64,000 nt of DNA. Source: Peptococcaceae bacterium BICA1-8. GTDB taxonomy: Bacteria; Bacillota; Peptococcia; Peptococcales; BICA1-8. The notes under the pieces are model-generated. The model made no database searches. It saw only the letters and a list, made by a program, of their open reading frames with translations, and was not told the DNA's origin. Location of the stretch: positions 839 through 64,838 of the forward strand of contig JUEF01000034.1 in NCBI GenBank assembly GCA_000802045.1, given 5' to 3'. Within the stretch, counting starts at the first letter, position 1. Every line of letters begins with the position of its first letter. Positions 1 to 64,000 of this stretch are shown piece after piece. A program made the position numbers and the translations under genes.

Positions 1-640
1 TATTCATTAATGTTGCGGAATCTATGGTTATTTTTTTGCCCATATTCCAGTTGGGATGTTTTAAAGCTTCTTTAGGTTTAACATTGAATAAATCTTCATG
101 CTTGTACGTCCAGAAGGGTCCACCAGAAGCGGTAAGGATAATCTTTTCTAAAGACTGGCTATCTGGTTCTAAACACTGCATTATTGCAGAATGTTCACTA
201 TCTACTGGTAATATTTTTGCTCCTGTTTTAACCCGAATTTGCTCTACTAGGTACCCTGCTGCAACAATAGCTTCTTTATTTGCCAAGGCTACATTAATTC
301 CTAATTCTAAGGCCTTTAGAGTAGGTTGTATGCCACTAGCACCAGATATAGCTGCCACTACTAAGTCAAGTTCAGTTTCAACTAAACTACGAAGAATTCC
401 ATCTATACCAAACATTACATTTATGGGTAAATGCTCTAATGCATTTTTTACTTTATGAAAGCTTTCTTCGTCGGTAAGAATTACAAATTGTGGCTGATAT
501 TTAAGCGCCTGGTGAATTATTAGTTCAGTATTTTTATGGGCGGATAATATTTGTACTTTAAACTCCTTGATTTCATCAATTACTTGTAAAGTTTGAGTCC
601 CTATTGAACCAGTACTACCTAAAAGGGCAATTTTTTTCAA
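1..640 (-). CDS. dxr: 1-deoxy-D-xylulose-5-phosphate reductoisomerase, N-terminal ~213 codons (runs off the window start)
   Basis: Not in the ORF track (TTG start at 638-640, truncated by the window edge). My minus-strand translation reads (M)KKIALLGSTGSIGTQTL...LANKEAIV...PVDSEHSAI...LTASGGPF...HPNWNMGKKITIDSATLMN, which are canonical Dxr motifs. GGAG lies 8 nt upstream of the TTG. Its position after cdsA is the common arrangement. Confidence 0.9.
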   Translation of the reverse strand, partial: MKKIALLGSTGSIGTQTLQVIDEIKEFKVQILSAHKNTELIIHQALKYQPQFVILTDEESFHKVKNALEHLPINVMFGIDGILRSLVETELDLVVAAISGASGIQPTLKALELGINVALANKEAIVAAGYLVEQIRVKTGAKILPVDSEHSAIMQCLEPDSQSLEKIILTASGGPFWTYKHEDLFNVKPKEALKHPNWNMGKKITIDSATLMN

Positions 641-641
641 T

Positions 642-1745
642 TTATCTTCTCCTTTTTTTATTTTTTGCTTGGATAAACAACTTAATTATCAATAACACCA
701 ATGGACCAATGAAAATACCTTTCATTCCCATTAATCTTAAACCTATAAAAATTGACATTAATATTGCTAAGGGGTGAAGTCCAATGCTATCTCCTAAAAT
801 TTTTGGTTCAATTAGCTGTCTAACTGTAATTAGAATTCCATATAAAATTAGTAAAGCAATCCCAAATCTATAATCACCAATAAATATATGCCAAATAGTC
901 CATGGAACGAAAATACTACCAGGACCTAGAATCGGGATTAAATCAACAATGCCCACTAAAACGCCTATAGTAATAGCGAAATCTACCCCCAATAGATACA
1001 AACCAAAAACTGCCAGTATAGCCGTCATAGAAATTAGTAGTAATTGGGCTCGCATAAATCCTATCAGTGCTGCACTCATTGCTTTGAGGATTTTATTTAA
1101 AGGCAATAAAGCTTTAACTGGAACCAGATTAATCAAATAATTAGTAATTAATTCCTTATCCTTACTAATAAAAAATGTAGCTACTGCTGAAACAATAATT
1201 ATAGTAAACATCAAGGGCAAGGTTGCAAGAAAATTAATCAAAAACTCTATTGCTCTTCCTAAAAATACTTTGAATGAGTTTGCAAATTCCACCATATTAT
1301 CTTCTATTGCTTGCTGAACTTCAAGAGGTAGGGGATTTGTCGTAATAAATAAACGAATATCCTTAAATATTTCATAACCTTCATCAAGCACATATTTATT
1401 TATTGCGGGTATCTTCCCCGATAATTGCATCAACTCTACAACCATTCGGGAACTAATAAAAACTATGAACACTGAGAAAATACCCACAACAACCAATAGA
1501 GATAAGAACACGGATAAACTTCTAGGCAGCTTTAATTTCTGTTCTAAGGTATTTACCAGAGGGTCGATTATGATAGCTATTATTACTGCAAGTATAAATG
1601 GACTAAGAGCACCTAATAATACATTTGCCGAAATTTTTAGGAATGGGAAAATATATTCCACAAGAAGATAAATACCTAACAACCCAATTACAATTGTTGA
1701 AATGGAGATTAATTTTTTCAATGCTTTATATAGGTCACTATGCAA
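642..1745 (-). CDS. AI-2E family (PerM/YtvI-like) integral membrane transporter
   Basis: 367 aa and polytopic. The C-terminal half (VGIVDLIPILGPGSIFVPW...IEPKILGDSIGLHPL) is typical of AI-2E/UPF0118 and of sporulation membrane protein YtvI-type proteins. Confidence 0.75.
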   Translation of the reverse strand: MHSDLYKALKKLISISTIVIGLLGIYLLVEYIFPFLKISANVLLGALSPFILAVIIAIIIDPLVNTLEQKLKLPRSLSVFLSLLVVVGIFSVFIVFISSRMVVELMQLSGKIPAINKYVLDEGYEIFKDIRLFITTNPLPLEVQQAIEDNMVEFANSFKVFLGRAIEFLINFLATLPLMFTIIIVSAVATFFISKDKELITNYLINLVPVKALLPLNKILKAMSAALIGFMRAQLLLISMTAILAVFGLYLLGVDFAITIGVLVGIVDLIPILGPGSIFVPWTIWHIFIGDYRFGIALLILYGILITVRQLIEPKILGDSIGLHPLAILMSIFIGLRLMGMKGIFIGPLVLLIIKLFIQAKNKKRRR

Positions 1746-1759
1746 TATTTCACCCCATC

Positions 1760-2548
1760 TTATTTATCTAAAAAAGCTAATAGATAAAATAATGCAGGTG
1801 CTGTTAATATTGTACTATCAAATCGATCTAAAATACCTCCATGACCAGGAATTATTTTTCCAGAATCTTTTATTCCTACTAGTCTTTTAAAACAGCTTTC
1901 TACTAGGTCTCCTACTTGCCCTAGAATAGATATTAAAAAAGCTGAAACAAATAAGATAGGGGCGGTAAAAATTTGGAAAAACAAATTGAATATAAAAGCT
2001 GCCAGTAGACCCAATAACAAGCCTCCTATTGCTCCTTCAATAGTTTTTTTTGGGCTTACCAAAGGGGCTAGCTTTGTCTTTCCAAAAAACCTACCAGCAA
2101 AGTAAGCTCCTGTATCAGTTGACCAGATTACTAAAAATAAATATACTAAAACAAGTGCACCATTAAAGGTATTCCTTAACAAAACTATGTGGGTTAATGA
2201 CCAACCAACATATATTAAAATAAAAATGTTAGCTGAAATGTCCTCTAGATTTATCTTTGGGTATTTGAATACAGAATAAAATAAAATAATAAAAAAACTT
2301 AAACCCAATCCATAATTAAACCAGTTTGCAGATTGACTCCAAGCACCCCAGATAAGGACTAACTCACCCAATATTATTGGAACCAAAAGTATTTTGTTGC
2401 CTCTAATTTTTAGCATTGCTTTAAATTCAAAAGTACCAATTATAATTAGAAATAAAACAGCTAATGCTAACCAACTCTCACCTATCGATATTATAAACAC
2501 CCACAAGGGTATCCCAATCAATGCACTAATAATTCTTAACCACAGCAT
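1760..2548 (-). CDS. cdsA: phosphatidate cytidylyltransferase
   Basis: 262 aa membrane protein with the CdsA signature SCFKRLVGIKDSGKIIPGHGGILDRFDS. Sits between uppS and dxr. Confidence 0.88.
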   Translation of the reverse strand: MLWLRIISALIGIPLWVFIISIGESWLALAVLFLIIIGTFEFKAMLKIRGNKILLVPIILGELVLIWGAWSQSANWFNYGLGLSFFIILFYSVFKYPKINLEDISANIFILIYVGWSLTHIVLLRNTFNGALVLVYLFLVIWSTDTGAYFAGRFFGKTKLAPLVSPKKTIEGAIGGLLLGLLAAFIFNLFFQIFTAPILFVSAFLISILGQVGDLVESCFKRLVGIKDSGKIIPGHGGILDRFDSTILTAPALFYLLAFLDK

Positions 2549-2561
2549 GTTTACACCACAC

Positions 2562-3320
2562 TTAACTAAAATTTAATCCGCCAAATCTTCTATCACGATT
2601 TTGGAAATCATATATAGCATTAACTAAATGTTGCGGCTTAAAATCAGGCCACAATACATTAGTAACCCAAAATTCAGAATATGCTAGCTGCCATAAAAGG
2701 AAATTGCTAATTCGCATCTCCCCAGAGGGCCGAATCATCAGATCAGGATCAGGCTGATTATATGTATATAAAAATTGTCCTATTAAATCTTCATTAATGT
2801 CCTCACAAGCTAATTCACCCTTTTTCATTTTTTGACAAATCAAGCTTACAGCATGAGTTATTTCAGTCCTGCCTCCGTAATTTAGTGCAACATTTAATAC
2901 TAGTTTATTGTTTTCTTGTGTACTATTTTTTGCATCGATAATATATTTTAATGTATTATCTGGTAAATCCTCAATTTTGCCGATAGGATTTATTCTTACC
3001 CCATTCTTATGTAAAATATTCAGCTCTCTTTGGATGTATTCAATAATTAAATTCATTAAAGTGCTTACCTCTTCTTTGGGCCTTTTCCAGTTTTCGGTGG
3101 AAAAGGCATATACAGTTAAGTAGGGGATATTTATATCTAAACAAAACTGAATAATATTTTTAAGTGACTCCACACCAGCACGATGACCGGCTACTCTAGG
3201 CAACCCCCTTTTAGTAGCCCATCTACCATTCCCATCCATAATTATGGCGATATGCTTTGGCAATGGTTTAGCTAGAATATCCTCTTTTTCAATAGATTTT
3301 TTCTTAGAAAAAAAAGCCAT
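2562..3320 (-). CDS. uppS: undecaprenyl (isoprenyl) diphosphate synthase
   Basis: HIAIIMDGNGRWA, YAFSTENWKRP and IRPSGEMRISNFLLWQLAYSEF motifs; 252 aa. Confidence 0.93.
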   Translation of the reverse strand: MAFFSKKKSIEKEDILAKPLPKHIAIIMDGNGRWATKRGLPRVAGHRAGVESLKNIIQFCLDINIPYLTVYAFSTENWKRPKEEVSTLMNLIIEYIQRELNILHKNGVRINPIGKIEDLPDNTLKYIIDAKNSTQENNKLVLNVALNYGGRTEITHAVSLICQKMKKGELACEDINEDLIGQFLYTYNQPDPDLMIRPSGEMRISNFLLWQLAYSEFWVTNVLWPDFKPQHLVNAIYDFQNRDRRFGGLNFS

Positions 3321-3354
3321 AATAACCTCCGCTTTTCCAATCTTTCCTTATATA

Positions 3355-3395
3355 TAATATAAGAAAACCCCCTTTATGTAAACTATAGGGGGTTT
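3355..3395 (-). terminator. rho-independent terminator after frr and the small ORF
   Basis: Perfect 9-bp stem AAACCCCCT / AGGGGGTTT (3365-3373 / 3387-3395) with a 13-nt loop, followed on the minus strand by TCTTATATT. Confidence 0.55.
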
Positions 3396-3405
3396 ATATA
3401 AGAAA

Positions 3406-3600
3406 TTATAAACCTAGCGTATTGTGATGATAAGTAACAACTAATTCTATATTTTTAGAAAAAACTTCTCCTATTCTGACAATCTTAATTGTACCTGGCG
3501 GGTTATTTAAGTACTTTATATCACTAATAATATAGCCACATTCTCTTAATTCTCTTTGCGCATTTTCAAAATCACAAGCTAAAAAGTCGTTTAGATCCAT
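3406..3600 (-). CDS. small hypothetical protein (64 aa), possibly PASTA-like fold
   Basis: ORF begins 3 nt after the frr stop. Its pattern (FENAQRELRECGYII...PPGTIKIVRIGEVFSKNIELVV) loosely resembles a single PASTA-type domain. No firm family assignment. Confidence 0.4.
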   Translation of the reverse strand: MDLNDFLACDFENAQRELRECGYIISDIKYLNNPPGTIKIVRIGEVFSKNIELVVTYHHNTLGL

Positions 3601-3603
3601 GGC

Positions 3604-4161
3604 TTAAATCTCCATTATTTCCTGTTCTTTATTACTTAGTACTTTATCCGCCTCTGCTATATACTTATCCGTTACTTTTTGTACGTCTTCTTGAGCCTTT
3701 TTACCTTCATCCTCAGTAATATCTTTAGATTTTTCTAAAGATTTAAAGTGATCATTTGCATCTCTACGAATATTTCTAATACCTACCCTAGCATCCTCGG
3801 CTTTTTTCTTAATAATTTTAACAAGTTCTTTTCTTCTTTCCTGAGTTAGCTGGGGAATCATAATACGAATAACAGTACCGTCACTTGAAGGATTTAATCC
3901 TAAGTCAGATTTTAAGATAGCTCTTTCAATATTGGGGATAATACTCTTATCCCAAGGTTGGATTACTAGAAGTCGGGCTTCAGGTGCATTTACATTAGCC
4001 ATTTGGTTAATGGGTGTAGGTACACCATAATAATCAACATGAACTTTTTCTAAGATAGCCGGATTTGCTTTACCTGCTCTTAAACTGGCAAAATCTTTTC
4101 TTAATACCTCAATGGTTTTTTGCATTCTTTCTTCCGAATCCATAATAATTTCGTCAATCAT
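3604..4161 (-). CDS. frr: ribosome recycling factor
   Basis: RRF sequence ([38 protein letters not shown]...). I chose the ATG at 4161, which has GGGAGGG upstream and gives the usual 185 aa. It overlaps the pyrH stop by 8 nt. Confidence 0.93.
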
Positions 4162-4882
4162 TTTTTTCCCTCCCAACATAGGTTCCAATATTTTCACCCA
4201 TTATTACTTTCTTAATATTACCCGTTTCGTTAAGACTAAAAACAATTATCGGAATGTTATTATCCATACAAAGGGATGTTGCAGTAGAATCCATAACACC
4301 AAGCCCTTTATTTAATACATCAATATAACCCAGGTCACTAAACTTTTTTGCACCCGGATTAGTAACTGGATCAGCATCATAAACACCATCTACTTTTTTA
4401 GCCATTAATATTACTTCTGCTTCAATTTCAGCTGCCCTTAAAGCGGCTGTAGTATCTGTAGAAAAATATGGATTACCTGTTCCAGCTGCAAATATTACTA
4501 CTCTTCCTTTTTCAAGATGGCGAATAGCTCTTCTTCTAATATATGGCTCGGCAATTTGCCGCATTTCAATGGCTGTTTGGACTCTGGTTACAACCTGGTA
4601 GTTTTCCAAAGCATCCTGCAAAGCTAAAGAGTTTATTACGGTTGCTAACATTCCCATATAATCTGCAGTAGCCCTATCCATTCCCCTCGAACTACCCGCA
4701 ACACCTCGCCAAATATTACCGCCCCCTACAACTATGGCGACTTCCACTCCTATATCGACAATTTCCGAAACTTGATTGGCGATAGAATTTAATATTTCTT
4801 GATTTAATCCATAACCAAAATCTCCAGCTAAGGCTTCTCCACTTAGCTTTACAATAACCCGTTTATATTTTGGCTGATCCAT
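4154..4882 (-). CDS. pyrH: UMP kinase
   Basis: [22 protein letters not shown] and [17 protein letters not shown] motifs; 242 aa. Confidence 0.95.
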
Positions 4883-4982
4883 AAGGCGTAACTACCTCCA
4901 GTCTATTATCTTCTACATTTTACCTATAATTCCTTTTTTCTATTCCCTTCAAAAAAGAGAACACAATGTGTTCTCCTTGTGG

Positions 4983-5636
4983 CTATTTTTTATTAACTTC
5001 AGCCATTACCTCAGCAGCAAAATCATCTTTTTTCTTTTCAATACCTTCACCTAATTCATACCGACTAAACCGACGAATATTGATATTTTCACCGATTTCG
5101 ACAATGGCTTCGGATATCATTTTACTTACTGTTTTATCACTGTCTTTAATAAATGGTTGTTCTAACAAACACACATCTTTATAATATTTTTCTATTCGAC
5201 CTTCAACCATTTTATCGACAATGCTTTCCGGTTTTCCCTCATTCAATGCTTGAGCTCTTAATATTTCTTTTTCCTTTTCAATTAGTTCATGAGGAACTTC
5301 TTCTTTTTTAATAAATTCCGGTTTGCTTGCAGCAATTTGCATAGCTATATTTCTCGCCAATTCCTTAAATTTCTCAGTTTTAGCAACAAAATCTGTCTCA
5401 CAGTTTACTTCAACTAAAACACCGATTTTACCACCCATATGTATATAAGAAGCTACAACTCCTTCAGCAGCAATTCTACCTGACTTTTTAGCTGCTGCGG
5501 CTAAACCCTTTTCCCTTAAATATTCTATAGCTTTTTCCATATTTCCATTGGTTTCCACAAGAGCTTTTTTGCAATCCATCATCCCCGCACCGGTCGTTTC
5601 TCTCAATTCTTTTACCATTCCAGCAGAAATAGTCAT
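4983..5636 (-). CDS. tsf: translation elongation factor Ts
   Basis: N-terminal UBA-like [21 protein letters not shown] chose the ATG at 5636, preceded by AAGGGGG (217 aa). The track start is over-extended. Confidence 0.93.
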
Positions 5637-5770
5637 ATTAGTACCCCCTTTTTTTATATCTAGTAGCATAACCAAAAAATATTTTATGTAAAATCATGTT
5701 ATCTAAAAATAGAACCACTAGTAATTGGATAAATATAAATACATCTTAAAAATCACTTCAGTTATTTGTC

Positions 5771-5809
5771 AAAAAGAAGGGGCAGCCACAACTGGGGTCC
5801 CTGTTCCCC
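5771..5809 (-). terminator. hairpin plus U-tract between rpsB and tsf (possible attenuator)
   Basis: Minus strand reads GGGGAACAG...CTGCCCC followed by TTCTTTTT. The stem is imperfect (AA bulge). Confidence 0.35.
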
Positions 5810-5836
5810 GTTTGGTTACCCCCTCTATCCAAAACT

Positions 5837-6544
5837 TTATTCTCCGACTACTAAATTTGTATCACTTTGTTTAGCTTCTAAAACCGCATCAGACATAACA
5901 GATGAAAGTAATTTAACTGCTCTAATAGCATCATCATTACCAGGAATTACATAATCAATTTCATCCGGGTCACAGTTAGTATCTACTATTGCTACAACTG
6001 GTATACCTAACCGTTTTGCTTCAGCGACAGCAATACGTTCTTTTCTCGGGTCAATAACAAAAAGTGCACCCGGAAGTTGTGGCATATTCTTAATACCACC
6101 TAAAAATCTTTCCAGACGTTCGCTTTCGCCCCTTAATTTAATTACTTCTTTTTTGGGCAAAACAGACATAGTGCCATCTTCTTCCATTTTCTCTAGTTCA
6201 AAAAGACGATCAATCCGTTTTTTAATAGTATTATAGTTGGTTAGCATTCCGCCTAGCCATCTTTCATTAACAAAGTATTCTCCACATCTCAGGGCTTCAT
6301 CTTTAACGGTTTCCTGAGCTTGTTTTTTTGTACCTACAAAAAGAATTGGCTTTCCGTCCATTGCTACTTCGCGAACAAATTCATATGCCTCAACTACTTT
6401 TTTTACAGTCTTTTGTAAATCAATAATATAAATGCCATTTCGCTCAGCAAATATATATGGAGCCATTTTGGGATTCCAGCGTCTTGTTTGATGTCCAAAA
6501 TGAACACCTGCTTCTAAAAGTTGTTTCATGGAGACTATAGCCAT
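5837..6544 (-). CDS. rpsB: 30S ribosomal protein S2
   Basis: [27 protein letters not shown]...; 235 aa. Confidence 0.96.
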
Positions 6545-6660
6545 TGCTTTGGCACCTCCTTTCCTTGTTGGTTTTTTTCCTCCGCCTTCTTCAACTCCAT
6601 TTTAGACCTTAGCGGCACCCTAAAATAAATCCAAAGACGTGTGTAGTAACACCAAAAATT

Positions 6661-6689
6661 ATTTTATCACAGTAAATTCATTTAAGCAA
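6661..6689 (-). promoter_or_regulatory. sigma-A type promoter for rpsB-tsf
   Basis: Minus strand reads TTGCTT (6689-6684), a 17-nt spacer, then TAAAAT (6666-6661) with an extended TG. It would leave a ~110-nt leader before the rpsB ATG. Confidence 0.5.
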
Positions 6690-6735
6690 TATCTTATTCC
6701 GGAAAATATCGGAAATAGCGAGTTAATCTCAAGTA

Positions 6736-7194
6736 TTATACTAATGTACCATCCTTATAGATATGCAAAACCATAGCAACTTGGTCTTGCCCAACTCCTA
6801 AGTTTTGAGAAATATCTTTAATGCTCCACCCTGCTTTAGATAACTGCAGCATAGATTGTTGTTGCGATGACAACCTTATTTCATATGCTTTTTTTTCCTT
6901 TTTCTTATTACGAGTATTTCTATTAGTAATTGATTTATCTTCATTAGTGCTTATCATTGAGCTCTTTTCAATATCAATTAAAGCTTCTTTGCCTTCTTCA
7001 ATTTTTAGCCCTAAATCATAAATGATTTCATCAGAAACTTTCATGTATTGCTCATAAAGCTTTTCTAAATTACTCTCAATTTGTTTAGCCTCAGCAATGG
7101 CATTTAAAAATGAATTTACTTGGATCCTTAGAAACAGCCAAACAATTAACAAGGTTGTTAAAATTCCTAAAATATATCCTATCATTTCTATCAC
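6736..7194 (-). CDS. membrane-anchored protein with C-terminal helix-turn-helix (SwrB-position unknown)
   Basis: 152 aa with one N-terminal TM helix (IGYILGILTTLLIVWLFL), a coiled/charged middle and a C-terminal HTH-like LSKAGWSIKDISQNLGVGQDQVAMVL. Its start abuts the stop of the upstream ORF (7194/7195). Confidence 0.5.
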   Translation of the reverse strand: MIEMIGYILGILTTLLIVWLFLRIQVNSFLNAIAEAKQIESNLEKLYEQYMKVSDEIIYDLGLKIEEGKEALIDIEKSSMISTNEDKSITNRNTRNKKKEKKAYEIRLSSQQQSMLQLSKAGWSIKDISQNLGVGQDQVAMVLHIYKDGTLV

Positions 7195-7509
7195 CTATAT
7201 ATGAATATCTAATATATTACCTAGATGTTTTGGTGAGCATTCCTCTTTTTCTTCTTGCTCACTTGGTTCAGATGAATTGTTTCGCCTTTTAGACCCATCT
7301 TTATTGGATTCTTTGTTATTATCCATTATTTTTTTTCCGGTATCCTCCAACTTGTTTACTGAGGTCTGTTGAACATTAGAATCTCTGCGAAGTTCAACTC
7401 CAGTATGGTGACTTTGATTCTGTTGTTGTTGTAATTGTAATTGTTGAATTTTACCTACATCATGACTTCGAGGAACAAGGACCTGCATATCTATTGCTTT
7501 TAACGACAT
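7195..7509 (-). CDS. hypothetical Q-rich hydrophilic protein (104 aa)
   Basis: ORF with AAGGAGAG SD upstream. Low-complexity QLQLQQQQNQ tract; no recognisable domain. Confidence 0.4.
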   Translation of the reverse strand: MSLKAIDMQVLVPRSHDVGKIQQLQLQQQQNQSHHTGVELRRDSNVQQTSVNKLEDTGKKIMDNNKESNKDGSKRRNNSSEPSEQEEKEECSPKHLGNILDIHI

Positions 7510-7514
7510 TCAGT

Positions 7515-9041
7515 TCACTCTCCTTTTTCATCAGCTAGAGGAGAAATGCTGATATCAACACCTTTTTGACGCAACATAAGATTATATAGTTCCGTAGTAA
7601 AGTGTTTATTAGCCCGCCCGATAACGACATTTACTCCGCAATTAATTACTCCCGATACTTTAATATATCCGTCTTCAAGTTCCTTAATTTGCTCCTCTAG
7701 CTTTTGTTTAATTAAGGACAAATCCTCCTCCTGTTTATCTAATTGTCCTTTTGTGAGAAGTAATTTTGCTAGCAATATATTTTTATCGGAAGGGAGATTA
7801 CCTATTTTTTCTTTTAGATCGCCTAAAAGCTTTATTCCTTTCACTGTTTTTTGATAATTATCTTTTGAATGTACAAGTTTTTCACAGACATCTTTATATT
7901 CTAAACGTAGCTCCGGTTTTAGTCCAACCTCGATAGTTGTAATAGTTGCAAGATTTGAACCCATATTTTTGCAAATCAGTGCTTTACCCGCCCGACAAAT
8001 ACCACCGACTACTAAACCTTTTCTTCCACCGACCTGTATTATTGATCCGCTGTTTACAATACTGTGCATAATTGCCTCATTAACTATAACATCTTCAGCA
8101 GCACTGATATGAGCATATTCCACGAAATTACAGTAAACACTGCCTTGAGCTTCTACTTTACTCTTTTTTAGTCCTCTGACTCCTTTTTTGATGAAAATAT
8201 TCCCAGAAGCAAAAACATGTCCACCTTCTACGCTCCCATATATTTCCACATCACCCTTGGCTTTAACACTAAACCCATCTTTAATATTACCTTTTACCAC
8301 TACATTTCCTACAAAATCAATATTACCTGTAGAAAAATCAACATCACTGGCCACCTCAAAGACAGGTAGTACCGAAACTCTGCGATCTACTATAACAACA
8401 TGACCCTCACAGTTAGCATATCCTTTTAAACTATCTGCTGATAAGGTTAAATTTTTACCTATAGGAAGAATAGCATCTTTTCCATTTAATGCGGGAATCT
8501 CCAGTCCAGTTACTGTTATACCTGGTATTCCTTTTGTGGCAAGGATTTTTTCAACAAGAAGTTGTCCTTTTTCTACGATTTGAATTAAACTAATATTATA
8601 GAAATCCACTTTTCCATTTTCTAATTCCTTAGGTTTTATTTTTAACCCTTTTTCATAAAAATAATATTTAATTTCTGCATTTTTACCTGCCATTGGTTCA
8701 CGACCCTTGGCTATAGGCAAACTTCTAATAAGCTTATTTTCTGCTAGAGCAATCATAATTTTTACTTCATCAACACCACAAGTAATCCCTCTATTGATTA
8801 AAATACCTTTTATTTCAGACAAATTTATTTTATGTTGACCCTCGATGGCTGGAAAAATCGTCAAGTATGCGTTTAATAAATGCGCATCAACCTCCACATC
8901 GAATTTCCCACCTAAATCTAAATTCATATTATCAGTTAGCTTTAAAGGCTCTAATGAATTTAAATCAATCCATTTCTCCAATATCTGATAGTTAATTTGA
9001 ATTTTTCTTAATGTCAATTCCTTTTTCAGTAAAGATAGCAC
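7515..9041 (-). CDS. FapA (DUF342) family flagellar-assembly-associated protein
   Basis: 508 aa. Has the beta-helix-like repeat core (GNIDFVGNVVVKGNIKDGFSVKAKGDVEIYGSVEGG...) and C-terminal coiled coil typical of FapA/DUF342, next to sigD. The true start is uncertain (see the FapA start-codon finding at 9042-9128). Confidence 0.8.
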   Translation of the reverse strand: MLSLLKKELTLRKIQINYQILEKWIDLNSLEPLKLTDNMNLDLGGKFDVEVDAHLLNAYLTIFPAIEGQHKINLSEIKGILINRGITCGVDEVKIMIALAENKLIRSLPIAKGREPMAGKNAEIKYYFYEKGLKIKPKELENGKVDFYNISLIQIVEKGQLLVEKILATKGIPGITVTGLEIPALNGKDAILPIGKNLTLSADSLKGYANCEGHVVIVDRRVSVLPVFEVASDVDFSTGNIDFVGNVVVKGNIKDGFSVKAKGDVEIYGSVEGGHVFASGNIFIKKGVRGLKKSKVEAQGSVYCNFVEYAHISAAEDVIVNEAIMHSIVNSGSIIQVGGRKGLVVGGICRAGKALICKNMGSNLATITTIEVGLKPELRLEYKDVCEKLVHSKDNYQKTVKGIKLLGDLKEKIGNLPSDKNILLAKLLLTKGQLDKQEEDLSLIKQKLEEQIKELEDGYIKVSGVINCGVNVVIGRANKHFTTELYNLMLRQKGVDISISPLADEKGE

Positions 9042-9141
9042 GTGTTCCCTATCTACATTGTCCGAAGTTACATATAACCCATCTGTTTTTAATATTAATC
9101 TATATAAGTCTATTCTTCCACACCTCCTATTCTTGAAATTA

Positions 9142-9903
9142 TCAAAAAGAAAAAATCTGCTTAATTTTTCCTTTCATCTTTGAAATTGCTTTTTTATGAA
9201 TTTGCGATATCCGACCTTCTGTTAATTCTAAAATTCTGCTGATTTCCTTTACGGTTAATTCCTCATAATAAAAAAGAGTAATTACTAATTTCTCTTTTTC
9301 ATTTAAGTCAAGTAGAGCCTTTTCTAAATGCATCTTAATTTCGTCCTTTTCAATACTCTCAATAGGATCAGGGCTAGCATTATCAGGTAAAAAATCACTC
9401 AAAGTAAAGAAATCACCTTCGCCCTGATCTATTGGCTGTTCTAAAGATATTATTGATAAGTTACCTACAATCTGAAGTTGTTTCTCCAAATCTGCTTTAC
9501 TTATTCCCATTAATTCAGCCACTTCATAATCGGAAGCACTTCTACCTAGTTTTTGTTCTAGTAAAAAATAGGCTTTTTCAATTTCTTTAGCTTTTCTTCT
9601 TAAGGATTGCGGAGCCCAATCCATCTTTCTTAAACCATCGATAATTGCTCCTCTTACTCTTAAAACTGCGTAGCCTTCAAAGCTATTGTTTTGCTTAGGA
9701 TCATATTTATTTATTGCATCAATAAGCCCAAAAGAACCATAAGATAAAAGGTCGTCAAAATCCACACTACCCGGTAAACCGTAATATATTCTTTGAGCGC
9801 AATACTTTATTAGAGGGGCATAGGATAATATTAAACGCTCCCTATTTTCGCCGCTGGGATTATTAAAGAATTGCTGCCACAGTTCTTTTCTGTCATCCAT
9901 CAC
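9142..9903 (-). CDS. sigD: flagellar sigma factor, sigma-28 / SigD (FliA/WhiG family)
   Basis: 253 aa with region 2 (YAPLIKYCAQRI..., LLSYGSFGLIDAINKYDP) and region 4.2 HTH (LTVKEISRILELTEGRISQIHKKA). Last regulatory gene of the fla/che operon, as in Bacillus. Confidence 0.9.
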   Translation of the reverse strand: MMDDRKELWQQFFNNPSGENRERLILSYAPLIKYCAQRIYYGLPGSVDFDDLLSYGSFGLIDAINKYDPKQNNSFEGYAVLRVRGAIIDGLRKMDWAPQSLRRKAKEIEKAYFLLEQKLGRSASDYEVAELMGISKADLEKQLQIVGNLSIISLEQPIDQGEGDFFTLSDFLPDNASPDPIESIEKDEIKMHLEKALLDLNEKEKLVITLFYYEELTVKEISRILELTEGRISQIHKKAISKMKGKIKQIFSF

Positions 9904-9915
9904 ACCACTCCCGAT

Positions 9916-10398
9916 TTAGACAATCTTTTCCCCTTGATTGATTGTTTTAATATGCAATTTCCCGTTTTCTGGATCAAAGGTTATTGTCCTTCCAAAATTA
10001 CCTCCAGTATCTTCAGCCATAATTCTAATTCGCAACATTTCTAAATGTTTTTTTACAGCCTCAGTATTTCTTTCACCAATCCTCATAATACTACTTGTAC
10101 CAGCAAAATTAAACATTTGCGCACCACCAGCAATTTTAGCGAAAATACGGCTTTTTTCTGCACCTAAAACAAGCATTTTGTTAATTGTCTCAACTATTGC
10201 TGTGTCAGCATATTTAGCTTTATTTTGATTATTTCTAGCCTGGGTACTATCAGGAAGCATTATATGGGCAAGACCCCCCACCTTGCTTCCTGTATCATAA
10301 AGACAAATACCCACACACGAGCCTAAACCGGTTGTAATTAGCTTTTGAGGTGCTTTACAAACAGCAAGATCTGCCATGCCAACTTTAATTACATCCAT
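9916..10398 (-). CDS. cheD: chemoreceptor glutamine deamidase CheD
   Basis: 160 aa with GLGSCVGICLYD and GGLAHIMLP motifs. Follows cheC. Confidence 0.9.
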   Translation of the reverse strand: MDVIKVGMADLAVCKAPQKLITTGLGSCVGICLYDTGSKVGGLAHIMLPDSTQARNNQNKAKYADTAIVETINKMLVLGAEKSRIFAKIAGGAQMFNFAGTSSIMRIGERNTEAVKKHLEMLRIRIMAEDTGGNFGRTITFDPENGKLHIKTINQGEKIV

Positions 10399-11013
10399 TT
10401 AAAAAACAACTCCTAATTCCCTAAGCAGAATTTCCAGAGAACCTGGCTCTGGCAAGAGGAAAAAATGCCCTTTGACTTCCTTTTCTTCTTCCAAAAATAC
10501 ACTTTCAATTACAAGAGCATAATCACTTACTTCTCCATAAAGCTGTAAAACATTTCCCAAAATTGCTCCTACCATATCAAAAGCAAGGGCAGGCACCGAA
10601 GGGTTAAACTCCATATTCGTGAAACCGCTTAAAGCCGTTAAGTATGATCCAGCTAATATATTAGTAACTTCCTTTAAAGCCGATATATCCATCTCATCTA
10701 AAGTTATAGTTGCTGCTTCTTGCTTACCGACTAGAATTTTTAAAAATAACTTTAGACTTTCTTCAGGTATCACAAAAAGTATACTCATTGGCGCTTTTGC
10801 CTCAACCTGCAAATATCCTCCTGCCACTGGGGTGTCATCCCCACCCATTAATTCTACAACTTGGGCGAAAGGTAAAATAAAAATATTGGGAACAGACATA
10901 TTGATTTTTTTATTAAGAAGCGTAGACAAAGCTGTTGCAGCATTTCCTGCTCCTATATTTCCAATTTCTTTTAAAGCATCTTTTTGCAAACAATTTAACT
11001 GCTCAAAATCCAT
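10399..11013 (-). CDS. cheC: CheY-P phosphatase CheC
   Basis: 204 aa with two CheC repeats (EIGNIGAGNAATALS and EVTNILAGSYLTALS). Confidence 0.87.
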   Translation of the reverse strand: MDFEQLNCLQKDALKEIGNIGAGNAATALSTLLNKKINMSVPNIFILPFAQVVELMGGDDTPVAGGYLQVEAKAPMSILFVIPEESLKLFLKILVGKQEAATITLDEMDISALKEVTNILAGSYLTALSGFTNMEFNPSVPALAFDMVGAILGNVLQLYGEVSDYALVIESVFLEEEKEVKGHFFLLPEPGSLEILLRELGVVF

Positions 11014-11018
11014 TTAAA

Positions 11019-11480
11019 TCACTCCTTAGAATTAGCAGTTTTGACCGTGTTCTCAGACCCTAACTCTAAAATTTCTTGTAAATAAAGTATAATGATTAAA
11101 CGATTATCATGTTTTGCCACTGCCTGAACATATTTATTATCTAAAAACTCAATTAGATTAGGTTCTTCAATATCTTCTTTAGTAATCTGTTGTACTTCTG
11201 TAACACTATCCACTATAATCCCGACTTTTAAATCAGAAACATTAAGAATAATAATCCTGGTATTGTTATCATTGTTTTTTTCTTTATTTATACCGAATCT
11301 TTTTCTCAGGTTAACTACCGGTACTACATTGCCTCTGAGATTAATTACCCCAGTAAGATAATTAGGTGCTTTTGGAACCCTTGTAACCAAAGTGGGACGA
11401 ATTATTTCCTGAACGTTTAAAATGTTGACCCCATACTCTTCATTTGCTAAGCGGAATGCAACTATTTGAATATCCTCCAT
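11019..11480 (-). CDS. cheW: chemotaxis coupling protein CheW
   Basis: 153 aa CheW domain (VAFRLANEEYGVNILNVQEI...VINLRGNVVPVVNLR). Confidence 0.9.
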   Translation of the reverse strand: MEDIQIVAFRLANEEYGVNILNVQEIIRPTLVTRVPKAPNYLTGVINLRGNVVPVVNLRKRFGINKEKNNDNNTRIIILNVSDLKVGIIVDSVTEVQQITKEDIEEPNLIEFLDNKYVQAVAKHDNRLIIILYLQEILELGSENTVKTANSKE

Positions 11481-11494
11481 CTATTTTACCCCCT

Positions 11495-13462
11495 CTAAAA
11501 CAGTGTTCCTACATCTAAAATCAAGGAAACCTTACCATCGCCTAGGATAGCAGCACCAGCAATCCCCGGTATACCGGAAAGCAATTTCCCTAAAGATGTA
11601 ATTACTATTTCCTGTTGTCCTATTAACTCATTAACAACTAAACCTATCTGTTTTTCACCCTTTCTTACTACAACCACATAAATTTCATCGGGTTTTTCAG
11701 AGCCTCCAGCCTCAAAAATTTCTGATAATCTCACTAAAGGTAAGACTTTACCCCGCAAAACCATTACTTCTTGACCTTGTATATTCTTTATCAAGTCATC
11801 GGTAATACCAGTAGTTTCATCAATATTAGCAAGAGGAACAGCATATATTTCAGTCCCAAGTTTTACTAATAGAGCTTGAATAATTGCCAAGGTTAATGGT
11901 AATTTGATAGTAAACTTTGTTCCTTCACCTTCTTTGTTTTCTACGTAAACATTTCCACTCAAGGCTTGAATTTTCGATTTCACTACATCTAGGCCTACTC
12001 CTCTACCAGAAACATCAGTAATAGTACTTGCGGTACTAAAGCCTGGACTAAAGATTAAATTAAGAATACTATTTTGGTCCATTTGTTCAAGTTCTTTATT
12101 TGTTACAACACCTTTTTCTAAAGATTTCTCTTTAATTTTATTAAGGCTTATTCCTTGTCCATCATCTTGAACAATAATAACAACAGAATTTCCTTCTTGC
12201 CTTGCAATAAGCCTTATAGTGCCAGCCTTATTTTTACCTTTACCACTTCTAATTTCAGGGTTTTCAATTCCATGGTCAATAGCATTTCGTAATAAATGAA
12301 CCAAAGGATCTCCGATCTCATCTATAACTGTTCTATCTAGTTCTGTCTCTTTGCCTTCTAAGCTTAAATTTACCTCTTTTCCAAGTTCTTTGGAAAGGTC
12401 TCGAACCATTCTCGGAAACCGGTTAAATACCTGTTCTATAGGCACCATCCGAACATTCATCACTACATTTTGCAAATCAGTTGTAATTCTATCAATTTGT
12501 TCCACTGTTTCATTTAAAGATGCTACATCATTCGTCCTAAAAATCTGTTCTAATCTGGTTTTATTAATTACTAGTTCTCCTACTAAGTTCATTAAGTTAT
12601 CTAATTTATTTATATCAACTCGAACTGTTTGATGAATTTTTGTCTTAACATAATTTGTTGTCTCATTAGACTCTTCTTGTTCCAAGCCGCCAGCTGTTTT
12701 TTCAGTATTTTCTGTATTTTCATAGCTATAAACCTCAAGATTTTCTAGTGAAATTTCACTTATTTGATTAATTATTTTTCGGATATTTTCCTTATCTTTA
12801 CTTGACACAAAATAAACTGTAAATTCATTATCAAACTTTTCATCTTCTAAGTCTTGGGAACTAGGTACAGATTTTATTATTTCTCCTATTCCCTCTAAAC
12901 TTTTAAAAACCATAAAAACCCGAACTGATTTCATAACACAATCAGAGGAAACATTTATCGAAAATCTATAAATATTTAAATTTTGTTTTTGTGCTTCAAC
13001 TATTAGCGTATGCTCATATTCGTTTAATTCATTCCAGGAGTTATTTATCGATTCATTTATAGTAGCTATTTTAGAGATATGTACCGGGTTTTCAAAATTA
13101 TTTAATTGAGTAATTAAATAAGATATATCAATTTCTTTCTTTTGACCTTGGATAATATTTTCTAGCATTTGCTCTAAAGTATCCACACAGCCAAATAATA
13201 CATCACTTATTGCAGTAGAAAGAACTAAATCCTTTTCTCGAATTTTAACTAATAAATTCTCCATTTTGTGGGTAATTTCTGTGATTTGCTCAAAACCCAT
13301 AGTTGCAGCCATCCCTTTTATGGTATGGGCCGCCCGAAATATTTCATTTATTGGTCCATCATCATCAGGTTTTTTTTCGATCTGTAGTAAGCCTTCATTT
13401 AAAAATTGTAAATGTTCACGTGTCTCCTCGATAAACAAATCCATATACTCACTTTTATTCAT
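11495..13462 (-). CDS. cheA: chemotaxis histidine kinase CheA
   Basis: 655 aa with HPt (FRAAHTIKGMAATMGF), HATPase boxes (HLLRNAIDHGIE, DDGQGI, GRGVGLDVV) and a C-terminal CheW-like domain. Confidence 0.94.
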   Translation of the reverse strand: MNKSEYMDLFIEETREHLQFLNEGLLQIEKKPDDDGPINEIFRAAHTIKGMAATMGFEQITEITHKMENLLVKIREKDLVLSTAISDVLFGCVDTLEQMLENIIQGQKKEIDISYLITQLNNFENPVHISKIATINESINNSWNELNEYEHTLIVEAQKQNLNIYRFSINVSSDCVMKSVRVFMVFKSLEGIGEIIKSVPSSQDLEDEKFDNEFTVYFVSSKDKENIRKIINQISEISLENLEVYSYENTENTEKTAGGLEQEESNETTNYVKTKIHQTVRVDINKLDNLMNLVGELVINKTRLEQIFRTNDVASLNETVEQIDRITTDLQNVVMNVRMVPIEQVFNRFPRMVRDLSKELGKEVNLSLEGKETELDRTVIDEIGDPLVHLLRNAIDHGIENPEIRSGKGKNKAGTIRLIARQEGNSVVIIVQDDGQGISLNKIKEKSLEKGVVTNKELEQMDQNSILNLIFSPGFSTASTITDVSGRGVGLDVVKSKIQALSGNVYVENKEGEGTKFTIKLPLTLAIIQALLVKLGTEIYAVPLANIDETTGITDDLIKNIQGQEVMVLRGKVLPLVRLSEIFEAGGSEKPDEIYVVVVRKGEKQIGLVVNELIGQQEIVITSLGKLLSGIPGIAGAAILGDGKVSLILDVGTLF

Positions 13463-13477
13463 TTGACCACCTCCAGA

Positions 13478-14551
13478 CTATAAGATTAGATTTAGGCTTT
13501 TGATAATTTCGTCAGGAATATTATGTAAGGGGACAATCTTGTCAATACATCCTGCTTGTATTGCTGCTTTAGGCATTCCGTAAACAACACATGTGTTCTC
13601 AGCCTCAGCTATAGAAATACAGTTTTTTTGTTTTAAATTAATAAGTCCTTCCCTTCCATCATGACCCATACCAGTCATTATTACAGCAACCACTTTATTT
13701 ATATCTGTTTGGGCTACTGAATTAAATAAGGCATCTACTGAGGGTCTATGCCCAGTAATCAATGGTCCCTGGTGTATGTATAAGTATAGCTGACAAATAT
13801 TTTTTACCTTTACCTCCATTTGGTAATTACCCGGTGCGATGTATACAAAACCTGGTTTAATTTCTTCACCGTTTTCTCCCTCTTTTACCTTTAAATGTGT
13901 CAAACTGTCTAGTCTTTGGGCTAAAGATTTTGTAAACCCGGGAGGCATGTGCTGAACTACAAGAATAGCTGCATTTGTAATTTCTTTTAAATTTTCTATA
14001 AGTTTATGTAGAGCTTTGGGTCCTCCAGTTGAAGTTCCAATTAATACTAATGGGAAACCCAGATAACTATGATCTTCTTTTTTAAACGGCTTATTAACTA
14101 ATTTTTTTGCCATATTAATAATTATAGGGGGATTATGTAAGTGCTTTAAATTAACCTTAGAAGCCAGTTTGATTTTTTCTACGATTTCTTTCTCAACCTC
14201 GTGAATATTTAAAGATATAGAACCTCCGGGTTTTTGTACAAAATCAACTGCACCTTTAGCTAAAGCCTGGATAGTTATATTAGCACCGGCTTGAGTTAAA
14301 GAACTAAGCATTATAACTGGAGTAGGACGGATAGTCATGATTTTTTCCAAAGCCTCTAAGCCATTCATTTCAGGCATCTCTACATCTAAAGTAATTACAT
14401 CTGGATTTAGTAAACTTAGTTTAGCTAAAGCATCCTTGCCATTTCTAGCGGTTCCTGCCAATTCAAGATTACTATCATTAATTACAATGTCAGAGATGAC
14501 TTTTCGCATGAAGGCTGAATCATCTACAACTAAGACCCGGATCATGGACAT
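13478..14551 (-). CDS. cheB: chemotaxis response regulator protein-glutamate methylesterase CheB
   Basis: 357 aa with a receiver domain (VLVVDDSAFMR...DVEMPEMNG) and a CheB catalytic domain (GTSTGGP, QHMPPGFT, GMGHDG). Confidence 0.93.
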   Translation of the reverse strand: MSMIRVLVVDDSAFMRKVISDIVINDSNLELAGTARNGKDALAKLSLLNPDVITLDVEMPEMNGLEALEKIMTIRPTPVIMLSSLTQAGANITIQALAKGAVDFVQKPGGSISLNIHEVEKEIVEKIKLASKVNLKHLHNPPIIINMAKKLVNKPFKKEDHSYLGFPLVLIGTSTGGPKALHKLIENLKEITNAAILVVQHMPPGFTKSLAQRLDSLTHLKVKEGENGEEIKPGFVYIAPGNYQMEVKVKNICQLYLYIHQGPLITGHRPSVDALFNSVAQTDINKVVAVIMTGMGHDGREGLINLKQKNCISIAEAENTCVVYGMPKAAIQAGCIDKIVPLHNIPDEIIKSLNLIL

Positions 14552-15189
14552 TACAACACCCCTTTTCGGATCAGTTCTCTCTGTCGTTGGAAAACATATT
14601 TTATTAATTTATCACTAATCTTTTCAGGAATATCGATAAATTCCATTCCAATCAAATATCTTTGATTATCATTTTTTACTTCAGTATAAACCCTCCTAAC
14701 CTTAGCAGTGCATGAAATAATTTCGGTAGGAAGAAATACATTTATTTTTAAAATATCCCCTTTTATTAGCTTCCTTTTTGAAACAAACTGGGCACCACCA
14801 CCACTTAAGTCACGAATAAAAGTCTTATTAAAAGCATCCTCATTACCTAGCTTATATTCTAAAGGCAGGTTGGTTGGAACTCTTACAGAACCCCGTCTTT
14901 GAATCTTTTTTGTCTTGTAAGGCCATTCTAAAAAAATTAAAGGAATAGTTTCAAAAGAGCGGTCTCTTACTATACAGTAGTAAGCATAGGAGGCTGAGTT
15001 ATCCCAATGCCAAATTATTACCTCTTGACCAGGTCTCAAAGGAACGTAGCCTCCTTTATCTATAGGCATCCCAATAGCTATGCCGTCTTGTTTAATATCC
15101 TCAATCCTAGTCTTATATGTACCACTAAAATCTGTTTCTTGTTCTACTTCAATTTCAATAATTTGATTAATTTTTAAAAAATCCAGCAT
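14551..15189 (-). CDS. PilZ-domain flagellar brake protein (YcgR/MotI-like)
   Basis: 212 aa with both c-di-GMP binding motifs: RRGSVR (QRRGSVRVP) and D-x-S-x-x-G (RDLSGGGAQF). An N-terminal PilZN-like region is also present. Confidence 0.8.
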   Translation of the reverse strand: MLDFLKINQIIEIEVEQETDFSGTYKTRIEDIKQDGIAIGMPIDKGGYVPLRPGQEVIIWHWDNSASYAYYCIVRDRSFETIPLIFLEWPYKTKKIQRRGSVRVPTNLPLEYKLGNEDAFNKTFIRDLSGGGAQFVSKRKLIKGDILKINVFLPTEIISCTAKVRRVYTEVKNDNQRYLIGMEFIDIPEKISDKLIKYVFQRQRELIRKGVL

Positions 15190-15229
15190 CTAGCTCACCT
15201 ACCATTGAGGATTAAAAACATTTGCAAAG

Positions 15230-16123
15230 CTATGTCTTAAAAAAGGAAAAAATTTTATTAAAATAATCTTTAAGACCATTTGCTTGATTAGTTTCATAAA
15301 GCTGATTACACATTTTAGAAGCTATACTATAAATTCCATCAGCAGCTTTGGATGCAGGATTATCTAATAAAAAGGGTTGTTGTTTTTTTACAGCTAAAGT
15401 TACAGCCTTATCATCAAGTATATATCCGAATATTTCTAATTTGCAATTATTTAGGAATCTACTAACAACGATTTTTAGCTTATTAGCTGCAATCTCTCCT
15501 TCTTCATAATCAATAGCCTTATTAACAACTAATTTTATAACACCTATAAATTTATGTTTGTTTAAGGTTTTTATTAAACCATACGCATCAGTAAGAGAAG
15601 TAGGCTCTGGAGTAGTTATTACAATAATTTCATCAGCAGCCAAGGTAAAGTTCAATACATTTTTTGAGATACCAGCTCCTGTATCAATTAATAAATAATC
15701 ACTTTCCTTTTCCAAAGATGAAAGTTTTAATAATAATCGTTCCAACTCCCATTCCTTTAAATCAGCAAGTTCAGAAATCCCTGAACCACCAGGTATTATT
15801 TTGATACCATTTGGTCCTTCTAAGATAATATCAGCAATATCCTTTTCTCCATTTATAACATGAAATAAGTTAAACTTAGGTGAGACACCAAGAATAACAT
15901 CAATATTTGCTAAACCTAAATCAGCATCTAATATAAGAACACGTTGCCCAAATTCAGCCAGAGCTAAACCTAAATTTAAGGTAAAATTTGTTTTTCCTAC
16001 ACCACCTTTACCGGATGCGACAGTAATAACCTTGGTGAGATTGTCTTTACCACTTAAATCATGCTCTGCCTTCATTTTTAGATTCTTAGTCAATGCTCTT
16101 AAGCGGTCAAGTTGGGAACTCAT
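15230..16123 (-). CDS. flhG: MinD-type ATPase FlhG (YlxH)
   Basis: 297 aa with deviant Walker A ASGKGGVGKT. The N-terminal SQLDRLRAL matches the DQAxxLR FlhF-activating motif. Confidence 0.87.
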   Translation of the reverse strand: MSSQLDRLRALTKNLKMKAEHDLSGKDNLTKVITVASGKGGVGKTNFTLNLGLALAEFGQRVLILDADLGLANIDVILGVSPKFNLFHVINGEKDIADIILEGPNGIKIIPGGSGISELADLKEWELERLLLKLSSLEKESDYLLIDTGAGISKNVLNFTLAADEIIVITTPEPTSLTDAYGLIKTLNKHKFIGVIKLVVNKAIDYEEGEIAANKLKIVVSRFLNNCKLEIFGYILDDKAVTLAVKKQQPFLLDNPASKAADGIYSIASKMCNQLYETNQANGLKDYFNKIFSFFKT

Positions 16124-17328
16124 TTGGCACCATCCCTTAAAATAAGTTGAGCAATTTTATCTTGATCTGCTATTTCAATGTCATCAGGAACACTCTGCCC
16201 TGTAGTAACATACGAAAGATATTTTTTGGTTTTTTGAATAACATTCAATATTGGACCATAAGTGGAGGTTTCATCAAGTTTAGTAAATATTATTCTATTG
16301 AAATTTATTTTTTCGTATTTTACAACTATATCTAACATATCTTTATATTTAGTAGTTGCACTTAAAACCAAAAATATTTCATCGGGTTCAGCTGCATCTA
16401 AGAAACCTTTTAATTCGCCCATTTGTAGTGCATGCTTATGACTACGACCGGCGGTATCAATAAATATTAGATCCTTATCAGAATGATTTATTATAGTGTT
16501 TTTCATATTTTGGGGGGTGAATACAACTTCTACCGGAATGCCAATAATGTCGCCAACTGTTTTTAGTTGTTCAACTGCTGCTATTCTATATGTATCAGAA
16601 GTAATTAGAGCAATACTTTTTTGATTATTCAAAGCAAAATTTGCGGCTAATTTAGCAATAGTGGTAGTTTTCCCCACTCCTGTAGGACCAACCAAGGCCA
16701 AGACTTGCTGTTTTCTTTTTTTAGGAAGAATAATTGGCTTAGGTTTTTTAATTATGCGACTAATATTATCTAAAAATTGTATTTTAATAAATTCCATATC
16801 TTCATATTTGGCGAGAGGAACACTTTCCAAACATTTTTTAGTCAGTCTTTTTGCTAGTTTTCCTTCAACTTCATTATCTATTAAACAATGATAAAACTGC
16901 TCCCCTACTTTATTTAAACCAATATTCAAACTGGCACTTTCAATCTGTTCCATCATTTCCTGCATTAACTTTCTCATATCTTGCAGTTCATTGGAACCAT
17001 TTTTTAAATTTACCTCTAAGTCATTCTCTATTAATTTCTCCTCAATTTCGCTTATCTCTTGAACAATCTCTTTTTCCTCAGTAACCTGTGGCCATATAAT
17101 CTGCTTTTTGCTTTCCGGCATTTCTCTTTGCGTTGGGGGAGGAGTATGTACAGGATATTCATTATCCGTTGCTGCAGTTACCTCTACAAATTCTTTAGCA
17201 AAAAGACCCAAAAACCCGCCTTCTTTAAACCTTCGAGTATGAAGGATAACCGCATCTTTTCCCATTTCAATTTTTACCTGCACCATAGCTTCTTGAATAT
17301 TATTTGCTACAAATCTTTTTACTCGCAT
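16120..17328 (-). CDS. flhF: SRP-type GTPase FlhF
   Basis: 402 aa with G-domain motifs [15 protein letters not shown] and TKLDE, plus an acidic N-terminal region. Confidence 0.9.
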   Translation of the reverse strand: MRVKRFVANNIQEAMVQVKIEMGKDAVILHTRRFKEGGFLGLFAKEFVEVTAATDNEYPVHTPPPTQREMPESKKQIIWPQVTEEKEIVQEISEIEEKLIENDLEVNLKNGSNELQDMRKLMQEMMEQIESASLNIGLNKVGEQFYHCLIDNEVEGKLAKRLTKKCLESVPLAKYEDMEFIKIQFLDNISRIIKKPKPIILPKKRKQQVLALVGPTGVGKTTTIAKLAANFALNNQKSIALITSDTYRIAAVEQLKTVGDIIGIPVEVVFTPQNMKNTIINHSDKDLIFIDTAGRSHKHALQMGELKGFLDAAEPDEIFLVLSATTKYKDMLDIVVKYEKINFNRIIFTKLDETSTYGPILNVIQKTKKYLSYVTTGQSVPDDIEIADQDKIAQLILRDGAK

Positions 17329-19398
17329 TTAAATATTCACCACCCCTATAGCCTCGATATCAATATTAGTTGGAATTTCATTATACGATAATACAGGTAT
17401 ATTAGGATAATTGCGTTCTATCAGTCTGTGAAAATAAAGCCTTACTACTGATGGACACAAAATCACAGTTTGAATGCCTAATAATGAGGATTGTTCTAGC
17501 ACTTTGTTTAATGATCTTAATATTTGCTGGGCTTTCTGAGGCTCAATTGCCAAGTAATTGCCTTGCTCGGTTTCTTTGACACTATTTCTTATTAACTGCT
17601 CCACTTCAGGGCTCAAAGTAACCACTGAAATCTTATCATTTTCATCAGTATAAATATTTGTTATCTGTCTTCCTAAGGCCTGTCTCACGTATTCTGTTAA
17701 TAAGTCTATATCCTTAGTAACTGGTGAATAATCACTTAATGCCTCCAAAATCGTTACCATATCCCGGATAGGAACTTTTTCTTTTAATAAGTTTGCAATA
17801 ACTTTATGTACTTCACCCAATGTCATTAACTGAGGAATTATTCCATCAACAACTGCAGGTGCATCCTTCTTGACATAATCAATAAGTGCCTGCAAATCCT
17901 GCCTTGTTAAAATTTCCGCAACATGATTTTTTATAAATTCTGTCAAGTGTGTTGCTAATACAGATGGCGGATCTACCACAGTATAACCTGATATTTCTGC
18001 TTCATCTCTTTGCTCTTCTCGAATCCAAGTTGCAGGCAAACCAAAAGCAGGTTCTTTAGTTTCAACACCAGCTAAAGGAGCTGCATCACCAGGATTCATG
18101 GCAAGATAGTGGTCTAAAAGAAGTTCACCATGGGCCATAGAGACACCTCTAAGTTTTATCAAATATTTGTTTGGCTCTAGCTGCATATTATCCCTTATTC
18201 TAACTGGGGGAACAACCAAGCCTAATTCGAGAGCAATTTGACGTCTTATTAAAACTACCCGATCTAACAAATCCCCACCTTGACTTGTGTCTACTAAAGG
18301 AATCAATGCATAGCCCAATTCTAATTCTAATGTATCAATATTTAATAAAGAATAAACACTTTCTGGTTTTTTAATTTGTTCTACTTCAATATCTTCTTCG
18401 TCTTGAGCCTGCTTTTCTTTTGAACCCTGAATAGATTTATGCATTAAATAGGCTAAAGTCCCACATCCCAAAGCAATAAAAAGAAAAGGGAATGTTGGCA
18501 GACTAGGAACCAAACCTAAAAGAGTTAGTACTAAGGCAGTAATACCTAATACTTTAGGATGAGCAAAAATCTGTTTCGTTAACTCTTGCCCAAGATTAGA
18601 TTCTGAAGCAGCTCTAGTTACTGTAATACCTGTAGCTGTCGATAAAAGCAGAGCCGGAATTTGAGAAACCAATCCATCTCCTACAGTCAATAAAGTAAAC
18701 GTTGCAGATACTTCTGCCAAGGAGCCCATCTGAAGCTGAAAAGTGCCTACTATTATGCCGCCTATTATATTAATAATAATAATTACAATGCCAGCAATAG
18801 CATCTCCTTTAACGAATTTACTAGCACCATCCATTGCTCCATAAAAATCAGCCTGCCTTTGAATATCAACCCGACGTTTTCTGGCATCAACTTCATTTAT
18901 TAACCCTGCATTTAAATCAGCATCGATGGCCATTTGTTTACCAGGCATTGCATCCAAGGTAAATCTGGCCGCAACCTCCGCTACCCTCTCGGAACCTTTG
19001 GTAATTACAACAAACTGTATAACTACCAGAATTAAAAATACTATTAATCCTACTATAGGATTACCACCAACTACAAAATTTCCAAATTGTGCAATAACCT
19101 CTCCCGCATAACCATGCAATAATATCAAGCGGGTTGAAGAGACGTTTAAAGCTAGACGAAATAGGGTCATAATCAATATTAATGAAGGAAAAACAGAGAA
19201 TTCCAAAGGTTCCAGGTTATACATGGAAACTAGAATGATTATTAATGCAATAGTAATATTAAAAACAATTAACAGGCTTAAAAGCCAATCGGGTAGAGGA
19301 ATTATCATCATTACGATAATTCCAATAACTCCGAAGGCAATAATCAAATCACTATGTTTAAAGATTCTATTGATAACCGATGTTTCCGATACTGCCAT
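17329..19398 (-). CDS. flhA: flagellar export apparatus protein FlhA
   Basis: 689 aa with an N-terminal TM domain, the FVKGDAIAG motif and a C-terminal cytoplasmic domain. Confidence 0.96.
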   Translation of the reverse strand: MAVSETSVINRIFKHSDLIIAFGVIGIIVMMIIPLPDWLLSLLIVFNITIALIIILVSMYNLEPLEFSVFPSLILIMTLFRLALNVSSTRLILLHGYAGEVIAQFGNFVVGGNPIVGLIVFLILVVIQFVVITKGSERVAEVAARFTLDAMPGKQMAIDADLNAGLINEVDARKRRVDIQRQADFYGAMDGASKFVKGDAIAGIVIIIINIIGGIIVGTFQLQMGSLAEVSATFTLLTVGDGLVSQIPALLLSTATGITVTRAASESNLGQELTKQIFAHPKVLGITALVLTLLGLVPSLPTFPFLFIALGCGTLAYLMHKSIQGSKEKQAQDEEDIEVEQIKKPESVYSLLNIDTLELELGYALIPLVDTSQGGDLLDRVVLIRRQIALELGLVVPPVRIRDNMQLEPNKYLIKLRGVSMAHGELLLDHYLAMNPGDAAPLAGVETKEPAFGLPATWIREEQRDEAEISGYTVVDPPSVLATHLTEFIKNHVAEILTRQDLQALIDYVKKDAPAVVDGIIPQLMTLGEVHKVIANLLKEKVPIRDMVTILEALSDYSPVTKDIDLLTEYVRQALGRQITNIYTDENDKISVVTLSPEVEQLIRNSVKETEQGNYLAIEPQKAQQILRSLNKVLEQSSLLGIQTVILCPSVVRLYFHRLIERNYPNIPVLSYNEIPTNIDIEAIGVVNI

Positions 19399-19409
19399 CT
19401 ATATGCCTC

Positions 19410-20492
19410 CTAAGCTTTTTGCTTGAGTCGATAAACAAAGGCTAAAATTTCCGCAACAGTTTGAAACATGTCCTCCGGAACTTGTTCATTAATATCAACA
19501 TTATAAAATAAAACCTGAGCTAAAGGCTTATTTTCTACAGTAACTACACCGTTTTTATGTGCTAACTCCTTTATTCTTAGAGCTACTAAATCCTGCCCCT
19601 TTGCTACTACCATTGGAGCATCCATAGTTTGGGTCTCATATTTTAAGGCCACCGCGAAATGAGTGGGATTAGTAATAATTACATCAGCATAGGGAACCTC
19701 TTGCATCATTCTGCTCATAGCCATCTGCCGCTGTTTTTCTTTTATTTTGGCCTTTACTTGAGGGTCTCCTTCAATATTTTTATACTCGTCTTTTATTTCT
19801 TGTTTTGACATTTTTAAATTTGTTTCATATTCATATTTTTGATATAGATAATCTAATATGGCTAAAAAAGTTAAGAGTAAAATCACTTTCCAAAGAATCG
19901 TAAAAAGAATTTGACCTAAAAACTTAATTATAGCGATAATTTCCATATCCATTAAATATGGGAAAGAATCAACATGATTTTTAATACTTGAATATGTAAT
20001 ATAAGAAATAAGTCCAATTTTACCAATAGACTTAAATAACTCAGCTAACGCTTTTTTAGAAAATATCCTTTTAAAGCCTTCTAATGGATTTATTCGCGAA
20101 AGTTTAATCTGTAAAGGTTCCGTTGTAAATAAAAAACCTACCTGAACTAAATTTGCAATAATTCCCACAAGCATAACTAATACTAACAGAGGCAAAATAA
20201 GCTTAAAAAACAAAACAACCAGGCTGTTCAATAATGGAGCCACCGTTTCAATATTAATACTTCCAATAACCATTTGAGACCAAAGATTATAAATATATAC
20301 TTGTACTTCTTCTAGCATAGTAGGAAGAATTAACCTTAAAAGTAGAAATGCAGCAAAAAGTATAATTGCCGAGTTGATTTCAGTACTTTTAAGTACTTGA
20401 CCTTTTTTTCTAGCTTCTTGCCTTTTTTTGGGAGTAGCCTTTTCTGTTTTTTCCCCAGCAAACAATTGTAAGTTTAGATAATACTTCTTCAT
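19410..20492 (-). CDS. flhB: flagellar export apparatus switch protein FlhB
   Basis: 360 aa. The NPTH autocleavage motif is present (ITNPTHFAVAL). Confidence 0.94.
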   Translation of the reverse strand: MKKYYLNLQLFAGEKTEKATPKKRQEARKKGQVLKSTEINSAIILFAAFLLLRLILPTMLEEVQVYIYNLWSQMVIGSINIETVAPLLNSLVVLFFKLILPLLVLVMLVGIIANLVQVGFLFTTEPLQIKLSRINPLEGFKRIFSKKALAELFKSIGKIGLISYITYSSIKNHVDSFPYLMDMEIIAIIKFLGQILFTILWKVILLLTFLAILDYLYQKYEYETNLKMSKQEIKDEYKNIEGDPQVKAKIKEKQRQMAMSRMMQEVPYADVIITNPTHFAVALKYETQTMDAPMVVAKGQDLVALRIKELAHKNGVVTVENKPLAQVLFYNVDINEQVPEDMFQTVAEILAFVYRLKQKA

Positions 20493-21265
20493 ATCAGCAC
20501 CTTGATAATTTGAAAGATATCTTTAAAAGACCTTTCAAATAAGCTTGTTAAAAGATAAACATATAAAGGTATCATAAGAAATAAGAGAAAAAATCCTGAT
20601 AAAATCTTTGCTGGCATTCCAACTAAAAATACATTCATTTGTGGAACAGTCCTAGCAATGATGCCCATAACAAAATCTGTTATAAATAAAGCACCAACTA
20701 ATGGGGCGGATAGTTTTAAAGCTATCAAAAATAAATCAGCGGTAAAGTCAATTAGTAAATTAATTAAGGAAGAGTTCATATAAAAGCCTGCAATAGGCAC
20801 TAACTGATAAGAATAAAATAATGCCTCAAGAAGAAAATGATGACCATTAATTAGAAAGAAAACTAAAACTGCTAAGAGGTTATTAAATGTACCCATCAAA
20901 GGTACCTGAAGACCACTCTGAGGGTCCATTATGTTTACGATACCAAAACCCATCTGCATATCTATGCTTTGCCCGGCTAACTGAATTGCCGAAAATAATA
21001 ATTGGGCAGTAAATCCAATAACTATCCCAATGAGAAATTCACTTATCAGTAAGAAGATATATCCAATATTAATCTCGGGAATGCTTGTTTTAGTATAAAT
21101 CATAAAAAATACCAACAAACTTAAAATTAAAGCCAAAGCGATTTTCAGCTGAACAGGTATGTTTCGACTATTAAAAACCGGAGCAGAAATAAAAAATCCA
21201 GTAATACGTAAAATAATTGCTAACAATAAAGGGTAAAATTCAAATATTATGAGTATATTCTCCAT
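20489..21265 (-). CDS. fliR: flagellar export apparatus protein FliR
   Basis: 258 aa polytopic membrane protein in the fliPQR-flhB order; 4-nt overlap with flhB. Confidence 0.9.
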   Translation of the reverse strand: MENILIIFEFYPLLLAIILRITGFFISAPVFNSRNIPVQLKIALALILSLLVFFMIYTKTSIPEINIGYIFLLISEFLIGIVIGFTAQLLFSAIQLAGQSIDMQMGFGIVNIMDPQSGLQVPLMGTFNNLLAVLVFFLINGHHFLLEALFYSYQLVPIAGFYMNSSLINLLIDFTADLFLIALKLSAPLVGALFITDFVMGIIARTVPQMNVFLVGMPAKILSGFFLLFLMIPLYVYLLTSLFERSFKDIFQIIKVLI

Positions 21266-21269
21266 TTTT

Positions 21270-21539
21270 CTACGATCCCAGCTTTGGAATTACTTCAAAA
21301 AGGTTAATGGTAAAGTCAATTAATACATTTAACATCCAAGGTCCAGTTACTACAACTAAAGCTAGAATCACAATAAGTTTAGGCACAAAGGTAAGGGTCT
21401 GCTCCTGAATTTGGGTTGTAGCTTGAAAAATACTGACGGTCAGACCAATTAAGATGCTTCCAGTTAATAAAGGACCAGCAATCAATAATACTGTATATAC
21501 GGCTTCTTTTGCTATGTAAATAATATAATCCTGTGTCAT
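21270..21539 (-). CDS. fliQ: flagellar export apparatus protein FliQ
   Basis: 89 aa two-TM protein (LLTGSILIGLTVSIFQATTQIQEQTLTFVPK). Confidence 0.92.
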   Translation of the reverse strand: MTQDYIIYIAKEAVYTVLLIAGPLLTGSILIGLTVSIFQATTQIQEQTLTFVPKLIVILALVVVTGPWMLNVLIDFTINLFEVIPKLGS

Positions 21540-21553
21540 TTATGTATCCCCCC

Positions 21554-22303
21554 TTAGCCAAAACTCAGCATCAAGGATTTCACTATGAGATGCCAGCCAT
21601 CAACTAGGACAAAAAGTAAAAGTTTAAATGGTAAAGAAATCATCATGGGTGGGACCATTAACATCCCCATCGACATCAAAGTGCTAGCAACAACCATATC
21701 TATTACTATAAAAGGAATAAATATCAAAAAACCAATTTGAAATGCAGTTTTTAATTCACTTATTGCAAAAGAAGGTATTAACACATACGTAGGTATGTCC
21801 CCTTTAACTTCTGGTCTGTCAATACCGGCTAAATCTATAAACAAAGCTAAATCTGTTTTTCTTGTATGTTCAAACATAAAATCTCGTATGGGCATCAAGG
21901 CATTATCAAAAGCTTGTCCTTGATCGATATTTCCCTCCAAATACGGCTGTAGGGCATTTTGGTTAACGTCAGTCCAAACAGGTGCCATAATAAAAAATGT
22001 TAGAAAAAGGGCTAAACCAACTAATACTTGGTTAGGGGGCATCTGTTGGGTTGCCAAAGCATGTCTAACAAAAGATAAGACCACAATAATACGTGTAAAG
22101 GATGTCATTAATATTAAAATAGCCGGAGCCAAACTTAAAATTGTCAGTATCCCAAGAAGCTGTAAGGTTAGGGCGGTATCTTGAGGAGATTGGGCTTCTC
22201 TAATACCCAATTCTAAACTTGGAAAAGGTAAGGGCTCAGCAAAGGCACTACCAGTAAAGGAAAAAAGTAAAATAATTAAAAGGAAAATCCACTTATTCTT
22301 CAT
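21554..22303 (-). CDS. fliP: flagellar export apparatus protein FliP
   Basis: 249 aa with a signal peptide and FliP motifs (LTSFTRIIVVLSFVR, QIGFLIFIPFIVIDMVVAS). Confidence 0.94.
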   Translation of the reverse strand: MKNKWIFLLIILLFSFTGSAFAEPLPFPSLELGIREAQSPQDTALTLQLLGILTILSLAPAILILMTSFTRIIVVLSFVRHALATQQMPPNQVLVGLALFLTFFIMAPVWTDVNQNALQPYLEGNIDQGQAFDNALMPIRDFMFEHTRKTDLALFIDLAGIDRPEVKGDIPTYVLIPSFAISELKTAFQIGFLIFIPFIVIDMVVASTLMSMGMLMVPPMMISLPFKLLLFVLVDGWHLIVKSLMLSFG

Positions 22304-22863
22304 AAGTTTTTATCTCCTTTTTTATTATTAAAATAAATTTCTTGAGTGTGCTTAATATGATGTTCTAATGATTGCTGAAAATTATTCTTTTTTTTAGGCT
22401 TAAAAAAATTAAACCTTAGTTTTTGGGAATGGTCATTTTTTATAGATGTTCCCCTCAATTCATCTAATCTTACCTGATCATCAATAGTTGTAAGAACATT
22501 AATTTGTTGTTCGGTAATTCCCAAAACATATCCTTTGTTTTCTATTTCCACTAAATAAATACCTCGGTTAGTACCTAAAGGCATATGATCAAGTATTTGG
22601 ACCCAACCACCAAATTCTGTTTGGGGACTTGTCCCCCGTGCAAAAAGTTTAACACCAAAATAGGTTAAAATAAGCACTCCTAAAACAGAAAAAATGTATC
22701 TAAAAAGCAAGCTTCCAATTTTTATAGATTGGTTTAGTTCTGTATCCTCTTGACTAATATCTAAATCAAGTTTATCTTGATTAGATGCTGTAAAACCAGT
22801 AGTTATTGTTATACAAAACAATATTATTAGTACAATAATTGATAACAGCTTATATTTATTCAT
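22300..22863 (-). CDS. fliO: FliO/FliZ-type flagellar biosynthesis protein
   Basis: 187 aa with TM segments. The position between cheY and fliP matches Bacillus fliZ/fliO. Sequence conservation in this family is weak. Confidence 0.65.
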   Translation of the reverse strand: MNKYKLLSIIVLIILFCITITTGFTASNQDKLDLDISQEDTELNQSIKIGSLLFRYIFSVLGVLILTYFGVKLFARGTSPQTEFGGWVQILDHMPLGTNRGIYLVEIENKGYVLGITEQQINVLTTIDDQVRLDELRGTSIKNDHSQKLRFNFFKPKKKNNFQQSLEHHIKHTQEIYFNNKKGDKNL

Positions 22864-23222
22864 GATAATGCTTTTCTCACTGCCTCCAATACTCGGTCAG
22901 GCTGGAAAGGTTTAACTATAAAGTCTTTAGCTCCGGCTTGAATAGCATCAATTACCATTGCCTGTTGACCCATGGCACTGCACATAACAATTCTAGAATT
23001 AGCATCAATTTCTTTTATCGCCTTTACAGCTTGAATACCGTCCATTTCCGGCATCGTTATATCCATGGTAACCAGATCTGGGTTAAGTTCTTTAAATTTC
23101 TCTATTGCTACTTTACCGTTTTCAGCTTCGCCTACAACATCAAACCCATTTTTAGATAAAATATCCTTTATCATCATCCTCATAAATGCTGCATCATCAA
23201 CAATTAATACCTTATGTCCCAT
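22860..23222 (-). CDS. cheY: chemotaxis response regulator CheY
   Basis: 120 aa single receiver domain (VLIVDDAAFMR, DITMPEMDG, conserved K in FIVKPF). Confidence 0.93.
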   Translation of the reverse strand: MGHKVLIVDDAAFMRMMIKDILSKNGFDVVGEAENGKVAIEKFKELNPDLVTMDITMPEMDGIQAVKAIKEIDANSRIVMCSAMGQQAMVIDAIQAGAKDFIVKPFQPDRVLEAVRKALS

Positions 23223-23236
23223 TAACTAACTCCTCC

Positions 23237-24334
23237 TTATTGAAGATTTTTAACCCGTTCGAGTGGACTGATAATATCTGTAATCCTTACTCCAAAATTT
23301 TCATCAATTACAACTACTTCACCCTTTGCAAATAGTTTACCATTTATTAACATATCTACTGGTTCTCCTGCTAGTTTATTAAGTTCAATTATAGAACCCG
23401 TTGAAAAATCCAATATTTCTTTTATAGTTTTATTAGTCCTACCTAATTCCACCGAGACCTGCAGTGGAACATCCAGTATTAAATCAAGATTTTGGGGTGG
23501 AGATTGGTTTATCTGTGGATTTAGTTGACTAAATTTGGCTGTCTGAACCGTTATAGAATTCTGCTCAATGGGTTTTTCAATTTTAGACTGCACTTGTTCA
23601 TGGTTAGTAACTTTAGGGTACTCCTCTGCTGGAGGTTCAACATAGTTATCGTTACTATTTTTTGCATTATAGTTATCAAATAGTTCATTAAGCATTGATT
23701 TAGCAAAACTAAAGGGTATTAACTGCATTATTTCACTATCTATCAAGCCTTGTATGACCATTTTAAAAGCTATTTTCACAATGGGTTCTGCACCTTCGTC
23801 AACTAATCCAATGTCCTGCTTTTGCAAATTAACTAAATCGAGTAACGGCGGAGAAATATCAATGCGCTTATCAAGAATAGTGGCCATAGATGTGGAAGCT
23901 GAACCCATCATTTGGTTCATAGCTTCACTGATAGCACTCATATGCAGTTCACTAAGCTCCTCTGGTGGATTTTGTCCTGTTCCACCCATCATCAAATCAG
24001 AAATAACTGCAGCATCATTAATATTAACAATCAGAATGTTGTGCCCCTTTAAACCCGCAGTATATTTTACATTAATTGCCACATAAGGTTTGGGGTAATC
24101 CTCCTTAAGCTTAGCTTTGGAAGTTAATTCAATTTTAGGTGTTGTTATTTCTACTTTTTTACCCAGTAAAGAAGATAAAGTAGTCGCCGCAGTACCCATA
24201 GAGATGTTGGCTACCTCTCCTAGTGCATCTTTTTCCATTTCATTTATTAGATCATTATTATCTTCATGGGGAAAATCGTTACCTCTTAAAAGAGCATCAA
24301 TTTCAGCTTGAGATAATATACCTTCACTCATCAT
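23237..24334 (-). CDS. fliY: flagellar switch protein FliY (CheC-like domain fused to FliN)
   Basis: 365 aa with the N-terminal LSQAEIDALL peptide, a CheC-like domain (GEVANISMGTAATTLS; ISEAMNQMMGSASTS) and a C-terminal SpoA/FliN domain (LQVSVELGRT...INGKLFAKGEVVV). Confidence 0.9.
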   Translation of the reverse strand: MMSEGILSQAEIDALLRGNDFPHEDNNDLINEMEKDALGEVANISMGTAATTLSSLLGKKVEITTPKIELTSKAKLKEDYPKPYVAINVKYTAGLKGHNILIVNINDAAVISDLMMGGTGQNPPEELSELHMSAISEAMNQMMGSASTSMATILDKRIDISPPLLDLVNLQKQDIGLVDEGAEPIVKIAFKMVIQGLIDSEIMQLIPFSFAKSMLNELFDNYNAKNSNDNYVEPPAEEYPKVTNHEQVQSKIEKPIEQNSITVQTAKFSQLNPQINQSPPQNLDLILDVPLQVSVELGRTNKTIKEILDFSTGSIIELNKLAGEPVDMLINGKLFAKGEVVVIDENFGVRITDIISPLERVKNLQ

Positions 24335-25322
24335 CCTCTCCCTCCCCTTCTATAGCACTAATTATCTGTATCGCCAAATGACTGCCGCTTAGCCCTACTT
24401 GACCTTTGAATTTAGCTTTAGCACCGACAACAACGTCAATCTCACCATTTACACAATTATCTAAGGATATAACATCACCCTTTTGTAAATCTAAAAGTTC
24501 CTTCAAGGTAATAGTTGTTTGTCCTAGTAAAGCTGTTACTGGGACCTTAGCTTTTTTTACTTTACTTTTAAGATAATGTAAATATTCCGTAGTTTGTTCT
24601 TTAGCGGAAGTACCATACCAAAATCTTGCATTCAAGTTATTTGAAATTGGCTCAAGCATAATACATGGCAAACAAATATTTACAAAACCTTCCGTATCAC
24701 CCAACTGCATATCTAAGGTAATCAAAACCACCATTTCTGAAGGTGAAACAATTTGCGTAAAGCTAGGATTAGTTTCTAAATTTTCAAACTGTGGTGTTAG
24801 TTCTATTACGTTAGCCCAAGCATCCTTAAAATAATCCAAAAGCTTGGTAATTGTTTTGGTTATAATTATCTGTTCAATTTCTGTTAAGGGTCTTCCCTTG
24901 ATATTGGATGTACCAGGTCCACCGAATAACCGATCAATTATGTAAAAAACAAGGTGTGGATTTATTTCAAAAATTCCTTTACCTTCAAAGGGTAGCAGAC
25001 CAAAAATATTTAGAATTGTAGGATTAGGAATGGAACGAATAAATTCTTCATAGCTTAATTGTTCTACTGATGCAACTTTTATCTGAACCCTAGTTCTTAA
25101 TTGTCCTGAAAGATATGTAGTAATAAGGCGACAATAATTTTCACTAATTACTTCTATAGTATTTAATTGTTCTTTAGAAAACTTATTGGGGCGACGGAAG
25201 TCATAAATTCTTATCTTTTTTTCGTTCTCTTTTAGCTTTATCGTTTCTGCATCAATTTCACCTGTTTGTAAAGCATTTAGTAGTGCATCAATTTCTGATT
25301 GGGATAATATTTCAGCCACCAA
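24324..25322 (-). CDS. fliM: flagellar switch protein FliM
   Basis: 332 aa with the N-terminal CheY-P binding peptide LSQSEIDALL and the FliM middle and C-terminal domains. Confidence 0.93.
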   Translation of the reverse strand: MVAEILSQSEIDALLNALQTGEIDAETIKLKENEKKIRIYDFRRPNKFSKEQLNTIEVISENYCRLITTYLSGQLRTRVQIKVASVEQLSYEEFIRSIPNPTILNIFGLLPFEGKGIFEINPHLVFYIIDRLFGGPGTSNIKGRPLTEIEQIIITKTITKLLDYFKDAWANVIELTPQFENLETNPSFTQIVSPSEMVVLITLDMQLGDTEGFVNICLPCIMLEPISNNLNARFWYGTSAKEQTTEYLHYLKSKVKKAKVPVTALLGQTTITLKELLDLQKGDVISLDNCVNGEIDVVVGAKAKFKGQVGLSGSHLAIQIISAIEGEGEDDE

Positions 25323-25336
25323 TTCACCCCCAAATA

Positions 25337-25810
25337 TTACTGATAAACAAATTTATTAAAAAAAATGTTTTTTACCTTTCCTTCAGTCAAAATAATATTA
25401 ATATTATCCATCAATTGTTTTTTGACCTCTTCTTTACCCTCAAGGGAATCAAGATCTTCCACAGTTTGGTCACTTAAAACAATTATAACTTTATCTTTAA
25501 AAACAGGGAGTTTATTGTTTAATTCTTTCAAGACCTTTTTATTCTCAACTTCTAATGAAAACTGAGTCATTAAAAATCTCCGTCCGCCAGAGTTGGCAAT
25601 ATTTACTGTAAATTCAGGCGAATTATATAAAGGTCCAATTTCCATTACTTGATCAGCACTGGCATCTGGTGCATTGAATAACGCTTTTCCAACCACAAAA
25701 GTAATAGCAAAGGAAAGTACTAATATAATAACAGCACTAATAATATATTTAACACTAAATTTTTTCTTAGGAATGGTATCAATACCATTTGTTTCTTCAC
25801 TGTTATCCAT
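25337..25810 (-). CDS. fliL: flagellar basal-body-associated protein FliL
   Basis: 157 aa with a single N-terminal TM segment. The FliL-type C-terminal domain includes FTVNIANSGGRRFLMTQFSLEV. Confidence 0.82.
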   Translation of the reverse strand: MDNSEETNGIDTIPKKKFSVKYIISAVIILVLSFAITFVVGKALFNAPDASADQVMEIGPLYNSPEFTVNIANSGGRRFLMTQFSLEVENKKVLKELNNKLPVFKDKVIIVLSDQTVEDLDSLEGKEEVKKQLMDNINIILTEGKVKNIFFNKFVYQ

Positions 25811-26595
25811 TAATATTCCTCTCCTTTACCATTGGGTTCCTGTAATGCCAAGCTATCACGCAAAATCACAATATCAACCCGACGGTTTCTCTTTCTTGTT
25901 TCTTCATCCCGATTAGGTACAATAGGATGATATTCTCCATAACCCACTGCTGATATCTTCTTTGGTTCTAAGCCATGTTCTAATAAGTACCTTAATACAT
26001 TAGTTGAACGAGTAGTGGATAATTCCCAGTTTGAAGGAAATTGTACAGTATTAATCTGCAGATCATCAGTATGTCCTTCAATACGAATGTGATTTTCTAA
26101 CGGCAATAATAATTGACCTATTTTATTCAAAACCTCTTTTGCATCAGGTTTTAAATGCGCTTTACCTTTATCAAAGAGAACACTGTCTTCAAAGCGTAGA
26201 ATAACCCCCCGCTGATCGGTATCGACAATTATTCTCTGATCAATCTCAATTAATATTTCACTTAAAAGTGATTTTAGGTTTTCCATTTCTATTTTTTCCT
26301 GTTGTAGTCTCTCTAAATCCTGAAGTACTTCTTCGGTTATCCTTTTGTCCATAGTACTATCTTCAGGCTTCCCTTGTCCAACTAATTCTTTATCATTTAA
26401 GGTTGTACCACCATCCATAACCCCTAGAGAGCCTTTGACAGAAGAAACTACCTGTTGCCATTTTAAAGCATCTAATGACGAATATGAGTATAAAAGTATG
26501 AAAAATGTCAAAACTAGAGTAATCATATCCCCATAAGTTACCATCCACAAGGGAGCACCCATAGGATGTTCTTCTTTTTTTCTCTTTCTGGACAT
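25810..26595 (-). CDS. motB: flagellar stator protein MotB
   Basis: 261 aa with an N-terminal TM segment containing the conserved Asp (TYGDMITLVLTFF) and an OmpA-like C-terminus (IEGHTDD...NWELSTTRS...NRRVDIVI). Confidence 0.9.
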   Translation of the reverse strand: MSRKRKKEEHPMGAPLWMVTYGDMITLVLTFFILLYSYSSLDALKWQQVVSSVKGSLGVMDGGTTLNDKELVGQGKPEDSTMDKRITEEVLQDLERLQQEKIEMENLKSLLSEILIEIDQRIIVDTDQRGVILRFEDSVLFDKGKAHLKPDAKEVLNKIGQLLLPLENHIRIEGHTDDLQINTVQFPSNWELSTTRSTNVLRYLLEHGLEPKKISAVGYGEYHPIVPNRDEETRKRNRRVDIVILRDSLALQEPNGKGEEY

Positions 26596-27377
26596 TAGTC
26601 TTCACCATCATCTTTTTTATCAAGTTTCTTTCTGGCTATTGGGTCTAAGAAAGATTTCATTTTTTCTGCAACAATTCTGGGATTTTCACCAGCTTGTATA
26701 GAAAGAATGCCTTCTAGCATCAATTCTTTATTTAAAATTTCCTCACTACTTCGGATTTTCAATTTTCCTGCAATGGGTAGAAAAATTAAATTGGCAAAAA
26801 GAGAGCCATAAAAAGTAGTTATTAAGGCTATAGCCATACCAGGCCCGATTGTTGATGGATCCTCTAAATTACGAAGCATCAAGATAAGACCAATAAGGGT
26901 CCCTATCATGCCAAAGGCTGGTGCACTTGATCCCATATTTTCAAAAATTAGGGCTCCTTGTTTATGTCTTTCCTCAACAAAAATCAATTCAGTTTCTAAA
27001 ATACTTCTAACCAATTCAGGATCTGTTCCATCGACAATTAACTGTATTCCTTTTTTCAAGAAGGATTCATCAATTACTTCAGCTTCAGCTTCTAGCGCTA
27101 AGAGACCTTCTCTTCGAGCCTTTTCTGCAAAAGCTACTAAAGCACCAATGATTTCCGCTGGTTCAGTAGTATGGTTTCTAAATGCAATACGAATAATCTT
27201 TATAGTTCCTACAACCTGAGCTAATGGAAAGTTGATTAAAGTAGAGGCTAAGGTGCCACCAAGAACAATCATTAAAGATGATACACTCCAGAATGCACTT
27301 AAGCTACCTTCGATTAAAATAGAACCTAATAATAGAACAATCCCAAAAACAATTCCTACTATTGTTGCAATATCCAC
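26595..27377 (-). CDS. motA: flagellar stator protein MotA
   Basis: 260 aa, four TM segments, MotA/ExbB-type C-terminal half (PAFGMIGTLIGLI...ALITTFYGSLFANLIFLPIAGKL). Confidence 0.92.
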   Translation of the reverse strand: MDIATIVGIVFGIVLLLGSILIEGSLSAFWSVSSLMIVLGGTLASTLINFPLAQVVGTIKIIRIAFRNHTTEPAEIIGALVAFAEKARREGLLALEAEAEVIDESFLKKGIQLIVDGTDPELVRSILETELIFVEERHKQGALIFENMGSSAPAFGMIGTLIGLILMLRNLEDPSTIGPGMAIALITTFYGSLFANLIFLPIAGKLKIRSSEEILNKELMLEGILSIQAGENPRIVAEKMKSFLDPIARKKLDKKDDGED

Positions 27378-27404
27378 AGCCTCACTCCATTCCCCAGCAA
27401 ATCC

Positions 27405-27599
27405 TTACTTAAGTTGCTGAAAATTAATTTCCTTACGAAATTTTTTAATTCTCTCTACAATTTCATCTGGGGTTTCCATGACAACAATCTTTTTACTGGA
27501 TGTTAAAGTAATAACTGTATCAGGATTATCCTCAATAAATTCTATTAAGTCGCTGTTTAGATAAAATTCTTTTCCTTGAAAACGGGTAACTTTGATCAT
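27405..27599 (-). CDS. flbD: flagellar protein FlbD
   Basis: 64 aa (MIKVTRFQGKEFYLNSDLIEFIE...). The position directly upstream of motAB is typical of Clostridia and spirochetes. Confidence 0.82.
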   Translation of the reverse strand: MIKVTRFQGKEFYLNSDLIEFIEDNPDTVITLTSSKKIVVMETPDEIVERIKKFRKEINFQQLK

Positions 27600-27691
27600 A
27601 AAGTTCCTCCAATTCAGAAAACCGCTTCAATGTTTTGTATATATAATAAAAACTGCTAAAGCTACTGCACTATGTAAAATTCTATAGATTT

Positions 27692-27724
27692 AGGATAGGG
27701 AAATAATATCTATCCCCCTATCCT
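27692..27724 (-). terminator. intra-operon stem-loop 8 nt after the flgE stop (attenuator or mRNA-stabilising hairpin)
   Basis: Perfect 9-bp stem AGGATAGGG / CCCTATCCT with a 15-nt loop and no clear U-tract. Confidence 0.45.
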
Positions 27725-27731
27725 AATTATA

Positions 27732-29315
27732 TTATCTCTTGAGATTAACCAATTCTTGCAGCATTTCATCTGAAGTGGTTATGATCCGAGAATTAGCCTG
27801 AAAACCCCTCTGGGTGATGATCATATCTACAAATTCTTGGGATAAATCAACATTAGACATTTCTAAAGTCTCTGGCTTTATCACACCACGGCCGGCAGTA
27901 CCAGGAGTACCCGGCTGAGGATCACCGGAGTTTTTAGAATCTTTAAAAAGAGTATTGCCGACTTTACTTAAACCGCCTGGATTTGAAAAAGTAGCAATTG
28001 CCACTTGAGCTAAAGCTAGATTTTGACCATTGGAAAACGTCCCGACAATAGTACCTGTTGTATCTACACTTATACCTTGTAGACTGCCAGGTTCAAAACC
28101 ATTTTGTCCTAAAGCTAAGGCAGTAGTATCTTGAGCTAATTGAGTAAGCTGGGATAAATCAATGTCTATGTTGACATTTCTGCCTCCAGTAAATGTTCTT
28201 TGAACGCTATTAATCATTTTTCCATCAACAATATTACCGGCTCCATCGAATTTAATGGTATGTCCAGTAGCAACCTTTTTATATCCATTTATTATATTAC
28301 CACCTAATTCTTCTTGACCTTTAATAAAAACATCGGCAGTCCATGTGAATGGATTTTCCGAAGTTTTTCTTAACTGTACCACCAATTCATGGGGGTCACC
28401 ATTTTGGTCATAAACGGTGATTGGTGTAATGTGGGTAGGAACCTTTACATCGACTGTTGTATCAAGTGTAATACTACCGGCAAGCGCATTCAAATTATGA
28501 CCGGTGGGAGATGTTGTTGATATATCAAATATCTCCAACTTCCCTGTAACCCTGTTGAATCTATAAGCATCACCGGACTGATAATTTTCATCATTATGAG
28601 TAATTGTGACAGTATTAGGGGTTGCAGCATCATCAGTTAAAGTAAAACTGTCCTGAAAAATTGGCCCTAATTCAATAGTATAAGGTGCAGCATTTGGGTT
28701 AGTAGTCAAATTTGGCATATCAGCTGCTTGCCAACTTGGAAAAGTAGTAAGCACTGGATTTAAAGCACTTCTAGTATCCAAATTCTTACCAATTTTCACA
28801 TCTGTAGTGGCACCGGCCACTGAGTTATCAGTCCAGGCACTCAAATCGACAACTACCTCATTGCCTGGGGAGACATTAATACCATTTTGCCCTAGTTGCC
28901 GCACATAACCCATTACCTTCAGACCATTAGGTGTAACTAAAGTATTTGACTCATCAAAATCGAAGTTTCCGGCTCTAGTATAAAATTTATTAGAACCTTC
29001 ACCAACCATAAAGTAACCTTCACCTTCAATAGCCATGTCCATAGTTTTCCCGGTAGATTGAGGTGATCCTGGTGCATGAATAACATCAATGCTCCCTAAA
29101 TTAACCCCTAGTCCAATTTGCGTGGGGTTAGTTCCTCCTCTATCACCTTGAGGTGAGGATGCACCACGTACAGTCTGATTTAACATTTCCTGAAAGGTTA
29201 CACGACTCTTTTTATAACCAGGTGTGTTGACATTTGATATATTATTACCAATTACATCCATCCTCGTTTGATGGACCTTTAATCCGGATACCCCGGCAAA
29301 TAATGAACGCATCAT
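27732..29315 (-). CDS. flgE: flagellar hook protein FlgE
   Basis: N-terminus MMRSLFAGVSGLKVHQTRMDVIGNNISNVNTPGYK; C-terminus FQANSRIITTSDEMLQELVNLKR. I chose the ATG at 29315, 10 nt after AGGAGG. The track start (TTG at 29384) is over-extended. Confidence 0.92.
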   Translation of the reverse strand: MMRSLFAGVSGLKVHQTRMDVIGNNISNVNTPGYKKSRVTFQEMLNQTVRGASSPQGDRGGTNPTQIGLGVNLGSIDVIHAPGSPQSTGKTMDMAIEGEGYFMVGEGSNKFYTRAGNFDFDESNTLVTPNGLKVMGYVRQLGQNGINVSPGNEVVVDLSAWTDNSVAGATTDVKIGKNLDTRSALNPVLTTFPSWQAADMPNLTTNPNAAPYTIELGPIFQDSFTLTDDAATPNTVTITHNDENYQSGDAYRFNRVTGKLEIFDISTTSPTGHNLNALAGSITLDTTVDVKVPTHITPITVYDQNGDPHELVVQLRKTSENPFTWTADVFIKGQEELGGNIINGYKKVATGHTIKFDGAGNIVDGKMINSVQRTFTGGRNVNIDIDLSQLTQLAQDTTALALGQNGFEPGSLQGISVDTTGTIVGTFSNGQNLALAQVAIATFSNPGGLSKVGNTLFKDSKNSGDPQPGTPGTAGRGVIKPETLEMSNVDLSQEFVDMIITQRGFQANSRIITTSDEMLQELVNLKR

Positions 29316-29396
29316 AATTAATTGACCTCCTAAGTTATATATTGGTTGCCCGCATCTATCAGTCAGCGGAATGGGCTTCCTCAAAGAGGTCCAGCC

Positions 29397-29786
29397 CTAA
29401 ATAATTACTGCACTATCAATGTTAGTAAACACATTAGCTTTCATGTTTTCCCCGTCTAAAGCAGTTATTACAGTTTTATTTTTTACACTTACAACAAAAG
29501 CCATGTCACCCATTAGAATCAAGGATTCTTTAGCACCCTTTTCGGCGGCTTTATCTACGGCAGTGTTAAGCTTAGTTATAGCATCCTTGTTTAACTCTAT
29601 ATTTCTCAAAGATAAACGTTCTTGAGCGTGCTTAGAAAATTTTAACTCCTGGGTTTTAACCATTTGGTTTTGTAAAATTTCCTGAAAACGGCCATTAACT
29701 TGGTTGTTTCTTATTTTCCCTTTACCTTTTTCTGAAGGTTGACTTATTGGACCGATAGGCTGCTGAATAAAAAATTTATCATTCAT
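29397..29786 (-). CDS. small conserved flagellar operon protein (the type found between flgD and flgE in Firmicutes)
   Basis: 129 aa counted from the ATG at 29786 (MNDKFFIQQPIGPI...FSKHAQERLSLRNIEL...). This overlaps the flgD stop by 8 nt. The call rests on position and on the FSKHAQERL motif as I remember it. Confidence 0.6.
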   Translation of the reverse strand: MNDKFFIQQPIGPISQPSEKGKGKIRNNQVNGRFQEILQNQMVKTQELKFSKHAQERLSLRNIELNKDAITKLNTAVDKAAEKGAKESLILMGDMAFVVSVKNKTVITALDGENMKANVFTNIDSAVII

Positions 29787-30276
29787 TTTCTTCACCTGCA
29801 TTACCATCAGCATTTTCAACTGGAGCTATTGGATTACCTATCTCGGTAATATCACTAATCTTTACTTCTATACCGTTTATTAAAGCGATTGGCCCTTTCT
29901 CGGTGAATCGAACCTTATCAACAATTCCAATAACATTTTCTCCATTAGCATCCTGCCCTACTATATCTTTGCCTATCAAACTTAAACCACCAAGGGTAGA
30001 CTGCCAGGAGCTAAAACTTGATAATAGTTCATATTGAGATACTAAAAGACTTTCTATTCCATTTTCGAAGGTTTTGTTCAAGTTTTGCATTTGCTCCAAT
30101 GTTGAAAACTGAGCAGTTTGAGCAATGAATTCTTTGTCCTGCATAGGATTTAAAGGATCTTGGTACTTAAGCTGAGTTACTAAAAGTTTTAAAAAATCAT
30201 CTTTATCAAGAGTCTGGTTATCCTTTTTCTGAAGCTGGCCTTGGGAATTACCACTGCTTATACCTTCTAAATTCAT
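29779..30276 (-). CDS. flgD: flagellar hook capping/assembly protein FlgD
   Basis: 165 aa with LDKDDFLKLLVTQLKYQDPLNPM. Confidence 0.9.
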   Translation of the reverse strand: MNLEGISSGNSQGQLQKKDNQTLDKDDFLKLLVTQLKYQDPLNPMQDKEFIAQTAQFSTLEQMQNLNKTFENGIESLLVSQYELLSSFSSWQSTLGGLSLIGKDIVGQDANGENVIGIVDKVRFTEKGPIALINGIEVKISDITEIGNPIAPVENADGNAGEENE

Positions 30277-30291
30277 TTCCCGACCTCCTTT

Positions 30292-31755
30292 CTAAGCAAA
30301 CAATTCCAAACCTTTTAGCATCCTTTTTTCTTGGTTTATGTTCTCCGCCTTACTATACCCATCAATTTCTATTTCCTTTTTCCGGTTATTTGAAGATCGC
30401 AATTTGCTTTGAGTACCATTTTTAGGATTGTTAAACGGGTTATGGTTTTGTCCCATCAATTGGTTAAAACTGGTGTCAGTACCTACTTCTACATTAATAC
30501 TTGTACATTTAATACCTTGATTTGCTAGATTCTGTTTTAAATAACCTAGATTTTGTTCTACCATTTCCCGAGCTCGAACATTTTCGGTAAGTATTTTAAC
30601 ACTTACTTGTCCATCCTGAGCCAATAACTGTAAAGTTATTTTTCCTAGTTCTGCTGGTTTTAGCCTCAAATTGAGCTCTGATGAACCAGTTAATTTATTA
30701 AATTTAACTTTATTGCCTATCTGCTTCATTAGAAACTCTGGCAATTCTTTTGGTGATATAACTGGCTCCTGTGGAAACTTTAAATTTTCGCCTTCAATGT
30801 CAGGTTCAAATAGTTGTCCATTTGTTAGAGAAAAATGGGAATTGGATTCTTTGGATAAAAAAGAGCTCGAAAGGTTTTCACTTTTAGTTTGTTTTATGTC
30901 TTTACCCTGGAAAGTTAGCAAATTCTCTTCTTGTTCTAATAGAAGGGAAGCTGTAATCGGTCCGCGCAGAGCATTATTAACGCTTTCTTTATTAACCTGT
31001 ATTACTTCGTTACCCTGGATGCTTGGTAAATTTACATTTTGTTCTAACCGAATGGGCGGTTTGTTTTGCATCTCATTTAAAGCAAATATGCTTTTCTTTA
31101 TCACAGAAGTCTCTGTAATGTTCGCAGGGCTAACCTTGTCCAAACTCTTAAATTGAATTTTACTATCCTGGTCTTCAGCTTCGAAAATTAGATTTTGCCC
31201 TTTGTTAACCTCAAATAATTTCAAAGAATTATCTTCTAGTGATTTACTCTGCACTGCCTCTTGGGTCAAATTCTTTCCACCTATTTCAATTTTGTGCAAA
31301 AGACCATTTCCTTTAAACTCAGGAAGGTTAGATTTGCCTTCATTTAAAGAATGTTCTTCTAAAATAGAATCTGCTTGTCCTAGATGGGAATTCTGTTTAT
31401 TTAATGTGCTAGTTGTATTAATAGGCAAGTCTGCTATAAACTGATAGAATTCTTCTGCTTCCCACTTTTCCCCATCTTCAGTTAAAAAAATTAATTTCTT
31501 TTCATTGTTTAACATATCCTGAACAAGACAAGGATTTAAAGTTGCGCTTTCCGTACTAGCAGGAGCATCAACTCTAGTCTGGTTTAACATATCTTTTGGA
31601 AAGCTTGAGTTCAAAATGGTTTCTGAAGAAAGAAATTGACTTAAAGCCTGCAAAAAATCAGAATCCTTTTCTAACAGCAACTTTTCAGTTTTATTAAGCA
31701 AGCCATTGCCTTTTTGTTGAGGAGCCCGCGAATTTAATAACTGCATCATTTCCAT
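30292..31755 (-). CDS. fliK: flagellar hook-length control protein FliK
   Basis: C-terminal Flg_hook-type domain (LNLRLKPAELGKITLQLLAQDGQVSVKILTENVRAREMVEQNL) after a long low-conservation N-terminal part. I chose the ATG at 31755, after GGGGGTG. Confidence 0.8.
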   Translation of the reverse strand: MEMMQLLNSRAPQQKGNGLLNKTEKLLLEKDSDFLQALSQFLSSETILNSSFPKDMLNQTRVDAPASTESATLNPCLVQDMLNNEKKLIFLTEDGEKWEAEEFYQFIADLPINTTSTLNKQNSHLGQADSILEEHSLNEGKSNLPEFKGNGLLHKIEIGGKNLTQEAVQSKSLEDNSLKLFEVNKGQNLIFEAEDQDSKIQFKSLDKVSPANITETSVIKKSIFALNEMQNKPPIRLEQNVNLPSIQGNEVIQVNKESVNNALRGPITASLLLEQEENLLTFQGKDIKQTKSENLSSSFLSKESNSHFSLTNGQLFEPDIEGENLKFPQEPVISPKELPEFLMKQIGNKVKFNKLTGSSELNLRLKPAELGKITLQLLAQDGQVSVKILTENVRAREMVEQNLGYLKQNLANQGIKCTSINVEVGTDTSFNQLMGQNHNPFNNPKNGTQSKLRSSNNRKKEIEIDGYSKAENINQEKRMLKGLELFA

Positions 31756-31790
31756 ATATTCACCCCCTTTCAGTAAATTCAAATGTCTCA

Positions 31791-32333
31791 CTAATTATTA
31801 TCGGTTAAAAGTCTAGTTAATTTAGCAACTCTTAGAGGTTCTAATTCTGCTAAGATTTTAGCTGCAATATTAGCATCTAACTTGACTAAAATATCTAAAA
31901 TAATTTCATCATCCAAATTATCAAATATAGGGGCAATTTCTTTGGGTTTCATTTGACTGTAATATTCAACCATTTTTGTAGAACTTACTTCTTTTTCTTC
32001 TATAGTCTTAATTTTGTTTTCTAATTCTGCAATCTGATTATTATAATCGACAATATCTTCTTGATACTTCATCTCTATGGTCTGAAAGTTAGCTAACTGG
32101 CTCTCTAATTCTTGAATTTTTTCTTTTAAAACTTTATTTTCGTCTTCCAAGGGGGATATTTCCATACTTACCCCATCATCTTCAACTGCATAGTAACCTC
32201 CGATTATCGGTAGATCAGCTAGAATCGGTGTTAAGTTTAACAATCCTGCAGCATGGGATCCCCATAAAGCACCAATTAACGCAAATATAATACATATAAT
32301 TACTATGTTAATAGGTATCTTAGGAAATTTCAC
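31791..32333 (-). CDS. MotE/YlxF-like protein (MgtE-N-like C-terminus)
   Basis: 180 aa with an N-terminal TM segment, a coiled coil and a C-terminus PKEIAPIFDNLDDEIILDILVKLDANIAAKILAEL. Same position as Bacillus ylxF. Confidence 0.6.
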   Translation of the reverse strand: MKFPKIPINIVIICIIFALIGALWGSHAAGLLNLTPILADLPIIGGYYAVEDDGVSMEISPLEDENKVLKEKIQELESQLANFQTIEMKYQEDIVDYNNQIAELENKIKTIEEKEVSSTKMVEYYSQMKPKEIAPIFDNLDDEIILDILVKLDANIAAKILAELEPLRVAKLTRLLTDNN

Positions 32334-32786
32334 TTATAATCCCCCTGCAGAAGTATAGAATAATTTAGTAGCTATTTCATCTAATTCTTTTTGCATGCTT
32401 TTTTGTTCTTCAAGCAAATAACTAGAATGTTGATTTTCCTTTAGCCGTTCTAAAATTTTTCTTTTTTTCATAGCTTCTTGTAAATTTTCTCGGGATTTTT
32501 CTACCTGTTCTTCCAATAAAATAACCTGCCTCTGCTTATTTTCAACTTCTTTTTTTAAATACTGACAATATTGGTGATTACATATTAGCTTATGGATGGA
32601 TATTTTTCCTTTCTGGTCTTCAACTAAAGAACGAAGGGCATGGGTTTGCTTATGAGAGTATATTAGAAGCTGTTTCTGGCCATCTTTAAGTTCCATAAGA
32701 CAGAGAGACAAGCTTTTTTTTGCGTCTTCTTCTCGGTGAGTAGCAATATTTAATAATATCTCTAGACGAAAAGTGAATTTACCCAT
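32334..32786 (-). CDS. fliJ: flagellar export chaperone FliJ
   Basis: 150 aa all-helical coiled coil (FRLEILLNI...REEDAKKSL), directly after fliI. Confidence 0.75.
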   Translation of the reverse strand: MGKFTFRLEILLNIATHREEDAKKSLSLCLMELKDGQKQLLIYSHKQTHALRSLVEDQKGKISIHKLICNHQYCQYLKKEVENKQRQVILLEEQVEKSRENLQEAMKKRKILERLKENQHSSYLLEEQKSMQKELDEIATKLFYTSAGGL

Positions 32787-32806
32787 TTATCATTCCAACC
32801 TTTATT

Positions 32807-34117
32807 TTATATTCCTATATCCTTACAAAGCAGTTTTAAGCTTTCTTCCGCCTGAGAGAACAGAATCTTTTCATCCACTTTCTGTATGAGAAAACGGTTA
32901 AAATCTTCAATCCTTGAAAGAGCTAAGTCTATTTCACTATTTGTTCCATTAACATAAGCACCTACATCAATTAAGTCCTTTGCTTCATAATAAACAGCTA
33001 ATAATTTGCGGAATTTCGATGAATTCCCATAGTGATTTTCGGAAATAATATTCGGCATTACTCTACTTATACTATTCAATACATCTATAGCAGGATAATG
33101 GTTTAAAGCAGCTAGTTTTCGGGATAAAATAATATGCCCATCTAGGATACCCCGTACAGCATCTGATATGGGTTCATTAATATCATCACCATCAACTAAA
33201 ACAGTATATAATGCTGTTATTGCACCTTTATCGGATGTGCCAGATCTTTCTAATAATTTTGGCAAAGTAGCAAAAACGGATGGTGTATAACCTCTTGTAG
33301 CAGGAGGTTCTCCAATAGCTAATCCTACTTCCCTAAGTGCCATAGCAAACCGAGTTACTGAATCCATCATTAATAATACATTTTGACCTTGATCACGGAA
33401 GTATTCAGCAATTGCAGTAGCTACATATGCACCTTTTATTCTATAAAGCGCAGGTTGATCCGAGGAAGCCACAATAACGACGGAACGTTTTAAACCCTCT
33501 TCACCTAAGTCTAGTTCCAAAAACTCCCTTACTTCTCGACCTCTCTCCCCGATTAATGCAATTACATTTATATCAGCTTTAGTATTTCTCGCTATCATTC
33601 CTAAAAGGGTGCTTTTACCTACACCACTACCCGCGAAAATCCCCATTCTCTGTCCTATTCCACAAGTAATTAAACCATCTAAAGCTTTAACACCTAACTC
33701 TAGGGGTTGAGTTATCCTTTGCCGTTCTAAAGGATGGGGCGGTTTTTTCTCTAAAGGATAACTAATGCCTTCAATCTTTCCCATACTGTCTAATGGCTGT
33801 CCTAGCCCATCTAATACTCTGCCAATAAGATTAGCTCCCACCTTTACTTTCAAGGAATGACCGGATGCAATCACTTCAGATCCTGGCCTTATACCCTGAA
33901 AATTCCCCAGAGGCATAAGCAAAGTCTTTTTATCCTTAAAACCTACTACTTCTGCAGGGATGAACCCCTTTCCTAACCTTATATAGCATAATTCACCAAT
34001 TGAAGTCCTAGGACCGTAAGAATGGATAATATAACCAATAATCTCTGCAACAAAGCCTTTCATTGTTTCCAGTGATGCTTCCTTAACAATAGAATAGTAT
34101 TTATCCAAATTAACCAA
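32807..34117 (-). CDS. fliI: flagellum-specific ATPase FliI
   Basis: 436 aa with Walker A GSGVGKST, Walker B LLMMDSVTR and an F1-beta-like fold. Confidence 0.96.
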   Translation of the reverse strand: MVNLDKYYSIVKEASLETMKGFVAEIIGYIIHSYGPRTSIGELCYIRLGKGFIPAEVVGFKDKKTLLMPLGNFQGIRPGSEVIASGHSLKVKVGANLIGRVLDGLGQPLDSMGKIEGISYPLEKKPPHPLERQRITQPLELGVKALDGLITCGIGQRMGIFAGSGVGKSTLLGMIARNTKADINVIALIGERGREVREFLELDLGEEGLKRSVVIVASSDQPALYRIKGAYVATAIAEYFRDQGQNVLLMMDSVTRFAMALREVGLAIGEPPATRGYTPSVFATLPKLLERSGTSDKGAITALYTVLVDGDDINEPISDAVRGILDGHIILSRKLAALNHYPAIDVLNSISRVMPNIISENHYGNSSKFRKLLAVYYEAKDLIDVGAYVNGTNSEIDLALSRIEDFNRFLIQKVDEKILFSQAEESLKLLCKDIGI

Positions 34118-34835
34118 AACTTTCCACTTCCCTAAGAACTTCTTTAAGTTTTTCTAGCTGATCATTAATTTTTGCTGTAACAATCCCTGTTTCTGAAACA
34201 ACAATACAATCCCCTTTATTCAAAGTACAATCTGCTTCTATATTTAGAAGTCCTTTATTCAAAATTGACTTAAGCTCTCCCTCTTTATGTCGAAATTGTT
34301 CATAATCAGCAGTACTTAATTTTACCGTTACCTGCGTAGAATCTTGTACTATTCGTAGTAAATCTTCAATAATATTTTGAGTGACTTCCGGCTTATTTTC
34401 TAATTGGCTCCTGATTATTTTTTCTGCTAACTTTAGAGCGAAATCAATTATTTCGCCTTCCATCTGAGCTAAAAGGTTTTTTCTTTCGGCATATGCCTTC
34501 TGTATGATATCATTGGCTAGATTTTTTAAGTCCTCTACTTTAGCTTGGCCTATTTCTTTTCCCTTCTCTAGACCTTCTAGGTGAGCCTTTGATTTAATTT
34601 CATCAGCTTCCTTATTAGCAGACTTAAGAATTTTTTTAGCTTCACAATTAGCCTCAAAAATTATCCTTTCAGCTTTAGCCTTTGACTCATTAATTAAGTC
34701 CTCTACCATTATTTTTGCTTCCTGATAGAGCATTTCCATGTTTTCTTTCGTTAACCCATCCTTAGAGGATTCCTGAGGAGCAGCCTTTTCATCACAAATA
34801 ACTATTAAATGGCTAGCTTTAATAATTTTAGACAA
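34110..34835 (-). CDS. fliH: flagellar assembly protein FliH
   Basis: 241 aa, E/K-rich coiled coil with a FliH C-terminal domain. Overlaps fliG and fliI by 8 nt each. Confidence 0.8.
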   Translation of the reverse strand: MSKIIKASHLIVICDEKAAPQESSKDGLTKENMEMLYQEAKIMVEDLINESKAKAERIIFEANCEAKKILKSANKEADEIKSKAHLEGLEKGKEIGQAKVEDLKNLANDIIQKAYAERKNLLAQMEGEIIDFALKLAEKIIRSQLENKPEVTQNIIEDLLRIVQDSTQVTVKLSTADYEQFRHKEGELKSILNKGLLNIEADCTLNKGDCIVVSETGIVTAKINDQLEKLKEVLREVESFG

Positions 34836-35868
34836 TTAATTCATCACCCCCGCCTCTAGAGATGACTATTTCTCCCGACTCTTCTAAGCGTCTAATAACT
34901 CCAACTATTCTTTGTTGTGCTTCTTCTACATCCCTTAAGCGAACTGGTCCCATAAATTCTAGTTCTTCCTCAATTAATTCAGCAGCTCGTTTAGACATAT
35001 TCTTTTTAACTTTATTCTTAACATCCTCGCTAGAACCTTTAAGGGCTAAGGCTAAATCCTTCTGATCAACTTCTCGTAAAACCTGCTGTATTGAACGATC
35101 ATCGAGATGAATAATATCTTCAAAGACAAACATTAATTTTTTAATTTCCTCAGCCAGGTCCGGATCTTGGACTTCTAAGGTTTCCATAATTGTTTTTTCA
35201 GTTGTCCTGTCAACCCTATTTAGGATTTGTACAACCGTTGCTATTCCACCGGCAATGCTAAAATCATGGGTAACTAAATTGCTAAATTTTTTCTCCAATA
35301 CAGTTTCAACCTCTTTAATAATTTCGGGAGATGTTCTATCTAAAATAGCAATTCTCCTAGCAACTTCTGCTTGCAATTCGGCTGGTAAGGAAGAAATGAC
35401 GACCGCTGACTGTTCTGAGTCTAGGTACGCCATAATTAGGGCTATCGTCTGCGGATGTTCACCCTGAAGAAAGCTTAATAATTGTGAAGGATCTGCCTTT
35501 CTAATAAAATCAAAAGGTCTTACTTGTAAAGATGAAGTAAGTCTATTTATGATGTTTATTGCTTTTTGATTTCCTAATGCTTTTTCTAATACTTCTTTGG
35601 CATAATCGATGCCGCCTTTTGCTATATATTCATTGGCCATGTATAATTGATAAAACTCATCGAAAATTTTTTCTCTTTGCTCACTAGGAATTTTACGTAT
35701 ATTAGCAATTTCTAAAGTTATTTGCTCTATTTCCTCATCATTAAAATGCTTCATAATCTGAGCAGACCGCTCCGGTCCTAAGCCAATAAGCAGCATGGCA
35801 GCTTTTTGTCGTCCTGTTGTTTTTTCAACACGAGCCAAACTAATCACCTCGAATCTTCTGTTAACCAT
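34828..35868 (-). CDS. fliG: flagellar motor switch protein FliG
   Basis: QKAAMLLIGLG, the EHPQTIALI-type armadillo motif and the MFVFEDI motif are present. The more likely start is the TTG at 35838, 6 nt after GAGGTG (336 aa), which removes the overlap with fliF. Confidence 0.93.
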   Translation of the reverse strand: MVNRRFEVISLARVEKTTGRQKAAMLLIGLGPERSAQIMKHFNDEEIEQITLEIANIRKIPSEQREKIFDEFYQLYMANEYIAKGGIDYAKEVLEKALGNQKAINIINRLTSSLQVRPFDFIRKADPSQLLSFLQGEHPQTIALIMAYLDSEQSAVVISSLPAELQAEVARRIAILDRTSPEIIKEVETVLEKKFSNLVTHDFSIAGGIATVVQILNRVDRTTEKTIMETLEVQDPDLAEEIKKLMFVFEDIIHLDDRSIQQVLREVDQKDLALALKGSSEDVKNKVKKNMSKRAAELIEEELEFMGPVRLRDVEEAQQRIVGVIRRLEESGEIVISRGGGDELIV

Positions 35869-37403
35869 GTCCTAATGACTTTTGCCATATTATCGGGTTG
35901 AGTCTTAGCAATTTTTTCTATTCTCTTTTGTATCTCTATTTTCTCCTGTTCCTGCGGGCTTAACTGAGTATATATGTCATCACTATTAGTGGGTATTGTC
36001 CCAGCTAATGGATTAGGCTTTGACGTCTTCACAAAACCTCTTTTGGCTAAAAGGAAAACAAGAGCTAAAACTGCTAAAATGCCCAATCCCATAACTCCAT
36101 ACTTAATCAGTTCGAGCATATTCTGACGAGCTGTTTCTTTTGCCAACTGTTCTTGCAGTTGATTATAGCCTTCAGTATTAAAAGCTAAACTAGAAATGCT
36201 TATCATATCCCCTCTAGCCTCATTAATACCCGCAGCCCTAGCTATAATATTTTGAATATTTGTTTCTTCCTCTTCAGTCATCTGACCGTCAAGAATAACA
36301 GCAATTGACAATCTTTTGACTTCACCTGGAGCTTTCTTCCGTGTTTCTAAAAATCTATCTATTTCATAATTACGTATTATTTCAGATGTTTCCGAACTTG
36401 TTTCCCCGGTCTCCGCATTTTGGTAACTAGGCATATCGGTTAGGTTACTCTCTGTACCAGGTATCCCAGTACTAGGATTTGCAGAACCTTCTTGGGAATT
36501 TTCGTTGATTTGTTCACTGCGTAATACCTTATCGCCGAACTCCTCTTTACTACTTTCTACTTGATCAAAGTCCAATTCTACACTAGCCCTAACAACAGCC
36601 TTTCCTGGACCTAAAACTTTCTCTAGCATAGATTGTAGAGATTTAGAAAGGTTATCTTCGAATTGTTTTTTGATTACTGTTTGGTTTACAGATAGACTAG
36701 CTGTTAAAAAGTCACCGTTCTCTTCTCTTGCAATTCCTTCTGATAAGAGGTTGCCAAATACATCAATTACAGTAACATTTTCCGGCAATAAACCTTCTAC
36801 ACTATTGGCAAGAAAGAAAATTATTGATCTAACTTTAGACGTATCCATATCGGCATAAGGTTTAAGTTTCAACAACACAGAAGCAGTGGCTAGTTTGCTT
36901 TCCCGTACAAATAAGGATGGTTCTGGTAACACAATATGTACTTTCGCCGAGTCTACCTCTGCCATTTGCTGAATAGTTCTGGTTAATTCCCCTTGCAATG
37001 CAGCTAGGTACCTTACTCTTTTATCAGTATCGGTTTCACCAAATCTTGTCTCGTTAAAGCTTTCAAAGCCGATTACCCCACCCTGAGGCATTTCATTTGC
37101 AAGGTCTAATCTAAGTTGATGCTTTAGATTAGTAGGAACTAAAATTGTAGTACCATTTTTATCTAACTTATAATCTGTCTTCATATCTTTAAGCTTAGCA
37201 GCAATCATGGCTGAATCGTTTAAATTCAAATCAGGATAAAGAGGTTCGTAAGCAGTTCGACCAAGAAAAAAAGCAGAAAACAATAATAAACTAAAAACAA
37301 GGATACTAACCCCTAGGGTAACTACCTGTTGAGATTTATTGAGATTTACCCAAATATTTTTTAATTGTTCTAGCAGTTGTTGCAAAAAAGTCACAAATTC
37401 CAC
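35844..37403 (-). CDS. fliF: flagellar MS-ring protein FliF
   Basis: 519 aa YscJ/FliF family with two TM segments flanking a large periplasmic region. GTG start at 37403 or 37394. Confidence 0.93.
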   Translation of the reverse strand: MEFVTFLQQLLEQLKNIWVNLNKSQQVVTLGVSILVFSLLLFSAFFLGRTAYEPLYPDLNLNDSAMIAAKLKDMKTDYKLDKNGTTILVPTNLKHQLRLDLANEMPQGGVIGFESFNETRFGETDTDKRVRYLAALQGELTRTIQQMAEVDSAKVHIVLPEPSLFVRESKLATASVLLKLKPYADMDTSKVRSIIFFLANSVEGLLPENVTVIDVFGNLLSEGIAREENGDFLTASLSVNQTVIKKQFEDNLSKSLQSMLEKVLGPGKAVVRASVELDFDQVESSKEEFGDKVLRSEQINENSQEGSANPSTGIPGTESNLTDMPSYQNAETGETSSETSEIIRNYEIDRFLETRKKAPGEVKRLSIAVILDGQMTEEEETNIQNIIARAAGINEARGDMISISSLAFNTEGYNQLQEQLAKETARQNMLELIKYGVMGLGILAVLALVFLLAKRGFVKTSKPNPLAGTIPTNSDDIYTQLSPQEQEKIEIQKRIEKIAKTQPDNMAKVIRTWLTEDSR

Positions 37404-37417
37404 CCCAGACTATGTTA

Positions 37418-37708
37418 TTAGAGCTGCATCCGCATAATTTCCTGATAAGCTTCAACAAGTTTGTTTCTCACTTCAATAGTTAATTGTAAAGCTAATTGAG
37501 CTTTTTCCATTCCTATCATTACATCATGTATATCAATGTTAGGATGACCAGAAGCAAAAGCTATAGCTGTAGAATCTGCACTATTTTGAAGATTATTCAC
37601 TTCTGCAAGAGCCTGCTCTAAAACATCTTTAAATCCTGTAGAAATTTTTTTATCCTCTAAACTTTGCATCGTTTCAGTCCTGATGGGTTGAATTGATGAG
37701 ATTTTCAT
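37418..37708 (-). CDS. fliE: flagellar hook-basal body protein FliE
   Basis: 96 aa with C-terminus MIGMEKAQLALQLTIEVRNKLVEAYQEIMRMQL. Confidence 0.87.
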   Translation of the reverse strand: MKISSIQPIRTETMQSLEDKKISTGFKDVLEQALAEVNNLQNSADSTAIAFASGHPNIDIHDVMIGMEKAQLALQLTIEVRNKLVEAYQEIMRMQL

Positions 37709-37794
37709 TTATCTCCTCCATTTAGATATACTAGCAAATCGCCATTAAAACCCCCGCCTCCAAAAGAAAAATTACCTCTGATCTATTTTTTATA

Positions 37795-38235
37795 TTATCC
37801 TCTACCAATTTCCAAAGCCTTAAAGGCCATAGATTTAGCGGAATTTAAGGCAGCAACATTAGCTTCATAAGCTCGGGTTGCGCTAATCATATCTACCATT
37901 TCTTTTACAATGTCGACATTAGGCATAGCTACATAGCCTTTCTGTTGACCTTCCTGAATAGCATCAGGGTGTTCAGGATTATATACTAATTTAAAAGGAG
38001 CCTTATCTTCTACTATCTTATCTACTTTAACACCCTGTTGGAGATTACTTTCTCTTTTTAAAGTGTTTTCAAAACTCCTATAAGGTGAAAAAACAACCAT
38101 TTTCCGTCTATAAGGTCCTCCTGTGGATGTTCTTGTTGTTTCAGCATTAGAGATATTGTCAGCTATAACATCCATTCTTAGCCTTTCCGCCGATAATCCT
38201 GAAGCGCTAACTTTAAAAGTGCTAAAAAGAGACAT
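37795..38235 (-). CDS. flgC: flagellar basal-body rod protein FlgC
   Basis: 146 aa with SASGLSAERLRMDVIADNISNA and the C-terminal rod motif. Confidence 0.93.
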   Translation of the reverse strand: MSLFSTFKVSASGLSAERLRMDVIADNISNAETTRTSTGGPYRRKMVVFSPYRSFENTLKRESNLQQGVKVDKIVEDKAPFKLVYNPEHPDAIQEGQQKGYVAMPNVDIVKEMVDMISATRAYEANVAALNSAKSMAFKALEIGRG

Positions 38236-38241
38236 CTACAC

Positions 38242-38658
38242 TTACCTCCCCCCGCGAATGACGGATTTTAATTGAGAAAACTTTCCATTAATGGTCTGGG
38301 ACAATACATTAAACTTAACCGTATTTTCCGCTAGGATAGAAAGTTCTAAATCTATATCAACATTATTTCCGTCAGTTCTAAGGATTGCTTTATCTTCCTT
38401 TACCTCTGGTTTTATCACCGAGTAATCCCGATTTTCGGAAGTAATATGTTGAGGGTTAGTTTTTCTTAAAGGCGTGATTTTTTGTGAGTTAAGCAAATGT
38501 TTCCCCAGTTCTTCTTCAAAATTAACTAACTGCCTTTTATAATTGGGGGTATTGATATTTGCAATATTATTTGAGATGGTTTTATGTCTTAAGGAAACCG
38601 CATCTAGAGATGTTCTTAAGATATCCATGGTTTTGTTTTGCCAAAATCCGTCACTCAT
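38242..38658 (-). CDS. flgB: flagellar basal-body rod protein FlgB
   Basis: 138 aa with ISNNIANINTPNYKR. First gene of the fla/che operon. Confidence 0.9.
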   Translation of the reverse strand: MSDGFWQNKTMDILRTSLDAVSLRHKTISNNIANINTPNYKRQLVNFEEELGKHLLNSQKITPLRKTNPQHITSENRDYSVIKPEVKEDKAILRTDGNNVDIDLELSILAENTVKFNVLSQTINGKFSQLKSVIRGGR

Positions 38659-38754
38659 AGCAATTAGCCTCCTAAATTGACATACTTTACCGTACTTCTA
38701 TATTTATTATTCTATATTACTAAAAAAAACCCTTTTTCGACAGGAATAAATAAC

Positions 38755-38782
38755 AAAAAAACCCCAGCTTTTTACTGGGGTT
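38755..38782 (-). terminator. rho-independent terminator of codY
   Basis: Stem AACCCCAG / CTGGGGTT (38760-38767 / 38775-38782) followed on the minus strand by TTTTTGTTATTT. Lies 16 nt after the codY stop. Confidence 0.7.
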
Positions 38783-38797
38783 ACAAAATTCTTGCTT

Positions 38798-39577
38798 TTA
38801 TTTTAGTTTTTCTAACTCGTCTAATAAGTTTTCATTCAAAACCCTTATATATGTGCCTTTCATGCCTAAGGATTTTGATTCAATTACTCCTGCACTTTCA
38901 AATTTTCTAAGTGCATTAACGATAACGGATCTAGTAATACCTACACGATCAGCGATCTTGCTTGCTACTAAAAGACCTTCGGAACCTTCTAATTCTGCGA
39001 AAATATGCTCAATAGCTTCTAACTCAGAATAGGACAAAGTGCCAATAGCAATTTGTACAGCAGCTTTCTTTCTAGCTTCATCTTCGATTTTCTCTGTTTT
39101 AGCTCTTAAAATTTCCATACCAACAACAGTTGCACCATATTCAGCTAATATTAAATCTGACTCTACAAATTCATCGTTAAATTTAGCTAAAAGTAGGGTA
39201 CCTTGTCTTTCCCCACCGCCCATAATAGGAACTATAGTGGAAATTTTTCCACCAAATTCGCAGCCTAAAGGTCCCTCAAAAACACATTTATTTTTATCGG
39301 ATTTGAGATTGGCTTGAGTTTGATTAGCTCGTAGTAAATTTTCATTGTAATCTTCAGGAAATCTTTCTGTTTCACTAATAATTTCCTCTATTGTTTCACA
39401 TTGAAAACCTTCAACAAAAGCATACCCTAAAATTTTCCCTCTTCTGCCAACAATATAAACATTGCATTCTGTCATACTACTTAAAACTACAGCAATTTCT
39501 TTAAAATCTACTGGATGCCCTGCACTTTTTTGTAACAACTTATTTACCGCACGGGTTTTTTCCAGGAGCGTTTTCAT
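38798..39577 (-). CDS. codY: GTP/BCAA-sensing pleiotropic repressor CodY
   Basis: 259 aa with an N-terminal GAF-like domain and a C-terminal w[33 protein letters not shown]. Confidence 0.96.
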
Positions 39578-39602
39578 ATCTATTCCTCCTTTCCTTGCAA
39601 AA

Positions 39603-41006
39603 TTATAAGATATATCTGCTTAAGTCTTTACTGACAATTATATCCTTCAGTTTATTTATTACAAAGTCTTTGTCAATAACTATTTTGTCCGACTCATATT
39701 CGGGAGCGGAAAACAAAATATCTTCCAGCAGTTTTTCCAGTACAGTGTGTAGCCTTCTTGCTCCAATATTTTCTGTCTGGTCGTTTACAGTATACGCAAT
39801 ATCAGCAATTTCATCAATAGCATTTTCAGTAAACTCTAAAGTAACACCTTCTGTTCCTAATAAATTAATATATTGACCAATAAGAGAATTTCGAGGCTCC
39901 TTTAATATCCGCCCTAAGTCCTCTTTTGTTAAACTTTCCATCTCTACGCGAATTGGAAATCGGCCTTGTAACTCAGGTATCAAGTCAGAAGGTTTTACCA
40001 AATGAAAGGCACCAGCAGCAACAAATAAGATATGATCAGTCTTGACATTACCATATTTAGTTGTTACTGTACTACCTTCAACTATGGGAAGGATATCCCT
40101 TTGCACTCCTTCTCGAGATACATCAGGACCATAATTATTACCCTTAGATGCAATTTTATCAATTTCATCTAAAAAAATTATCCCAGAATTTTCTGCTTTC
40201 TTTATAGCTTTTTGTTTTACTTCCTCTATATCAATTAGCTTTTGTGCTTCTACTTGAACTAGTATTTTTCTCGCCTGAGATAATTTCACCCTGCGTTTTT
40301 TCGTCTTTTTGGGTAAAAAGTTATTAAACATTTCAGTAAAATTCATACCCATTTCTTCCATCCCCAGGTTAGAGAACATATCTGCCATTGATGCATTATT
40401 TTCTTCAACTTCAATCTCTACATATTCTTCCTCTAATTCAGAGCGTTTTAATTTTTCCTTAATTATGCTCCGCTTTTCCCTAATTAATTGTTCTTCCTCT
40501 TTTGCATCTTGCTCAGTTCGATCTTTACTTGAATCAGTAGCTGATCCAAAAAACGCTTCTAAAGGATTATACACACGGTTCTTTTTCTGAGGCAATGGTA
40601 TGAGAATATCTAGTAATCGTTCTTCAGCTAGTTGTGCTGCTTTGATCTTAACCTCTTCAGTTTTTTCCTCGTTAACCATACGGACCGCAACTTCTACTAA
40701 ATCTCTCACCATCGATTCAACATCCCGTCCTACATAACCAACTTCAGTAAATTTAGTTGCTTCAATTTTAATAAAAGGAGCTTTAACTAACTTAGCTAAC
40801 CGTCTTGCAATCTCAGTTTTCCCTACCCCGGTAGGGCCAATCATAATTATATTTTTCGGACTTATTTCCTCCTGAAGTTCATCGGATAGTTTGCTTCTTC
40901 TGTACCTATTTCTTAAAGCAATAGCAACGCTTTTTTTAGCTTTATTTTGCCCAATAATATATTTATCTAATTCGTTTACGATTTCCCGAGGTGTTAGATT
41001 TTCCAC
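39603..41006 (-). CDS. hslU: ATP-dependent protease ATPase subunit HslU (ClpY)
   Basis: 467 aa with [15 protein letters not shown] and an I-domain insertion. Confidence 0.96.
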
Positions 41007-41018
41007 TTATAACCCCCC

Positions 41019-41549
41019 TTATAATTCTTCGATAGTAATATTATTGTTTGTATAAACACAAATATCCGCGGCAATTTCTAATGATTTATACGCTATTTCT
41101 CTTACGGTTAAGTTAGTGTTTTCTACTAAGGCTCGTGCAGCTGCTAATGCGAAAGATCCTCCTGAACCAATAGCGACAACACCATCATCAGGTTCAATAA
41201 TTTCTCCATTTCCAGAGAGCAAAAGTAAAGTCTCTTTATCAGCAACAATTAACATTGCCTCTAACTTTCTTAGTACCCGATCAGAGCGCCATTCCTTGGC
41301 TAGCTCAATAGCGGCTTTTTTTAAATTACCCTGATTTTCTTCAATTTTACCTTCAAACTTTTCAAAAAGAGTAAAAGCATCAGCTACAGAACCAGCAAAT
41401 CCGGCTGCAACCTTACCATTGTATAGTTTTCGTACTTTTTTAGCATGATGCTTCATAATAGTATTTTGTCCAAAAGTAACTTGACCATCACCAGCAACAG
41501 CAATAAAATTATCTTTTTTTACAGCTACAATTGTAGTACCACGAAACAT
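41019..41549 (-). CDS. hslV: ATP-dependent protease subunit HslV (ClpQ)
   Basis: 176 aa with the N-terminal [11 protein letters not shown] (catalytic Thr). Confidence 0.96.
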
Positions 41550-41560
41550 AATGATCCCCC

Positions 41561-42457
41561 CTAAGCCCTTGGGTGGGCTTTTTTATAGATTTGTTGGATT
41601 CGAGCTTTAGATACATGGGTATAAATCTGGGTTGTTGATAGGTTTATATGCCCCAAAAGCTCTTGGACTACCCGCAAATCTGCACCATTATCTAGAAGAT
41701 GGGTAGCAAAAGAATGGCGAAAGACATGAGGACTAATTTTGATACTTAGTGCTGCTTTAGTTACATATTTATCAATAATATATCGTATTCCTCTAGTAGT
41801 GAGCTTTTTGCCTTGGTGATTAAGAAAAAGAACCACAACCTCCTCCTTTTTTTCAAGCAAGTGCCGACTGCTAGATAAGTATTTTTCTACTGCTTCCCAG
41901 GCCTTATTACCAAAGGGAACAATCCTTTCTTTATTTCCTTTGCCCATAACTCTAACTAAGTGATAGTTAGAATTAATATCTTCTATTTTTAAAGAAACTA
42001 ATTCCGAAACCCTTAACCCCGAACTGTATAATAACTCAAATATAGCTTTGTCTCGGATTGTTAAAGGATCTTCAGTAATAAATGATTGATCCAAAAGCTT
42101 AGTAATTTCCCCTTCGGTTAAAATGGTCGGAATTTTTTTTATCTTTTTTGGAGAACTTATTGTTTCTGAAGGATTATTTGTTATATGTTTATTTCTCTTT
42201 AAATATTTAAAGAAGGATCTAATCGCTGTAAGTTTTCTAGCTTGGGTAGAACGATTAATTCCACGTGACTGCAAAAAGGCAAGATATTGTCTGATATCCA
42301 GATAAGTAATGATATATAAAAAATCTTTGCGTTCCTTAAAAAATTCAAAAAACTGTTTTAAATCTTTACTATATGCTGTTAAAGTATGGGTCGAATAACC
42401 TTTTTCAATAGATAAATAGTTAATATAATTATCGAACAAGTTAAAATGATTATTCAA
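41561..42457 (-). CDS. xerC: tyrosine recombinase XerC (CodV)
   Basis: 298 aa with the tyrosine-recombinase catalytic region [12 protein letters not shown]...[15 protein letters not shown]. Sits in the conserved trmFO-xerC-hslVU-codY context. Confidence 0.88.
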
Positions 42458-43769
42458 AAATTCCTCTCTCCTCTAAAAAATCCTGCAGACTTTTTAGTGC
42501 CCTTAAAGATATGTACTTATTCTTTTCCCTTTTATCTCTGATTTTTATTTCTGAAGGAGGTAACAAACCGAAATTTATATTCATTGGCTGGAAATTTACG
42601 CCGTCAGCATGGGTAATATAATTCATTAAGCCGCCTATTGCAGTGTTTTCAGGAAAAGAAATTAATTCTTTCTTTTTAATATAGCGAGTTACATTAATTC
42701 CTGCGACTAAACCACTGGCTGCAGATTCTACATACCCTTCAACTCCGGTTATTTGGCCCGCAAAGAAAATATTTGGTCTTGTTTTTAATTGTCCGGAATC
42801 CTTTAATACTTTAGGTGACTTAATAAAAGTATTGCGGTGCATGACACCATGTCGAATAAATTCTGTATTTTCTAAACCTGGGATCAAGGAGAAGACCCTT
42901 TTTTGTTCACCCCATTTTAGGCGAGTTTGGAAACCTACCATATTTAAAAGTGTTCCATCTTTATTATCCTTGCGAAGTTGAACTACTGCATAAGGTTGTT
43001 TGTCAGTTTCCGGATCAATTAAACCAACTGGTTTTAAAGGGCCGAATCTCAGTGTTTCTTTTCCTCTGCTAGCCATTTCTTCAATGGGCATACATCCTTC
43101 AAAGAATATCTGTTTTTCAAAGTTTTCTAGGGGATGCAATTCTGCATTTATCAACTGGGAATAAAAATTTTCATATTCACTTTTAGTCATAGGACAATTT
43201 AGATAGTCAGCATCACCTTTATCATAGCGAGAAGCCCAAAATACTTTTTTATAGTTAATAGAATCACTAATAACAATAGGGGCGGCAGCATCATAGAAGA
43301 ATAAATACTCTTCACCTGTCAGTCTTATTATATTATCAGCCATTTGGCCCTCTGTAAGGGGACCCGTGGCTATTACATATACCATGTTTTGATCAATTTC
43401 AGTGACCTCTTGGCGTTTAACAGTAATAAGTGGATGATTAAGCATTTTTTCCGTCAAACACCTAGCAAAGTTCTCTCTATCTACTGCTAAAGCACCGCCC
43501 GCTGGTATTTTGTTCTGGTCAGCACACTCCATAAATATGGAATTGCATTTTCTTAACTCTTCTTTTAATAAACCAACAGCATTTTCTAAACCTGCTCCTC
43601 TTAATGAATTGCTACAAACTAATTCACCAAATAAATCTGTTTTATGAGCAGGGGATTTTTTCAATGGGCGCATTTCCAATAAATTTACAGCTATCCCTTG
43701 TGAGGCAATTTGCCAAGCTGCTTCACATCCTGCTAGACCAGCTCCAACTACGGCAACATTTGAAATCAC
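42450..43769 (-). CDS. trmFO: methylenetetrahydrofolate--tRNA-(uracil-5-)-methyltransferase TrmFO (Gid)
   Basis: 439 aa with the FAD motif VVGAGLAGCEAAW and a GidA-related fold. Confidence 0.95.
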   Translation of the reverse strand: MISNVAVVGAGLAGCEAAWQIASQGIAVNLLEMRPLKKSPAHKTDLFGELVCSNSLRGAGLENAVGLLKEELRKCNSIFMECADQNKIPAGGALAVDRENFARCLTEKMLNHPLITVKRQEVTEIDQNMVYVIATGPLTEGQMADNIIRLTGEEYLFFYDAAAPIVISDSINYKKVFWASRYDKGDADYLNCPMTKSEYENFYSQLINAELHPLENFEKQIFFEGCMPIEEMASRGKETLRFGPLKPVGLIDPETDKQPYAVVQLRKDNKDGTLLNMVGFQTRLKWGEQKRVFSLIPGLENTEFIRHGVMHRNTFIKSPKVLKDSGQLKTRPNIFFAGQITGVEGYVESAASGLVAGINVTRYIKKKELISFPENTAIGGLMNYITHADGVNFQPMNINFGLLPPSEIKIRDKREKNKYISLRALKSLQDFLEERGIFE

Positions 43770-43774
43770 AAATA

Positions 43775-45859
43775 TTATTCCTCCTTATTATTCAGTACTT
43801 CATATTTGCATTCTTTATTACTACATACTTTTTTCCGATTCTTTTCAACCAAATAAGTTCCGCATTGAGGACATTGTTCGTCTAGCGGTTTATCCCAACT
43901 GACAAAATCACAATCAGGATAACGATCACATCCATAAAAAGTTCTGCCCTTTTTACTTCTACGAATAACAACCTGCCCTTCTTTGCAACGAGGACATTTT
44001 GCTCCAATTCCCTCTAATAATGGCTTAGTATTGCGACACTCTGGAAAGCCAGGACAGGCAAGAAACTTACCAAACCGACCAAATTTTATCACAAAATTTC
44101 TGCCGCATTTTTCACAAATTTCATCAGAAACTTCATCTTGAACCTCAACCTTACCTATTTCCTCTTCAGCATGCTGTAGTTCTTTTGCAAAATCTTGATA
44201 GAAATCTCTTAAGATTTCTTTCCAAAAAATTTGTCCTTCCTCTATTTCATCTAACCTATTTTCCATTCCCGCTGTAAATTCTACACCCACAACATCAGGG
44301 AAGTATTCTATTAAGAGTTCAATAACCACAGAACCTAATTCTGTTGGAAAAAACTGTTTATCTTCTCTAACAACATAGCCTCGCCCTAATATAGTGTCAA
44401 TAGTAGGTGCATATGTACTTGGTCTACCAATACCTTTTTCTTCTAATGTTTTAACTAATGTTGCTTCAGTATATCTTGCCGGCGGTTGGGTAAAATGCTG
44501 TTTAGACTCAAAGTCCAATAAGCTTAATGAATTTCCTTCACTTACTTCCGCCAATGGTGCTTCTTTTTCTTCTTCCTCATCTTTTCCCTCAATATATACT
44601 TCCATGAAGCCCTTGAAAACAATCACAGAACCCGAAGCACTAAACTCATAATTACCTGCACCAATTATTACTGTTGTTTGATCAATCACAGCTTGAGCCA
44701 TTTGGCTTGCTAAAAACCGTTCCCAAATCAATTTATATAATTTATACTGATCTCTATTTAAAAAAGGTTTCATTTGTTCCGGGTTACGTACAGCCGAAGT
44801 AGGCCTGATAGCTTCATGGGCATTTTGTATTTTTCCTTTATTTTTGAAGACTCGAGGGCTATCAGGTAAATATTTGGACCCATATTTATCATTGATATAA
44901 TCTTGAGCTTCTTTTTGAGCAGTTTCTGAAATACGGGTTGAATCAGTTCTAAGATAGGTAATCAAACCTACAGTCCCTTCCTTACCAACATCAATGCCTT
45001 CATATAACTGCTGAGCAACCCGCATAGTCTTTTTGACAGTAAAATTTAGCTTTCTATATGCTTCTTGCTGTAAACTGCTTGTAGTAAAAGGTGCTGCCGG
45101 ATTACGGTTTTTCTTTTGTTTTTTGACACTTTTTACAATATAGCTTTGTTCTTTTAAGTCATTTAGCACTATATCCATTTCTGTTTTTGAGTTTATCTCA
45201 ATTTTTTTGTTGTCTCTTTTTGCTAGTTTTGCATCAATGATTTTCTTATTGGGTAATCTAAATTTACCCTGCAAGGACCAGTATTCTACAGGAGTAAATT
45301 CTTTTATTTCCTCTTCTCTTTCACAAATTAATCTAACAGTAACCGATTGTACCCTTCCTGCACTGAGACCTTTCTTTACTTTTCGCCACAATAAAGGACT
45401 TAAATTATACCCTACCAGCCGATCTAAAACTCTTCTGGCCTGTTGAGACTCTACTCTAGAGATATCAATTTGTCTAGGATGCTTAATAGCATCTTTAATT
45501 GCATCTTTAGTTATTTCATTAAACTCAATACGGCATTTTTCATTTTCTGTTATTTTTAAACTCTTCATCAAATGCCAGGCTATAGCTTCTCCTTCACGAT
45601 CGGGGTCAGGTGCCAGTAGTATTTTATTGGCTTTATTTGCGGCACTTTTTAGCTCCTGAAGTATATCCCCTTTACCCCTAATAGTTATATACTTAACATC
45701 AAAGTCATTATCTACATCAACACCAAATTGACTTTTGGGTAGATCTCTAATATGCCCTAAAGATGCCTTCACCTGATAATGGCTGCCTAAAAATTTACCT
45801 ATTGTTTTTGCTTTAGCAGGGGATTCTACAATTACTAAAGTTTTTCCCAAATCAATCAC
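43775..45859 (-). CDS. topA: DNA topoisomerase I
   Basis: 694 aa with Toprim (LVIVESPAKAKTI), the active-site Tyr region (GLITYLRTDS) and three C-terminal Cys4 zinc ribbons. Confidence 0.96.
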   Translation of the reverse strand: MIDLGKTLVIVESPAKAKTIGKFLGSHYQVKASLGHIRDLPKSQFGVDVDNDFDVKYITIRGKGDILQELKSAANKANKILLAPDPDREGEAIAWHLMKSLKITENEKCRIEFNEITKDAIKDAIKHPRQIDISRVESQQARRVLDRLVGYNLSPLLWRKVKKGLSAGRVQSVTVRLICEREEEIKEFTPVEYWSLQGKFRLPNKKIIDAKLAKRDNKKIEINSKTEMDIVLNDLKEQSYIVKSVKKQKKNRNPAAPFTTSSLQQEAYRKLNFTVKKTMRVAQQLYEGIDVGKEGTVGLITYLRTDSTRISETAQKEAQDYINDKYGSKYLPDSPRVFKNKGKIQNAHEAIRPTSAVRNPEQMKPFLNRDQYKLYKLIWERFLASQMAQAVIDQTTVIIGAGNYEFSASGSVIVFKGFMEVYIEGKDEEEEKEAPLAEVSEGNSLSLLDFESKQHFTQPPARYTEATLVKTLEEKGIGRPSTYAPTIDTILGRGYVVREDKQFFPTELGSVVIELLIEYFPDVVGVEFTAGMENRLDEIEEGQIFWKEILRDFYQDFAKELQHAEEEIGKVEVQDEVSDEICEKCGRNFVIKFGRFGKFLACPGFPECRNTKPLLEGIGAKCPRCKEGQVVIRRSKKGRTFYGCDRYPDCDFVSWDKPLDEQCPQCGTYLVEKNRKKVCSNKECKYEVLNNKEE

Positions 45860-46949
45860 CCCAGTTTAGACTAATATATTTTCTTCCTATAACCTGCTTG
45901 ATATATCCCTTTATCTCTAAAAGACTTAATAATCTCAGTACTTCCTTAGTGGGGAGCTTACTATTAATAATAATCTGCTCTATAGTACTAGGTTCAGAAG
46001 TAAGAACAGCTAAAATTATTTTTTCGGCGGAGTCTAGATTAGTGATATTAATTGGCTCTCCCTTAAACAAAGACAATTGTCCAAATTCCTCAAAGATATC
46101 TTCCACATCGTCTATTAGTTTTGCCCCATCTTTAATTAAACGATGAGAGCCTTTATATAAAGCACTATCAATAGGACCTGGAACAGCAAAAACATCTTTC
46201 CCTTGTTCTAGTCCAAGTTCAGCAGTTATTAGAGATCCACTTTTTTCGCGGGCTTCAATTACCAAGATGCCATCTGCTAACCCACTTATTATTCTGTTTC
46301 GCATTGGGAAATAATGTTTCATAGGCTCAGTACCTAAAGGAAATTCGGAGATTACTGCACTTTTTTCAGAAATAATTATTTCATTAAATAACCTCAGGTT
46401 TTCACGAGGATAAACAATATCTACCCCACTACCTAAAACAGCAATAGTACCTCCGGTACCTTCTAAGGCCGCCTGATGACTACAGGCATCAATCCCCCGA
46501 GCTAGGCCACTTATTATCTGAATACCATTTTTGCTTAAATCCCCGGTAAGTTTCAGTGCTGTTTTTTTCCCATAAGCCGATGCTTTGCGAGCCCCTACTA
46601 CAGCTATAGCAAGGTTAGTTTCTGTAAAGTTACCCCTGACATATAATAAAGGCGGGGGATCAAAAATATTTTTTAAACGTTTTGGATAATTACTATCATA
46701 AAGACCTATTATTTTTACATTATGTTTATTTAACTTAAGATATTCATATTCAATATTTACCCTTTTCCTTTCCGTTAAAAACAAGCTTGCCATTTGTTGC
46801 GGAATTAGAGTCAAATCCCTTTGCAACTGAATTGGCGAAATATCCCAAAAATCAGTACCGCTTAATTCTCTCATTAAATTAGAAAGAATTTTATTACCTT
46901 TTATCCCCCATATTCTTTGTACTAATGACCAAAAGACAATGTCCTTCAT
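45852..46949 (-). CDS. dprA: DNA processing protein DprA (Smf)
   Basis: 365 aa with a Rossmann-like DprA core (VVGARKASAYG, GLARGIDACSHQAAL) and a C-terminal wHTH. Confidence 0.93.
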   Translation of the reverse strand: MKDIVFWSLVQRIWGIKGNKILSNLMRELSGTDFWDISPIQLQRDLTLIPQQMASLFLTERKRVNIEYEYLKLNKHNVKIIGLYDSNYPKRLKNIFDPPPLLYVRGNFTETNLAIAVVGARKASAYGKKTALKLTGDLSKNGIQIISGLARGIDACSHQAALEGTGGTIAVLGSGVDIVYPRENLRLFNEIIISEKSAVISEFPLGTEPMKHYFPMRNRIISGLADGILVIEAREKSGSLITAELGLEQGKDVFAVPGPIDSALYKGSHRLIKDGAKLIDDVEDIFEEFGQLSLFKGEPINITNLDSAEKIILAVLTSEPSTIEQIIINSKLPTKEVLRLLSLLEIKGYIKQVIGRKYISLNWGD

Positions 46950-46991
46950 ATCTTCTACCTCATCCTAATGTTTTATTGCATTTTCTTGCTT

Positions 46992-47891
46992 TTATCCTTT
47001 TTTTCCTGCTTTTTTGGAAAATAATGTTGTCAAAGGTGAAAAATCCTGTAATGTTAAATTAACCGCAGAAAATATGTCACCATATTTATCCAATCTATTT
47101 TTAACGTTAAAAATAGTAAAGTTATGTATATCTACACCTTTTTCAACCTCAGACCAGGTTAATGGGATAGAAACAAGAGCATTAGAGACAGGCCGAACAC
47201 TATATACTGAGGCCATTGTTTTACCGTAACCATTTTGCAGATAATCTAAATATACCTTTCCCTTCCTTTTAGATTTATTCAGTTCTGTTGTAACTAACCC
47301 CGGGAAGGTACATACCAAATTATTACACAAATTCTTTAAGGTTTCCCGAACTATAGGAAAGGAATAGCATGCTTGAATTGGGAGATAAATATGTAGTCCT
47401 TCCGAACCTGATGTTTTGGGAAAGCATTTTATATTCACACTATCTAGAAGCTCTTTAATTAATAATGCAACTTCTAAGGTGTGTGCAAATTGTGCTGGCG
47501 GTTCTGGATCTAAATCAAAAACAATTATATCAGGTTTATCTAAATTAGGAAGTTTACTAAGCCAGTGATGTAATTCAATACATCCCAAATTTATTAACCA
47601 AATCAAGGTATCAACATCATTACATAAAATCATCTTCCGGTCATCCAAGGTTATTGTTTTAACCCATTCCGGGGTATGAGTGGGGCTTTGTTTCTGGTAG
47701 AAAGCTTTGCCCCTTATGCCATCAGGATATCGCTTCATTACAAAGGGCCGATTCTGCAAATGTGGTAAAATATATTCACTTAACTCCAGATAGTATTTTA
47801 TTAAATCCCCTTTAGAAATCTTTTCTTCAGGCCAAAAAACCTTTTCTAGATTACTTAATTTTATTTCATGATTAGCAATTTTTACTAACAT
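46992..47891 (-). CDS. stand-alone LigD-type polymerase/primase domain (NHEJ PolDom, AEP superfamily)
   Basis: 299 aa. LSNLEKVFWPEEKISKGDLIKYY..., VMKRYPDGI and IVFDLDP...KTSGSEGLHIYLPI match the LigD polymerase domain pattern. No ligase or nuclease domain is fused to it. Confidence 0.85.
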   Translation of the reverse strand: MLVKIANHEIKLSNLEKVFWPEEKISKGDLIKYYLELSEYILPHLQNRPFVMKRYPDGIRGKAFYQKQSPTHTPEWVKTITLDDRKMILCNDVDTLIWLINLGCIELHHWLSKLPNLDKPDIIVFDLDPEPPAQFAHTLEVALLIKELLDSVNIKCFPKTSGSEGLHIYLPIQACYSFPIVRETLKNLCNNLVCTFPGLVTTELNKSKRKGKVYLDYLQNGYGKTMASVYSVRPVSNALVSIPLTWSEVEKGVDIHNFTIFNVKNRLDKYGDIFSAVNLTLQDFSPLTTLFSKKAGKKG

Positions 47892-47964
47892 AAATATAAA
47901 TTCCCTCTAAAAATACATTCTAACCTCATTATTGCCAAATGTATAGAAAAAAAAAGAAACCCTA

Positions 47965-48132
47965 TTAAGGTTCCTTGTATTCTTCACCACATTCCATACA
48001 TAAAAATATATTGCTTGCATCTACCAAGTCACATTCCTTACAATCTTCTTTCCGCTCTACTACACCATAACTAACGTATTTTTCCGCAAAATTTTGGAGT
48101 TCTTTTTTACATTTACTACACCGGTAAACCAT
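47965..48132 (-). CDS. 55-aa zinc-ribbon-like protein with three CxxC pairs (not in the ORF track, under 60 aa)
   Basis: My translation: MVYRCSKCKKELQNFAEKYVSYGVVERKEDCKECDLVDASNIFLCMECGEEYKEP. GGAGG lies 7 nt upstream of the ATG at 48132. The ORF ends in a double stop (TAA TAG), then a short hairpin plus a T-run. Confidence 0.55.
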   Translation of the reverse strand: MVYRCSKCKKELQNFAEKYVSYGVVERKEDCKECDLVDASNIFLCMECGEEYKEP

Positions 48133-48174
48133 AAAAAAACCTCCTCTTCTTTTTCAAATATCGACTATTCATAG

Positions 48175-48207
48175 ATTAATAATAAAGTTATCTTATTTAT
48201 TATTAAT
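48175..48207. promoter_or_regulatory. perfect 12-bp inverted repeat upstream of the zinc-ribbon ORF (possible operator)
   Basis: ATTAATAATAAA, a 9-nt spacer, then TTTATTATTAAT. Lies 43-75 nt upstream of the ATG at 48132. It is AT-only, so partly expected by composition. Confidence 0.3.
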
Positions 48208-48236
48208 CTTTATGTTTTAATATTATTATATTATCT

Positions 48237-48263
48237 AAAAAAACACAAACAATGTTTGTGTTT
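48237..48263 (-). terminator. rho-independent terminator abutting the stop of the MBL-fold hydrolase gene
   Basis: 10-bp stem AAACACAAAC / GTTTGTGTTT with a 3-nt loop, followed on the minus strand by TTTTAGA. Confidence 0.65.
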
Positions 48264-48947
48264 TTAAAGTATTATTTCTTCTTCAATTTCTAATACCTCA
48301 CAGTTTATTCCTGCCTCGGATAATTTTACTCTAAATACATCAGCGTCCTGTTTTATAAGATCAAATGTATTGTAATGCATTGGAACTACTATTTTAGATT
48401 TTAGCATTTTTGCTGCCTCAATGGCATCATCAATTCCCATAACAAAATTATCACCTATCGGAAGTAAAGCAATATCAAGCTTGTTTAATCTACCAATTAA
48501 TTCCATGTCACCAAAGAGGCCTGTATCGCCTGCATGATAAACATTTTTATTTTCTATTGTTACAACAAATCCACAAGGGCTACCAGTGTATTGTATATTA
48601 CCATCTTCAATAACTGCTGAACCGTGCCATGCTGGAGTAAGTTTAACTTTTCCAAAGTCAAATTGATAAGAACCTCCTATATGCATAGGGTGAACTTGGG
48701 CACCTTTAAATTGGCAATACATCGCCAATTCAAAAGGGGCAATAATTAAGGCCCCCGTGCGTTTTGCGATTGATAATGCATCACCTAAGTGGTCACTGTG
48801 ACCATGAGTAAGTAGTATTGCATCTACATCTATTTGCTCTTTTTTGACTTTAGCCAGTGGGTTTCCAGTTAGAAATGGATCAAAAATGACCTTGCTTCCC
48901 TCACCTTCAATGGAAAAGCAGGCATGACCATGGAATCTAACCTTCAT
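48264..48947 (-). CDS. metallo-beta-lactamase-fold hydrolase (UPF0173 / YtkL-like)
   Basis: 227 aa with LTHGHSDHLGD and downstream His/Asp ligands, resembling UPF0173 family proteins. Confidence 0.85.
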   Translation of the reverse strand: MKVRFHGHACFSIEGEGSKVIFDPFLTGNPLAKVKKEQIDVDAILLTHGHSDHLGDALSIAKRTGALIIAPFELAMYCQFKGAQVHPMHIGGSYQFDFGKVKLTPAWHGSAVIEDGNIQYTGSPCGFVVTIENKNVYHAGDTGLFGDMELIGRLNKLDIALLPIGDNFVMGIDDAIEAAKMLKSKIVVPMHYNTFDLIKQDADVFRVKLSEAGINCEVLEIEEEIIL

Positions 48948-48993
48948 AAATAATCCCTCCTATTTTAGATCTTAACGACCTAATTTTCTATCT

Positions 48994-49022
48994 ATTATAG
49001 AATAAGGCGGTCTTGTAGTCAA
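48994..49022 (-). promoter_or_regulatory. sigma-A promoter for the MBL-fold hydrolase gene
   Basis: Minus strand reads TTGACT (49022-49017), a 17-nt spacer, then TATAAT (48999-48994). This is a near-consensus match. Confidence 0.6.
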
Positions 49023-49060
49023 ATATCTCCAATTATGTATGTGGCATTTATGTATAGCAA

Positions 49061-49264
49061 CTATTCGTTAGATTCTGCTTGATTTTCCCCTTCGATAGTA
49101 GCTTCTAAAATTTCCTTCCATTCCTCAAAAACCCTTTGTTTTCTGTTCTTTTTTTCTTTTCTAATAAACTCCTCTAAAAAATATAACTGATTAGTTTCCA
49201 ACTGCTTGATTTGCTCTTTAATTGCCTCAAGCTGTTCATCCTCATATATCAGCTTAATTAACAC
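49061..49264 (-). CDS. small acidic coiled-coil protein, hypothetical (67 aa)
   Basis: GTG start 9 nt after AAGGAG. E/K/Q-rich helical sequence with no recognisable family. Confidence 0.4.
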   Translation of the reverse strand: MLIKLIYEDEQLEAIKEQIKQLETNQLYFLEEFIRKEKKNRKQRVFEEWKEILEATIEGENQAESNE

Positions 49265-49331
49265 AGCTTTCCGCTCCTTTTTGACTGATTTTTATCTCTA
49301 AAAATACTACCCTTTATAATTCTACATAATA

Positions 49332-49367
49332 ACAAAGAAGCCTTTATGTAAAAAAAGGCTTCTTTGT
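49332..49367 (-). terminator. terminator-like hairpin after comM
   Basis: Perfect 11-bp stem ACAAAGAAGCC / GGCTTCTTTGT, 14 nt after the comM stop. The U-tract is weak (TATTATG). Confidence 0.5.
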
Positions 49368-49380
49368 AAGAAAATACTCC

Positions 49381-50910
49381 CTAATCCCAAATCTTCCTGT
49401 CTAAAGACCTATACTGAATAGCCTCAGCTATGTGTTGGATATCAATTTGTTCTTTTCCCTCCAAATCTGCAATTGTTCGGGCAACTTTTATAATCCGATC
49501 ATGTGCTCGTGCAGTAAGTCCCAATTTATCAAATGCTTGTTTTAAAAGGTTTTTGCTTTCATTCTTTAAAGAACAGAACTTTCTAACGTCCTGTGTCTTC
49601 ATCTCAGAATTGGTAAAAATACTTGTATTATTAAATCTTTCCAGTTGAATTTGCCTAGCTCTTTCTACCCTTAGGCGAATTGTAGCACTTTCTTCCTCTA
49701 AGACTTCTGACTGTAATTCCTGAAATTCGAGTCTTGGAATCTCTAGGTGCAAATCTATTCTATCTAAAAGGGGTCCCGAGACCTTATTTCGATATTTCTG
49801 AGCCATATGTGGAGTGCATGTGCATTCTTTAATTGTATCACCATAATACCCACATGGACAGGGGTTCATTGCTGAAACCAAAAGAAATTTAGCAGGATAT
49901 GTTAGTTGGGCTGCAACACGCGAAACAGTAACCTTACCTTCTTCTAAAGGCTGTCGTAATGCTTCTAGGATATCCTTAGGGAACTCAGGAAATTCATCCA
50001 TAAATAAAACCCCATGATAACTAAGGCTTATCTCACCTGGAGTAGGTATCCTTCCACCTCCAATAATGCTTGCCTGGGAAGCACTGTGATGAGGTGCTCG
50101 GAAAGGTCGCTGATTAATTACCGGCTGTTGAGAGGGCAATAAACCAGAAATACTGTATATTTTTGTTATATCTAGGCATTCCTTAAAGGTTAATGTTGGC
50201 ATAATACCAGGAAGACATCGAGCCAGTAGAGTTTTTCCGGAACCTGGTGAACCTACCATTAGAACATTGTGATTACCAGCAGCTGAAATTTCTAAAGCTC
50301 TCTTGGCCTCTGCCTGACCTTTAACATCTCTAAAATCATAATCTAGAAAGGTCTCCTGCTGAAATAAATCCTCTAACTTTGGTGCTTGAACAGGCTTAGT
50401 TTGCTTAGGGTAAATAAGAAAATCAACTACATCCTTTAAATACTCAAAGCAATAGGTGGGGGTACCCCCTAATGCACCTTCGAGACCATTTTCCATAGGT
50501 ACAATTAGGTTATATTCACTTTTAGCCAGATGCAAAGAAATAGGTAAAACTCCATTTACCTTGCGCAGCCTGCCGTCTAAACCTAATTCTCCTACAGCCA
50601 TAATGTTATTTAATTTTTCAATTTCTAACTGATTTGTCGCAGCTAAAATAGCAAGTGCAATTGGTAAATCAAAGCTGGGGCCTTCTTTTTTGAGATGAGC
50701 CGGAGCCAAATTTACGACAATCCTCCTAGGTGGAAAGTCAAAACCTGAATTCCTTATAGCGGTTCTAACCCTTTCCTTGCTTTCTTTAACTGCGGTATCC
50801 GGAAGTCCTACTATATCCCAAGCCGGAAGCCCGCCTGCTGCATCAACTTCAATTTCAATCTCAAAAACTGATAAGCCCATAAGAGTAGAGCTTTTTACAT
50901 TTGCAAGCAT
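49381..50910 (-). CDS. comM: Mg-chelatase-like AAA+ ATPase YifB/ComM
   Basis: 509 aa with an N-terminal Lon-like domain (GLPAWDIVGLPDTAVKESKERV), Walker A GSPGSGKT, Walker B VLFMDEF and a C-terminal Mg-chelatase domain. Confidence 0.94.
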   Translation of the reverse strand: MLANVKSSTLMGLSVFEIEIEVDAAGGLPAWDIVGLPDTAVKESKERVRTAIRNSGFDFPPRRIVVNLAPAHLKKEGPSFDLPIALAILAATNQLEIEKLNNIMAVGELGLDGRLRKVNGVLPISLHLAKSEYNLIVPMENGLEGALGGTPTYCFEYLKDVVDFLIYPKQTKPVQAPKLEDLFQQETFLDYDFRDVKGQAEAKRALEISAAGNHNVLMVGSPGSGKTLLARCLPGIMPTLTFKECLDITKIYSISGLLPSQQPVINQRPFRAPHHSASQASIIGGGRIPTPGEISLSYHGVLFMDEFPEFPKDILEALRQPLEEGKVTVSRVAAQLTYPAKFLLVSAMNPCPCGYYGDTIKECTCTPHMAQKYRNKVSGPLLDRIDLHLEIPRLEFQELQSEVLEEESATIRLRVERARQIQLERFNNTSIFTNSEMKTQDVRKFCSLKNESKNLLKQAFDKLGLTARAHDRIIKVARTIADLEGKEQIDIQHIAEAIQYRSLDRKIWD

Positions 50911-50985
50911 GATATCCTCCGATAAAAAAATTGTAATATAATATATTACAATTTTACAGATATCGGCAAATATCCTTCTTTTTTA
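50822..50985. repeat. direct repeat copy A: comM codons 1-30, the ATG and the promoter block (attL-like)
   Basis: 50822-50910 matches 61890-61978 at 87/89 nt (80 consecutive identities). 50960-50985 is identical to 62027-62052. The centre (50911-50959) has diverged. Confidence 0.9.
50919..50985 (-). promoter_or_regulatory. sigma-D (sigma-28)-like promoter plus long imperfect palindrome in the comM leader
   Basis: Minus strand reads TAAA (50985-50982), a 14-nt spacer, then GCCGATAT (50967-50960). Then comes the palindrome CCGATA...ATTGTAATAT-ATT-ATATTACAAT-TTTTTTT-ATCGG, running into the SD GGAGG. Confidence 0.4.
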
Positions 50986-51189
50986 AGAATATTAATAAAT
51001 TACGTGATAATATACAGGTAATGCATACGCGTTAAATAGATTTTATTAGAACTGAGTCTATAATAAACATTATTCCAAAGTCACTAAATTTCCATGCAAG
51101 ATAAGAACTGGTCTGCCCCCCAATAAGTATACAAAAGTCTCTAATAATAATCAAAGAGTTATCACTAGACGTATTTGGGATAAAATAAG

Positions 51190-51368
51190 AAAGAAAATAT
51201 GAGCGAAGTTTTGCAGATGGCATGGAACCGCATGGACTTCGCTATCGTAGGTTAAATTTTGGAAGATAAAATATCCAAAAATAGGCGACAATGACGGCAT
51301 GTCAGAATATGAAAAAGATCGCAAATCATCTAGCTAAGGTAAGCTAGGAAGGTTTGCGACCTTTTTTT
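51190..51368 (+). ncRNA. candidate structured small RNA at the island's left end
   Basis: Weak promoter TTGGGA-17 nt-TATGAG (51175-51203). Hairpins AGCGAAGT/ACTTCGCT (51202-51209 / 51236-51243) and TTTTGGA/TCCAAAA (51257-51263 / 51274-51280), then a strong terminator. No convincing ORF (only 18-codon peptides). Confidence 0.25.
51319..51368 (+). terminator. rho-independent terminator (works in both directions)
   Basis: Nested stems TCGCAAA/TTTGCGA and CTAGCT/AGCTAG followed by TTTTTTT (51362-51368). The minus-strand version is followed by TTTTTC. Confidence 0.6.
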
Positions 51369-51410
51369 GTTACTATATTTTCGAATAATACTAAAAATAG
51401 TAACTTTTTT
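51369..51410 (+). terminator. second, back-to-back terminator hairpin
   Basis: GTTACTAT...ATAGTAAC stem (51369-51376 / 51397-51404) followed by TTTTTT. Confidence 0.5.
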
Positions 51411-51602
51411 ATTAGCTCCAAAATAAGCGTTTAAAATAAACGGGGTTTTTTCTACAATCTGAAGTATTATTTTCCCTTATTACATTTTCTAAAATTCAAT
51501 TCATTGGTATTTCCAAGACCAGACCCTCTCTTAATCCCGTATGTTATCCCTACCATTTACAATAAACTGGAAACTCCCTGGATTTTGAGAGAATTTTATA
51601 TA

Positions 51603-52967
51603 TCAAGCACTTATTTTTTCTGAATATTGAGGTAAATAATTCTTTGCAATACCATATTTCATCATTAGGTAATAAGATAGTCCAGCGGGAATTAAGCTAA
51701 TGTACCAGGAAAGTTGAACCTCAATTGCACCAAAAATAGCACCAATAACTATGGCAATAATGCCTGCCCAGTTGACCGATTTATATGGTCCATTTACATC
51801 ATACAAAACATTAAGGTCTAGCTGTTGTTTTCTAAAGAAATAATAGTCGACAACCAACACTGCAAAAATTGGGCCTAGAAAAACAGAGTATATTTGAATA
51901 AATAAGAAAAACCCCCCTGCTGTTGCAATTTTCCATGGGAATGTTAAAAATGCAAGTAAGCCAGTGATAACCGATCCTTTTTTCCAATCTATCCCAAATA
52001 AATCCATCATAACATACGTTGGAGGGACAACGTTTAACATAATATTAGTTGTAATTTGTGCGAGTACAACGAAAAAGAGGGCAGCGACAAGAACAAGCTT
52101 ATTAGGAAGTAGTTCAACAAATAAGTGAATAGGATCCCATTGACCAGTGACCCCCGCTGCAAGTAGCCCAATTACAGCCATAAATAAGGTAGTAGGAAGA
52201 GTTCCTACTATGTGAAGGATAAACATTAGTTTAGTGGTGCTGGATTTATTAAATTCCCTTGTATAGTCACTGATATTTAACATTAATGTAGTATAAATTC
52301 CGATAAATGCTGTAGTACCTCCCCAGAAAGCCAATCCCCAGGTTCCTGGTATGTTGATTATCTTTTCCTGTACTTGTGATCCATAGGCTGCATAAATTAT
52401 ATAAAGCATCCAGCATAACGAAATCATAATTATAACAGCACCAATATTTTCTAACCATTTGATTCCTTTAAACCCAAGTATTGACAGTAGGATCTGGAAT
52501 AGTTGGAATGTAACAAACCAGAACATAGGGCTATCAAAACTAAACAATTCGACAGAAATAGCATTTAGTGCCAATCCGCCAACCCAGGTCTGCACACCAT
52601 ACCAAAATATCGCTGGAACAGCCCTTATTACTCCGGGTAATTTTGAACCTTGAATTCCAAAGGCCGACCTTGCCTGTATGATAAAAGGGATACCATATTT
52701 ATGACCCGCTTGACCATTTAAGGTAAAACAGAAAGATACAATAGTCATTGAAACAATCATACATACAAAGGCTTGGAGGAGATTAAGCTTTCCTACGGGG
52801 GGGACTAAACTCGCACCCAGCATAAAGTATCCAATAAAAACACAACCACCAATCCAGGCAAACAAATATGATAAATTACCCATTATCCTATTTTCTTGGG
52901 GAAGTAAACTTTCCTCACCAAAACCCTTTTCTTCTACAACCGCTTGTACAGTTAACTTTTCTTCCAT
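51603..52967 (-). CDS. NCS1 family nucleobase/hydantoin/allantoin:cation symporter
   Basis: 454 aa, ~12 TM segments. The N-terminal region (NLSYLFAWIGGCVFIGYFMLGA) and overall pattern match NCS1 (Mhp1/PucI-like) permeases. Confidence 0.9.
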   Translation of the reverse strand: MEEKLTVQAVVEEKGFGEESLLPQENRIMGNLSYLFAWIGGCVFIGYFMLGASLVPPVGKLNLLQAFVCMIVSMTIVSFCFTLNGQAGHKYGIPFIIQARSAFGIQGSKLPGVIRAVPAIFWYGVQTWVGGLALNAISVELFSFDSPMFWFVTFQLFQILLSILGFKGIKWLENIGAVIIMISLCWMLYIIYAAYGSQVQEKIINIPGTWGLAFWGGTTAFIGIYTTLMLNISDYTREFNKSSTTKLMFILHIVGTLPTTLFMAVIGLLAAGVTGQWDPIHLFVELLPNKLVLVAALFFVVLAQITTNIMLNVVPPTYVMMDLFGIDWKKGSVITGLLAFLTFPWKIATAGGFFLFIQIYSVFLGPIFAVLVVDYYFFRKQQLDLNVLYDVNGPYKSVNWAGIIAIVIGAIFGAIEVQLSWYISLIPAGLSYYLMMKYGIAKNYLPQYSEKISA

Positions 52968-53035
52968 TTATTTTCCTCCTTTTTCTTGTTTTTCCTAGCT
53001 TTTTACAGGCCGGGAAAATAATTATTTGTCTTATT

Positions 53036-54430
53036 TTATAATCCGGAATAGGCAGTTCCATAAGGTTCACCCTTAATAAAAGACCCCTGTCCTAATTCTC
53101 CTAAAAATATTCCTTTTTCAGCCACAAGTTTACCCCTTAAAAAGACCTTATCAGCACGCCCTATTTGTTCCATGCCTTCATAAGAAGAGAAGTCAACTCC
53201 CTGTAAGCTGTTTTCAACTGCAATTCTCCCTTTCCAAGCTGGGTCAAACAATACAAAGTCAGCATCCGCACCAACTCCAATATGCCCCTTTCTTGGGAAT
53301 ATCCCATTAAATTTTGCAGGAGCTGTTGCAAAAACATCAACTAGCCTTTGACGGGTAATTCTTCCTTTTTCTACGCCATATGTCCAGAGAATGGCTAGGC
53401 GGTTCTCAACTCCTGGCGCTCCATTGGGTATTTTCGTAAAATCATAGTACCCTATATGCTTTTGCTCTTTCCAGTTAAATCCACAATGGTCAGATCCAAC
53501 AACTTGCAACCAACCCTTTTGTACAGCCTGCCACATAGCTTCAAGATGTTCAGGAGTTCGTAATGCAGGGGAGCATACATATTTAGCCCCTTCAAAATCT
53601 GGCTTTGCAAGGTTATCAACTGTCAAAACCATATAATGAGGACATGTTTCACCATAGATGGGAAGGCCCTTGGCAAATGCATCACGAATTGCCTCCATTG
53701 CCCCTATGCAGCTTACATGAACCACAAATAAAGGTGCTCCGGCCGCTTCAGCTAAGGTAATGGCACGGGATGTACATTCTGTTTCCACAATAGGAGGCCT
53801 GGAAACTGCATGATATTTAGGCTCCAATTGACCAGCTTCTACACATTGTTTTTGTAAAACATCAATTATATCACCATTTTCTGCATGAACCATCATGGTA
53901 ACTCCTGCTTTTTTTGCTGCCTGAAGACCTCTAAAAATTACACCATCATCACACATAAAAGGTGTGCCTTTATACGCCATGAACATCTTTAAAGTTGGTA
54001 TGCCAATCTCAGGAAGCTTAGGTATCTCCTCAAAAAGTTCATTAGTCACATCCATTACCATCCCGTGGAAACTGTAGTCGACCATAGCCTTACCTTTAGC
54101 CTGTTCCTCAATATGCTTCGCAACTGATTCTCTTAGGCTCATCCCTTTAGGCTGAGGAACAAAATCTACTATTGTGGTTGTACCACCTACAATTGCAGCA
54201 TTGGTAGTTTCAAATCCCCTTGTATATGTACCTCCGAAAGGCAGTGCAAAATGGGTATGTTGATCTATTCCACCAGGAAGTACATACATCCCCGCGGCAT
54301 CCACAATCTCCCTGGCCCTCCCGTCCAATCCTTCTCCAATTGCAATAATTTTTTCTCCTTCAACCAGAATATCAGCTTTATACTCATCCAAAGAAGTCAC
54401 AATAATTCCATTTTTAATCAATAAACTCAT
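53036..54430 (-). CDS. D-hydantoinase / dihydropyrimidinase (cyclic amidohydrolase)
   Basis: 464 aa. It aligns in my reading end to end with Bacillus-type D-hydantoinase. Matching motifs: GGIDQHTHF, KMFMAYK (carbamylated Lys), VHAENGD, GSDHC, FTKIPNGAPGVE and DADFVLFDP. Confidence 0.92.
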   Translation of the reverse strand: MSLLIKNGIIVTSLDEYKADILVEGEKIIAIGEGLDGRAREIVDAAGMYVLPGGIDQHTHFALPFGGTYTRGFETTNAAIVGGTTTIVDFVPQPKGMSLRESVAKHIEEQAKGKAMVDYSFHGMVMDVTNELFEEIPKLPEIGIPTLKMFMAYKGTPFMCDDGVIFRGLQAAKKAGVTMMVHAENGDIIDVLQKQCVEAGQLEPKYHAVSRPPIVETECTSRAITLAEAAGAPLFVVHVSCIGAMEAIRDAFAKGLPIYGETCPHYMVLTVDNLAKPDFEGAKYVCSPALRTPEHLEAMWQAVQKGWLQVVGSDHCGFNWKEQKHIGYYDFTKIPNGAPGVENRLAILWTYGVEKGRITRQRLVDVFATAPAKFNGIFPRKGHIGVGADADFVLFDPAWKGRIAVENSLQGVDFSSYEGMEQIGRADKVFLRGKLVAEKGIFLGELGQGSFIKGEPYGTAYSGL

Positions 54431-54477
54431 GCTTTTCCTCCTTTAAATTTATTAAAATAAAAAAAATTTCACCTCCT

Positions 54478-55728
54478 CTAAGTTTTTTTGGTTAAGCTGG
54501 AAGTAAGTTTATATACCACATTAAGCAATAGTTCACAACCAGCCTTAATATCTTCATAACTTGTTAATTCTTCAGGGACATGACTCCTGCCCCCAATACT
54601 GGGCACGAATATCATTCCGACATTGGTAATACCGCCAAATAAACAGGCATCATGCCCAGCACCGCTGTTCATTTTTTTATAAGGAAGTCCTTTTTCTATT
54701 GCAGTTTCTTCAATTAAATTTACTAACTCGTTTGATAAAATAATAGGATTCGATTCGCCTAATAATTTCATAGATGTACTTAAGTTGAATTTCTTTGAGA
54801 TTTCATTAAGCTTTTTCTCAACCTCATTGAGTATAATTCTTATCCCTTCCGGGTTTGTATCTCTAACATCAAGAGTAAAATTTATTTTTCCGGGAATGAC
54901 ATTAGGGACATTTGGATGACAAATAATTTTACCAACAGTAGCAACTGTTGACGGATAAGCCGTTCTAGTTTTACTATTAATGGTAGTAATAACCTCTGAT
55001 GCTCCTACCAGAGCATCATTCCTCATAACCATAGGGGTAGCACCTGCATGATTTGGTACTCCTCTAATTTCAATTTCAAACCATTTAATACCAGCAATTG
55101 CTTCAACTATTCCTATTGGTTTTTTTTCACTTTCTAACACAACACTTTGTTCGATATGAAGCTCAATCATAGCCATAATATCCCCGGTTTTTATTAAGTA
55201 TTTCTGCGAACTATCAGGATCAAAACCAACTTCTTTTGCAACTTCATACATGGATAAGCCCATACTGTTTTTGATACTCTTAATTTCATCAATCCCGTAT
55301 TTTCCTGTCAATACTTTACTTCCTGCCATAGTTGATCCAAAATTTGACCCCTCTTCTTCTACAAAAATAATCAGTTCTATAGGAATATCATTTTTTATAT
55401 TGTTTTCTTTGAAAACTCTAATTACCTCAAGGGATCCTACTACTCCCAAAACACCGTCAAAAATACCTCCGTGAAGCACTGTATCAATATGGGAACCAAT
55501 TAGAACTGCAGGTGCATCCTTCATACTGCCTTCCAATCGAGCACGAATATTTCCTACCCCGTCAATGCTAGTAGTAAGTCCTAGTCTGTTTATCTCCTCA
55601 ATGAGGTAATTTCTTGCCTTTGAATCTTCTGGGCTGTATGAAAATCTAGTACAACCTTGTCCTGGTGTTGCATTGAATTCAGCAATTTTTTCAATATCTC
55701 TTTTTACTCGGGATATGTTAATCTCCAT
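54478..55728 (-). CDS. M20-family N-carbamoyl-amino-acid / beta-ureidopropionate / allantoate amidohydrolase
   Basis: 416 aa with GSHIDTV, FVEEEGSNFG and HAGATPM motifs, typical of the AmaB/AllC/hydantoin-utilisation-protein-C subgroup of peptidase M20. Confidence 0.88.
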   Translation of the reverse strand: MEINISRVKRDIEKIAEFNATPGQGCTRFSYSPEDSKARNYLIEEINRLGLTTSIDGVGNIRARLEGSMKDAPAVLIGSHIDTVLHGGIFDGVLGVVGSLEVIRVFKENNIKNDIPIELIIFVEEEGSNFGSTMAGSKVLTGKYGIDEIKSIKNSMGLSMYEVAKEVGFDPDSSQKYLIKTGDIMAMIELHIEQSVVLESEKKPIGIVEAIAGIKWFEIEIRGVPNHAGATPMVMRNDALVGASEVITTINSKTRTAYPSTVATVGKIICHPNVPNVIPGKINFTLDVRDTNPEGIRIILNEVEKKLNEISKKFNLSTSMKLLGESNPIILSNELVNLIEETAIEKGLPYKKMNSGAGHDACLFGGITNVGMIFVPSIGGRSHVPEELTSYEDIKAGCELLLNVVYKLTSSLTKKT

Positions 55729-55945
55729 TAATAATTCACCCTTTTTCTTATTTTTAAAAAGTATTATCCTTCATTTATTTATTGATCTTATACCTTTTAG
55801 TAAGGATGCATTTGCGTTTTTATATTGCTCTAATTCATGGGACTAGCCGCCACTTTACAGATAATCTTTCTTTCTATTCTCATTAATTTACGTCTTTCGA
55901 GATTTTGATTATTTATTTTTACCTCCTTTTCCTTAGAAAGACATG

Positions 55946-56260
55946 TTACTCCTTCCAAACTGGTTTAGATTCTATAATTAAAATTGACGCAGTATCAGTT
56001 GTTTCTGGCTTATACAATATTCCTTTAGGAATAAATACACCTTCATTTTCTTCCAGTTGTATTACATCATTCTCCATAATAATAACTAGGTTACCTCTAA
56101 GAAGTAGGACAAATCTATCAGACTGTTCACTGGCAAACCAACAGGAGTCACTGTTAATGCGGCAAAAGCTTATTAAACAACCATTAAATTCAGAAAATTC
56201 AAATAGGTAAGTCTTGTCTAAGTCCCTTGATATATTATTAAAATTCATTTTCCTTAACAA
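55946..56260 (-). CDS. small single-domain cupin protein
   Basis: 104 aa (TTG start 10 nt after AGGAGGAGG). Beta-barrel pattern LLLRGNLVIIMENDVIQLEENEGVFIPKGILYKPE. First gene behind the sigma-54 promoter. Confidence 0.65.
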   Translation of the reverse strand: MLRKMNFNNISRDLDKTYLFEFSEFNGCLISFCRINSDSCWFASEQSDRFVLLLRGNLVIIMENDVIQLEENEGVFIPKGILYKPETTDTASILIIESKPVWKE

Positions 56261-56303
56261 TACTTCCTATCCTCCTCCTATAGAATTCTACAATATATTA
56301 ACT

Positions 56304-56319
56304 TGCAAAAATCATACCT
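56304..56319 (-). promoter_or_regulatory. sigma-54 (-24/-12) promoter of the cupin-carbamoylase-hydantoinase-permease operon
   Basis: Minus strand reads AGGTAT, a 5-nt spacer, then TTGCA, so GG-N10-GC is preserved. Lies 44 nt upstream of the cupin start. Confidence 0.55.
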
Positions 56320-56372
56320 GCTAATAATGTAGGCAAAATATTGATATACTTCTATTTAGCCATTTATTTTAG

Positions 56373-56405
56373 TGCATTTCTGCACACAATTTTGCATTAT
56401 TGCAC
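56373..56405. promoter_or_regulatory. candidate enhancer (UAS): two TGCATTNNTGCAC boxes
   Basis: TGCATTTCTGCAC (56373-56385) and TGCATTATTGCAC (56393-56405), 20 nt apart start to start. They lie 54-86 nt upstream of the -24 element. Confidence 0.35.
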
Positions 56406-56473
56406 TAATCTTTATATTGTAGTTTTCCTCCATTCCGTAGCCATTTTAAATGGATTAAATCATAACAAGAGAA

Positions 56474-56496
56474 AAGTTCCCTTTATTGGGGAACTT
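56474..56496 (-). terminator. terminator of the sigma-54 activator gene
   Basis: 8-bp stem AAGTTCCC / GGGAACTT followed on the minus strand by TTCTCTTGTT. Confidence 0.55.
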
Positions 56497-56523
56497 CTAA
56501 AAAACTTATCTCTTATACTACAA

Positions 56524-58605
56524 TTAATATACATCAGGTTTAGTGCTAAAGTATTTATTTGCTTTCCTAAGTATTGTCGTCCTATGAACACCTAATACTT
56601 CCGCCACTTTATTTATATTTGAATACTTTTGATATGCCATCATTATTAGGTCCTTTTCCAACCTTTCAACAGCTAAGTCCAAAGGTAAAATATTATTTAT
56701 CTGTAAAATATCCCTGGCAGTTTCCACTTCCTCCTGAAGTTCTCCTGGCAGCTGGTTAAGGTTTATGGTTTCACCTTCTATTGTTACTACCAGTCTCTCT
56801 ATCATATTTTCCAACTGTCTTACATTCCCCGGCCAAGAATATTGGATTAACCTTTCAATTGCTTCAGAACTAAAATGTTTTCTTAACAAATATTTTTCAC
56901 CAAACTTTGACAAATAGTAATTTACCAGGATTGGTATCTCATCCTTCCGCTCTCTTAGTGGAGGTACAATAATCGGAATAACATTTAAGCGATAATATAA
57001 ATCTTCTCTAAACTCGCCCTTATTTACCATTTTTATTAAATTTCTGTGAGTAGCTGCAATAATTCTTATATCCACTTCAATTGGTTTTATACCCCCAACA
57101 GGATAAAACTTTTTTTCCTGTATTAATTGCAATACCTTTACCTGAAGTGCTAAGGGAAGATCCCCTATCTCATCCAAAAACAACGTCCCTTTATTAGCCT
57201 GCAATACTAAACCAACTTTCCCTTCTTTTGAAGCCCCAGTAAATGCTCCCCTAACATATCCAAAAAGTTCAGACTCCAGTAAGTTTTCTGGAATAGCTCC
57301 ACAATTTATTTTTATAAAAGAATTATCTTTTCGTGCTGAAGAATCTTGAATAAACCTGGCAACCACTTCTTTTCCAGAACCGGATTCGCCGGTTATTAAT
57401 ACTGTAGTATCTACCATTGCCACCCTAGATGCCAGGTCTACAACCTTTGCCATCTTTGAACTTCTGGCAATTATTCTTTCCTCCGCCTTTTCCCTCCGCA
57501 ATTCACCTAATTCTTTTTGGTATTTTTTTAGAAGTTCTTCCGTTTCTTCCAGTTGAAGTTTCAACCTGCTTAATTCGGTAATATCATGAGAGAAGTTTAT
57601 TATCCTGTATAAGTTCCCATCATTATCAAAAATAGGTACACCGGTTACAAAAAGCCGTCTTCCGCCTTTCGTATCCTGAATTAGTGTCTGTCTTTTTTTT
57701 GTCTGCAAAACCAGGTTTGTCACTGATTTTGATAAAACACTAGTTTTTTCTAAGTCTTTTACATTTCTGCCAATGAACTCCTCCATCTTTATTCCAAACA
57801 TCTTTTCCAGGGATGAGCTGGCACGCAGAGCAATTCCATTTTGATCAATTACCGTAATTAAATCGTACGAATTATCCATAATAAACTCTAATTCTTGATT
57901 TAATGCTATTTCCTCGTCCAGTTTTTTTGATACTCTTTCCAAGTCGTTAATATTCTGGAATACTCCAATTGCACCCATTACTTTTCCGTCTTTTACTATT
58001 GAGGTTCTATTCGTAACAATAATATTACCATTTATTAGCTGTTTTTCTCCTGTTACACTCTCACCGGTTCTGCTTACTACTAACAATTGGGAGGTCGGAA
58101 TTATATCATATACTAACTTACCAACAGCATCACTTTTCTTAATTCCGCTTATTTTTGCAGATGCCTCATTAAAGATTGTTATATAACCCTCATCATCTAT
58201 TGCGATTATACCGTTATGAATTGAATCTAAAATAATATTTTGTTCAGTCAGTACGTGACCTAAAAGGCCGATACTGTTTCTGTTTATACCGCTAAGATAA
58301 CCGTCGTTTTCAATAATGATATATCTCTTCTCATTTCCTGTCTCAACTAGGCTTTTGCCTGTTACAAAAGTAAAATCTTTGTGAATAAAAGGTAAAATGA
58401 GACTGTCAAATTTTATATCTGAAGATGCTATCGCAGCTAACATATCTTCTAAAACCAGAACTCCTTCTACCTTTTTAGCATTATTACTTACTACGGGACA
58501 GTAATTAAGTTCACTTTTCGAGAACAGTGAGATAGCATCCATAATAGTATTATTCAATTTAATTAGCCCTTGAAAAGGCTTTGCAATTTCCCTATACAAT
58601 ATCAA
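56524..58605 (-). CDS. sigma-54-dependent transcriptional activator (CBS + PAS sensor, AAA+, Fis-type HTH)
   Basis: 693 aa. Has an N-terminal CBS-like segment and PAS repeats. AAA+ motifs are GESGSGKE and VRGAFTGA (GAFTGA loop), plus LFLDEIGDL. C-terminal HTH is INKVAEVLGVHRTTILRKANKY. TTG start 6 nt after GAGGTG. Confidence 0.93.
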   Translation of the reverse strand: MILYREIAKPFQGLIKLNNTIMDAISLFSKSELNYCPVVSNNAKKVEGVLVLEDMLAAIASSDIKFDSLILPFIHKDFTFVTGKSLVETGNEKRYIIIENDGYLSGINRNSIGLLGHVLTEQNIILDSIHNGIIAIDDEGYITIFNEASAKISGIKKSDAVGKLVYDIIPTSQLLVVSRTGESVTGEKQLINGNIIVTNRTSIVKDGKVMGAIGVFQNINDLERVSKKLDEEIALNQELEFIMDNSYDLITVIDQNGIALRASSSLEKMFGIKMEEFIGRNVKDLEKTSVLSKSVTNLVLQTKKRQTLIQDTKGGRRLFVTGVPIFDNDGNLYRIINFSHDITELSRLKLQLEETEELLKKYQKELGELRREKAEERIIARSSKMAKVVDLASRVAMVDTTVLITGESGSGKEVVARFIQDSSARKDNSFIKINCGAIPENLLESELFGYVRGAFTGASKEGKVGLVLQANKGTLFLDEIGDLPLALQVKVLQLIQEKKFYPVGGIKPIEVDIRIIAATHRNLIKMVNKGEFREDLYYRLNVIPIIVPPLRERKDEIPILVNYYLSKFGEKYLLRKHFSSEAIERLIQYSWPGNVRQLENMIERLVVTIEGETINLNQLPGELQEEVETARDILQINNILPLDLAVERLEKDLIMMAYQKYSNINKVAEVLGVHRTTILRKANKYFSTKPDVY

Positions 58606-58722
58606 TGGAATTCACCTCTTAGAATTTTAAATATAAAAGGAATTCTCTCTGTTTAATAAAAACCCTTTTATCTTAATATTTTTTTTTGAAAATTCTAATT
58701 ATTTAAACTAGTTATTTCTCGT

Positions 58723-58738
58723 TGGCATTATTCTTGCA
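58723..58738 (+). promoter_or_regulatory. sigma-54 (-24/-12) promoter of the C_GCAxxG_C_C gene
   Basis: TGGCAT-TATTC-TTGCA, a near-perfect match to TGGCAC-N5-TTGCW. Lies 40 nt upstream of the ATG at 58778 and is divergent from the activator gene. Confidence 0.72.
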
Positions 58739-58777
58739 ACATAATAGAACATATTAAGATATTTGGAGGAATTAGTA

Positions 58778-59287
58778 ATGGACATTGACTCCCTTCAACA
58801 AAATACAAAAGAACTCGCTGTGAAAAACTTTAAAGAGAGAATGAGCTGCTCAGAAGCTGTACTGTCAGCAGTAATTTCAGCCGGTTTAATAAGTTATCCA
58901 CGGGACATAGTTGCTCTGGCAACAGGATTTGGAGGCGGTATTGGTCTAGCGGGCTTTAACTGTGGTGCTCTTTCTGGTGCCGTCATGGCAGTTAGTGGAG
59001 TTCACGGCCGAAGAAACCCTATCACAGGGACGCCGGATGAAAGAACCCAACTTACTTATGGCAAAATATACCGCATATTTAATTCCCTCGTACAGGATTT
59101 CCAAGAAGAGCTTGGCTCTGTTGACTGTATGGAGTTGTGTAAAAACTATGATTTCAATACAAAGGAAAGATCAGAGTATTGTGCAGGCATTGTTGAATAT
59201 GCCACAACACTAGCAGTTTCCTACATAGCTCTTGGAGAATTCTACAGTACAAAATCCTATGGAAAAAATATGGCGGGTTTAAAATGA
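58778..59287 (+). CDS. C_GCAxxG_C_C family (putative redox-active) protein
   Basis: 169 aa counted from the ATG at 58778 (GGAGG 8 nt upstream). Contains MSCSEAVLSA and FNCGALSGAVMA, the family's C-GAxxG signature, plus C-terminal Cys residues. Confidence 0.85.
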   Translation: MDIDSLQQNTKELAVKNFKERMSCSEAVLSAVISAGLISYPRDIVALATGFGGGIGLAGFNCGALSGAVMAVSGVHGRRNPITGTPDERTQLTYGKIYRIFNSLVQDFQEELGSVDCMELCKNYDFNTKERSEYCAGIVEYATTLAVSYIALGEFYSTKSYGKNMAGLK

Positions 59288-59411
59288 TATTAGCATAATC
59301 AAAATTTTAAACTTCGGGGTTCCGGGGCAGAGCCTCCATAAATATCACTAGCTCCATTGGCATTCTTTCTACCCCATTCTTTCTTGCTTTCTTTGGTTTA
59401 AGCAATAATTA

Positions 59412-59439
59412 TTGATATATGTTCAAAACAGTATATAAT
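59412..59439 (+). promoter_or_regulatory. sigma-A-like promoter upstream of the glutamate-synthase-like gene
   Basis: TTGATA, a 16-nt spacer, then TATAAT. Lies ~95 nt upstream of the ATG at 59536. Confidence 0.45.
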
Positions 59440-59535
59440 AAAGTTGAATGGGGCATATGACCATAACTATAAGAGATACTGGTCTTTAATAAAAATGGGG
59501 ATATCTGTTTTTAATTATTATGCGGGGGTGATATT

Positions 59536-61089
59536 ATGTCTTATAGTCCATCATTAGGGAGTTCCATAACCAATACTAGAATGAGAACTCCGGAACATAT
59601 ATCTGATTTTTCAGGTATGTGTGCAGTATGTACAGCTAATTGTACAGGCCTTTGTGAAATAGGCCTATCTGCTATCCGTGGATCAGAAGCAATTTATCCT
59701 TATGCAATAGATATAAACCAATTTGCTTCTGAGAAAGAGTACCCATTGGATTTTTCTCATTTTAACATCAATGGGAGGGTATTTGGCGCATTAGGATGCT
59801 CTGAAGATGCTAATATGACAACTTTCCCTAAAGTAAGTATCAATACATCCTTTGGTATAAACAATAAAATCAATCTGAAAGCACCTATCCTTCTGCCGGC
59901 TATGGCTAAATTAAACTGGAAGGATTACTATGCTGGAGCAGCTTTAGCAGGTGTATTAGTGGTAATTGGTGAAGATGTAGTAGTAAAAGATAAGGGTTTA
60001 GTTTTAGAAAATGGTAAAGTTAGTAACTCACCTCTTATTGCAGAAATGTTAGCTTCATTTAAAGAGTATTATAATGGGTACGGGGATATTATTATTCAGG
60101 CTAATTATGATGATGAAAACCTGGGAGTATTAGATTATGCTATCACTAAATTGGAAGTAAAATCGGTAGAGCTTAAATTTGGGCAAGCGGCTAAAGGAAT
60201 TCAGGGGATGGGAAGAGTAAAAAATATTGAAGACGCACTAAAGTTTCAAGAAATGGGTTATTTAATTTATCCTGATCCCTCTGACCCAGTTGTAGCTGAA
60301 AACTACAAAAATGGTATAGGTCAAATATTTGAAAAAATAGGTAAATTACCAATGTGGAATGAGGACATATTGATTAAACGAGTCGCTGAGCTACGAGAGT
60401 TAGGGGCTGAACATATCTGCTTCAAAACTGGGCCTTTTGATCCGAAAGATCTGGTTAAGATTCTTAAAATTGCGTCAAAAGCTGGTGTGGATTTAGTTAC
60501 ATTTGATGGTGCTGGAGGAGGGTCTGGAAATAGTCCAACTAAAATGATGAATGAATGGGGTATTCCTACAGTTTATATGGAAAGTATGCTGTACGATATA
60601 TTAAAAAAGTTTAAAAAGAAAAATTATTCTATGCCTCAAGTTGCAATAGCTGGTGGGTTTGCTATGGAAGATCAAGTATTTAAGGGATTAGCATTGGGTG
60701 CTCCATATGTAAATCTCATAGGAATAGGTAGGGCTGCTATGGCAGCAGCATTAGTTGGCAAGCAAATAGGAGAATTAATAAATAAAGGAACAGTACCTAA
60801 AGAGTACCAGAGATTCGGCTCTACTTTAGAAGAAATATTTGCTGATATTAGGGAGCTTAAAGGTTTATATGGTAGTGATGCAAAAGATATTTCCCCTGGG
60901 GCAATAGGGGTATATTCATTTATAAATAGGATTTCTGCAGGACTACAACAATTCATGGCTCTCAACCGTAAGTTCGCTCTAAAGTATATTGATAGGAGTG
61001 ATATATTCCCTTTAACAGAAATAGCAGCTAAGATTACAGGGCTAGAGACATATACCGATATAGTAAACAGAGAATTAAAGAATCCCTAA
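59536..61089 (+). CDS. FMN-binding glutamate-synthase-domain-2-like oxidoreductase with an N-terminal Cys cluster
   Basis: 517 aa. The TIM-barrel GltB-FMN-type core contains VELKFGQAAKG, TFDGAGGGSGNSP and GGFAMEDQVFKGLALGA. An N-terminal CAVCTANCTGLCEIG motif (C-x2-C-x3-C-x3-C) is a presumptive Fe-S site. Confidence 0.88.
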   Translation: MSYSPSLGSSITNTRMRTPEHISDFSGMCAVCTANCTGLCEIGLSAIRGSEAIYPYAIDINQFASEKEYPLDFSHFNINGRVFGALGCSEDANMTTFPKVSINTSFGINNKINLKAPILLPAMAKLNWKDYYAGAALAGVLVVIGEDVVVKDKGLVLENGKVSNSPLIAEMLASFKEYYNGYGDIIIQANYDDENLGVLDYAITKLEVKSVELKFGQAAKGIQGMGRVKNIEDALKFQEMGYLIYPDPSDPVVAENYKNGIGQIFEKIGKLPMWNEDILIKRVAELRELGAEHICFKTGPFDPKDLVKILKIASKAGVDLVTFDGAGGGSGNSPTKMMNEWGIPTVYMESMLYDILKKFKKKNYSMPQVAIAGGFAMEDQVFKGLALGAPYVNLIGIGRAAMAAALVGKQIGELINKGTVPKEYQRFGSTLEEIFADIRELKGLYGSDAKDISPGAIGVYSFINRISAGLQQFMALNRKFALKYIDRSDIFPLTEIAAKITGLETYTDIVNRELKNP

Positions 61090-61099
61090 TTTAATCTTA

Positions 61100-61143
61100 C
61101 AAGGGAAGCCGATATCTACTAGATTAGATATCGGCTTCCCTTG
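61100..61143. terminator. 19-bp perfect palindrome 11 nt after the stop of the glutamate-synthase-like gene
   Basis: CAAGGGAAGCCGATATCTA - CTAGAT - TAGATATCGGCTTCCCTTG. No U-tract on either strand. Both arms contain GCCGATATC. Confidence 0.55.
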
Positions 61144-61481
61144 ATAAACCCCTGTAGCAATTTAAAGGTTTCGTTCTAAAGTAAGTAAAAAAAATCTAGC
61201 GTATAAAAAACAAGAGGCATCTAGATACATACTACATCTTGAATACCCCTTATCGTTGTTTTGGTGCGGTAGAGAAGACTTGCTTCAAAAAGATTAGACC
61301 GTTTTAGCCACCTTAATGTTGGTTAAGTTTGCCTATTTTTTTGCCAGCATCTACTAAATTTTTGATAGCATTTACATATGTTTTTTGGTATAGCAAATAA
61401 GGACAGAAGAAATGTTTCAGGTCAAATTATTGTATTTTGTACTAAAAAGACAAAGTTATTGAACTCTATTTTGCTCCTTAA

Positions 61482-61889
61482 TTATATATTATTCTTATTT
61501 ATGAAAGCTGAAGTTATTAGCCTCCTTATAACTTCAGCTTTACTGAATTTTAAAGAGGACTTGTATTTATTTAGGTCATTTGCTATTTGCTCTAGCTGCG
61601 CTAACTGTTTTTTAGAAAACTTAACATTCTTTCTTTTATCACCTACATTATCTTCAATATTCAAATTTTCTATTTGCTTTACTACCTTGTTATCAAAAAC
61701 TAAATCAGTTATCTTACGAATTATTTCTGCTTCACTAGAACCTTGCTTTTGTTTTAGGTGTTGTAAATATTCATTTTGGACTTCTGAAATAACAAAACCA
61801 TATTCTTTTAAACAACCATCCTGCTTCTTATTCTGTATATAGAAGTAATGCACATAATCTGGTTGGCGAACTTTCCTACCTTCTCCCAT
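61482..61889 (-). CDS. tandem ribbon-helix-helix (RHH/CopG-like) protein at the island's right border
   Basis: 135 aa with two RHH-like units. Unit 1: YGFVISEVQNEYLQHLKQKQGSSEAEIIRKITDLV. Unit 2: KNVKFSKKQLAQLEQIANDLN...FSKAEVIRRLITSA. The ATG lies exactly at the repeat junction. The antisense 154-aa ORF looks like junk. Confidence 0.6.
   Translation of the reverse strand: MGEGRKVRQPDYVHYFYIQNKKQDGCLKEYGFVISEVQNEYLQHLKQKQGSSEAEIIRKITDLVFDNKVVKQIENLNIEDNVGDKRKNVKFSKKQLAQLEQIANDLNKYKSSLKFSKAEVIRRLITSAFINKNNI
61836..61886. repeat. repeat X: 5' coding end of the RHH gene, duplicated at 62070-62119
   Basis: 46/51 identity with 62070-62119. The inner 33 nt (61854-61886 vs 62087-62119) differ at one position. 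Confidence 0.85.
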
Positions 61890-61978
61890 GCCGGCAACCC
61901 GCCTGCTGCATCAACTTCAATTTCAATCTCAAAAACTGATAAGCCCATAAGAGTAGAGCTTTTTACATTTGCAAGCAT
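61890..61978 (-). pseudogene. comM: orphan comM 5' fragment (codons 1-30)
   Basis: Encodes MLANVKSSTLMGLSVFEIEIEVDAAGGLPAW, identical to ComM residues 1-30. It then diverges (EKVGKFANQIMCITSIYRIRSRMVV, stop). Confidence 0.85.
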
Positions 61979-62052
61979 GTTTTCCTCCGATATTTGTAAA
62001 ATGTAATACTACTTATAATTTTACAAATATCGGCAAATATCCTTCTTTTTTA
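61890..62052. repeat. direct repeat copy B: displaced comM 5' end plus promoter (attR-like)
   Basis: See copy A. Contains TAAA-N14-GCCGATAT and a perfect 16-bp palindrome CCGATATTTGTAAAAT / ATTTTACAAATATCGG (61987-62002 / 62018-62033), followed by the SD GGAGG and the ATG at 61978. Confidence 0.9.
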
Positions 62053-62069
62053 GCAGATTTATTAATGTT

Positions 62070-62119
62070 TATATAAAAGTATAAACATAATCTGGTTGGC
62101 GAATTTTCCTACCTTCTCC
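62070..62119 (-). pseudogene. remnant of a second RHH-gene 5' end (older junction scar)
   Basis: Translates as GEGRKIRQPDYVYTFI then stop, compared with MGEGRKVRQPDYVHYFYIQ in the intact gene. It has no start codon and is truncated by the copy-B promoter block. Confidence 0.6.
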
Positions 62120-62225
62120 ACTCTTACTCCACTTATTGCATCAATTTAGAATTAAATATATTGAGATGGACCTATCTGGTTAGTCCTTATAAAACCTTAA
62201 AATGAAGTATTATAAGTATTCATTT

Positions 62226-62259
62226 AAAAAAGGTCATTGCTTAGAAAAGCAATGACCTT
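62226..62259 (-). terminator. rho-independent terminator
   Basis: Perfect 13-bp stem AAGGTCATTGCTT / AAGCAATGACCTT with a 4-nt loop, followed on the minus strand by TTTTAAATG. Lies ~300 nt downstream of the GntR gene. Confidence 0.6.
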
Positions 62260-62555
62260 AAAAAGGGGGTATGGAGTTTTAATTTAACTAAGATCCTGAT
62301 CTGAGTATAATTAAATTATTCTAGAAACAAATTTTTTTATAATAATAAGTATTAACTTCTTCCCTCATGTTTACATCTTGCCAATGCACTACTCTAAATA
62401 TGGCTACATTAGGTAATACTCCCTAAATCTATCTGACCATTAGATAAGATACATAAGAGGTAGATTCAACATTTTCTATAACTTGTTAATTACTTGAGAA
62501 AGAACGCCAGCAAATACATACCTGTACCTCCCAGCGATTTATATAGTTATAGAAA

Positions 62556-63281
62556 TTAAACCCTTAAAATAGCTTCAATATATTTATCTGTTTGGACTAT
62601 AAAGTCACTATTATCTAAACCTTCCAATTTAGCATATTCTTGCATTGCTCTTTTCCCAGCAGTTAAAATGTGTCTTTCTAAAACTAATTTACAAGATAAT
62701 ACATCTCCTTTAATGATATATTCTAGCAACTCACTATGTTCTTTAATAGAAATTGTCCTATTATAATCTTTTTTAAGTGAAAATGACCTGAAAATTTTCA
62801 TTTTAACATCTAATGGCTCATAAATTTGCTTTAAAATATCTAATCCTGAAAAATTAATTAAAGAGGTATGAAATTCTCTATTAAGCTCTTGTATGATTCG
62901 AACTTCATTTTCTTTAGATGCTTTAACACTTTTATCAATAATTTTTTCAATTTTACTTACTATTTCATTTTTATTGTCTTTTATTGCTACAAATGAAGCT
63001 GCAAGACTTTCAGCAGAAGCACGAATAAAATAGACTTGACATATGTCCTCTAATGAAGGCTTATACACTGTTACAATTCCATTTTCACTTTTTAGTAATC
63101 CTTCACTACATAATATTCGAGCTGCTTCCCTGACTGGAGTCCTACTAATTCCCAACCACTCTGCTAATTGTTGATCAGTAAGTCTTTCCCCTGGTTTAAG
63201 ATCACCTTTTGTAATATCGTCTTTTAATTGATAATAGGCTTGCAAATACAAAGGTTCTACTTTAATCAGTTTACCTGTCAT
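62556..63281 (-). CDS. GntR family transcriptional regulator (FadR/FCD subfamily)
   Basis: N-terminal wHTH (LKPGERLTDQQLAEWLGISRTPVREAARIL) and a helical FCD-like C-terminus. I chose the ATG at 63281, 7 nt after GGAGG (241 aa). Confidence 0.88.
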   Translation of the reverse strand: MTGKLIKVEPLYLQAYYQLKDDITKGDLKPGERLTDQQLAEWLGISRTPVREAARILCSEGLLKSENGIVTVYKPSLEDICQVYFIRASAESLAASFVAIKDNKNEIVSKIEKIIDKSVKASKENEVRIIQELNREFHTSLINFSGLDILKQIYEPLDVKMKIFRSFSLKKDYNRTISIKEHSELLEYIIKGDVLSCKLVLERHILTAGKRAMQEYAKLEGLDNSDFIVQTDKYIEAILRV

Positions 63282-63321
63282 TAAGATTCCTCCATCAAGC
63301 GAAATATGAACTTGCACTTTA

Positions 63322-64000
63322 TTAGTTTTCTAGACCTAATCTCTTTATTTCCTCTCCTTTTGGAATACCCGTTTCGATATCCCAACCTCTTAAACTATAA
63401 AACTCATCTAACATAATATTAAGTTCATCTTCTTTCATATACATACCTTTACTTGGGCCATCAGGTATAGGTTCTTTCATAAATCTTGGTGGTAAAATAT
63501 CATCTTTACGGGTGATACCTTCTCGACAGTTAAACATTCGCTCCAATGTATATATCCTGTCTGCAATCGTATTTAATTCTCCCATATCAAGATCAAACCC
63601 AGTTAACATATTAATTACTTCTACATATTTTTCAGATAAATATTGTCCGAAAACAGGTTCGGAATGCCGCCGGCAAAGGATAAGACTATCACCAATTGTA
63701 CACATTCTCTGATTTTTCAGAACATGCTCTGGCTTGCCATCTATAATCTGTCTATCCAGTTTTCCCGATCTTTCGGCTCCTGGCCGAATATCTTGGTGAT
63801 TGCCACCTCTAGTAGCAACAGCATAACCCAAGCCCATTCCTTTCAATCCACGTGCTGTGTGACCTGCTAATTCTAAACCCTTAACGTGAATAGCAAACTC
63901 CTCACTACCTTTTCCAACTTTTTGACTTGCTATTTTTGTACCTTCCGCTAGAAGATCACCAATTCCCTCACGGTAAGCAATTTTTTTTATCATATCTAGT
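63322..64000 (-). CDS. aldehyde:ferredoxin oxidoreductase family protein, C-terminal part (runs off the window end)
   Basis: AOR C-terminal domain motifs (GIGDLLAEG, GLGYAVATRGGNHQD, DSLILCR). The frame stays open to position 64000, so the gene continues beyond the window. Confidence 0.88.
   Translation of the reverse strand, partial: LDMIKKIAYREGIGDLLAEGTKIASQKVGKGSEEFAIHVKGLELAGHTARGLKGMGLGYAVATRGGNHQDIRPGAERSGKLDRQIIDGKPEHVLKNQRMCTIGDSLILCRRHSEPVFGQYLSEKYVEVINMLTGFDLDMGELNTIADRIYTLERMFNCREGITRKDDILPPRFMKEPIPDGPSKGMYMKEDELNIMLDEFYSLRGWDIETGIPKGEEIKRLGLEN

Follow-up and report, generated by a model that had tools for sequence, protein, structure and literature searches.

A putative hydantoin-utilisation block between direct repeats of the comM 5' end, and its possible exchange through a portable comM segment

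In the 64,000-nucleotide stretch of DNA from Peptococcaceae bacterium BICA1-8 considered here (contig JUEF01000034.1; the window), the beginning of comM (yifB) occurs twice in direct orientation, which raises the question of how the DNA between the two copies was placed at this gene while comM itself stayed complete. The reading preferred here, to which about an even chance is given, is that the block is an 11,068-bp self-regulated hydantoin/dihydropyrimidine-utilisation cassette of a small, lineage-restricted "orfR-led" family, exchanged at the comM 5' end by recombination in a portable comM' homology.

The repeats and the block between them

The features of the locus are compiled below; P stands for the comM promoter, comM' for the first 30–35 comM codons, and L with a number for a related locus.

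49381–50910, minus strand: intact comM (yifB), 509 aa, with ChlI, Mg_chelatase and Mg_chelatase_C domains
50806–50998, minus strand: left direct repeat, attL-type (promoter P_L and comM codons 1–35), from repeat search and alignment
50999–51099, minus strand: Y, the ~100 nt preceding P_L, with conserved counterparts before P-comM' in L165 and L167, absent from the empty site
51100–51602, no strand: non-coding left end of the block, short ORFs only, no family matches
51603–52967, minus strand: NCS1-family nucleobase/hydantoin/allantoin-type permease (PF02133, 1.2e-56; TIGR00800, 3.9e-63, under the curated cut-off)
53036–54430, minus strand: dihydropyrimidinase/D-hydantoinase (TIGR02033, 528.8 bits, cut-off 393)
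54478–55728, minus strand: hydantoinase/carbamoylase-family M20 amidase of the N-carbamoyl-amino-acid/allantoate amidohydrolase type (NF006771, 479 bits, cut-off 399; TIGR01879, 410 bits; Peptidase_M20)
55946–56260, minus strand: 104-aa ORF without a family match in Pfam or NCBIfam, a gene call in the JGI contig
56524–58605, minus strand: sigma-54-dependent activator with CBS and PAS sensor domains, PrdR-like (Sigma54_activat, 7e-69; PAS; HTH_8; NF041552, 1.6e-140, under the cut-off)
58763–59287, plus strand: C-GCAxxG-C-C family protein (PF09719, TIGR01909)
59536–61089, plus strand: FMN glutamate-synthase-domain-like protein, 517 aa (PF01645, 7.8e-11)
61485–61853, minus strand: orfR, tandem ribbon-helix-helix protein, 123 aa from GTG, first cassette gene (homologues P0002–P0004)
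61852–61886, minus strand: X_A, 35-nt element between comM' and orfR, near-invariant in all module copies
61874–62065, minus strand: right direct repeat, attR-type (host-type promoter P_R and comM codons 1–30(35)), ending in a 56-codon fusion ORF
62046–62134, minus strand: X_B relic, a second X with the degenerate first ~7 orfR codons, 12 nt (GTGGAGTAAGAG) upstream; present in the empty site too
62556–63317, minus strand: GntR/FCD regulator, chromosomal flank, syntenic with L082 and L177

Window positions 50806–50998 and 61874–62065 are direct repeats of the comM promoter and codons 1–30, spaced 11,068/11,067 bp apart, and were recovered by the repeat search of the window as D1 (50806–50924 = 61874–61992, 119 nt, 93%) and D4 (50946–50998 = 62013–62065, 53 nt, 85%). 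Pairwise alignment reproduced the 87 identities in 89 nt at 50822–50910 and the 26-nt identical promoter block of the initial annotation, and together with a codon table it delimited a perfect core of 82 nt, from comM −1 to +81. The mismatches reported there are indeed synonymous, as are all three differences between the comM copies, although their placement had to be amended: CTT/TTG differs at coding positions 82 and 84, and GCT/GCA at position 90, beyond the range then given. The 509-aa ComM ORF is reached, as had been stated, from the left copy only. The right fragment is fused to the 35-nt X and orfR, and the ATG of a 135-aa ORF at 61889 arises from its comM Ala-Trp codons. That the right copy leaves comM after W30 holds for the window, with EKVG there and DIVG in comM, but the more divergent copies in L166 and L167 retain comM codons to 35, so that the piece derived from comM may span 35 codons.

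Neither chance nor artefact can account for the repeats, the former because an 82-nt perfect match cannot so arise. An assembly or binning artefact, i.e. a chimeric join at a short repeat, might be suspected from the fact that all data are metagenome assemblies and that the 82-nt core is near short-read length. It is hardly credible, as the flanks of the two copies are distinguishable on both sides and their promoter part is only 85% identical, the left junction lies inside a JGI contig with 100% identity to 49163–60910, orfR is found on two contigs, and the comM'/X-orfR junction recurs in four independent assemblies from other samples (L162, L163, L164, L165).

From its family matches, the cargo is predicted to be a sigma-54-regulated hydantoinase/carbamoylase/NCS1-permease cluster. 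The C-GCAxxG-C-C gene is preceded by a sigma-54-like −24/−12 site (TGGCATTATTCTTGCA, 58723–58738, one mismatch), the window-wide count of such sites being not above chance. As had been claimed, the Pfam and NCBIfam searches found no integrase, transposase, relaxase or Rep domain in 50999–61873. In the stretch 51100–51602 no gene remnant was detected, nor any blastn or tblastx similarity to the fetched loci, and no translated similarity to these was seen for the non-coding ends of the block. The proposed check of composition gave a weak contrast (4-mer distance 0.016 vs 0.011 ± 0.0015; GC 0.37 vs 0.345). In the right flank, the GntR/FCD gene is followed by a strong terminator (62259–62230).

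The gene at the right end of the block, orfR, likely starts with GTG at 61853, as annotated in the paralogues P0003 and P0004. OrfR gives weak matches to RHH_1 and RHH_3, all seven family members match PHROG 876, "transcriptional repressor" (best 2.7e-11), and only one other cluster was found among 1.84 billion representatives. The protein presumably acts as a regulator, and from its position the gene would be transcribed from the displaced comM promoter.

The X element occurs a second time in the window: 61852–61886 equals 62085–62119 in 34 of 35 nt, the likeness extends to ~62–75 nt at ~85%, and the two copies bracket the right comM fragment. This direct repeat is absent from the initial annotation.

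The empty site and the recurrence of the module

An empty site had been predicted, and it exists. In L082 and L177, metagenome contigs of a relative with ~91% DNA identity, the GntR gene and a promoter of the type found at 62xxx in the window directly adjoin comM, so that the segment between the repeats is a presence/absence polymorphism. Window 63449–61884 aligns with L082 8534–10095 at 96.9% and window 50996–39447 with L082 9913–21526 at 90.7%, while the alignment gives no L082 counterpart of 50997–61883; the ComM proteins are 93% identical, and L177, although from a different study, is 99.8% identical to L082. In outgroups at 73–79% ComM identity the upstream genes are unrelated, and neither a circular junction nor read-level heterogeneity nor a donor was seen, so that gain in the window and loss in L082 cannot be polarised; any direction of the event is presumed.

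The repeat unit goes beyond the comM 5' end proposed earlier and has more structure: it is a module, P-comM'-X-orfR, also found away from comM. It occurs in other contexts in L162–L167, one of them a further locus in the same MAG; its carriers amount to only ~10 contigs, all metagenomic, and MAG binning could mix strains. All four att-like configurations expected from recombination between module and comM are present: the B-type, X_B-P-comM, in L082 and L177; the R-type, X_B-P-comM'-X-orfR, at the right end of the block and in L162–L164; the L-type, Y-P-comM, at the left end of the block; and the P-type, Y-P-comM'-X-orfR, in L165 and L167. In every intact copy orfR is linked to comM', even where OrfR identity is ~30% (L166, L167); L176 has X-orfR without comM'. 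Furthermore, comM' ends at an identical nucleotide in every X-type copy, which fits one ancestral junction and equally a fixed site-specific crossover.

Upstream of P, the window, L082 and L177 all carry the X_B/orfR-start relic. Positions 62046–62119 match 61825–61886 at 85% (E 4e-12), and the X_B boundary is identical in L162 and L176. The relic is read as the probable scar of an earlier orfR cassette, and because it is the remnant of an orfR start upstream of the promoter, the comM site would have been used more than once.

These observations also bear on a reading in which nothing has moved: P-comM'-X-orfR would have arisen by an old paralogous duplication that co-opted a promoter and leader like those of comM for the regulation of orfR, the hydantoin genes between this module and comM would belong to the ordinary chromosome, and L082 and L177 would have lost them through one homologous deletion between the promoter copies. 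The contexts of the module in L165, L166, L167 and L176 look chromosomal, comM' always precedes orfR as in a transcription unit, the compositional contrast of the block is weak, and the direction of the indel cannot be polarised. In L165, from the same MAG, the Y-P-comM'-X-orfR order indeed stands in DNA that looks like ordinary chromosome (SelB and selenoprotein genes), so that the module can also be a static paralogous locus. On the other hand, the flanks of the module differ at every locus, the orfR-start relic upstream of P in both empty site and window implies earlier turnover at the exact place, and the promoter types and comM' differences described below point to import and repeated exchange. 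An immobile duplication is thus considered quite unlikely.

Homologous exchange or a site-specific recombinase

The preferred reading, exchange through portable homology, draws on the two promoter types. P_L belongs to the Y-linked type also found in L165 and L167; window 51099/51094–50806 matches L165 4046–4341 and L167 917–1196 at 83–85% (blastn), and Y alone shows 73% identity, from which Y appears to travel with the module. P_R is ~96% identical to the L082 empty site across the 150-nt stretch 61983–62132, and P_L ~86%. As the P_L and Y lineage, common to modules elsewhere, is shared with other loci and P_L is the less similar to the empty-site promoter, the left copy looks imported together with the block. 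The window comM runs from the left, element-type promoter and 5' end, in line with the replacement gene end of the initial annotation, and so stays intact. Y was also considered as a comM'/orfR scar in its own right, and failed the statistical tests.

Both window copies carry a private 82-nt haplotype (codon 6 GTA), with type-specific differences on either side. This shared stretch is a conversion or heteroduplex tract, typical of homologous recombination and not of a 6–8-bp crossover. Along these lines, nearly all differences between comM' copies are synonymous (L165 and the window comM differ by 9 nt and 0 aa over codons 1–30). The copies therefore seem to have been drawn from functional alleles of comM, a pattern to be expected under repeated exchange of the segment with live comM.

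In this reading each family member carries a portable P-comM' segment joined via X to orfR, in some copies with Y on the other side of P. Recombination of this segment with the resident comM 5' region would bring in the cassette as an insertion-duplication, in which the host promoter and comM' come to lie at the distant end of the block and drive orfR, and the Y-P-comM' of the cassette is joined to the comM body, which stays intact; the reverse event would remove the cassette precisely and yield the empty site of the relatives. The enzyme would most simply be the host homologous-recombination machinery acting on ~190 nt of homology, presumably RecA-dependent, either by a Campbell-type crossover of a circular intermediate or, once donor chromosomal DNA has been taken up, by a double crossover; the circular or transforming intermediate is presumed. 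This looks like a recombinase-free way to add genes at one site.

The initial annotation had instead read the repeats as an attL/attR signature. The block would then be a CIME-like site-specific integrative element, decayed or mobilisable in cis or trans; its recombinase, targeting comM codons ~27–35, would be encoded elsewhere, on a helper element, or lost, and the long duplication would serve only comM restoration. Direct repeats of a target-gene end do flank a block that relatives lack, comM is kept intact through a replacement promoter and 5' end, and the junction nucleotide is identical in the window, L162 and L165. Likewise, ~50 nt on the element side (X) are near-invariant, whereas orfR behind them diverges, as would be the case for conserved attP arms. 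Past the junction the sequence is similar to comM codons 30–35, with 11 of 15 positions alike between comM (TGGGATATAGTAGGA) and X (TGGGAGAAGGTAGGA), and might represent the core site of a recombinase. At its 3' end the right copy (TTGCCGGCA) is nearer to the empty-site allele (TTGCCGGCC) than the left copy is, as expected for a crossover at the extreme 3' end, and comM is a known target of mobile elements (PMC4774983). A tyrosine-recombinase fragment does lie ~3 kb upstream of comM in L082, but it adjoins no att-like site, being placed beyond the GntR and AOR genes amid IS3 and group II intron debris. No recombinase gene was found in, beside or within several kb of any of the seven related module loci, the module has no matches in IMG/VR, PLSDB or INPHARED, and it also stands in non-comM contexts (L165, L176, L162). 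Moreover, the private 82-nt haplotype is not the product of a 6–8-bp overlap exchange. No observation establishes the repeats as att sites of a site-specific recombinase, and such an element is regarded as rather unlikely.

Comparison with known systems

CIMEs are integrase-less, att-flanked islands, examples being those of Streptococcus thermophilus that are related to ICESt1 and ICESt3. The window block resembles them in carrying adaptive genes between target-gene-end direct repeats, in having no recombination or transfer genes of its own, and in relics that suggest successive, accretion-like occupation. CIMEs, however, have short att sites of a known ICE integrase, with such ICEs in the same species, whereas for the block no cognate integrase or ICE was found and the repeat is a 190-nt promoter and 5' coding segment with a conversion tract and a dedicated ribbon-helix-helix gene. 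Other recombinase-lacking islands between direct repeats are similarly lost by repeat-mediated recombination, but through short repeats and RecA-independent events, unlike the ~190-nt repeats here, which copy a gene start.

In Campbell-type insertion-duplication, a non-replicating plasmid with a promoter-proximal gene fragment integrates and leaves one gene copy intact; islands may also be acquired by transformation through flanking homology. The window locus, with a truncated and a complete copy, the insert between direct repeats and a conversion tract within them, is exactly what a single crossover with a circle bearing the 5' fragment of a gene produces; the same recombination can reverse it, and a dedicated recombinase is not required. 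Unlike for Campbell plasmids, no replicon or vehicle was identified for the block, and such insertion is not known from nature as a strategy that recurs within one family and relies on a conserved portable arm joined to the gene of a regulator.

The term CIME is used in ICEberg 2.0 (PMC6323972) and in an IME review (PMC5704250). The analogy to AbaR-type islands, drawn early on, fails, as these are transposons that disrupt comM. Elements that target comM include AbaR/Tn6022-type Tn7-like transposons in Acinetobacter (PMC11014353) and integrase-bearing elements in Aggregatibacter, Mannheimia, Francisella and Pseudomonas syringae (PMC4774983). The landing gene is the same, but these elements encode transposases or integrases, insert within the coding region and inactivate comM, whereas the block, in a Gram-positive Peptococcaceae lineage, has neither enzyme, sits at codon 30–35 and restores an intact comM.

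In contrast to integron cassette arrays, intI, attI and attC are lacking, the units are multi-gene operons with their own regulators, and the site is the 5' end of a housekeeping/competence gene. The likeness lies in apparent entry at one fixed promoter-proximal site, in a conserved short element (X) at the start of the unit, and in older cassettes that are pushed away and decay. In L162 two orfR units follow each other, the unit more distant from the intact comM' has decayed, and a decayed comM' is recognisable upstream of orfR1 (collinear, p ~0.013).

The comM repeats and the empty site in relatives

Upstream of comM lies a genuine and unusual site of recombination, which carries a recurrent, lineage-restricted module. 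The direct repeats at either end of the inserted block, which the initial annotation had described as duplicated comM starts, do include part of the target gene, and repeat search, alignment and a codon-by-codon table agree on them; a second direct repeat, the 35-nt element X, which flanks the right-hand comM fragment on both sides, had been overlooked. The features of the locus are as follows.

50806-50998: left repeat, with the module-type comM promoter P_L and the start of comM
61874-62065: right repeat, with the promoter P_R and the truncated start comM'
50806-50924 and 61874-61992: matching segments of 119 nt (93%)
50946-50998 and 62013-62065: matching segments of 53 nt (85%)
61852-61886 and 62085-62119: X (34/35 nt), as X_A between comM' and orfR and as X_B upstream of P_R
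50999-51099: Y, the ~100 nt preceding P_L
61485-61853, minus strand: orfR, a putative tandem ribbon-helix-helix gene
50925-50975 and 61993-62040, minus strand: palindrome in each promoter copy

The two copies are spaced 11,068 bp apart and share ~190 nt of homology, within which 82 nt (comM -1 to +81) are identical and contain a private variant, with three synonymous differences (CTT/TTG, GCT/GCA) beyond the identical run. The left copy alone opens into a full 509-aa ComM with all domains, leaving comM intact; the right copy reads MLANVK...GGLPAW, then EKVGKFANQ..., and stops after 56 codons. Neither a tRNA nor an Rfam family was found at the ends of the block. The promoter palindrome lies between the -10 region and the ribosome-binding site and has a type-specific spelling (TTGTAAAAT..ATTTTACAA vs AAAATTGTAATATA/TATATTACAATTTT, with a T-run after the latter); RNAalifold found it conserved with no compensatory changes, and it could serve as an operator or attenuator.

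A metagenome scan with ComM recovered a precise empty site in contig L082 (Ga0209643_1000118, ComM 93% identical), and a second contig, L177, from a separate, unrelated study, is 99.8% identical to L082 over 3 kb and has the same gene order. Window 63449-61884 corresponds to L082 8534-10095 at 96.9% and window 50996-39447 to L082 9913-21526 at 90.7%, while 50997-61883 has no counterpart in L082, where GntR, the upstream sequence of the 62xxx type, the promoter and comM follow one another contiguously. The predicted polymorphism therefore exists, which bears out the presence/absence part of the earlier interpretation; overall, that interpretation is partially supported. Among GTDB species representatives the best ComM is 58% identical, too distant for an empty-site test. 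In relatives whose ComM is 73-79% identical, synteny downstream is retained (Lactamase_B-like hydrolase, LigD Prim-Pol, dprA, topA, trmFO, xerC, hslVU, codY), but the genes found 70-90 nt upstream of comM are unrelated and there is no duplicated comM start, so that the event may be either a gain in the window or a loss in L082. That the module is static and paralogous, the relatives having undergone a one-off deletion, is considered quite unlikely. An assembly artefact is highly improbable; window 49163-60910 is matched at 100% identity by a contig of JGI sample 3300002838.

The divergence between the window and L082 is uniform over the 11.5 kb beyond comM (~90-92% identity), against which the GntR gene stands out at 99-100%; window 62583-63182, within the GntR gene, is 100% identical to L082, and the adjacent intergenic DNA differs by 3-11%. 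The near-identical gene suggests a very recent recombination tract in this neighbourhood. Since the right flank is 97-100% identical vs ~91% elsewhere, import of a 1.57-kb GntR-promoter piece from an L082-like donor by homology-facilitated illegitimate recombination was considered, but was rejected as the main story because the AOR-GntR-promoter synteny is shared, L082 retaining the AOR 3' end, and because the comM'|X junction also occurs elsewhere. In L082 (6867-8661, upstream of GntR) only the last 50 codons of the AOR gene are left, and ahead of them lie pieces of an IS3 transposase and of a group II intron reverse transcriptase as well as a tyrosine recombinase C-terminus; the AOR reading frame of the window extends past position 64000.

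On the other side, a stand-alone LigD primase-polymerase (NHEJ) domain gene (46992-47891, minus strand) lies 1.5 kb downstream of comM between a metal-dependent hydrolase gene and dprA, an order also seen in contigs L168 and L170 (ComM 77-78% identical). Window 1-39000 is one long minus-strand gene array, in which codY, hslVU, xerC, trmFO and topA give way to what looks like a flagellar/chemotaxis cluster.

A recurrent module and its four arrangements

Further loci were reached via homologues of the 135-aa ORF adjoining the right repeat (locus tag JM58_04180 in the MAG Peptococcaceae bacterium BICA1-8) and of the 56-aa peptide that spans the comM'-X fusion. In L162, L163 and L164, from rock-porewater assemblies, the order is 12 nt, X_B, promoter, comM codons 1-30, X_A and orfR; the junction is that of the window and the first ~290 nt are nearly identical to the right end of the window block, with different flanking genes. 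L165, from the window's own sample and MAG, and L167 carry the contiguous order Y-P-comM'-X-orfR. L166 and L167 have a Y-like sequence, P and a comM' of 35 codons followed by diverged orfR homologues (28-34% identity), and L176 carries the 12 nt, X and orfR without comM'. No match to the module was found in the phage and plasmid collections IMG/VR, PLSDB and INPHARED.

All four arrangements expected of recombination between a module and comM occur: X_B-P-comM (type B) in L082 and L177, Y-P-comM'-X-orfR (type P) in L165 and L167, X_B-P-comM'-X-orfR (type R) at the right end of the window block and in L162, and Y-P-comM (type L) at its left end. P_R is host-type, its stretch 61983-62132 matching the empty site at 96%, and P_L with Y is module-type, at 83-85% to L165 and L167 and ~86% to the empty site. 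This combination is the outcome expected of a P-type circle entering a B-type site. In-situ tandem duplication followed by insertion is unlikely because of the patchy identity of the copies (100% / 85% / ~60%) and because the P_L lineage is found at other loci.

The site shows traces of earlier units. Upstream of the promoter in the window, L082 and L177, X_B runs into a degenerate version of the orfR start, covering its first ~7 codons (window 62046-62119 vs 61825-61886, 85%, E 4e-12), and in L162 a second orfR (orfR1), 3.4 kb upstream of the intact module, is preceded by a decayed, collinear promoter-comM' remnant (p ~0.013). It follows that the site was occupied before and that older units decay. 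The stretch U', ~80 nt upstream of X_B, is a suggestive candidate for a further comM'/orfR scar (p = 0.08-0.3, local alignment vs shuffles). The same reading of Y was withdrawn (p = 0.25-0.74 by the same comparison), nor could Y be told from shuffles with an nhmmer profile.

Three of these loci show further features. In L166 (1323-9800) and L167 (1092-3895) comM'-orfR leads into DUF7768 and Tad/Flp-pilus genes (RcpC, CpaE-like, CpaF, TadB, TadC), L166 additionally carrying SatD and DUF3307. In L165, TrxB-like fragments adjoin the orfR module, and called HesB/IscA-like and glutaredoxin-like genes with in-frame TGA (1289-1588, plus strand; 5546-5812, minus strand) lie beside selB; these are probably selenoproteins.

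Recombination at the site and possible mechanisms

The claim that the block is devoid of a recombinase was upheld: between the repeats, neither Pfam nor NCBIfam detected an integrase, transposase, relaxase or replication protein. Nor was a recombinase found near seven module loci, including L162, L165, L166, L167 and L176; the sole integrase fragment seen is in L082, ~3 kb from the site, in a zone of IS3 and group II intron debris beyond GntR and AOR.

Within codons 1-30 the differences among comM' copies are almost all synonymous: L165 and the window comM differ by 9 nt and 0 aa, L167 and the L082 comM by 2 nt and 0 aa. A dead fragment decaying neutrally would accumulate mostly non-synonymous changes, and functional comM alleles were therefore evidently the source or the exchange partners of the comM' copies. 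The private 82-nt haplotype (codon 6 GTA) is common to both window copies, found in no other copy and edged on both sides by type-specific differences; it is taken to be a conversion or heteroduplex tract.

Such a tract would not result from site-specific exchange with a 6-8-bp overlap, which, together with the lack of a suitable gene in the island or near the module loci, weighs against a CIME-like scenario with a site-specific recombinase acting in trans. That scenario draws on the junction of all X-type copies at one same nucleotide, with 11/15 similarity to comM codons 30-35, a feature that stands alongside the shared haplotype, and it is judged plausible, though unlikely. The simplest sufficient mechanism, given about even odds, is host homologous recombination within the portable comM' segment. 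A cassette would enter through the ~190-nt segment, which offers enough homology for RecA, by a Campbell-type crossover, or by a double crossover following uptake of donor chromosomal DNA, and the product would be a reversible insertion-duplication that leaves comM intact. As in a Campbell product, the insert contains a promoter-proximal comM fragment, and truncated and complete copies lie in direct orientation.

The locus has the form of islands carrying a replacement end for a gene, the gene content of integrase-less CIMEs and the product structure of laboratory Campbell insertions. AbaR/Tn6022 (Tn7-like) elements are marked by tnsABC/tniABC-type genes, terminal inverted repeats, a 5-bp target duplication and an interrupted comM, whereas here there are no transposition genes, comM is intact and the 190-nt repeats are in direct orientation. 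Integrons possess an intI integrase with attI and attC sites; an integron was ruled out, as the block has no integrase and a repeat search found no attC-like imperfect palindrome in X.

A broader, rather doubtful proposal is that of recombinase-free gene capture, in which each multi-gene cassette would bring a portable homology arm (comM promoter plus first 30-35 codons) joined to a dedicated tandem-RHH gene. Through the host's homologous recombination, perhaps in the course of natural transformation, which comM itself serves, polar arrays of cassettes would build up directly upstream of comM, which would never be inactivated, with OrfR and X as the family's control module. If true, an adaptive gene block would be targeted to, and removed from, one chromosomal address without a dedicated recombinase, through a carried copy of a conserved gene's start, which might explain islands that have att-like repeats yet no integrase. 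Known comM-targeting elements (AbaR/Tn7-like transposons, integrase-bearing MGEs), in contrast, encode their own enzymes and inactivate comM (PMC11014353, PMC4774983), and a family that preserves it would differ from the many mobile elements that destroy comM and thereby block transformation (PMC4774983). If not true, there is still a clear recombination hot spot upstream of comM at which a hydantoin-utilisation operon was gained or lost.

OrfR, element X and the cargo

The displaced comM promoter transcribes orfR, and X is conserved better than the coding sequence behind it. OrfR contains two ribbon-helix-helix-like repeats, both motif copies being visible in the alignment; RHH_1 matches 6/7 members (best 2e-4) and RHH_3 matches 3/7 (2.4e-5), the window protein scoring below the gathering threshold. 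All seven match PHROG 876, a phage "transcriptional repressor" family (best 2.7e-11), and PDB profile matches are marginal (CopG 0.3, AvtR 0.03). The family is extremely narrow, with one other cluster among 1.84 billion representatives in an exhaustive HMMER pass, and exact-protein matches were found neither for the orfR and GntR products nor for that of P0003, an OrfR paralogue. In deep-subsurface Peptococcaceae, a narrow, uncharacterised family of putative RHH proteins and a 35-nt element are physically linked to the promoter of a competence gene.

The genes between the repeats are compiled below.

Cargo genes and their assignment
NCS1 permease: PF02133, 1.2e-56
dihydropyrimidinase/D-hydantoinase: TIGR02033, 528.8 bits vs cut-off 393
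hydantoinase/carbamoylase-family amidase (N-carbamoyl amidohydrolase): NF006771, 479 bits vs cut-off 399
104-aa ORF
sigma-54 activator with CBS and PAS domains: Pfam/NCBIfam
C-GCAxxG-C-C protein: Pfam/NCBIfam
FMN protein with glutamate-synthase domain: Pfam/NCBIfam

With a dihydropyrimidinase/hydantoinase, an N-carbamoyl amidohydrolase and an NCS1 transporter, the block has the components of a hydantoin cluster, and the cargo is a predicted self-regulated utilisation cluster of the hydantoin/dihydropyrimidine type. The compositional contrast with the remaining window is present but mild (4-mer distance <=0.016 vs 0.011 ± 0.0015; GC 0.37 vs 0.345). A sigma-54-type -24/-12 sequence, TGGCATTATTCTTGCA (1 mismatch; 58723-58738, plus strand), precedes the C-GCAxxG-C-C gene by 25 nt and adjoins the divergent sigma-54 activator gene, the window-wide number of such matches being not above chance. 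Between the convergent glutamate-synthase-like gene and orfR, a 44-nt self-complementary stretch (~91%; 61100-61143) is probably a bidirectional terminator.

Follow-up and report, generated by a model that had tools for sequence, protein, structure and literature searches.

A conserved sigma-54-linked gene unit for the probable uptake and hydrolysis of a cyclic ureide, with a GltB-like gene as its neighbour

Positions 51598–59314 of the window (the whole 64-kb stretch analysed here, 64,000 nt from Peptococcaceae bacterium BICA1-8) form a conserved unit, in which a C_GCAxxG_C_C gene stands divergent from the gene of a sigma-54 activator, followed by genes for a cupin-like protein, an M20 amidase, a D-hydantoinase/dihydropyrimidinase and an NCS1 permease. 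The unit probably serves the sigma-54-switched uptake and hydrolysis of a cyclic ureide (a hydantoin or a dihydropyrimidine), with the GltB-like Fe–S/FMN gene beyond it an independent neighbour. All seven open reading frames of a preliminary description were found in place in the 64-kb window.

Conservation of the unit and its enzymes

The metagenome contig L167 carries the whole unit at 70–91% protein identity (C_GCAxxG_C_C protein 82%, activator 83%, cupin-like protein 70%, M20 amidase 83%, hydantoinase 91% and permease 91%), with both sigma-54 −24/−12 promoters conserved. DNA homology covers window positions 51598–59314 and stops at most 30 nt from the outer stop codons, and on one side it ends after the C_GCAxxG_C_C stop codon and before the GltB-like gene. 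Looser versions occur on four further contigs: L091, L093 and L095 share activator–M20–hydantoinase, with the permease gene downstream in L091 (65% identity) and in a divergent operon in L093 and L095, and L168 has the rearranged order cupin–NCS1–hydantoinase–M20 next to a 54%-identical activator. The divergent operon of L093 encodes rpoN, a cytosine-deaminase-family protein and NCS1; the gene-cluster layout of L095 is the same, and rpoN adjoins the module in these two contigs. This recurrence of activator–M20–hydantoinase(–NCS1), together with GG-N10-GC promoters, bears out the sigma-54-controlled cyclic-amide module of the preliminary description.

Profile searches and PDB matches also confirm the main families named for the predicted minus-strand operon. 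Its last gene (51603–52967) encodes an NCS1-family permease (Pfam Transp_cyt_pur, 192.8 bits) whose sole PDB relatives are chains of the Mhp1 hydantoin transporter (E = 1.7e-36), and which presumably imports the cyclic ureide. The hydantoinase, a cyclic amidohydrolase (53036–54430, minus strand), scores 528.8 bits against TIGR02033 (cutoff 393), with the D-hydantoinase 1K1D as top PDB match (474 bits). In the alignment it keeps the residues at 1K1D positions H58, H60, K150, H183, H239 and D315, which we take to be the six metal ligands of D-hydantoinase. At M63, L65, F152 and F159, which presumably form part of the pocket wall around the substrate's exocyclic substituent, it has L, F, F and F, and because of these residues we lean towards a hydantoin: the most likely substrate would be a 5- or N-substituted hydantoin as first choice, with a 5,6-dihydropyrimidine second.

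The M20 hydantoinase/carbamoylase-family amidase (54478–55728, minus strand) reaches 410 bits against TIGR01879 (cutoff 204) and 479 against NF006771 (cutoff 399), and no equivalog model reaches its cutoff in the NCBIfam profile search; its top PDB match is the N-carbamoyl-L-amino acid hydrolase 3N5F (269 bits). Homologues of this enzyme are present in 32 of 74 other hydantoinase loci, where their median place is directly upstream on the same strand. The first gene of the operon (55946–56260, minus strand; start probably ATG 56248) encodes a small protein of 100–104 aa, annotated at 100 aa on an identical Logan contig. Its description as a cupin is the weakest family call of the seven: a ‘Cupin 2’ barrel protein in the PDB (3D82) matches it at E = 6.5e-6, but it falls below the Pfam threshold for Cupin_2 (E = 0.011), and its 27%-identical counterpart in L168 (E = 1.4e-15) itself has a weak Cupin_2 match.

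As had been reported, Pfam and NCBIfam profiles detect no dihydropyrimidine dehydrogenase-type gene in segment 51603–61089 or its flanks. No reductase was found in the homologous modules of L167, L168, L091, L093 and L095 or in their immediate flanks either, and therefore the substrate is probably imported already hydrolysable.

Sigma-54 promoters and their activator

The activator gene (56524–58605, minus strand) encodes a sigma-54 enhancer-binding protein, recognized by Pfam (Sigma54_activat, 231 bits) and NCBIfam, with PrdR as the nearest NCBIfam model at a score under its cutoff. The protein has an N-terminal CBS-like region, two PAS domains, an AAA+ domain with GAFTGA (read in the translation) and an HTH. 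Of the sensor domains first proposed, PAS is thus present twice and CBS is borderline (23.7 bits, cutoff 24), although the 83%-identical orthologue has PF00571 (CBS) on record. Orthologues in L167, L168 (54%) and L091, L093 and L095 (43–47%) each adjoin M20 and hydantoinase genes. An intrinsic terminator-like hairpin 3′ of the activator gene (56472–56498, minus strand; 10-bp stem and T-run), its stem conserved in L167, may set the activator transcript apart from the hydrolase operon.

Upstream of that operon lies the weaker of two sigma-54 −24/−12 promoters, AGGTATGATTTTTGCA (56304–56319, minus strand), the sole GG-N10-GC element within its intergenic region. Each of the five contexts has such an element before the hydrolase operon, with the equivalents AGGTATGCTTTTTGCT in L093, AGGCACACTTTTTGCT in L095, TGGCACGGAAGTTGCT in L091 and, by alignment, AGGAATAATTCTTGCA in L167. 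In L093 and L095 a second sigma-54 promoter-like element, read from the sequences, faces the divergent operon. The other promoter in the window, the consensus TGGCATTATTCTTGCA (58723–58738, plus strand), precedes the C_GCAxxG_C_C start codon by 40 nt and is the single exact match to TGGCAY-N5-TTGCW in the 64 kb; L167 shares an 18-nt block, TTGGCATTATTCTTGCAA, without a change, although its surrounding spacer has diverged, with indels. Neither promoter had been mentioned in the preliminary description.

The C_GCAxxG_C_C family protein encoded there (58778–59287, plus strand; 169 aa from ATG 58778, in an open reading frame that opens at TTG 58763) scores 78.7 bits against PF09719 and 73.9 against TIGR01909 (cutoff 47.4). 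We assign it to the unit because it is conserved in L167, likewise divergent and with an identical sigma-54 promoter. Remoter homologues (42–47%) stand outside hydantoinase modules, and the protein appears to be a lineage-specific member, the divergent partner of the activator.

Tandem palindromes at 56372–56405 (GTGCA-N4-TGCAC and TGCA-N4-TGCAC), the only matches to GTGCANNNNTGCAC with 0 or 1 mismatch in 64 kb and kept in L167 despite divergence of the flanking DNA, form a candidate activator-binding enhancer. This element was not found in the C_GCAxxG_C_C promoter region, which could be served by a different activator, encoded outside the window; the 64 kb contain no second sigma-54 activator and no rpoN. 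In the mechanism we propose, the CBS/PAS-sensing activator, presumably on sensing the substrate or a related signal, would open both divergent promoters, one driving cupin, M20 amidase, hydantoinase and permease, the other the C_GCAxxG_C_C protein.

The GltB-like gene

The remaining gene (59536–61089, plus strand) is not part of the module. It encodes a GltB-domain-2-like FMN TIM-barrel protein, matched by Pfam Glu_synthase over residues 279–404 only (E = 7.8e-11), by no NCBIfam model and by no PDB sequence relative; its AlphaFold2 model (pLDDT 79) matches FMN barrels in Foldseek at 12–17% identity. The N-terminal cysteine cluster noted before is indeed there, as a CxxCxxxCxxxC motif (CAVCTANCTGLC) in which C29, C32 and C40 are invariant and C36 is at least 90% conserved down to relatives of 28% identity. 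With 770 clusters at E ≤ 1e-3 among 1.84 billion representatives, the protein belongs to a small, highly conserved family.

The gene has a sigma-70-type promoter, TTGATA-16-TATAAT (59412–59439, plus strand; 11 of 12 positions), the best such match in 51300–61600. Overlapping its −35 hexamer is TGATATATGTTC (59413–59424), a degenerate copy of the TGACATATGTCA palindrome with three mismatches, and a second CATATG-centred element lies nearby (59452–59462). A perfect 19-bp inverted repeat (61100–61143; 100% complementary, 6-nt loop), 11 nt after the stop codon, likely marks the end of the transcription unit. Sigma-54-driven read-through from the C_GCAxxG_C_C gene is possible, since a search found no terminator between the two, but with its near-consensus promoter and hairpin the GltB-like gene looks like an independently transcribed neighbour.

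That the GltB-like enzyme supplies the missing ring-reduction step, as first proposed, is very improbable. The gene does share one repeat-bounded 11-kb segment with the module, unseparated by any terminator found, and in L071, a Schnuerera MAG, a 68-residue hydantoinase relic lies directly upstream of it. We compared 79 orthologous loci of other species (64–85% identity), drawn from the top 80 among 330 genome hits. That relic is the only hydantoinase trace in them, and in not one of the 79 does a homologue of NCS1, M20 or C_GCAxxG_C_C lie closer than about 10 kb to the gene. Because this co-occurrence with hydantoinase clusters is lacking elsewhere, the reductase role fails on the terms in which it was put forward. 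The conserved block in L167, moreover, ends before the gene; of the divergent plus-strand pair, only the C_GCAxxG_C_C gene goes with the module.

The closest relatives (86–90% identity) sit among DUF134, NifX-like and ParA/MinD (MinD/Mrp Fe–S ATPase) genes, at least one of which (DUF134, NifX-like or MinD/Mrp) accompanies the GltB-like gene in 34 of 51 well-flanked loci. The TGACATATGTCA palindrome, with at most one mismatch, precedes it in 27 of 50 orthologous loci; shuffled sequences give 0.04. Elsewhere, then, the family would belong to a DUF134/DUF5320/NifX-like/MinD–Mrp gene set under a TGACATATGTCA operator. This GltB-like/DUF134 regulon is an unstudied side lead.

Proposed pathway and comparison with known operons

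The unit at 51598–59314 would thus be self-contained, capable of horizontal transfer and devoted to the breakdown of a cyclic ureide. The permease would bring in an already hydrolysable compound, the hydantoinase would open its ring and so yield an N-carbamoyl amino acid, and the M20 enzyme would convert this product to the amino acid, CO2 and NH3; ring reduction would not be a step of the unit. Hydantoin/pyrimidine hydrolysis operons are of a known type; the regulatory arrangement here is new.

The predicted hydrolase operon and its sigma-54 control

All of the open reading frames (ORFs) named in the preliminary description were recovered where it had placed them, with families assigned by profile searches; because the ORFs, the profile scores and the comparisons with solved structures agree, its account of the genes and their families is confirmed. 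Three genes on the minus strand, encoding an M20 amidase of the hydantoinase/carbamoylase subfamily (54478–55728), a D-hydantoinase/dihydropyrimidinase (53036–54430) and an NCS1 permease (51603–52967), lie in one predicted transcription unit, an assignment made because of their spacing and the absence of predicted terminators between them. Rfam gave no structured RNA or riboswitch match at E ≤ 1 in the intergenic regions of 51000–62600.

The hydantoinase passes the TIGR02033 equivalog cutoff (528.8 bits, cutoff 393.25), and its best match in the PDB is the D-hydantoinase 1K1D (474 bits). In a residue-by-residue alignment it is identical to 1K1D at H58, H60, K150, H183, H239 and D315, which we take to be the binuclear-metal ligands (K150 being carboxylated), and it carries L, F, F and F at M63, L65, F152 and F159, presumably the pocket for the exocyclic substituent of the substrate. 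The M20 amidase exceeds the cutoffs of TIGR01879 (410.2 bits versus 204) and NF006771 (479.4 versus 399), the latter bearing the name ‘allantoate amidohydrolase’, and reaches no substrate-specific NCBIfam equivalog (ErtE, 385 bits versus 520; AllC, 313.7 versus 597.75; others also below cutoff); the YgeY-family model is absent among the 25 best NCBIfam matches listed for it. Its best PDB match is the N-carbamoyl-L-amino acid hydrolase 3N5F, an L-alpha-carbamoylase (269 bits), and its further PDB relatives include the N-carbamoyl-beta-alanine amidohydrolases/beta-alanine synthases 8C46 (205 bits) and 1R3N (182 bits). The permease matches Pfam Transp_cyt_pur with 192.8 bits; the hydantoin transporter Mhp1 is its sole PDB relative, and allantoin permeases are its nearest NCBIfam equivalogs, at scores far under their cutoffs. 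Upstream, on the same strand, a 104-aa ORF (55946–56260) had been called a cupin. That call falls below the Pfam threshold (Cupin_2, E = 0.011) but is favoured by a match to the ‘Cupin 2’ barrel protein 3D82 (E = 6.5e-6); the counterpart in L168, one of the homologous loci compared here, also gives a weak Cupin_2 match.

Between this operon and a divergent gene lies a sigma-54 activator (56524–58605, minus strand; PF00158, 231 bits) with two PAS domains, an AAA+ domain, a GAFTGA motif, and HTH_50 and HTH_8 matches, which scores below the PrdR equivalog (469 bits versus 795). It had been described as carrying CBS and PAS sensor domains; both PAS domains are present, whereas the CBS domain is borderline in the window protein (23.7 bits versus a cutoff of 24) and is recorded as PF00571 for an 83%-identical orthologue. 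A terminator-like hairpin lies 3′ of the activator gene (56498–56472, minus strand).

Two sigma-54 promoters flank the activator gene. The stronger, TGGCATTATTCTTGCA (58723–58738, plus strand), is the sole exact match to TGGCAY-N5-TTGCW in 64 kb and lies 40 nt 5′ of the start codon of the gene for a C_GCAxxG_C_C protein (58763–59287, plus strand; 78.7 bits), whose true start is probably the ATG at 58778, giving 169 aa. The weaker, AGGTATGATTTTTGCA (56319–56304, minus strand), lies upstream of the cupin gene, near two tandem palindromes of the form GTGCA-N4-TGCAC (56372–56405) that plausibly act as an enhancer. A search for the same palindrome near the C_GCAxxG_C_C promoter found none; no enhancer shared by both promoters was thus detected, the palindromes occurring at one of them only. 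No integrase, rpoN or second activator gene was found in the 64-kb window.

Conservation of these elements supports the earlier claim that the hydrolase operon is under sigma-54 control, together with the domains of the activator. Despite a diverged, indel-bearing spacer around it, the 18-nt promoter block before the C_GCAxxG_C_C gene is the same in the closest homologous locus, L167, which likewise retains the weaker promoter and both tandem palindromes. GG-N10-GC elements precede the hydrolase operon in the window and in L167, L091, L093 and L095; in the last three, the –24/–12 elements lie 5′ of the M20 gene.

Conservation of the module and its probable substrate

A metagenome scan with the window hydantoinase yielded 80 loci, whose ORFs were clustered. 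Of 74 loci, 32 have an M20 homologue, which at the median lies directly upstream of the hydantoinase gene on the same strand. In L091, L093 and L095, a sigma-54 activator 43–47% identical to that of the window precedes M20 and hydantoinase genes, and L091 has an NCS1 gene downstream in addition. L093 carries a divergent operon encoding an NCS1 permease, a cytosine-deaminase-family amidohydrolase (NF006685, above cutoff) and RpoN, and the gene-cluster layout of L095 is as in L093. The rpoN operon diverges from the activator–M20–hydantoinase genes at 2799–6941 in L093, where it is annotated, and at 2917–6911 in L095, where it is assigned by layout; a further sigma-54 promoter-like element faces the divergent operon in both. 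In this form the module thus brings its own sigma factor.

A second search used the window activator as query, and the contigs of its closest relatives were inspected. L167 has the gene order of the window, with the C_GCAxxG_C_C gene divergent from activator, cupin, M20, hydantoinase and NCS1 genes, and protein identities of 82% (C_GCAxxG_C_C), 83% (activator), 70% (cupin), 83% (M20), 91% (hydantoinase) and 91% (NCS1). DNA homology to L167 spans 51598–59314 of the window in three blocks and ends less than 30 nt from the stop codons of the NCS1 and C_GCAxxG_C_C genes. Of the divergent plus-strand pair singled out in the preliminary description, the C_GCAxxG_C_C gene is thus conserved with the module, whereas its partner, the gene for a GltB-like Fe-S/FMN protein, falls outside the homology. 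In L168, a 54%-identical activator lies beside genes for a class-III aminotransferase of the GABA/beta-amino-acid kind, a 291-aa ORF, a cupin, an NCS1 permease, a hydantoinase, EIIC-GAT, an M20 amidase and an Amidohydro_3 protein.

Neither the modules nor the flanks of L091, L093, L095, L167 and L168 contain an oxidoreductase or reductase gene. Profile searches likewise found no dihydropyrimidine dehydrogenase in the window segment or its flanks, in agreement with the preliminary description, nor in those five loci. Because no homologous module includes an oxidoreductase, the conserved functional unit comprises the activator, the M20 amidase, the hydantoinase and the NCS1 permease, with the cupin in some versions. 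The C_GCAxxG_C_C gene appears to be a lineage-specific, sigma-54-driven addition to this unit; its homologues of 42–47% identity lie in contexts that are not hydantoinase modules. One of them (42% identity), in a Peptococcaceae MAG (L172, 5279–9472), sits between genes for an M20 peptidase and a PAS/sigma-54 activator, a second, looser tie of the family to sigma-54 activators and M20 hydrolases.

We propose that the activator would sense a ligand through its CBS/PAS region and open the sigma-54 promoter or promoters, that the permease would import a cyclic ureide, and that the hydantoinase would open the ring and the M20 amidase remove the carbamoyl group, leaving an amino acid and releasing CO2 and NH3. 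As every version of the module does without a reductase, import probably delivers a substrate that can be hydrolysed directly. We lean towards a hydantoin: the best relative of the M20 amidase is an L-alpha-carbamoylase, the presumed pocket positions of the hydantoinase are hydrophobic or aromatic, and Mhp1 is the only PDB relative of the permease.

A second reading assigns to the module steps 2 and 3 of canonical reductive pyrimidine degradation. Its substrate, dihydrouracil or dihydrothymine, would be imported or come from a PreTA/PydA-type dehydrogenase whose gene lies elsewhere in the genome. The TIGR02033 model bears the name of a dihydropyrimidinase equivalog, 8C46 and 1R3N bring N-carbamoyl-beta-alanine amidohydrolases/beta-alanine synthases among the M20 relatives, the L168 operon adds its beta-amino-acid-kind aminotransferase, and L093 carries its cytosine-deaminase-family gene, with L095 alike in layout. 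However, 3N5F outscores these M20 relatives, the window residues at the presumed substituent pocket of 1K1D are all hydrophobic or aromatic, as is typical of D-hydantoinases, and none of the six module contexts examined contains a dehydrogenase. We regard this pyrimidine reading as unlikely, if still a serious contender.

In 17 loci of the metagenome scan, an isochorismatase-family protein whose best PDB match is the N-carbamoylsarcosine amidohydrolase 1NBA (E = 1.9e-59) directly precedes the hydantoinase homologue; in the identity-checked subset of these loci (L103, L107, L108, L109 and L137), the hydantoinases are 54–56% identical to the window enzyme. ATP-independent N-methylhydantoinase exists in anaerobes, and the pairs suggest an ATP-independent N-methylhydantoin/creatinine route in the organisms that carry them. 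Could the window module belong to such a route, from N-methylhydantoin through N-carbamoylsarcosine to sarcosine? In L093, and by shared clustering in L095 and L100, a hydantoinase is coupled to a cytosine/creatinine-deaminase-family amidohydrolase with no reductase, a combination that fits creatinine better than cytosine. The window, however, has neither a deaminase nor an isochorismatase-type amidase, its amidase being of the M20 family, and we consider a creatinine role quite improbable here.

Finally, the names attached to several profiles would suit an allantoin or ureide unit of purine catabolism, composed of allantoinase, allantoate amidohydrolase, a cupin ureidoglycine aminohydrolase and an allantoin permease: NF006771 is an ‘allantoate amidohydrolase’ model, allantoin permeases are the nearest NCS1 equivalogs and a cupin is present. 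The scores speak against it. The hydantoinase reaches 529 bits for TIGR02033 but 261–272 bits for allantoinase models, far under their cutoffs, the AllC and permease equivalogs are likewise far from reached, and the cupin, at about 100 residues, is not of bicupin size (bicupin ureidoglycine aminohydrolase has about 260 residues). The allantoin reading was rejected on these profile scores. Its variant, a fragment of a reductive urate cluster, can point to the urate-pathway HyuA, which belongs to the same hydantoinase family (IPR011778), but no SsnA-, XdhD-, YgfK-, YgeW- or YgeX-type family occurs among the ten ORFs scanned in 51603–63993. Taken together, a purine role is very unlikely, and hydantoin remains the substrate towards which we lean.

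The GltB-like gene and a candidate regulon

The GltB-like gene (59536–61089, plus strand) encodes a protein of 517 aa, 100% identical to P0001 of the MAG Peptococcaceae bacterium BICA1-8. Its only Pfam domain is a partial match to Glu_synthase (PF01645; residues 279–404, profile positions 191–310 of 369; E = 7.8e-11), no NCBIfam model matches it and a sequence search of the PDB found no relative. An AlphaFold2 model has a mean pLDDT of 79, the first 100 residues, which hold the Cys motif, being mostly poorly predicted. Against the PDB, Foldseek matched this model to FMN TIM barrels at 12–17% identity, including lactate monooxygenase, the glutamate synthase FMN domain (1OFD and 1LLW), glycolate oxidase and type-2 IPP isomerase, with dihydroorotate dehydrogenases lower in the list. 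In the N-terminal CxxCxxxCxxxC motif, C29, C32 and C40 are kept in relatives of 28–42% identity and C36 in at least 90% of them. This makes the protein an FMN barrel that probably carries an Fe-S site.

The family is small, with 770 clusters at E ≤ 1e-3 and 86 at E ≤ 1e-30 among 1.84 billion representatives. The best 120 homologues are 72–100% identical and come from groups labelled Peptococcales, Sedimentibacter, Tissierellia, Negativicutes and others; the close orthologues considered below are 64–90% identical. More remote family members, from an Asgard archaeon and from a cluster in which the named members are Thermoleophilia, are stand-alone genes in unrelated contexts, one on a contig of 2.8 kb. 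A glutamate synthase large subunit was rejected as an identity, the PF01645 match being partial and amidotransferase and C-terminal domains lacking. A Geobacter ‘glutamate synthase-related protein’ was also dropped as a lead, as it is listed as gltB (GOGAT) in a glutamate synthase operon. We found no literature on this GltB-like subfamily, or on the DUF134 clusters and the palindrome described below.

The preliminary description had proposed that the GltB-like protein, perhaps with the C_GCAxxG_C_C protein, may supply the missing ring reduction or another redox step. On this model, uracil or thymine would be reduced to the dihydropyrimidine, or some other redox reaction would feed the hydantoinase. 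The logic is that of the reductive urate pathway, in which the ring reductase acting before HyuA-type opening is interchangeable between lineages, being YgfK, UacX or an F420-dependent enzyme (10.1101/2025.05.19.654654). The fold is compatible, being an FMN TIM barrel akin to that of glutamate synthase, with dihydroorotate dehydrogenases further down the same list. The gene adjoins the module on the same strand, downstream of the sigma-54 promoter TGGCATTATTCTTGCA, and no terminator is predicted between it and the C_GCAxxG_C_C gene, so that sigma-54 read-through into it is possible.

It also lies inside the same repeat-bounded segment. Two direct repeats, of 119 nt (50806–50924 and 61874–61992; 93% identical) and 53 nt (50946–50998 and 62013–62065; 85%), bracket 11 kb and duplicate ~35 codons from the start of comM/yifB (49381–50910, minus strand) along with its RBS and upstream/promoter region. 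The copy on the right amounts to a fragment of the gene and is bordered in turn by a direct repeat of 35 nt (61852–61886 and 62085–62119; 97% identical). No integrase was found inside the segment, and the repeats look like the scar of an element that integrated into the 5′ end of comM. As the GltB-like gene lies within the segment, it may have arrived with the module.

Several lines of evidence nevertheless argue against a shared function. First, the co-occurrence test that the preliminary description had itself set goes against the idea. In a scan of one genome per species, we took the best 80 of 330 matches (64–85% identity). With BLASTP, tblastn and ORF clustering, the window proteins were compared with the neighbours in 79 loci: not one of these loci has an NCS1, M20 or C_GCAxxG_C_C homologue within about 10 kb. 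A sigma-54 activator of 38–40% identity occurs in 4 of the 79, starting ~3.5 to 8.7 kb downstream of the GltB-like gene, and a hydantoinase relic of 68 residues in one. Second, L167 holds the whole module without the GltB-like gene, homology stopping short of it, and no reductase is present in L091, L093, L095 or L168. Third, the gene has its own strong sigma-70-type promoter, TTGATA-16-TATAAT (59412–59439, plus strand), the best in the 10-kb region. Fourth, its product is 86–90% identical to copies in quite different clusters, which suggests that its function is unchanged; the closest homologues inspected, P0002 (90%) and P0005 (86%), are embedded among DUF134, Nitro_FeMo-Co and ParA/CbiA genes. 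A perfect 19-bp inverted repeat with a 6-nt loop (61100–61143), 11 nt 3′ of its stop codon and with no T-run after it, is likely to mark a transcript end or a protein-binding site.

The relic lies in a Schnuerera sp. MAG (L071, 9505–9753), where a 75-aa ORF corresponds to hydantoinase residues 319–386, 62% identical to the window enzyme, 250 nt upstream of the GltB-like gene and on the same strand. It is the sole other hydantoinase/GltB-like adjacency in the 79 loci and keeps the probability of a link above zero. On balance, the GltB-like gene appears to be a passenger next to the module. That it supplies the ring-reduction or another redox step for the hydantoinase we judge extremely unlikely, and the same holds, with hardly any probability attached, for its co-option through sigma-54 read-through as a new type of pyrimidine or hydantoin ring reductase. 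With the module free of a reductase and the GltB-like gene a passenger, a wrong annotation is averted.

What company, then, does the GltB-like gene keep? Its recurrent neighbours, by Pfam, are DUF134, DUF5320, two Nitro_FeMo-Co (NifX-like) proteins, two MinD/CbiA ATPases with ferredoxin inserts and an Mrp/ParA ATPase, with an ArsP_1-type permease, a radical SAM/SPASM protein and NifU_N as occasional ones. Of the 51 loci with at least 3 kb on both flanks, 34 have one or more of these partners within 6 kb; tblastn found no partner of the DUF134/NifX/MinD–Mrp set in the 64-kb window. When the upstream regions of GltB-like orthologues were aligned, a 12-bp palindrome, TGACATATGTCA, was seen usually to overlap the –35 hexamer, often with a second copy after the –10. 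It is found with at most one mismatch in 27 of 50 upstream regions, versus 0.04 in shuffled controls, and also upstream of DUF5320, NifX-like and DUF134 genes within those loci (L002–L086). The window copy, TGATATATGTTC (59413–59424), has three mismatches and lies over the –35 hexamer, with a CATATG-centred element downstream at 59452–59462.

The shared operator points to a regulon apart from sigma-54, and the genes bearing TGACATATGTCA would make up one that is apparently undescribed. For the regulator, the DUF134 protein is a candidate, given its Cys-rich representative and the palindrome in front of its own gene; we infer only that it may contain a helix-turn-helix. A one-mismatch copy, TGACATATGTCC, also occurs at 63037–63048, inside a GntR/FCD regulator gene (62556–63317) that adjoins a truncated aldehyde:ferredoxin oxidoreductase gene; it may be due to chance, 2.5 matches with at most two mismatches being expected in the window. 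A bolder reading, somewhat less likely than not, is that anaerobes have a redox or metallocofactor system, so far undescribed, in which the GltB-like protein is the catalytic component, co-regulated through TGACATATGTCA with the Cys-rich putative regulator DUF134, DUF5320, NifX-like cluster carriers and MinD/Mrp Fe-S ATPases, and that the window copy was displaced beside, or carried within, the sigma-54 hydantoinase island. The protein has no solved or characterised relative, and synteny and a shared operator tie it to DUF134, NifX-like and MinD–Mrp genes without assigned function, which makes an old conserved-neighbourhood puzzle testable. This regulon is more unusual than the module and falls outside what the preliminary description had claimed.

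Comparison with known systems

The GltB-like protein shares its fold and a partial profile match with the FMN domain of the glutamate synthase alpha subunit (PF01645; 1OFD and 1EA0), but stands alone at 517 aa, carries the N-terminal CxxCxxxCxxxC motif and belongs to a small separate family. Searches of the literature did not find the combination of hydantoinase, glutamate synthase and C_GCAxxG_C_C genes, and the main text of a reconstruction of Clostridiales sigma-54 regulons mentions no hydantoin or pyrimidine genes and no such module.

YgeV is a sigma-54 activator. Its gene belongs to the reductive urate/2,8-dioxopurine cluster of E. coli and C. difficile, together with those for XdhD, YgfK/UacX, SsnA, HyuA, YgeW/UacY, YgeY and YgeX (10.1101/2025.05.19.654654). 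Like the window module, this cluster serves an anaerobic N-heterocycle pathway, pairs a HyuA-family hydantoinase with an M20 hydrolase and has a regulator gene next to it, whereas the markers SsnA, XdhD, YgfK/UacX, YgeW and YgeX were not found among the ten window ORFs scanned (51603–63993). The enzyme families there are defined as IPR017701 for YgfK, PF01180 for UacX and IPR011778 for HyuA (10.1101/2025.05.19.654654). The GltB-like protein matches neither of the two reductase families, PF01645 being its only Pfam match. The module is not a reductive urate cluster.

Reductive pyrimidine catabolism proceeds through a PydA or PreT/PreA dehydrogenase, the dihydropyrimidinase PydB and the beta-ureidopropionase PydC. 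The window hydantoinase meets the TIGR02033 model and is accompanied by a carbamoyl-amidohydrolase, but step 1 is missing from the window segment, its flanks and every homologous module, and the amidase is of the M20 family and nearest to an alpha-carbamoylase. Because there is no dehydrogenase, the module is not a canonical reductive pyrimidine operon.

Among known systems, the hyu operon of Microbacterium liquefaciens and Arthrobacter aurescens comes closest; it encodes the NCS1 permease Mhp1 (hyuP), a hydantoinase (hyuH), an M20 L-N-carbamoylase (hyuC) and a racemase (hyuA). Both place an NCS1 permease, a cyclic amidohydrolase and an M20 carbamoylase in one operon, and the module would perform the same two-step hydrolysis to an amino acid. 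The window lacks a hydantoin racemase: a racemase-like cluster, c5, which has no NCBIfam match and is so labelled from sequence appearance only, occurs in 15 homologous loci, including hyu-like clusters with a racemase such as L102, and by ORF clustering has no member in the window. Beyond the hyu plan, the module has a sigma-54 activator of its own and includes genes for a small cupin and, driven by sigma-54, a C_GCAxxG_C_C protein; the host is an anaerobic Peptococcaceae MAG. The hydrolytic chemistry of hydantoinase, carbamoylase and NCS1 permease is textbook knowledge; the novelty lies in how the genes are wired, with a dedicated activator of the CBS/PAS sigma-54 type placed between two sigma-54 promoters that are both conserved, and with the cupin and C_GCAxxG_C_C genes as additions. 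This extends the sigma-54-controlled functions of anaerobic Firmicutes to a nitrogen-rich heterocycle.

Follow-up and report, generated by a model that had tools for sequence, protein, structure and literature searches.

A truncated ribbon-helix-helix gene start beside comM in Peptococcaceae bacterium BICA1-8, probably the remnant of an earlier occupant of the locus

Why does the start of a single gene occur twice at the edge of an island in the comM locus of Peptococcaceae bacterium BICA1-8? In the 64,000-nucleotide stretch of DNA analysed here (the window, which matches the genome bin of this bacterium), about 190 bp comprising the comM promoter and first 31 codons are present twice in direct orientation, 11,068 nt apart, and the present island is bounded by these direct repeats of its target (copies A and B; Table 1). 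The 5' sequence of an island gene for a ribbon-helix-helix (RHH) protein recurs beyond copy B. A preliminary description had interpreted this outer copy as the scar of an older element of the same family, integrated at the same site and almost entirely deleted before the present island arrived. Our preferred answer, to which we assign a probability of roughly 0.6, is that the outer copy is a dead 5' remnant (a stub) of an earlier tandem-RHH gene and that the 11,068-bp island entered comM later. This reading keeps the age order proposed previously and departs from it on the nature of the older joint.

The comM locus and its repeated gene start

The comM gene encodes a yifB-type Mg-chelatase-like ATPase of 509 aa (49381-50910, minus strand). 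Copies A and B of its promoter and 5' end are 86-87% identical overall and differ at three positions within the comM codons; because all three differences are synonymous, both copies would be expected to derive from working comM alleles and not from a drifting duplicate. The promoter and 5'UTR of copy B contain a 16-bp perfect palindrome, which forms a hairpin (61987-62033, z=-5.8). The island has the G+C content of its flanks and carries, in addition to the RHH gene, genes for a glutamate-synthase-like FMN protein, a C_GCAxxG protein and a sigma-54 PrdR-like activator, a hydantoin-utilisation cluster (N-carbamoyl-amino-acid amidohydrolase, D-hydantoinase and NCS1 permease) and its own comM promoter with the first 31 codons. 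No integrase, transposase or relaxase was found within its 11,068 bp. Upstream of promoter A lies a possible third and shorter RHH-start remnant, which reached p ~0.02-0.03 in an anchored test and was not significant in an unconstrained one, and which we regard as a weak lead.

Table 1. Coordinates of features at the comM locus (window positions)
Feature	Position	Strand	Remarks
Repeat copy A: island-borne promoter A and comM 5' end, serving the intact comM	50806..50996	-	
Present island, 11,068 bp	50816..61883		Boundaries fixed by L088
Possible third, shorter RHH-start remnant (ATGCATTACCTGTATAT vs GTGCATTACTTCTATAT) upstream of promoter A	51010..51026	-	Weak
Island-borne tandem RHH gene with leader	61482..61885	-	Leader 61854-61885, likely GTG start 61853, stop 61482-61484
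Repeat copy B: promoter B and comM 5' end, chromosomal	61874-62066	-	
comM 5' copy B, codons 1-31, ending in TGGGA (61884-61888), the left island junction	61884..61978	-	L088 homology stops at 61884
Promoter/5'UTR B of comM, chromosomal copy	61979..62066	-	Differs from L088 at 1 position only
Decayed old RHH gene start, ~13 codons, fused to the comM promoter	62046..62086	-	blastn, MAFFT A2, allele comparison
Leader copy R1* of the RHH gene, 32 nt	62087..62118	-	1 difference from the island copy 61854-61885
X (GTGGAGTAAGAGTG)	62119..62132	-	Sharp left edge of the conserved block; apparently the RHH family's own upstream sequence
Spacer preX between terminator and stub	62133..62229	-	~97 nt
Intrinsic terminator of the GntR/aldehyde-ferredoxin-oxidoreductase cluster	62230..62259	-	13-bp stem then T run; kept in L088

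The core of the repeated gene start (61852-61886 versus 62085-62119) is identical at 34 of 35 positions, and no repeat pair of this type arose in 100 dinucleotide shuffles of the window. With a single 1-nt gap the alignment spans 61825-61886 and 62059-62119, and the match of 46/51 originally given for 61836-61886 and 62070-62119 was reproduced (four mismatches and one gap). The translation first offered for the outer copy also holds, this being GEGRKIRQPDYVYTFI-stop in the annotated frame of the island gene and lacking a start codon, as does the order of features along the minus strand: scar, promoter B, comM 5' copy B, RHH gene, island, promoter A and comM. The description of the repeat as 51 nt encoding the protein N-terminus was right as to the repetition but probably not, for the most part, as to the coding role, since the segment consists largely of a 32-nt leader, probably untranslated, plus five codons. 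The ORF in the window is 135 aa long, and an ATG at 61889 falls within comM-derived sequence directly before the junction. Homologues P0003, P0004 and P0005 have their MHYFY start at a GTG equivalent to V13 in the ORF of the window (61853-61851), and residues 1-25 are unstructured in an AlphaFold model. Leader and first five codons together form a 47-nt block that is identical at 46-47 of 47 positions among four intact genes, while the following 300 nt are 72-81% identical among the same four; this disparity suggests that the block is a conserved DNA element, more than coding sequence.

The AlphaFold model of the RHH protein (mean pLDDT 68) contains two consecutive beta-alpha-alpha units in one chain (E28-34, H36-49, H53-62 and E85-91, H93-108, H117-133). 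Its best Foldseek matches were chains of the F-plasmid relaxosome (9f0y and 9f0x; probability 1.0, TM 0.52-0.66), with DndE, AvtR (4hv0) and single-chain Arc among the lower PDB matches and VirC2 (2rh3) further down the list. The two units and the relaxosome- and Arc-type matches point to a single-chain tandem RHH protein, and the doubled beta-alpha-alpha architecture predicted here is likewise that of the F-plasmid relaxosome, AvtR and VirC2, although sequence identity to single-chain RHH structures is just 7-13%. The protein matched no Pfam or NCBIfam profile, and so has no sequence-profile match to a curated RHH family; a weak PHROG match was to phrog_876 'transcriptional repressor' (E=3.6e-5). 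No relaxase or oriT was identified near the RHH gene of the window.

The family is tiny and restricted in lineage, with six clusters and ~6 members in 5.8 billion proteins; a profile search of 1.84 billion representatives gave three matches, of which one is a spurious repeat protein. All members come from metagenome assemblies, including rock-porewater and subsurface samples, or from the BICA1-8 bin, in which P0003 represents a second RHH locus. Viral contigs, plasmids and phages yielded no relatives with this profile, and the exact 27-nt leader pattern was absent from GTDB species genomes and viral contigs and present in a single contig (L005) of the JGI metagenomes.

The stub outside copy B measures ~87 nt (62046-62132, minus strand). 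Its parts are a 14-nt segment named X, the leader of 32 nt and a run of ~13 degenerate codons that is fused to the comM promoter; GTT stands where intact genes have the GTG start. The extent first described (62070-62119) proved too short: comparison with intact homologues carries the stub to 62134/62132 and through ~62046, as judged from a blastn match to locus L004 (62134-62046 at 85.6%) and from MAFFT alignment A2. Over its distal 62 nt the stub matches the island gene at 45/69 positions, other alleles at 50/65 and a degenerate allele in locus L092 at 52/64, and a CATACTTTTATATAAAC variant is common to the stub and the L092 allele. This comparison demonstrates an allele difference; the distal part thus represents an allele other than that of the island gene, which agrees with the earlier view of the scar as a separate gene of the same family. 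An Rfam search around the scar gave no credible match and the fold of the leader RNA was not significant (z=0.65). Taken by itself, the scar is an ordinary pseudogene stub.

The terminator of the GntR cluster forms the chromosomal left limit of the region, and positions 62237-62209 include a promoter-like ATGACC-17-TATAAT. In the same strain (L091), TRAP transporter, aldehyde oxidoreductase (AOR), ferredoxin and GntR genes occupy the 10 kb upstream of the stub, which encode no integrase or transposase.

An island-free comM locus in a relative

The age of the stub relative to the island can be read from a 3-kb metagenome contig of a different strain (L088), whose comM product (P0007) is 93% identical to that of the window and whose comM locus is ~90% identical at the DNA level. 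This contig holds, in order, the end of the GntR gene, the same terminator, the same spacer, X (here GTGGGGTAAGAGTG) with the same stub, a B-type promoter and an uninterrupted comM, and contains neither an island nor an intact RHH gene. It aligns with window positions 62648-61884 at 95% over 766 columns, the match ending exactly at TGGGA (61888-61884), and continues straight into comM, where it aligns with 50996-48570 at 90%. L088 is an unoccupied target site in a relative with a nucleotide-precise boundary. As the stub stands there before an uninterrupted comM, and homology ends at the island junction, the comparison demonstrates an age order in which the stub is chromosomal and older than the island, as had been proposed. 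The same empty site fixes the island boundaries exactly and identifies copy B as the chromosomal 5' end and copy A as island-borne. An assembly artefact in L088 is unlikely, because its codons next to the joint are B-type (TTG CCG GCC, against TTG CCG GCA in copy B and CTT CCG GCT in copy A), and a collapsed island-bearing assembly would place A-type codons beside comM.

The fusion of stub and promoter is free of indels and common to the window, L088 and a further locus, L001 (MAFFT A2). This identical fusion point indicates a single truncation event in a common ancestor. As ~20 nt at the end of the stub fall inside the A/B repeat, the promoter copy carried by the island was probably taken from a comM locus that already bore the stub. 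In 77 further lineages the comM locus (identity 59% or less) had neither a duplicated comM 5' end nor an RHH homologue; the closest of these loci was considered as an empty site and rejected as too distant.

Leader joints in related loci and the outer side of the stub

The homologous loci lie on short contigs from subsurface and other metagenome assemblies. When all leader copies were listed with their upstream sequence, three kinds of joint were apparent: a fresh comM 5' end followed by the leader (window 61885, L001, L002, L003 and L005), a decayed comM 5' end followed by the leader (L001:888 and L007), and X followed by the leader (the window scar, L001:4066 and L004:1172). Comparable comM-5'/RHH junctions therefore exist in other genomes (L001, L005 and L007), as the preliminary description had anticipated. 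X is identical in the window, L001:4066 and L004:1172 despite three unrelated left flanks, namely the GntR-operon terminator region in the window, a P-loop/ABC-type gene fragment in L001 and a 178-aa ORF in L004. In L004, X and the leader run into an intact homologue with no comM DNA nearby, which demonstrates an X specific to the family and argues that X is the upstream sequence of the RHH genes themselves.

In L001 an aldehyde-oxidoreductase paralogue and its terminator are followed by a decayed comM 5' end, which is joined to a leader and the gene RHH_a (P0005). Next come DUF5714 and DUF2284 genes, a 71-aa gene and the P-loop gene fragment, and after these X, the stub, a promoter, a fresh comM 5' end, a leader with RHH_b (P0002) and an ornithine cyclodeaminase gene. 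L001 thus demonstrates serial units bounded by comM 5' copies, one decayed and one fresh, each abutting an RHH leader, and its block of X, stub, promoter and comM 5' end is 95% identical to that of the window. L005 has the same flank as L001 over 650 identical nt, but from a point within the RHH gene the two differ, and their cargo is not the same. The tandem units of L001 and the differing cargo of L005 indicate that RHH-headed cassettes are stacked and exchanged at the comM locus, and repeated use of comM by this family is real because L001 has two tandem cassettes, with a decayed comM 5' end joined to the older of them. The idea that the units have a GntR-type 'right end' in common was considered and rejected, the identity being just 25%.

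Does the outer side of the stub preserve such an old comM junction? In the model that follows from the preliminary description it does, the scar being an attL-type junction between an ancestral comM 5' end and the RHH gene of an earlier element. This element would have inserted at the same codon and been deleted down to 50-90 nt of its left side plus its right-end promoter and comM 5' end, and preX together with X would be decayed comM 5' sequence. We compared the 45 nt upstream of each leader with comM in a register-anchored test. Fresh joints matched at 42-43/45 positions, the decayed joint L001:888 at 26/45 (p=2e-4) and the window scar at 23/45 (offset -3, p=0.004), and preX alone matched comM codons ~10-25 at 18/31 positions (offset -3, p ~0.006); L001:4066 and L004 had no such similarity in this test (p=0.42-0.87). 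Anchored global alignment gave z=5.8 for L001:888 (0/2000 shuffles), 1.6-2.3 for the window and 2.2-3.0 for L088 (up to 8/2000), and z<0 for the controls L001:4066 and L004. On these anchored tests the left flanks of X in L001 and L004 were rejected as comM-derived sequence. The comM similarity beyond X is weak overall (p ~0.004-0.1) and significant (p ~0.004-0.03) in the register-anchored tests only; unconstrained comparison of preX with the promoter and comM 5' end was not significant under four scoring schemes, either locally or globally.

The faint similarity to comM noted previously is thus slightly above chance in the right register, without this establishing a comM origin, and preX may be a heavily decayed older comM 5' end. 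An old comM junction is also favoured by the occurrence of TTGATGCA and AAATTGA in the expected order and by the existence of a genuine decayed comM 5'/RHH junction in L001. Against it, the sequence that abuts the leader is X, which is not comM-like and which is identical in L004 and at L001:4066 beside upstream DNA unrelated to comM. Moreover, only ~97 nt are available between terminator and X where ~170 nt or more are needed, too short for a promoter and 93 nt of comM unless there were further deletions. We consider this model unlikely. The claim that the old copy adjoined its att site, with an older comM 5' end abutting it, is not supported at the adjoining 14 nt, which belong to the RHH family; of the serial-insertion mechanism, the age order and a second occupant are supported, but an older comM att junction is unproven.

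Somewhat less probable again is a tandem array built by accretion, with X/leader as the unrecombined attP-type joint of two successive elements. On this view the genes left of X, among them GntR, two AORs and the TRAP transporter, would have come in as cargo of an element older still. The RHH head of that element and its decayed comM 5' end, comparable to those of L001, would be expected >10 kb upstream, and the block of X, stub, promoter and comM 5' end would move as a module. The recurrence of this block at 95% identity in L001, after RHH_a cargo in a unit whose left end is a decayed comM 5' end, fits such an array, as do the invariance of X beside three unrelated left flanks and the accessory appearance of the metabolic genes upstream of the stub. 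However, no further RHH gene, leader or comM 5' copy occurs within 10 kb upstream of GntR in L091, which is of the same strain, and the GntR flank is common to L088 and so at least as old as the split between window and L088. A simple local duplication, by which a 233-nt tandem duplication or slippage would have copied the 5' end of the island's RHH gene after the island arrived, accounts for two copies in direct orientation 233 nt apart, but it is highly improbable, and refuted unless the L088 contig is chimeric, since the stub occurs without an inner copy at the empty site of L088, has X where the inner copy has none and differs in allele in its distal part, and the sequence between and beyond the copies has no repeat at a 233-nt period.

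A proposed history and its parallels

In the history that we prefer, an RHH-headed gene or cassette would have stood ahead of comM in its native configuration of X followed by leader. A deletion reaching from about codon 13 to the comM promoter would have removed the rest of this gene and whatever followed it, leaving the stub, and would have happened once, before the window, L088 and L001 lineages split. Later a different cassette, with another RHH allele and the hydantoin-utilisation cluster, would have recombined with comM at TGGGA (codon 30/31). By supplying a spare promoter and the first 31 codons this island would have kept comM intact and stranded the original 5' end, copy B, beside the stub. 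The data support at least two uses of the slot ahead of comM by RHH-headed cassettes, and we infer that a mobile cassette of this kind was also the first occupant; its outer side appears to be an unrecombined (attP-like or native) X/leader sequence and not a comM junction. A point counted against this history is that L001 has, left of X, a flank that bears no relation to that of the window and L088, which needs either an extra rearrangement or a block of X, stub, promoter and comM 5' end that travels as a module.

How such cassettes would be joined to comM is suggested by the joint itself. The same joint nucleotide is used in fresh and decayed copies, copy B is of chromosomal type right up to the joint, and the 13 nt across the joint resemble comM at that point (GGA.A..GTAGGA, 10/13); for these reasons we favour site-specific recombination, or an inherited pre-formed attP of comM 5' end and leader, over random illegitimate events. 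The invariant 47-nt block may be the recombination site on the element side, with the recombinase supplied in trans. No integrase, transposase or recombinase is encoded on the short contigs L001, L004, L005 and L092, and because none was found in any unit seen, mobility of the RHH-headed units is deduced from their structure. The enzyme would then act in trans, or the units would move by homologous recombination through their conserved head and the comM anchors.

Several known systems share parts of this arrangement. ICESt1 and ICESt3 integrate at the fda 3' end by means of an ICE-encoded tyrosine integrase. Their hotspot in Streptococcus thermophilus, with its ICESt1/ICESt3-CIME elements, reportedly evolved by site-specific tandem accretion followed by internal deletion (Pavlovic et al. 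2004, cited in PMC3146451). Like the comM locus it holds integrase-less, att-flanked remnants beside a newer element, whereas the comM relic seems to keep an unrecombined X/leader side in place of a target-derived att repeat, and no integrase is known here. In Acinetobacter, islands of the AbaR/Tn6022 type insert in comM. The sr1WO prophages of Wolbachia likewise target the Mg-chelatase-like comM/yifB gene (PMC9203015). Both therefore use the same gene family as attachment site as the island described here, but their insertions interrupt the gene and abolish its function, and they bring a serine recombinase or Tn7-like transposition genes of their own, whereas in the window comM is kept intact by the element-borne promoter and 5' end.

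The ssrA-specific islands of Dehalococcoides form tandem arrays whose boundaries are direct repeats of the 3' end of ssrA (McMurdie et al. 2011, PMC3146451). As at comM, one conserved gene serves there as a repeated insertion site for strain-specific metabolic cargo in tandem, and each island, like that of the window, is bounded by a repeat of the target's end. Many ssrA units lack an integration module and have been interpreted as cis-mobilizable or as fixed relics (PMC3146451), and the units at comM are likewise recombinase-less; many other ssrA units encode a serine integrase (DsiB), whereas the comM units seen encode no recombinase. The two systems also differ in their target, which is the 3' end of an RNA gene with a 20-bp repeat in Dehalococcoides and the 5' end of a protein gene at comM, where ~190 bp (promoter and 31 codons) are replaced. 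A further contrast with the ssrA islands is that an orphan tandem-RHH gene, with its invariant 47-nt block, stands at the head of each comM unit.

A broader and more speculative possibility, which we hold to be doubtful as a whole, is that the comM 5' end in this lineage of subsurface Peptococcaceae is a docking site for undescribed, integrase-less metabolic cassettes, with the logic of an integron-like array founded on a housekeeping gene. Each cassette would have a tandem-RHH head, a 47-nt cis site resembling a recombination site or transfer origin, and an end formed by a decoy comM promoter and 31 codons. Cassettes would accrete and be swapped between strains through a recombinase acting in trans, and the stub would be one fossil of this traffic.

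The stub is useful as a time-marker. Combined with the empty site of L088 and the two-unit array of L001, it documents the reuse of a precise position in comM by a small, undescribed family of cassettes in deep-subsurface Firmicutes, which carry catabolic operons and preserve the target gene. Discovery of a recombinase acting in trans would make this a compact integration system that spares its target gene and has a defined attB/attP pair, and would illustrate how slow-growing communities of rock porewater shuffle their metabolic versatility. Should none be found, the locus would instead illustrate island turnover by homologous recombination around a conserved anchor.

Structure and divergence of the two comM promoter copies

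The island-borne (A) and chromosomal (B) copies of the comM 5' end are identical over the first 75 coding nt, yet their promoters differ by ~14%. Within the coding part we found just three changes (61893-61902 versus 50825-50834), all of which are synonymous and lie in codons 27-29 (Leu-Pro-Ala). Both promoter/5'UTR regions contain a long and strong hairpin directly 5' of the ribosome-binding site, whose stems are unlike in sequence between the copies and nonetheless preserve pairing. This hairpin was absent from L089, a contig of a stub-less relative whose comM is 79% identical. It could act as an operator, form a leader structure or belong to a recombination site. Further upstream, a good sigma-70-like match (ATGACC-17-TATAAT, 10/12; 62209-62237, minus strand) overlaps the GntR-operon terminator at its tail, is directed at comM and the stub (the dead 5' piece of an older RHH gene) and is kept in L088, an island-free relative carrying the stub.

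On the far side of comM, the unusual comM-LigD-dprA neighbourhood is core synteny outside the island, because L089 (positions 4000-7351) has the matching comM-to-dprA gene order.

Features of the comM region and of related RHH loci
Feature	Location	Strand	Remark
65-aa ORF, MBL-fold hydrolase, LigD primase-polymerase domain gene	window 45852-49300		between comM and dprA
Hairpin, comM promoter/5'UTR copy A	window 50911-50974	-	z=-5.5
Hairpin, comM promoter/5'UTR copy B	window 61987-62033	-	z=-5.8
47-nt block copies	window 61839-61885; L001 888-934, 4313-4359; L004 1186-1232		sequence identity

The conserved head of the RHH gene and possible relics

The 32-nt leader and the first five RHH codons form a 47-nt block that four genes share at 46-47/47 identity, although the 300 nt that follow it are just 72-81% identical. 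Neither an RNA fold nor an Rfam match accounts for conservation of this block. At 61851-61889, the annotated ATG of the 135-aa ORF falls in comM-derived sequence right before the junction. Because homologues begin at a GTG 36 nt downstream of this ATG, the protein is probably 123 aa long.

Directly upstream of promoter A, ATGCATTACCTGTATAT (51010-51026, minus strand) resembles the RHH start GTGCATTACTTCTATAT, with weak statistics, and may represent a third, shorter RHH relic borne by the island itself. In a more distant metagenome contig (L092, 191-406), a degenerate RHH remnant of 71 aa that has an internal deletion adjoins a DGC-domain gene. The window's stub has the 5' variant of this remnant (CATACTTTTATATAAAC).

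Cargo exchange between related loci

Two metagenome contigs with related RHH loci, L001 (3770-4420) and L005 (1-650), are identical from the flank across the stub, the promoter and the comM 5' end to a point ~100 nt into the RHH gene. Past this common segment of ~650 nt they differ in the RHH 3' half, the L005 gene being a mosaic pseudogene, and in the cargo that follows, which is an ornithine cyclodeaminase in L001 versus a FadR-type regulator and an Fe-alcohol dehydrogenase in L005. An identical flank followed by divergence inside the RHH gene indicates that cargo was swapped via recombination within this head gene.
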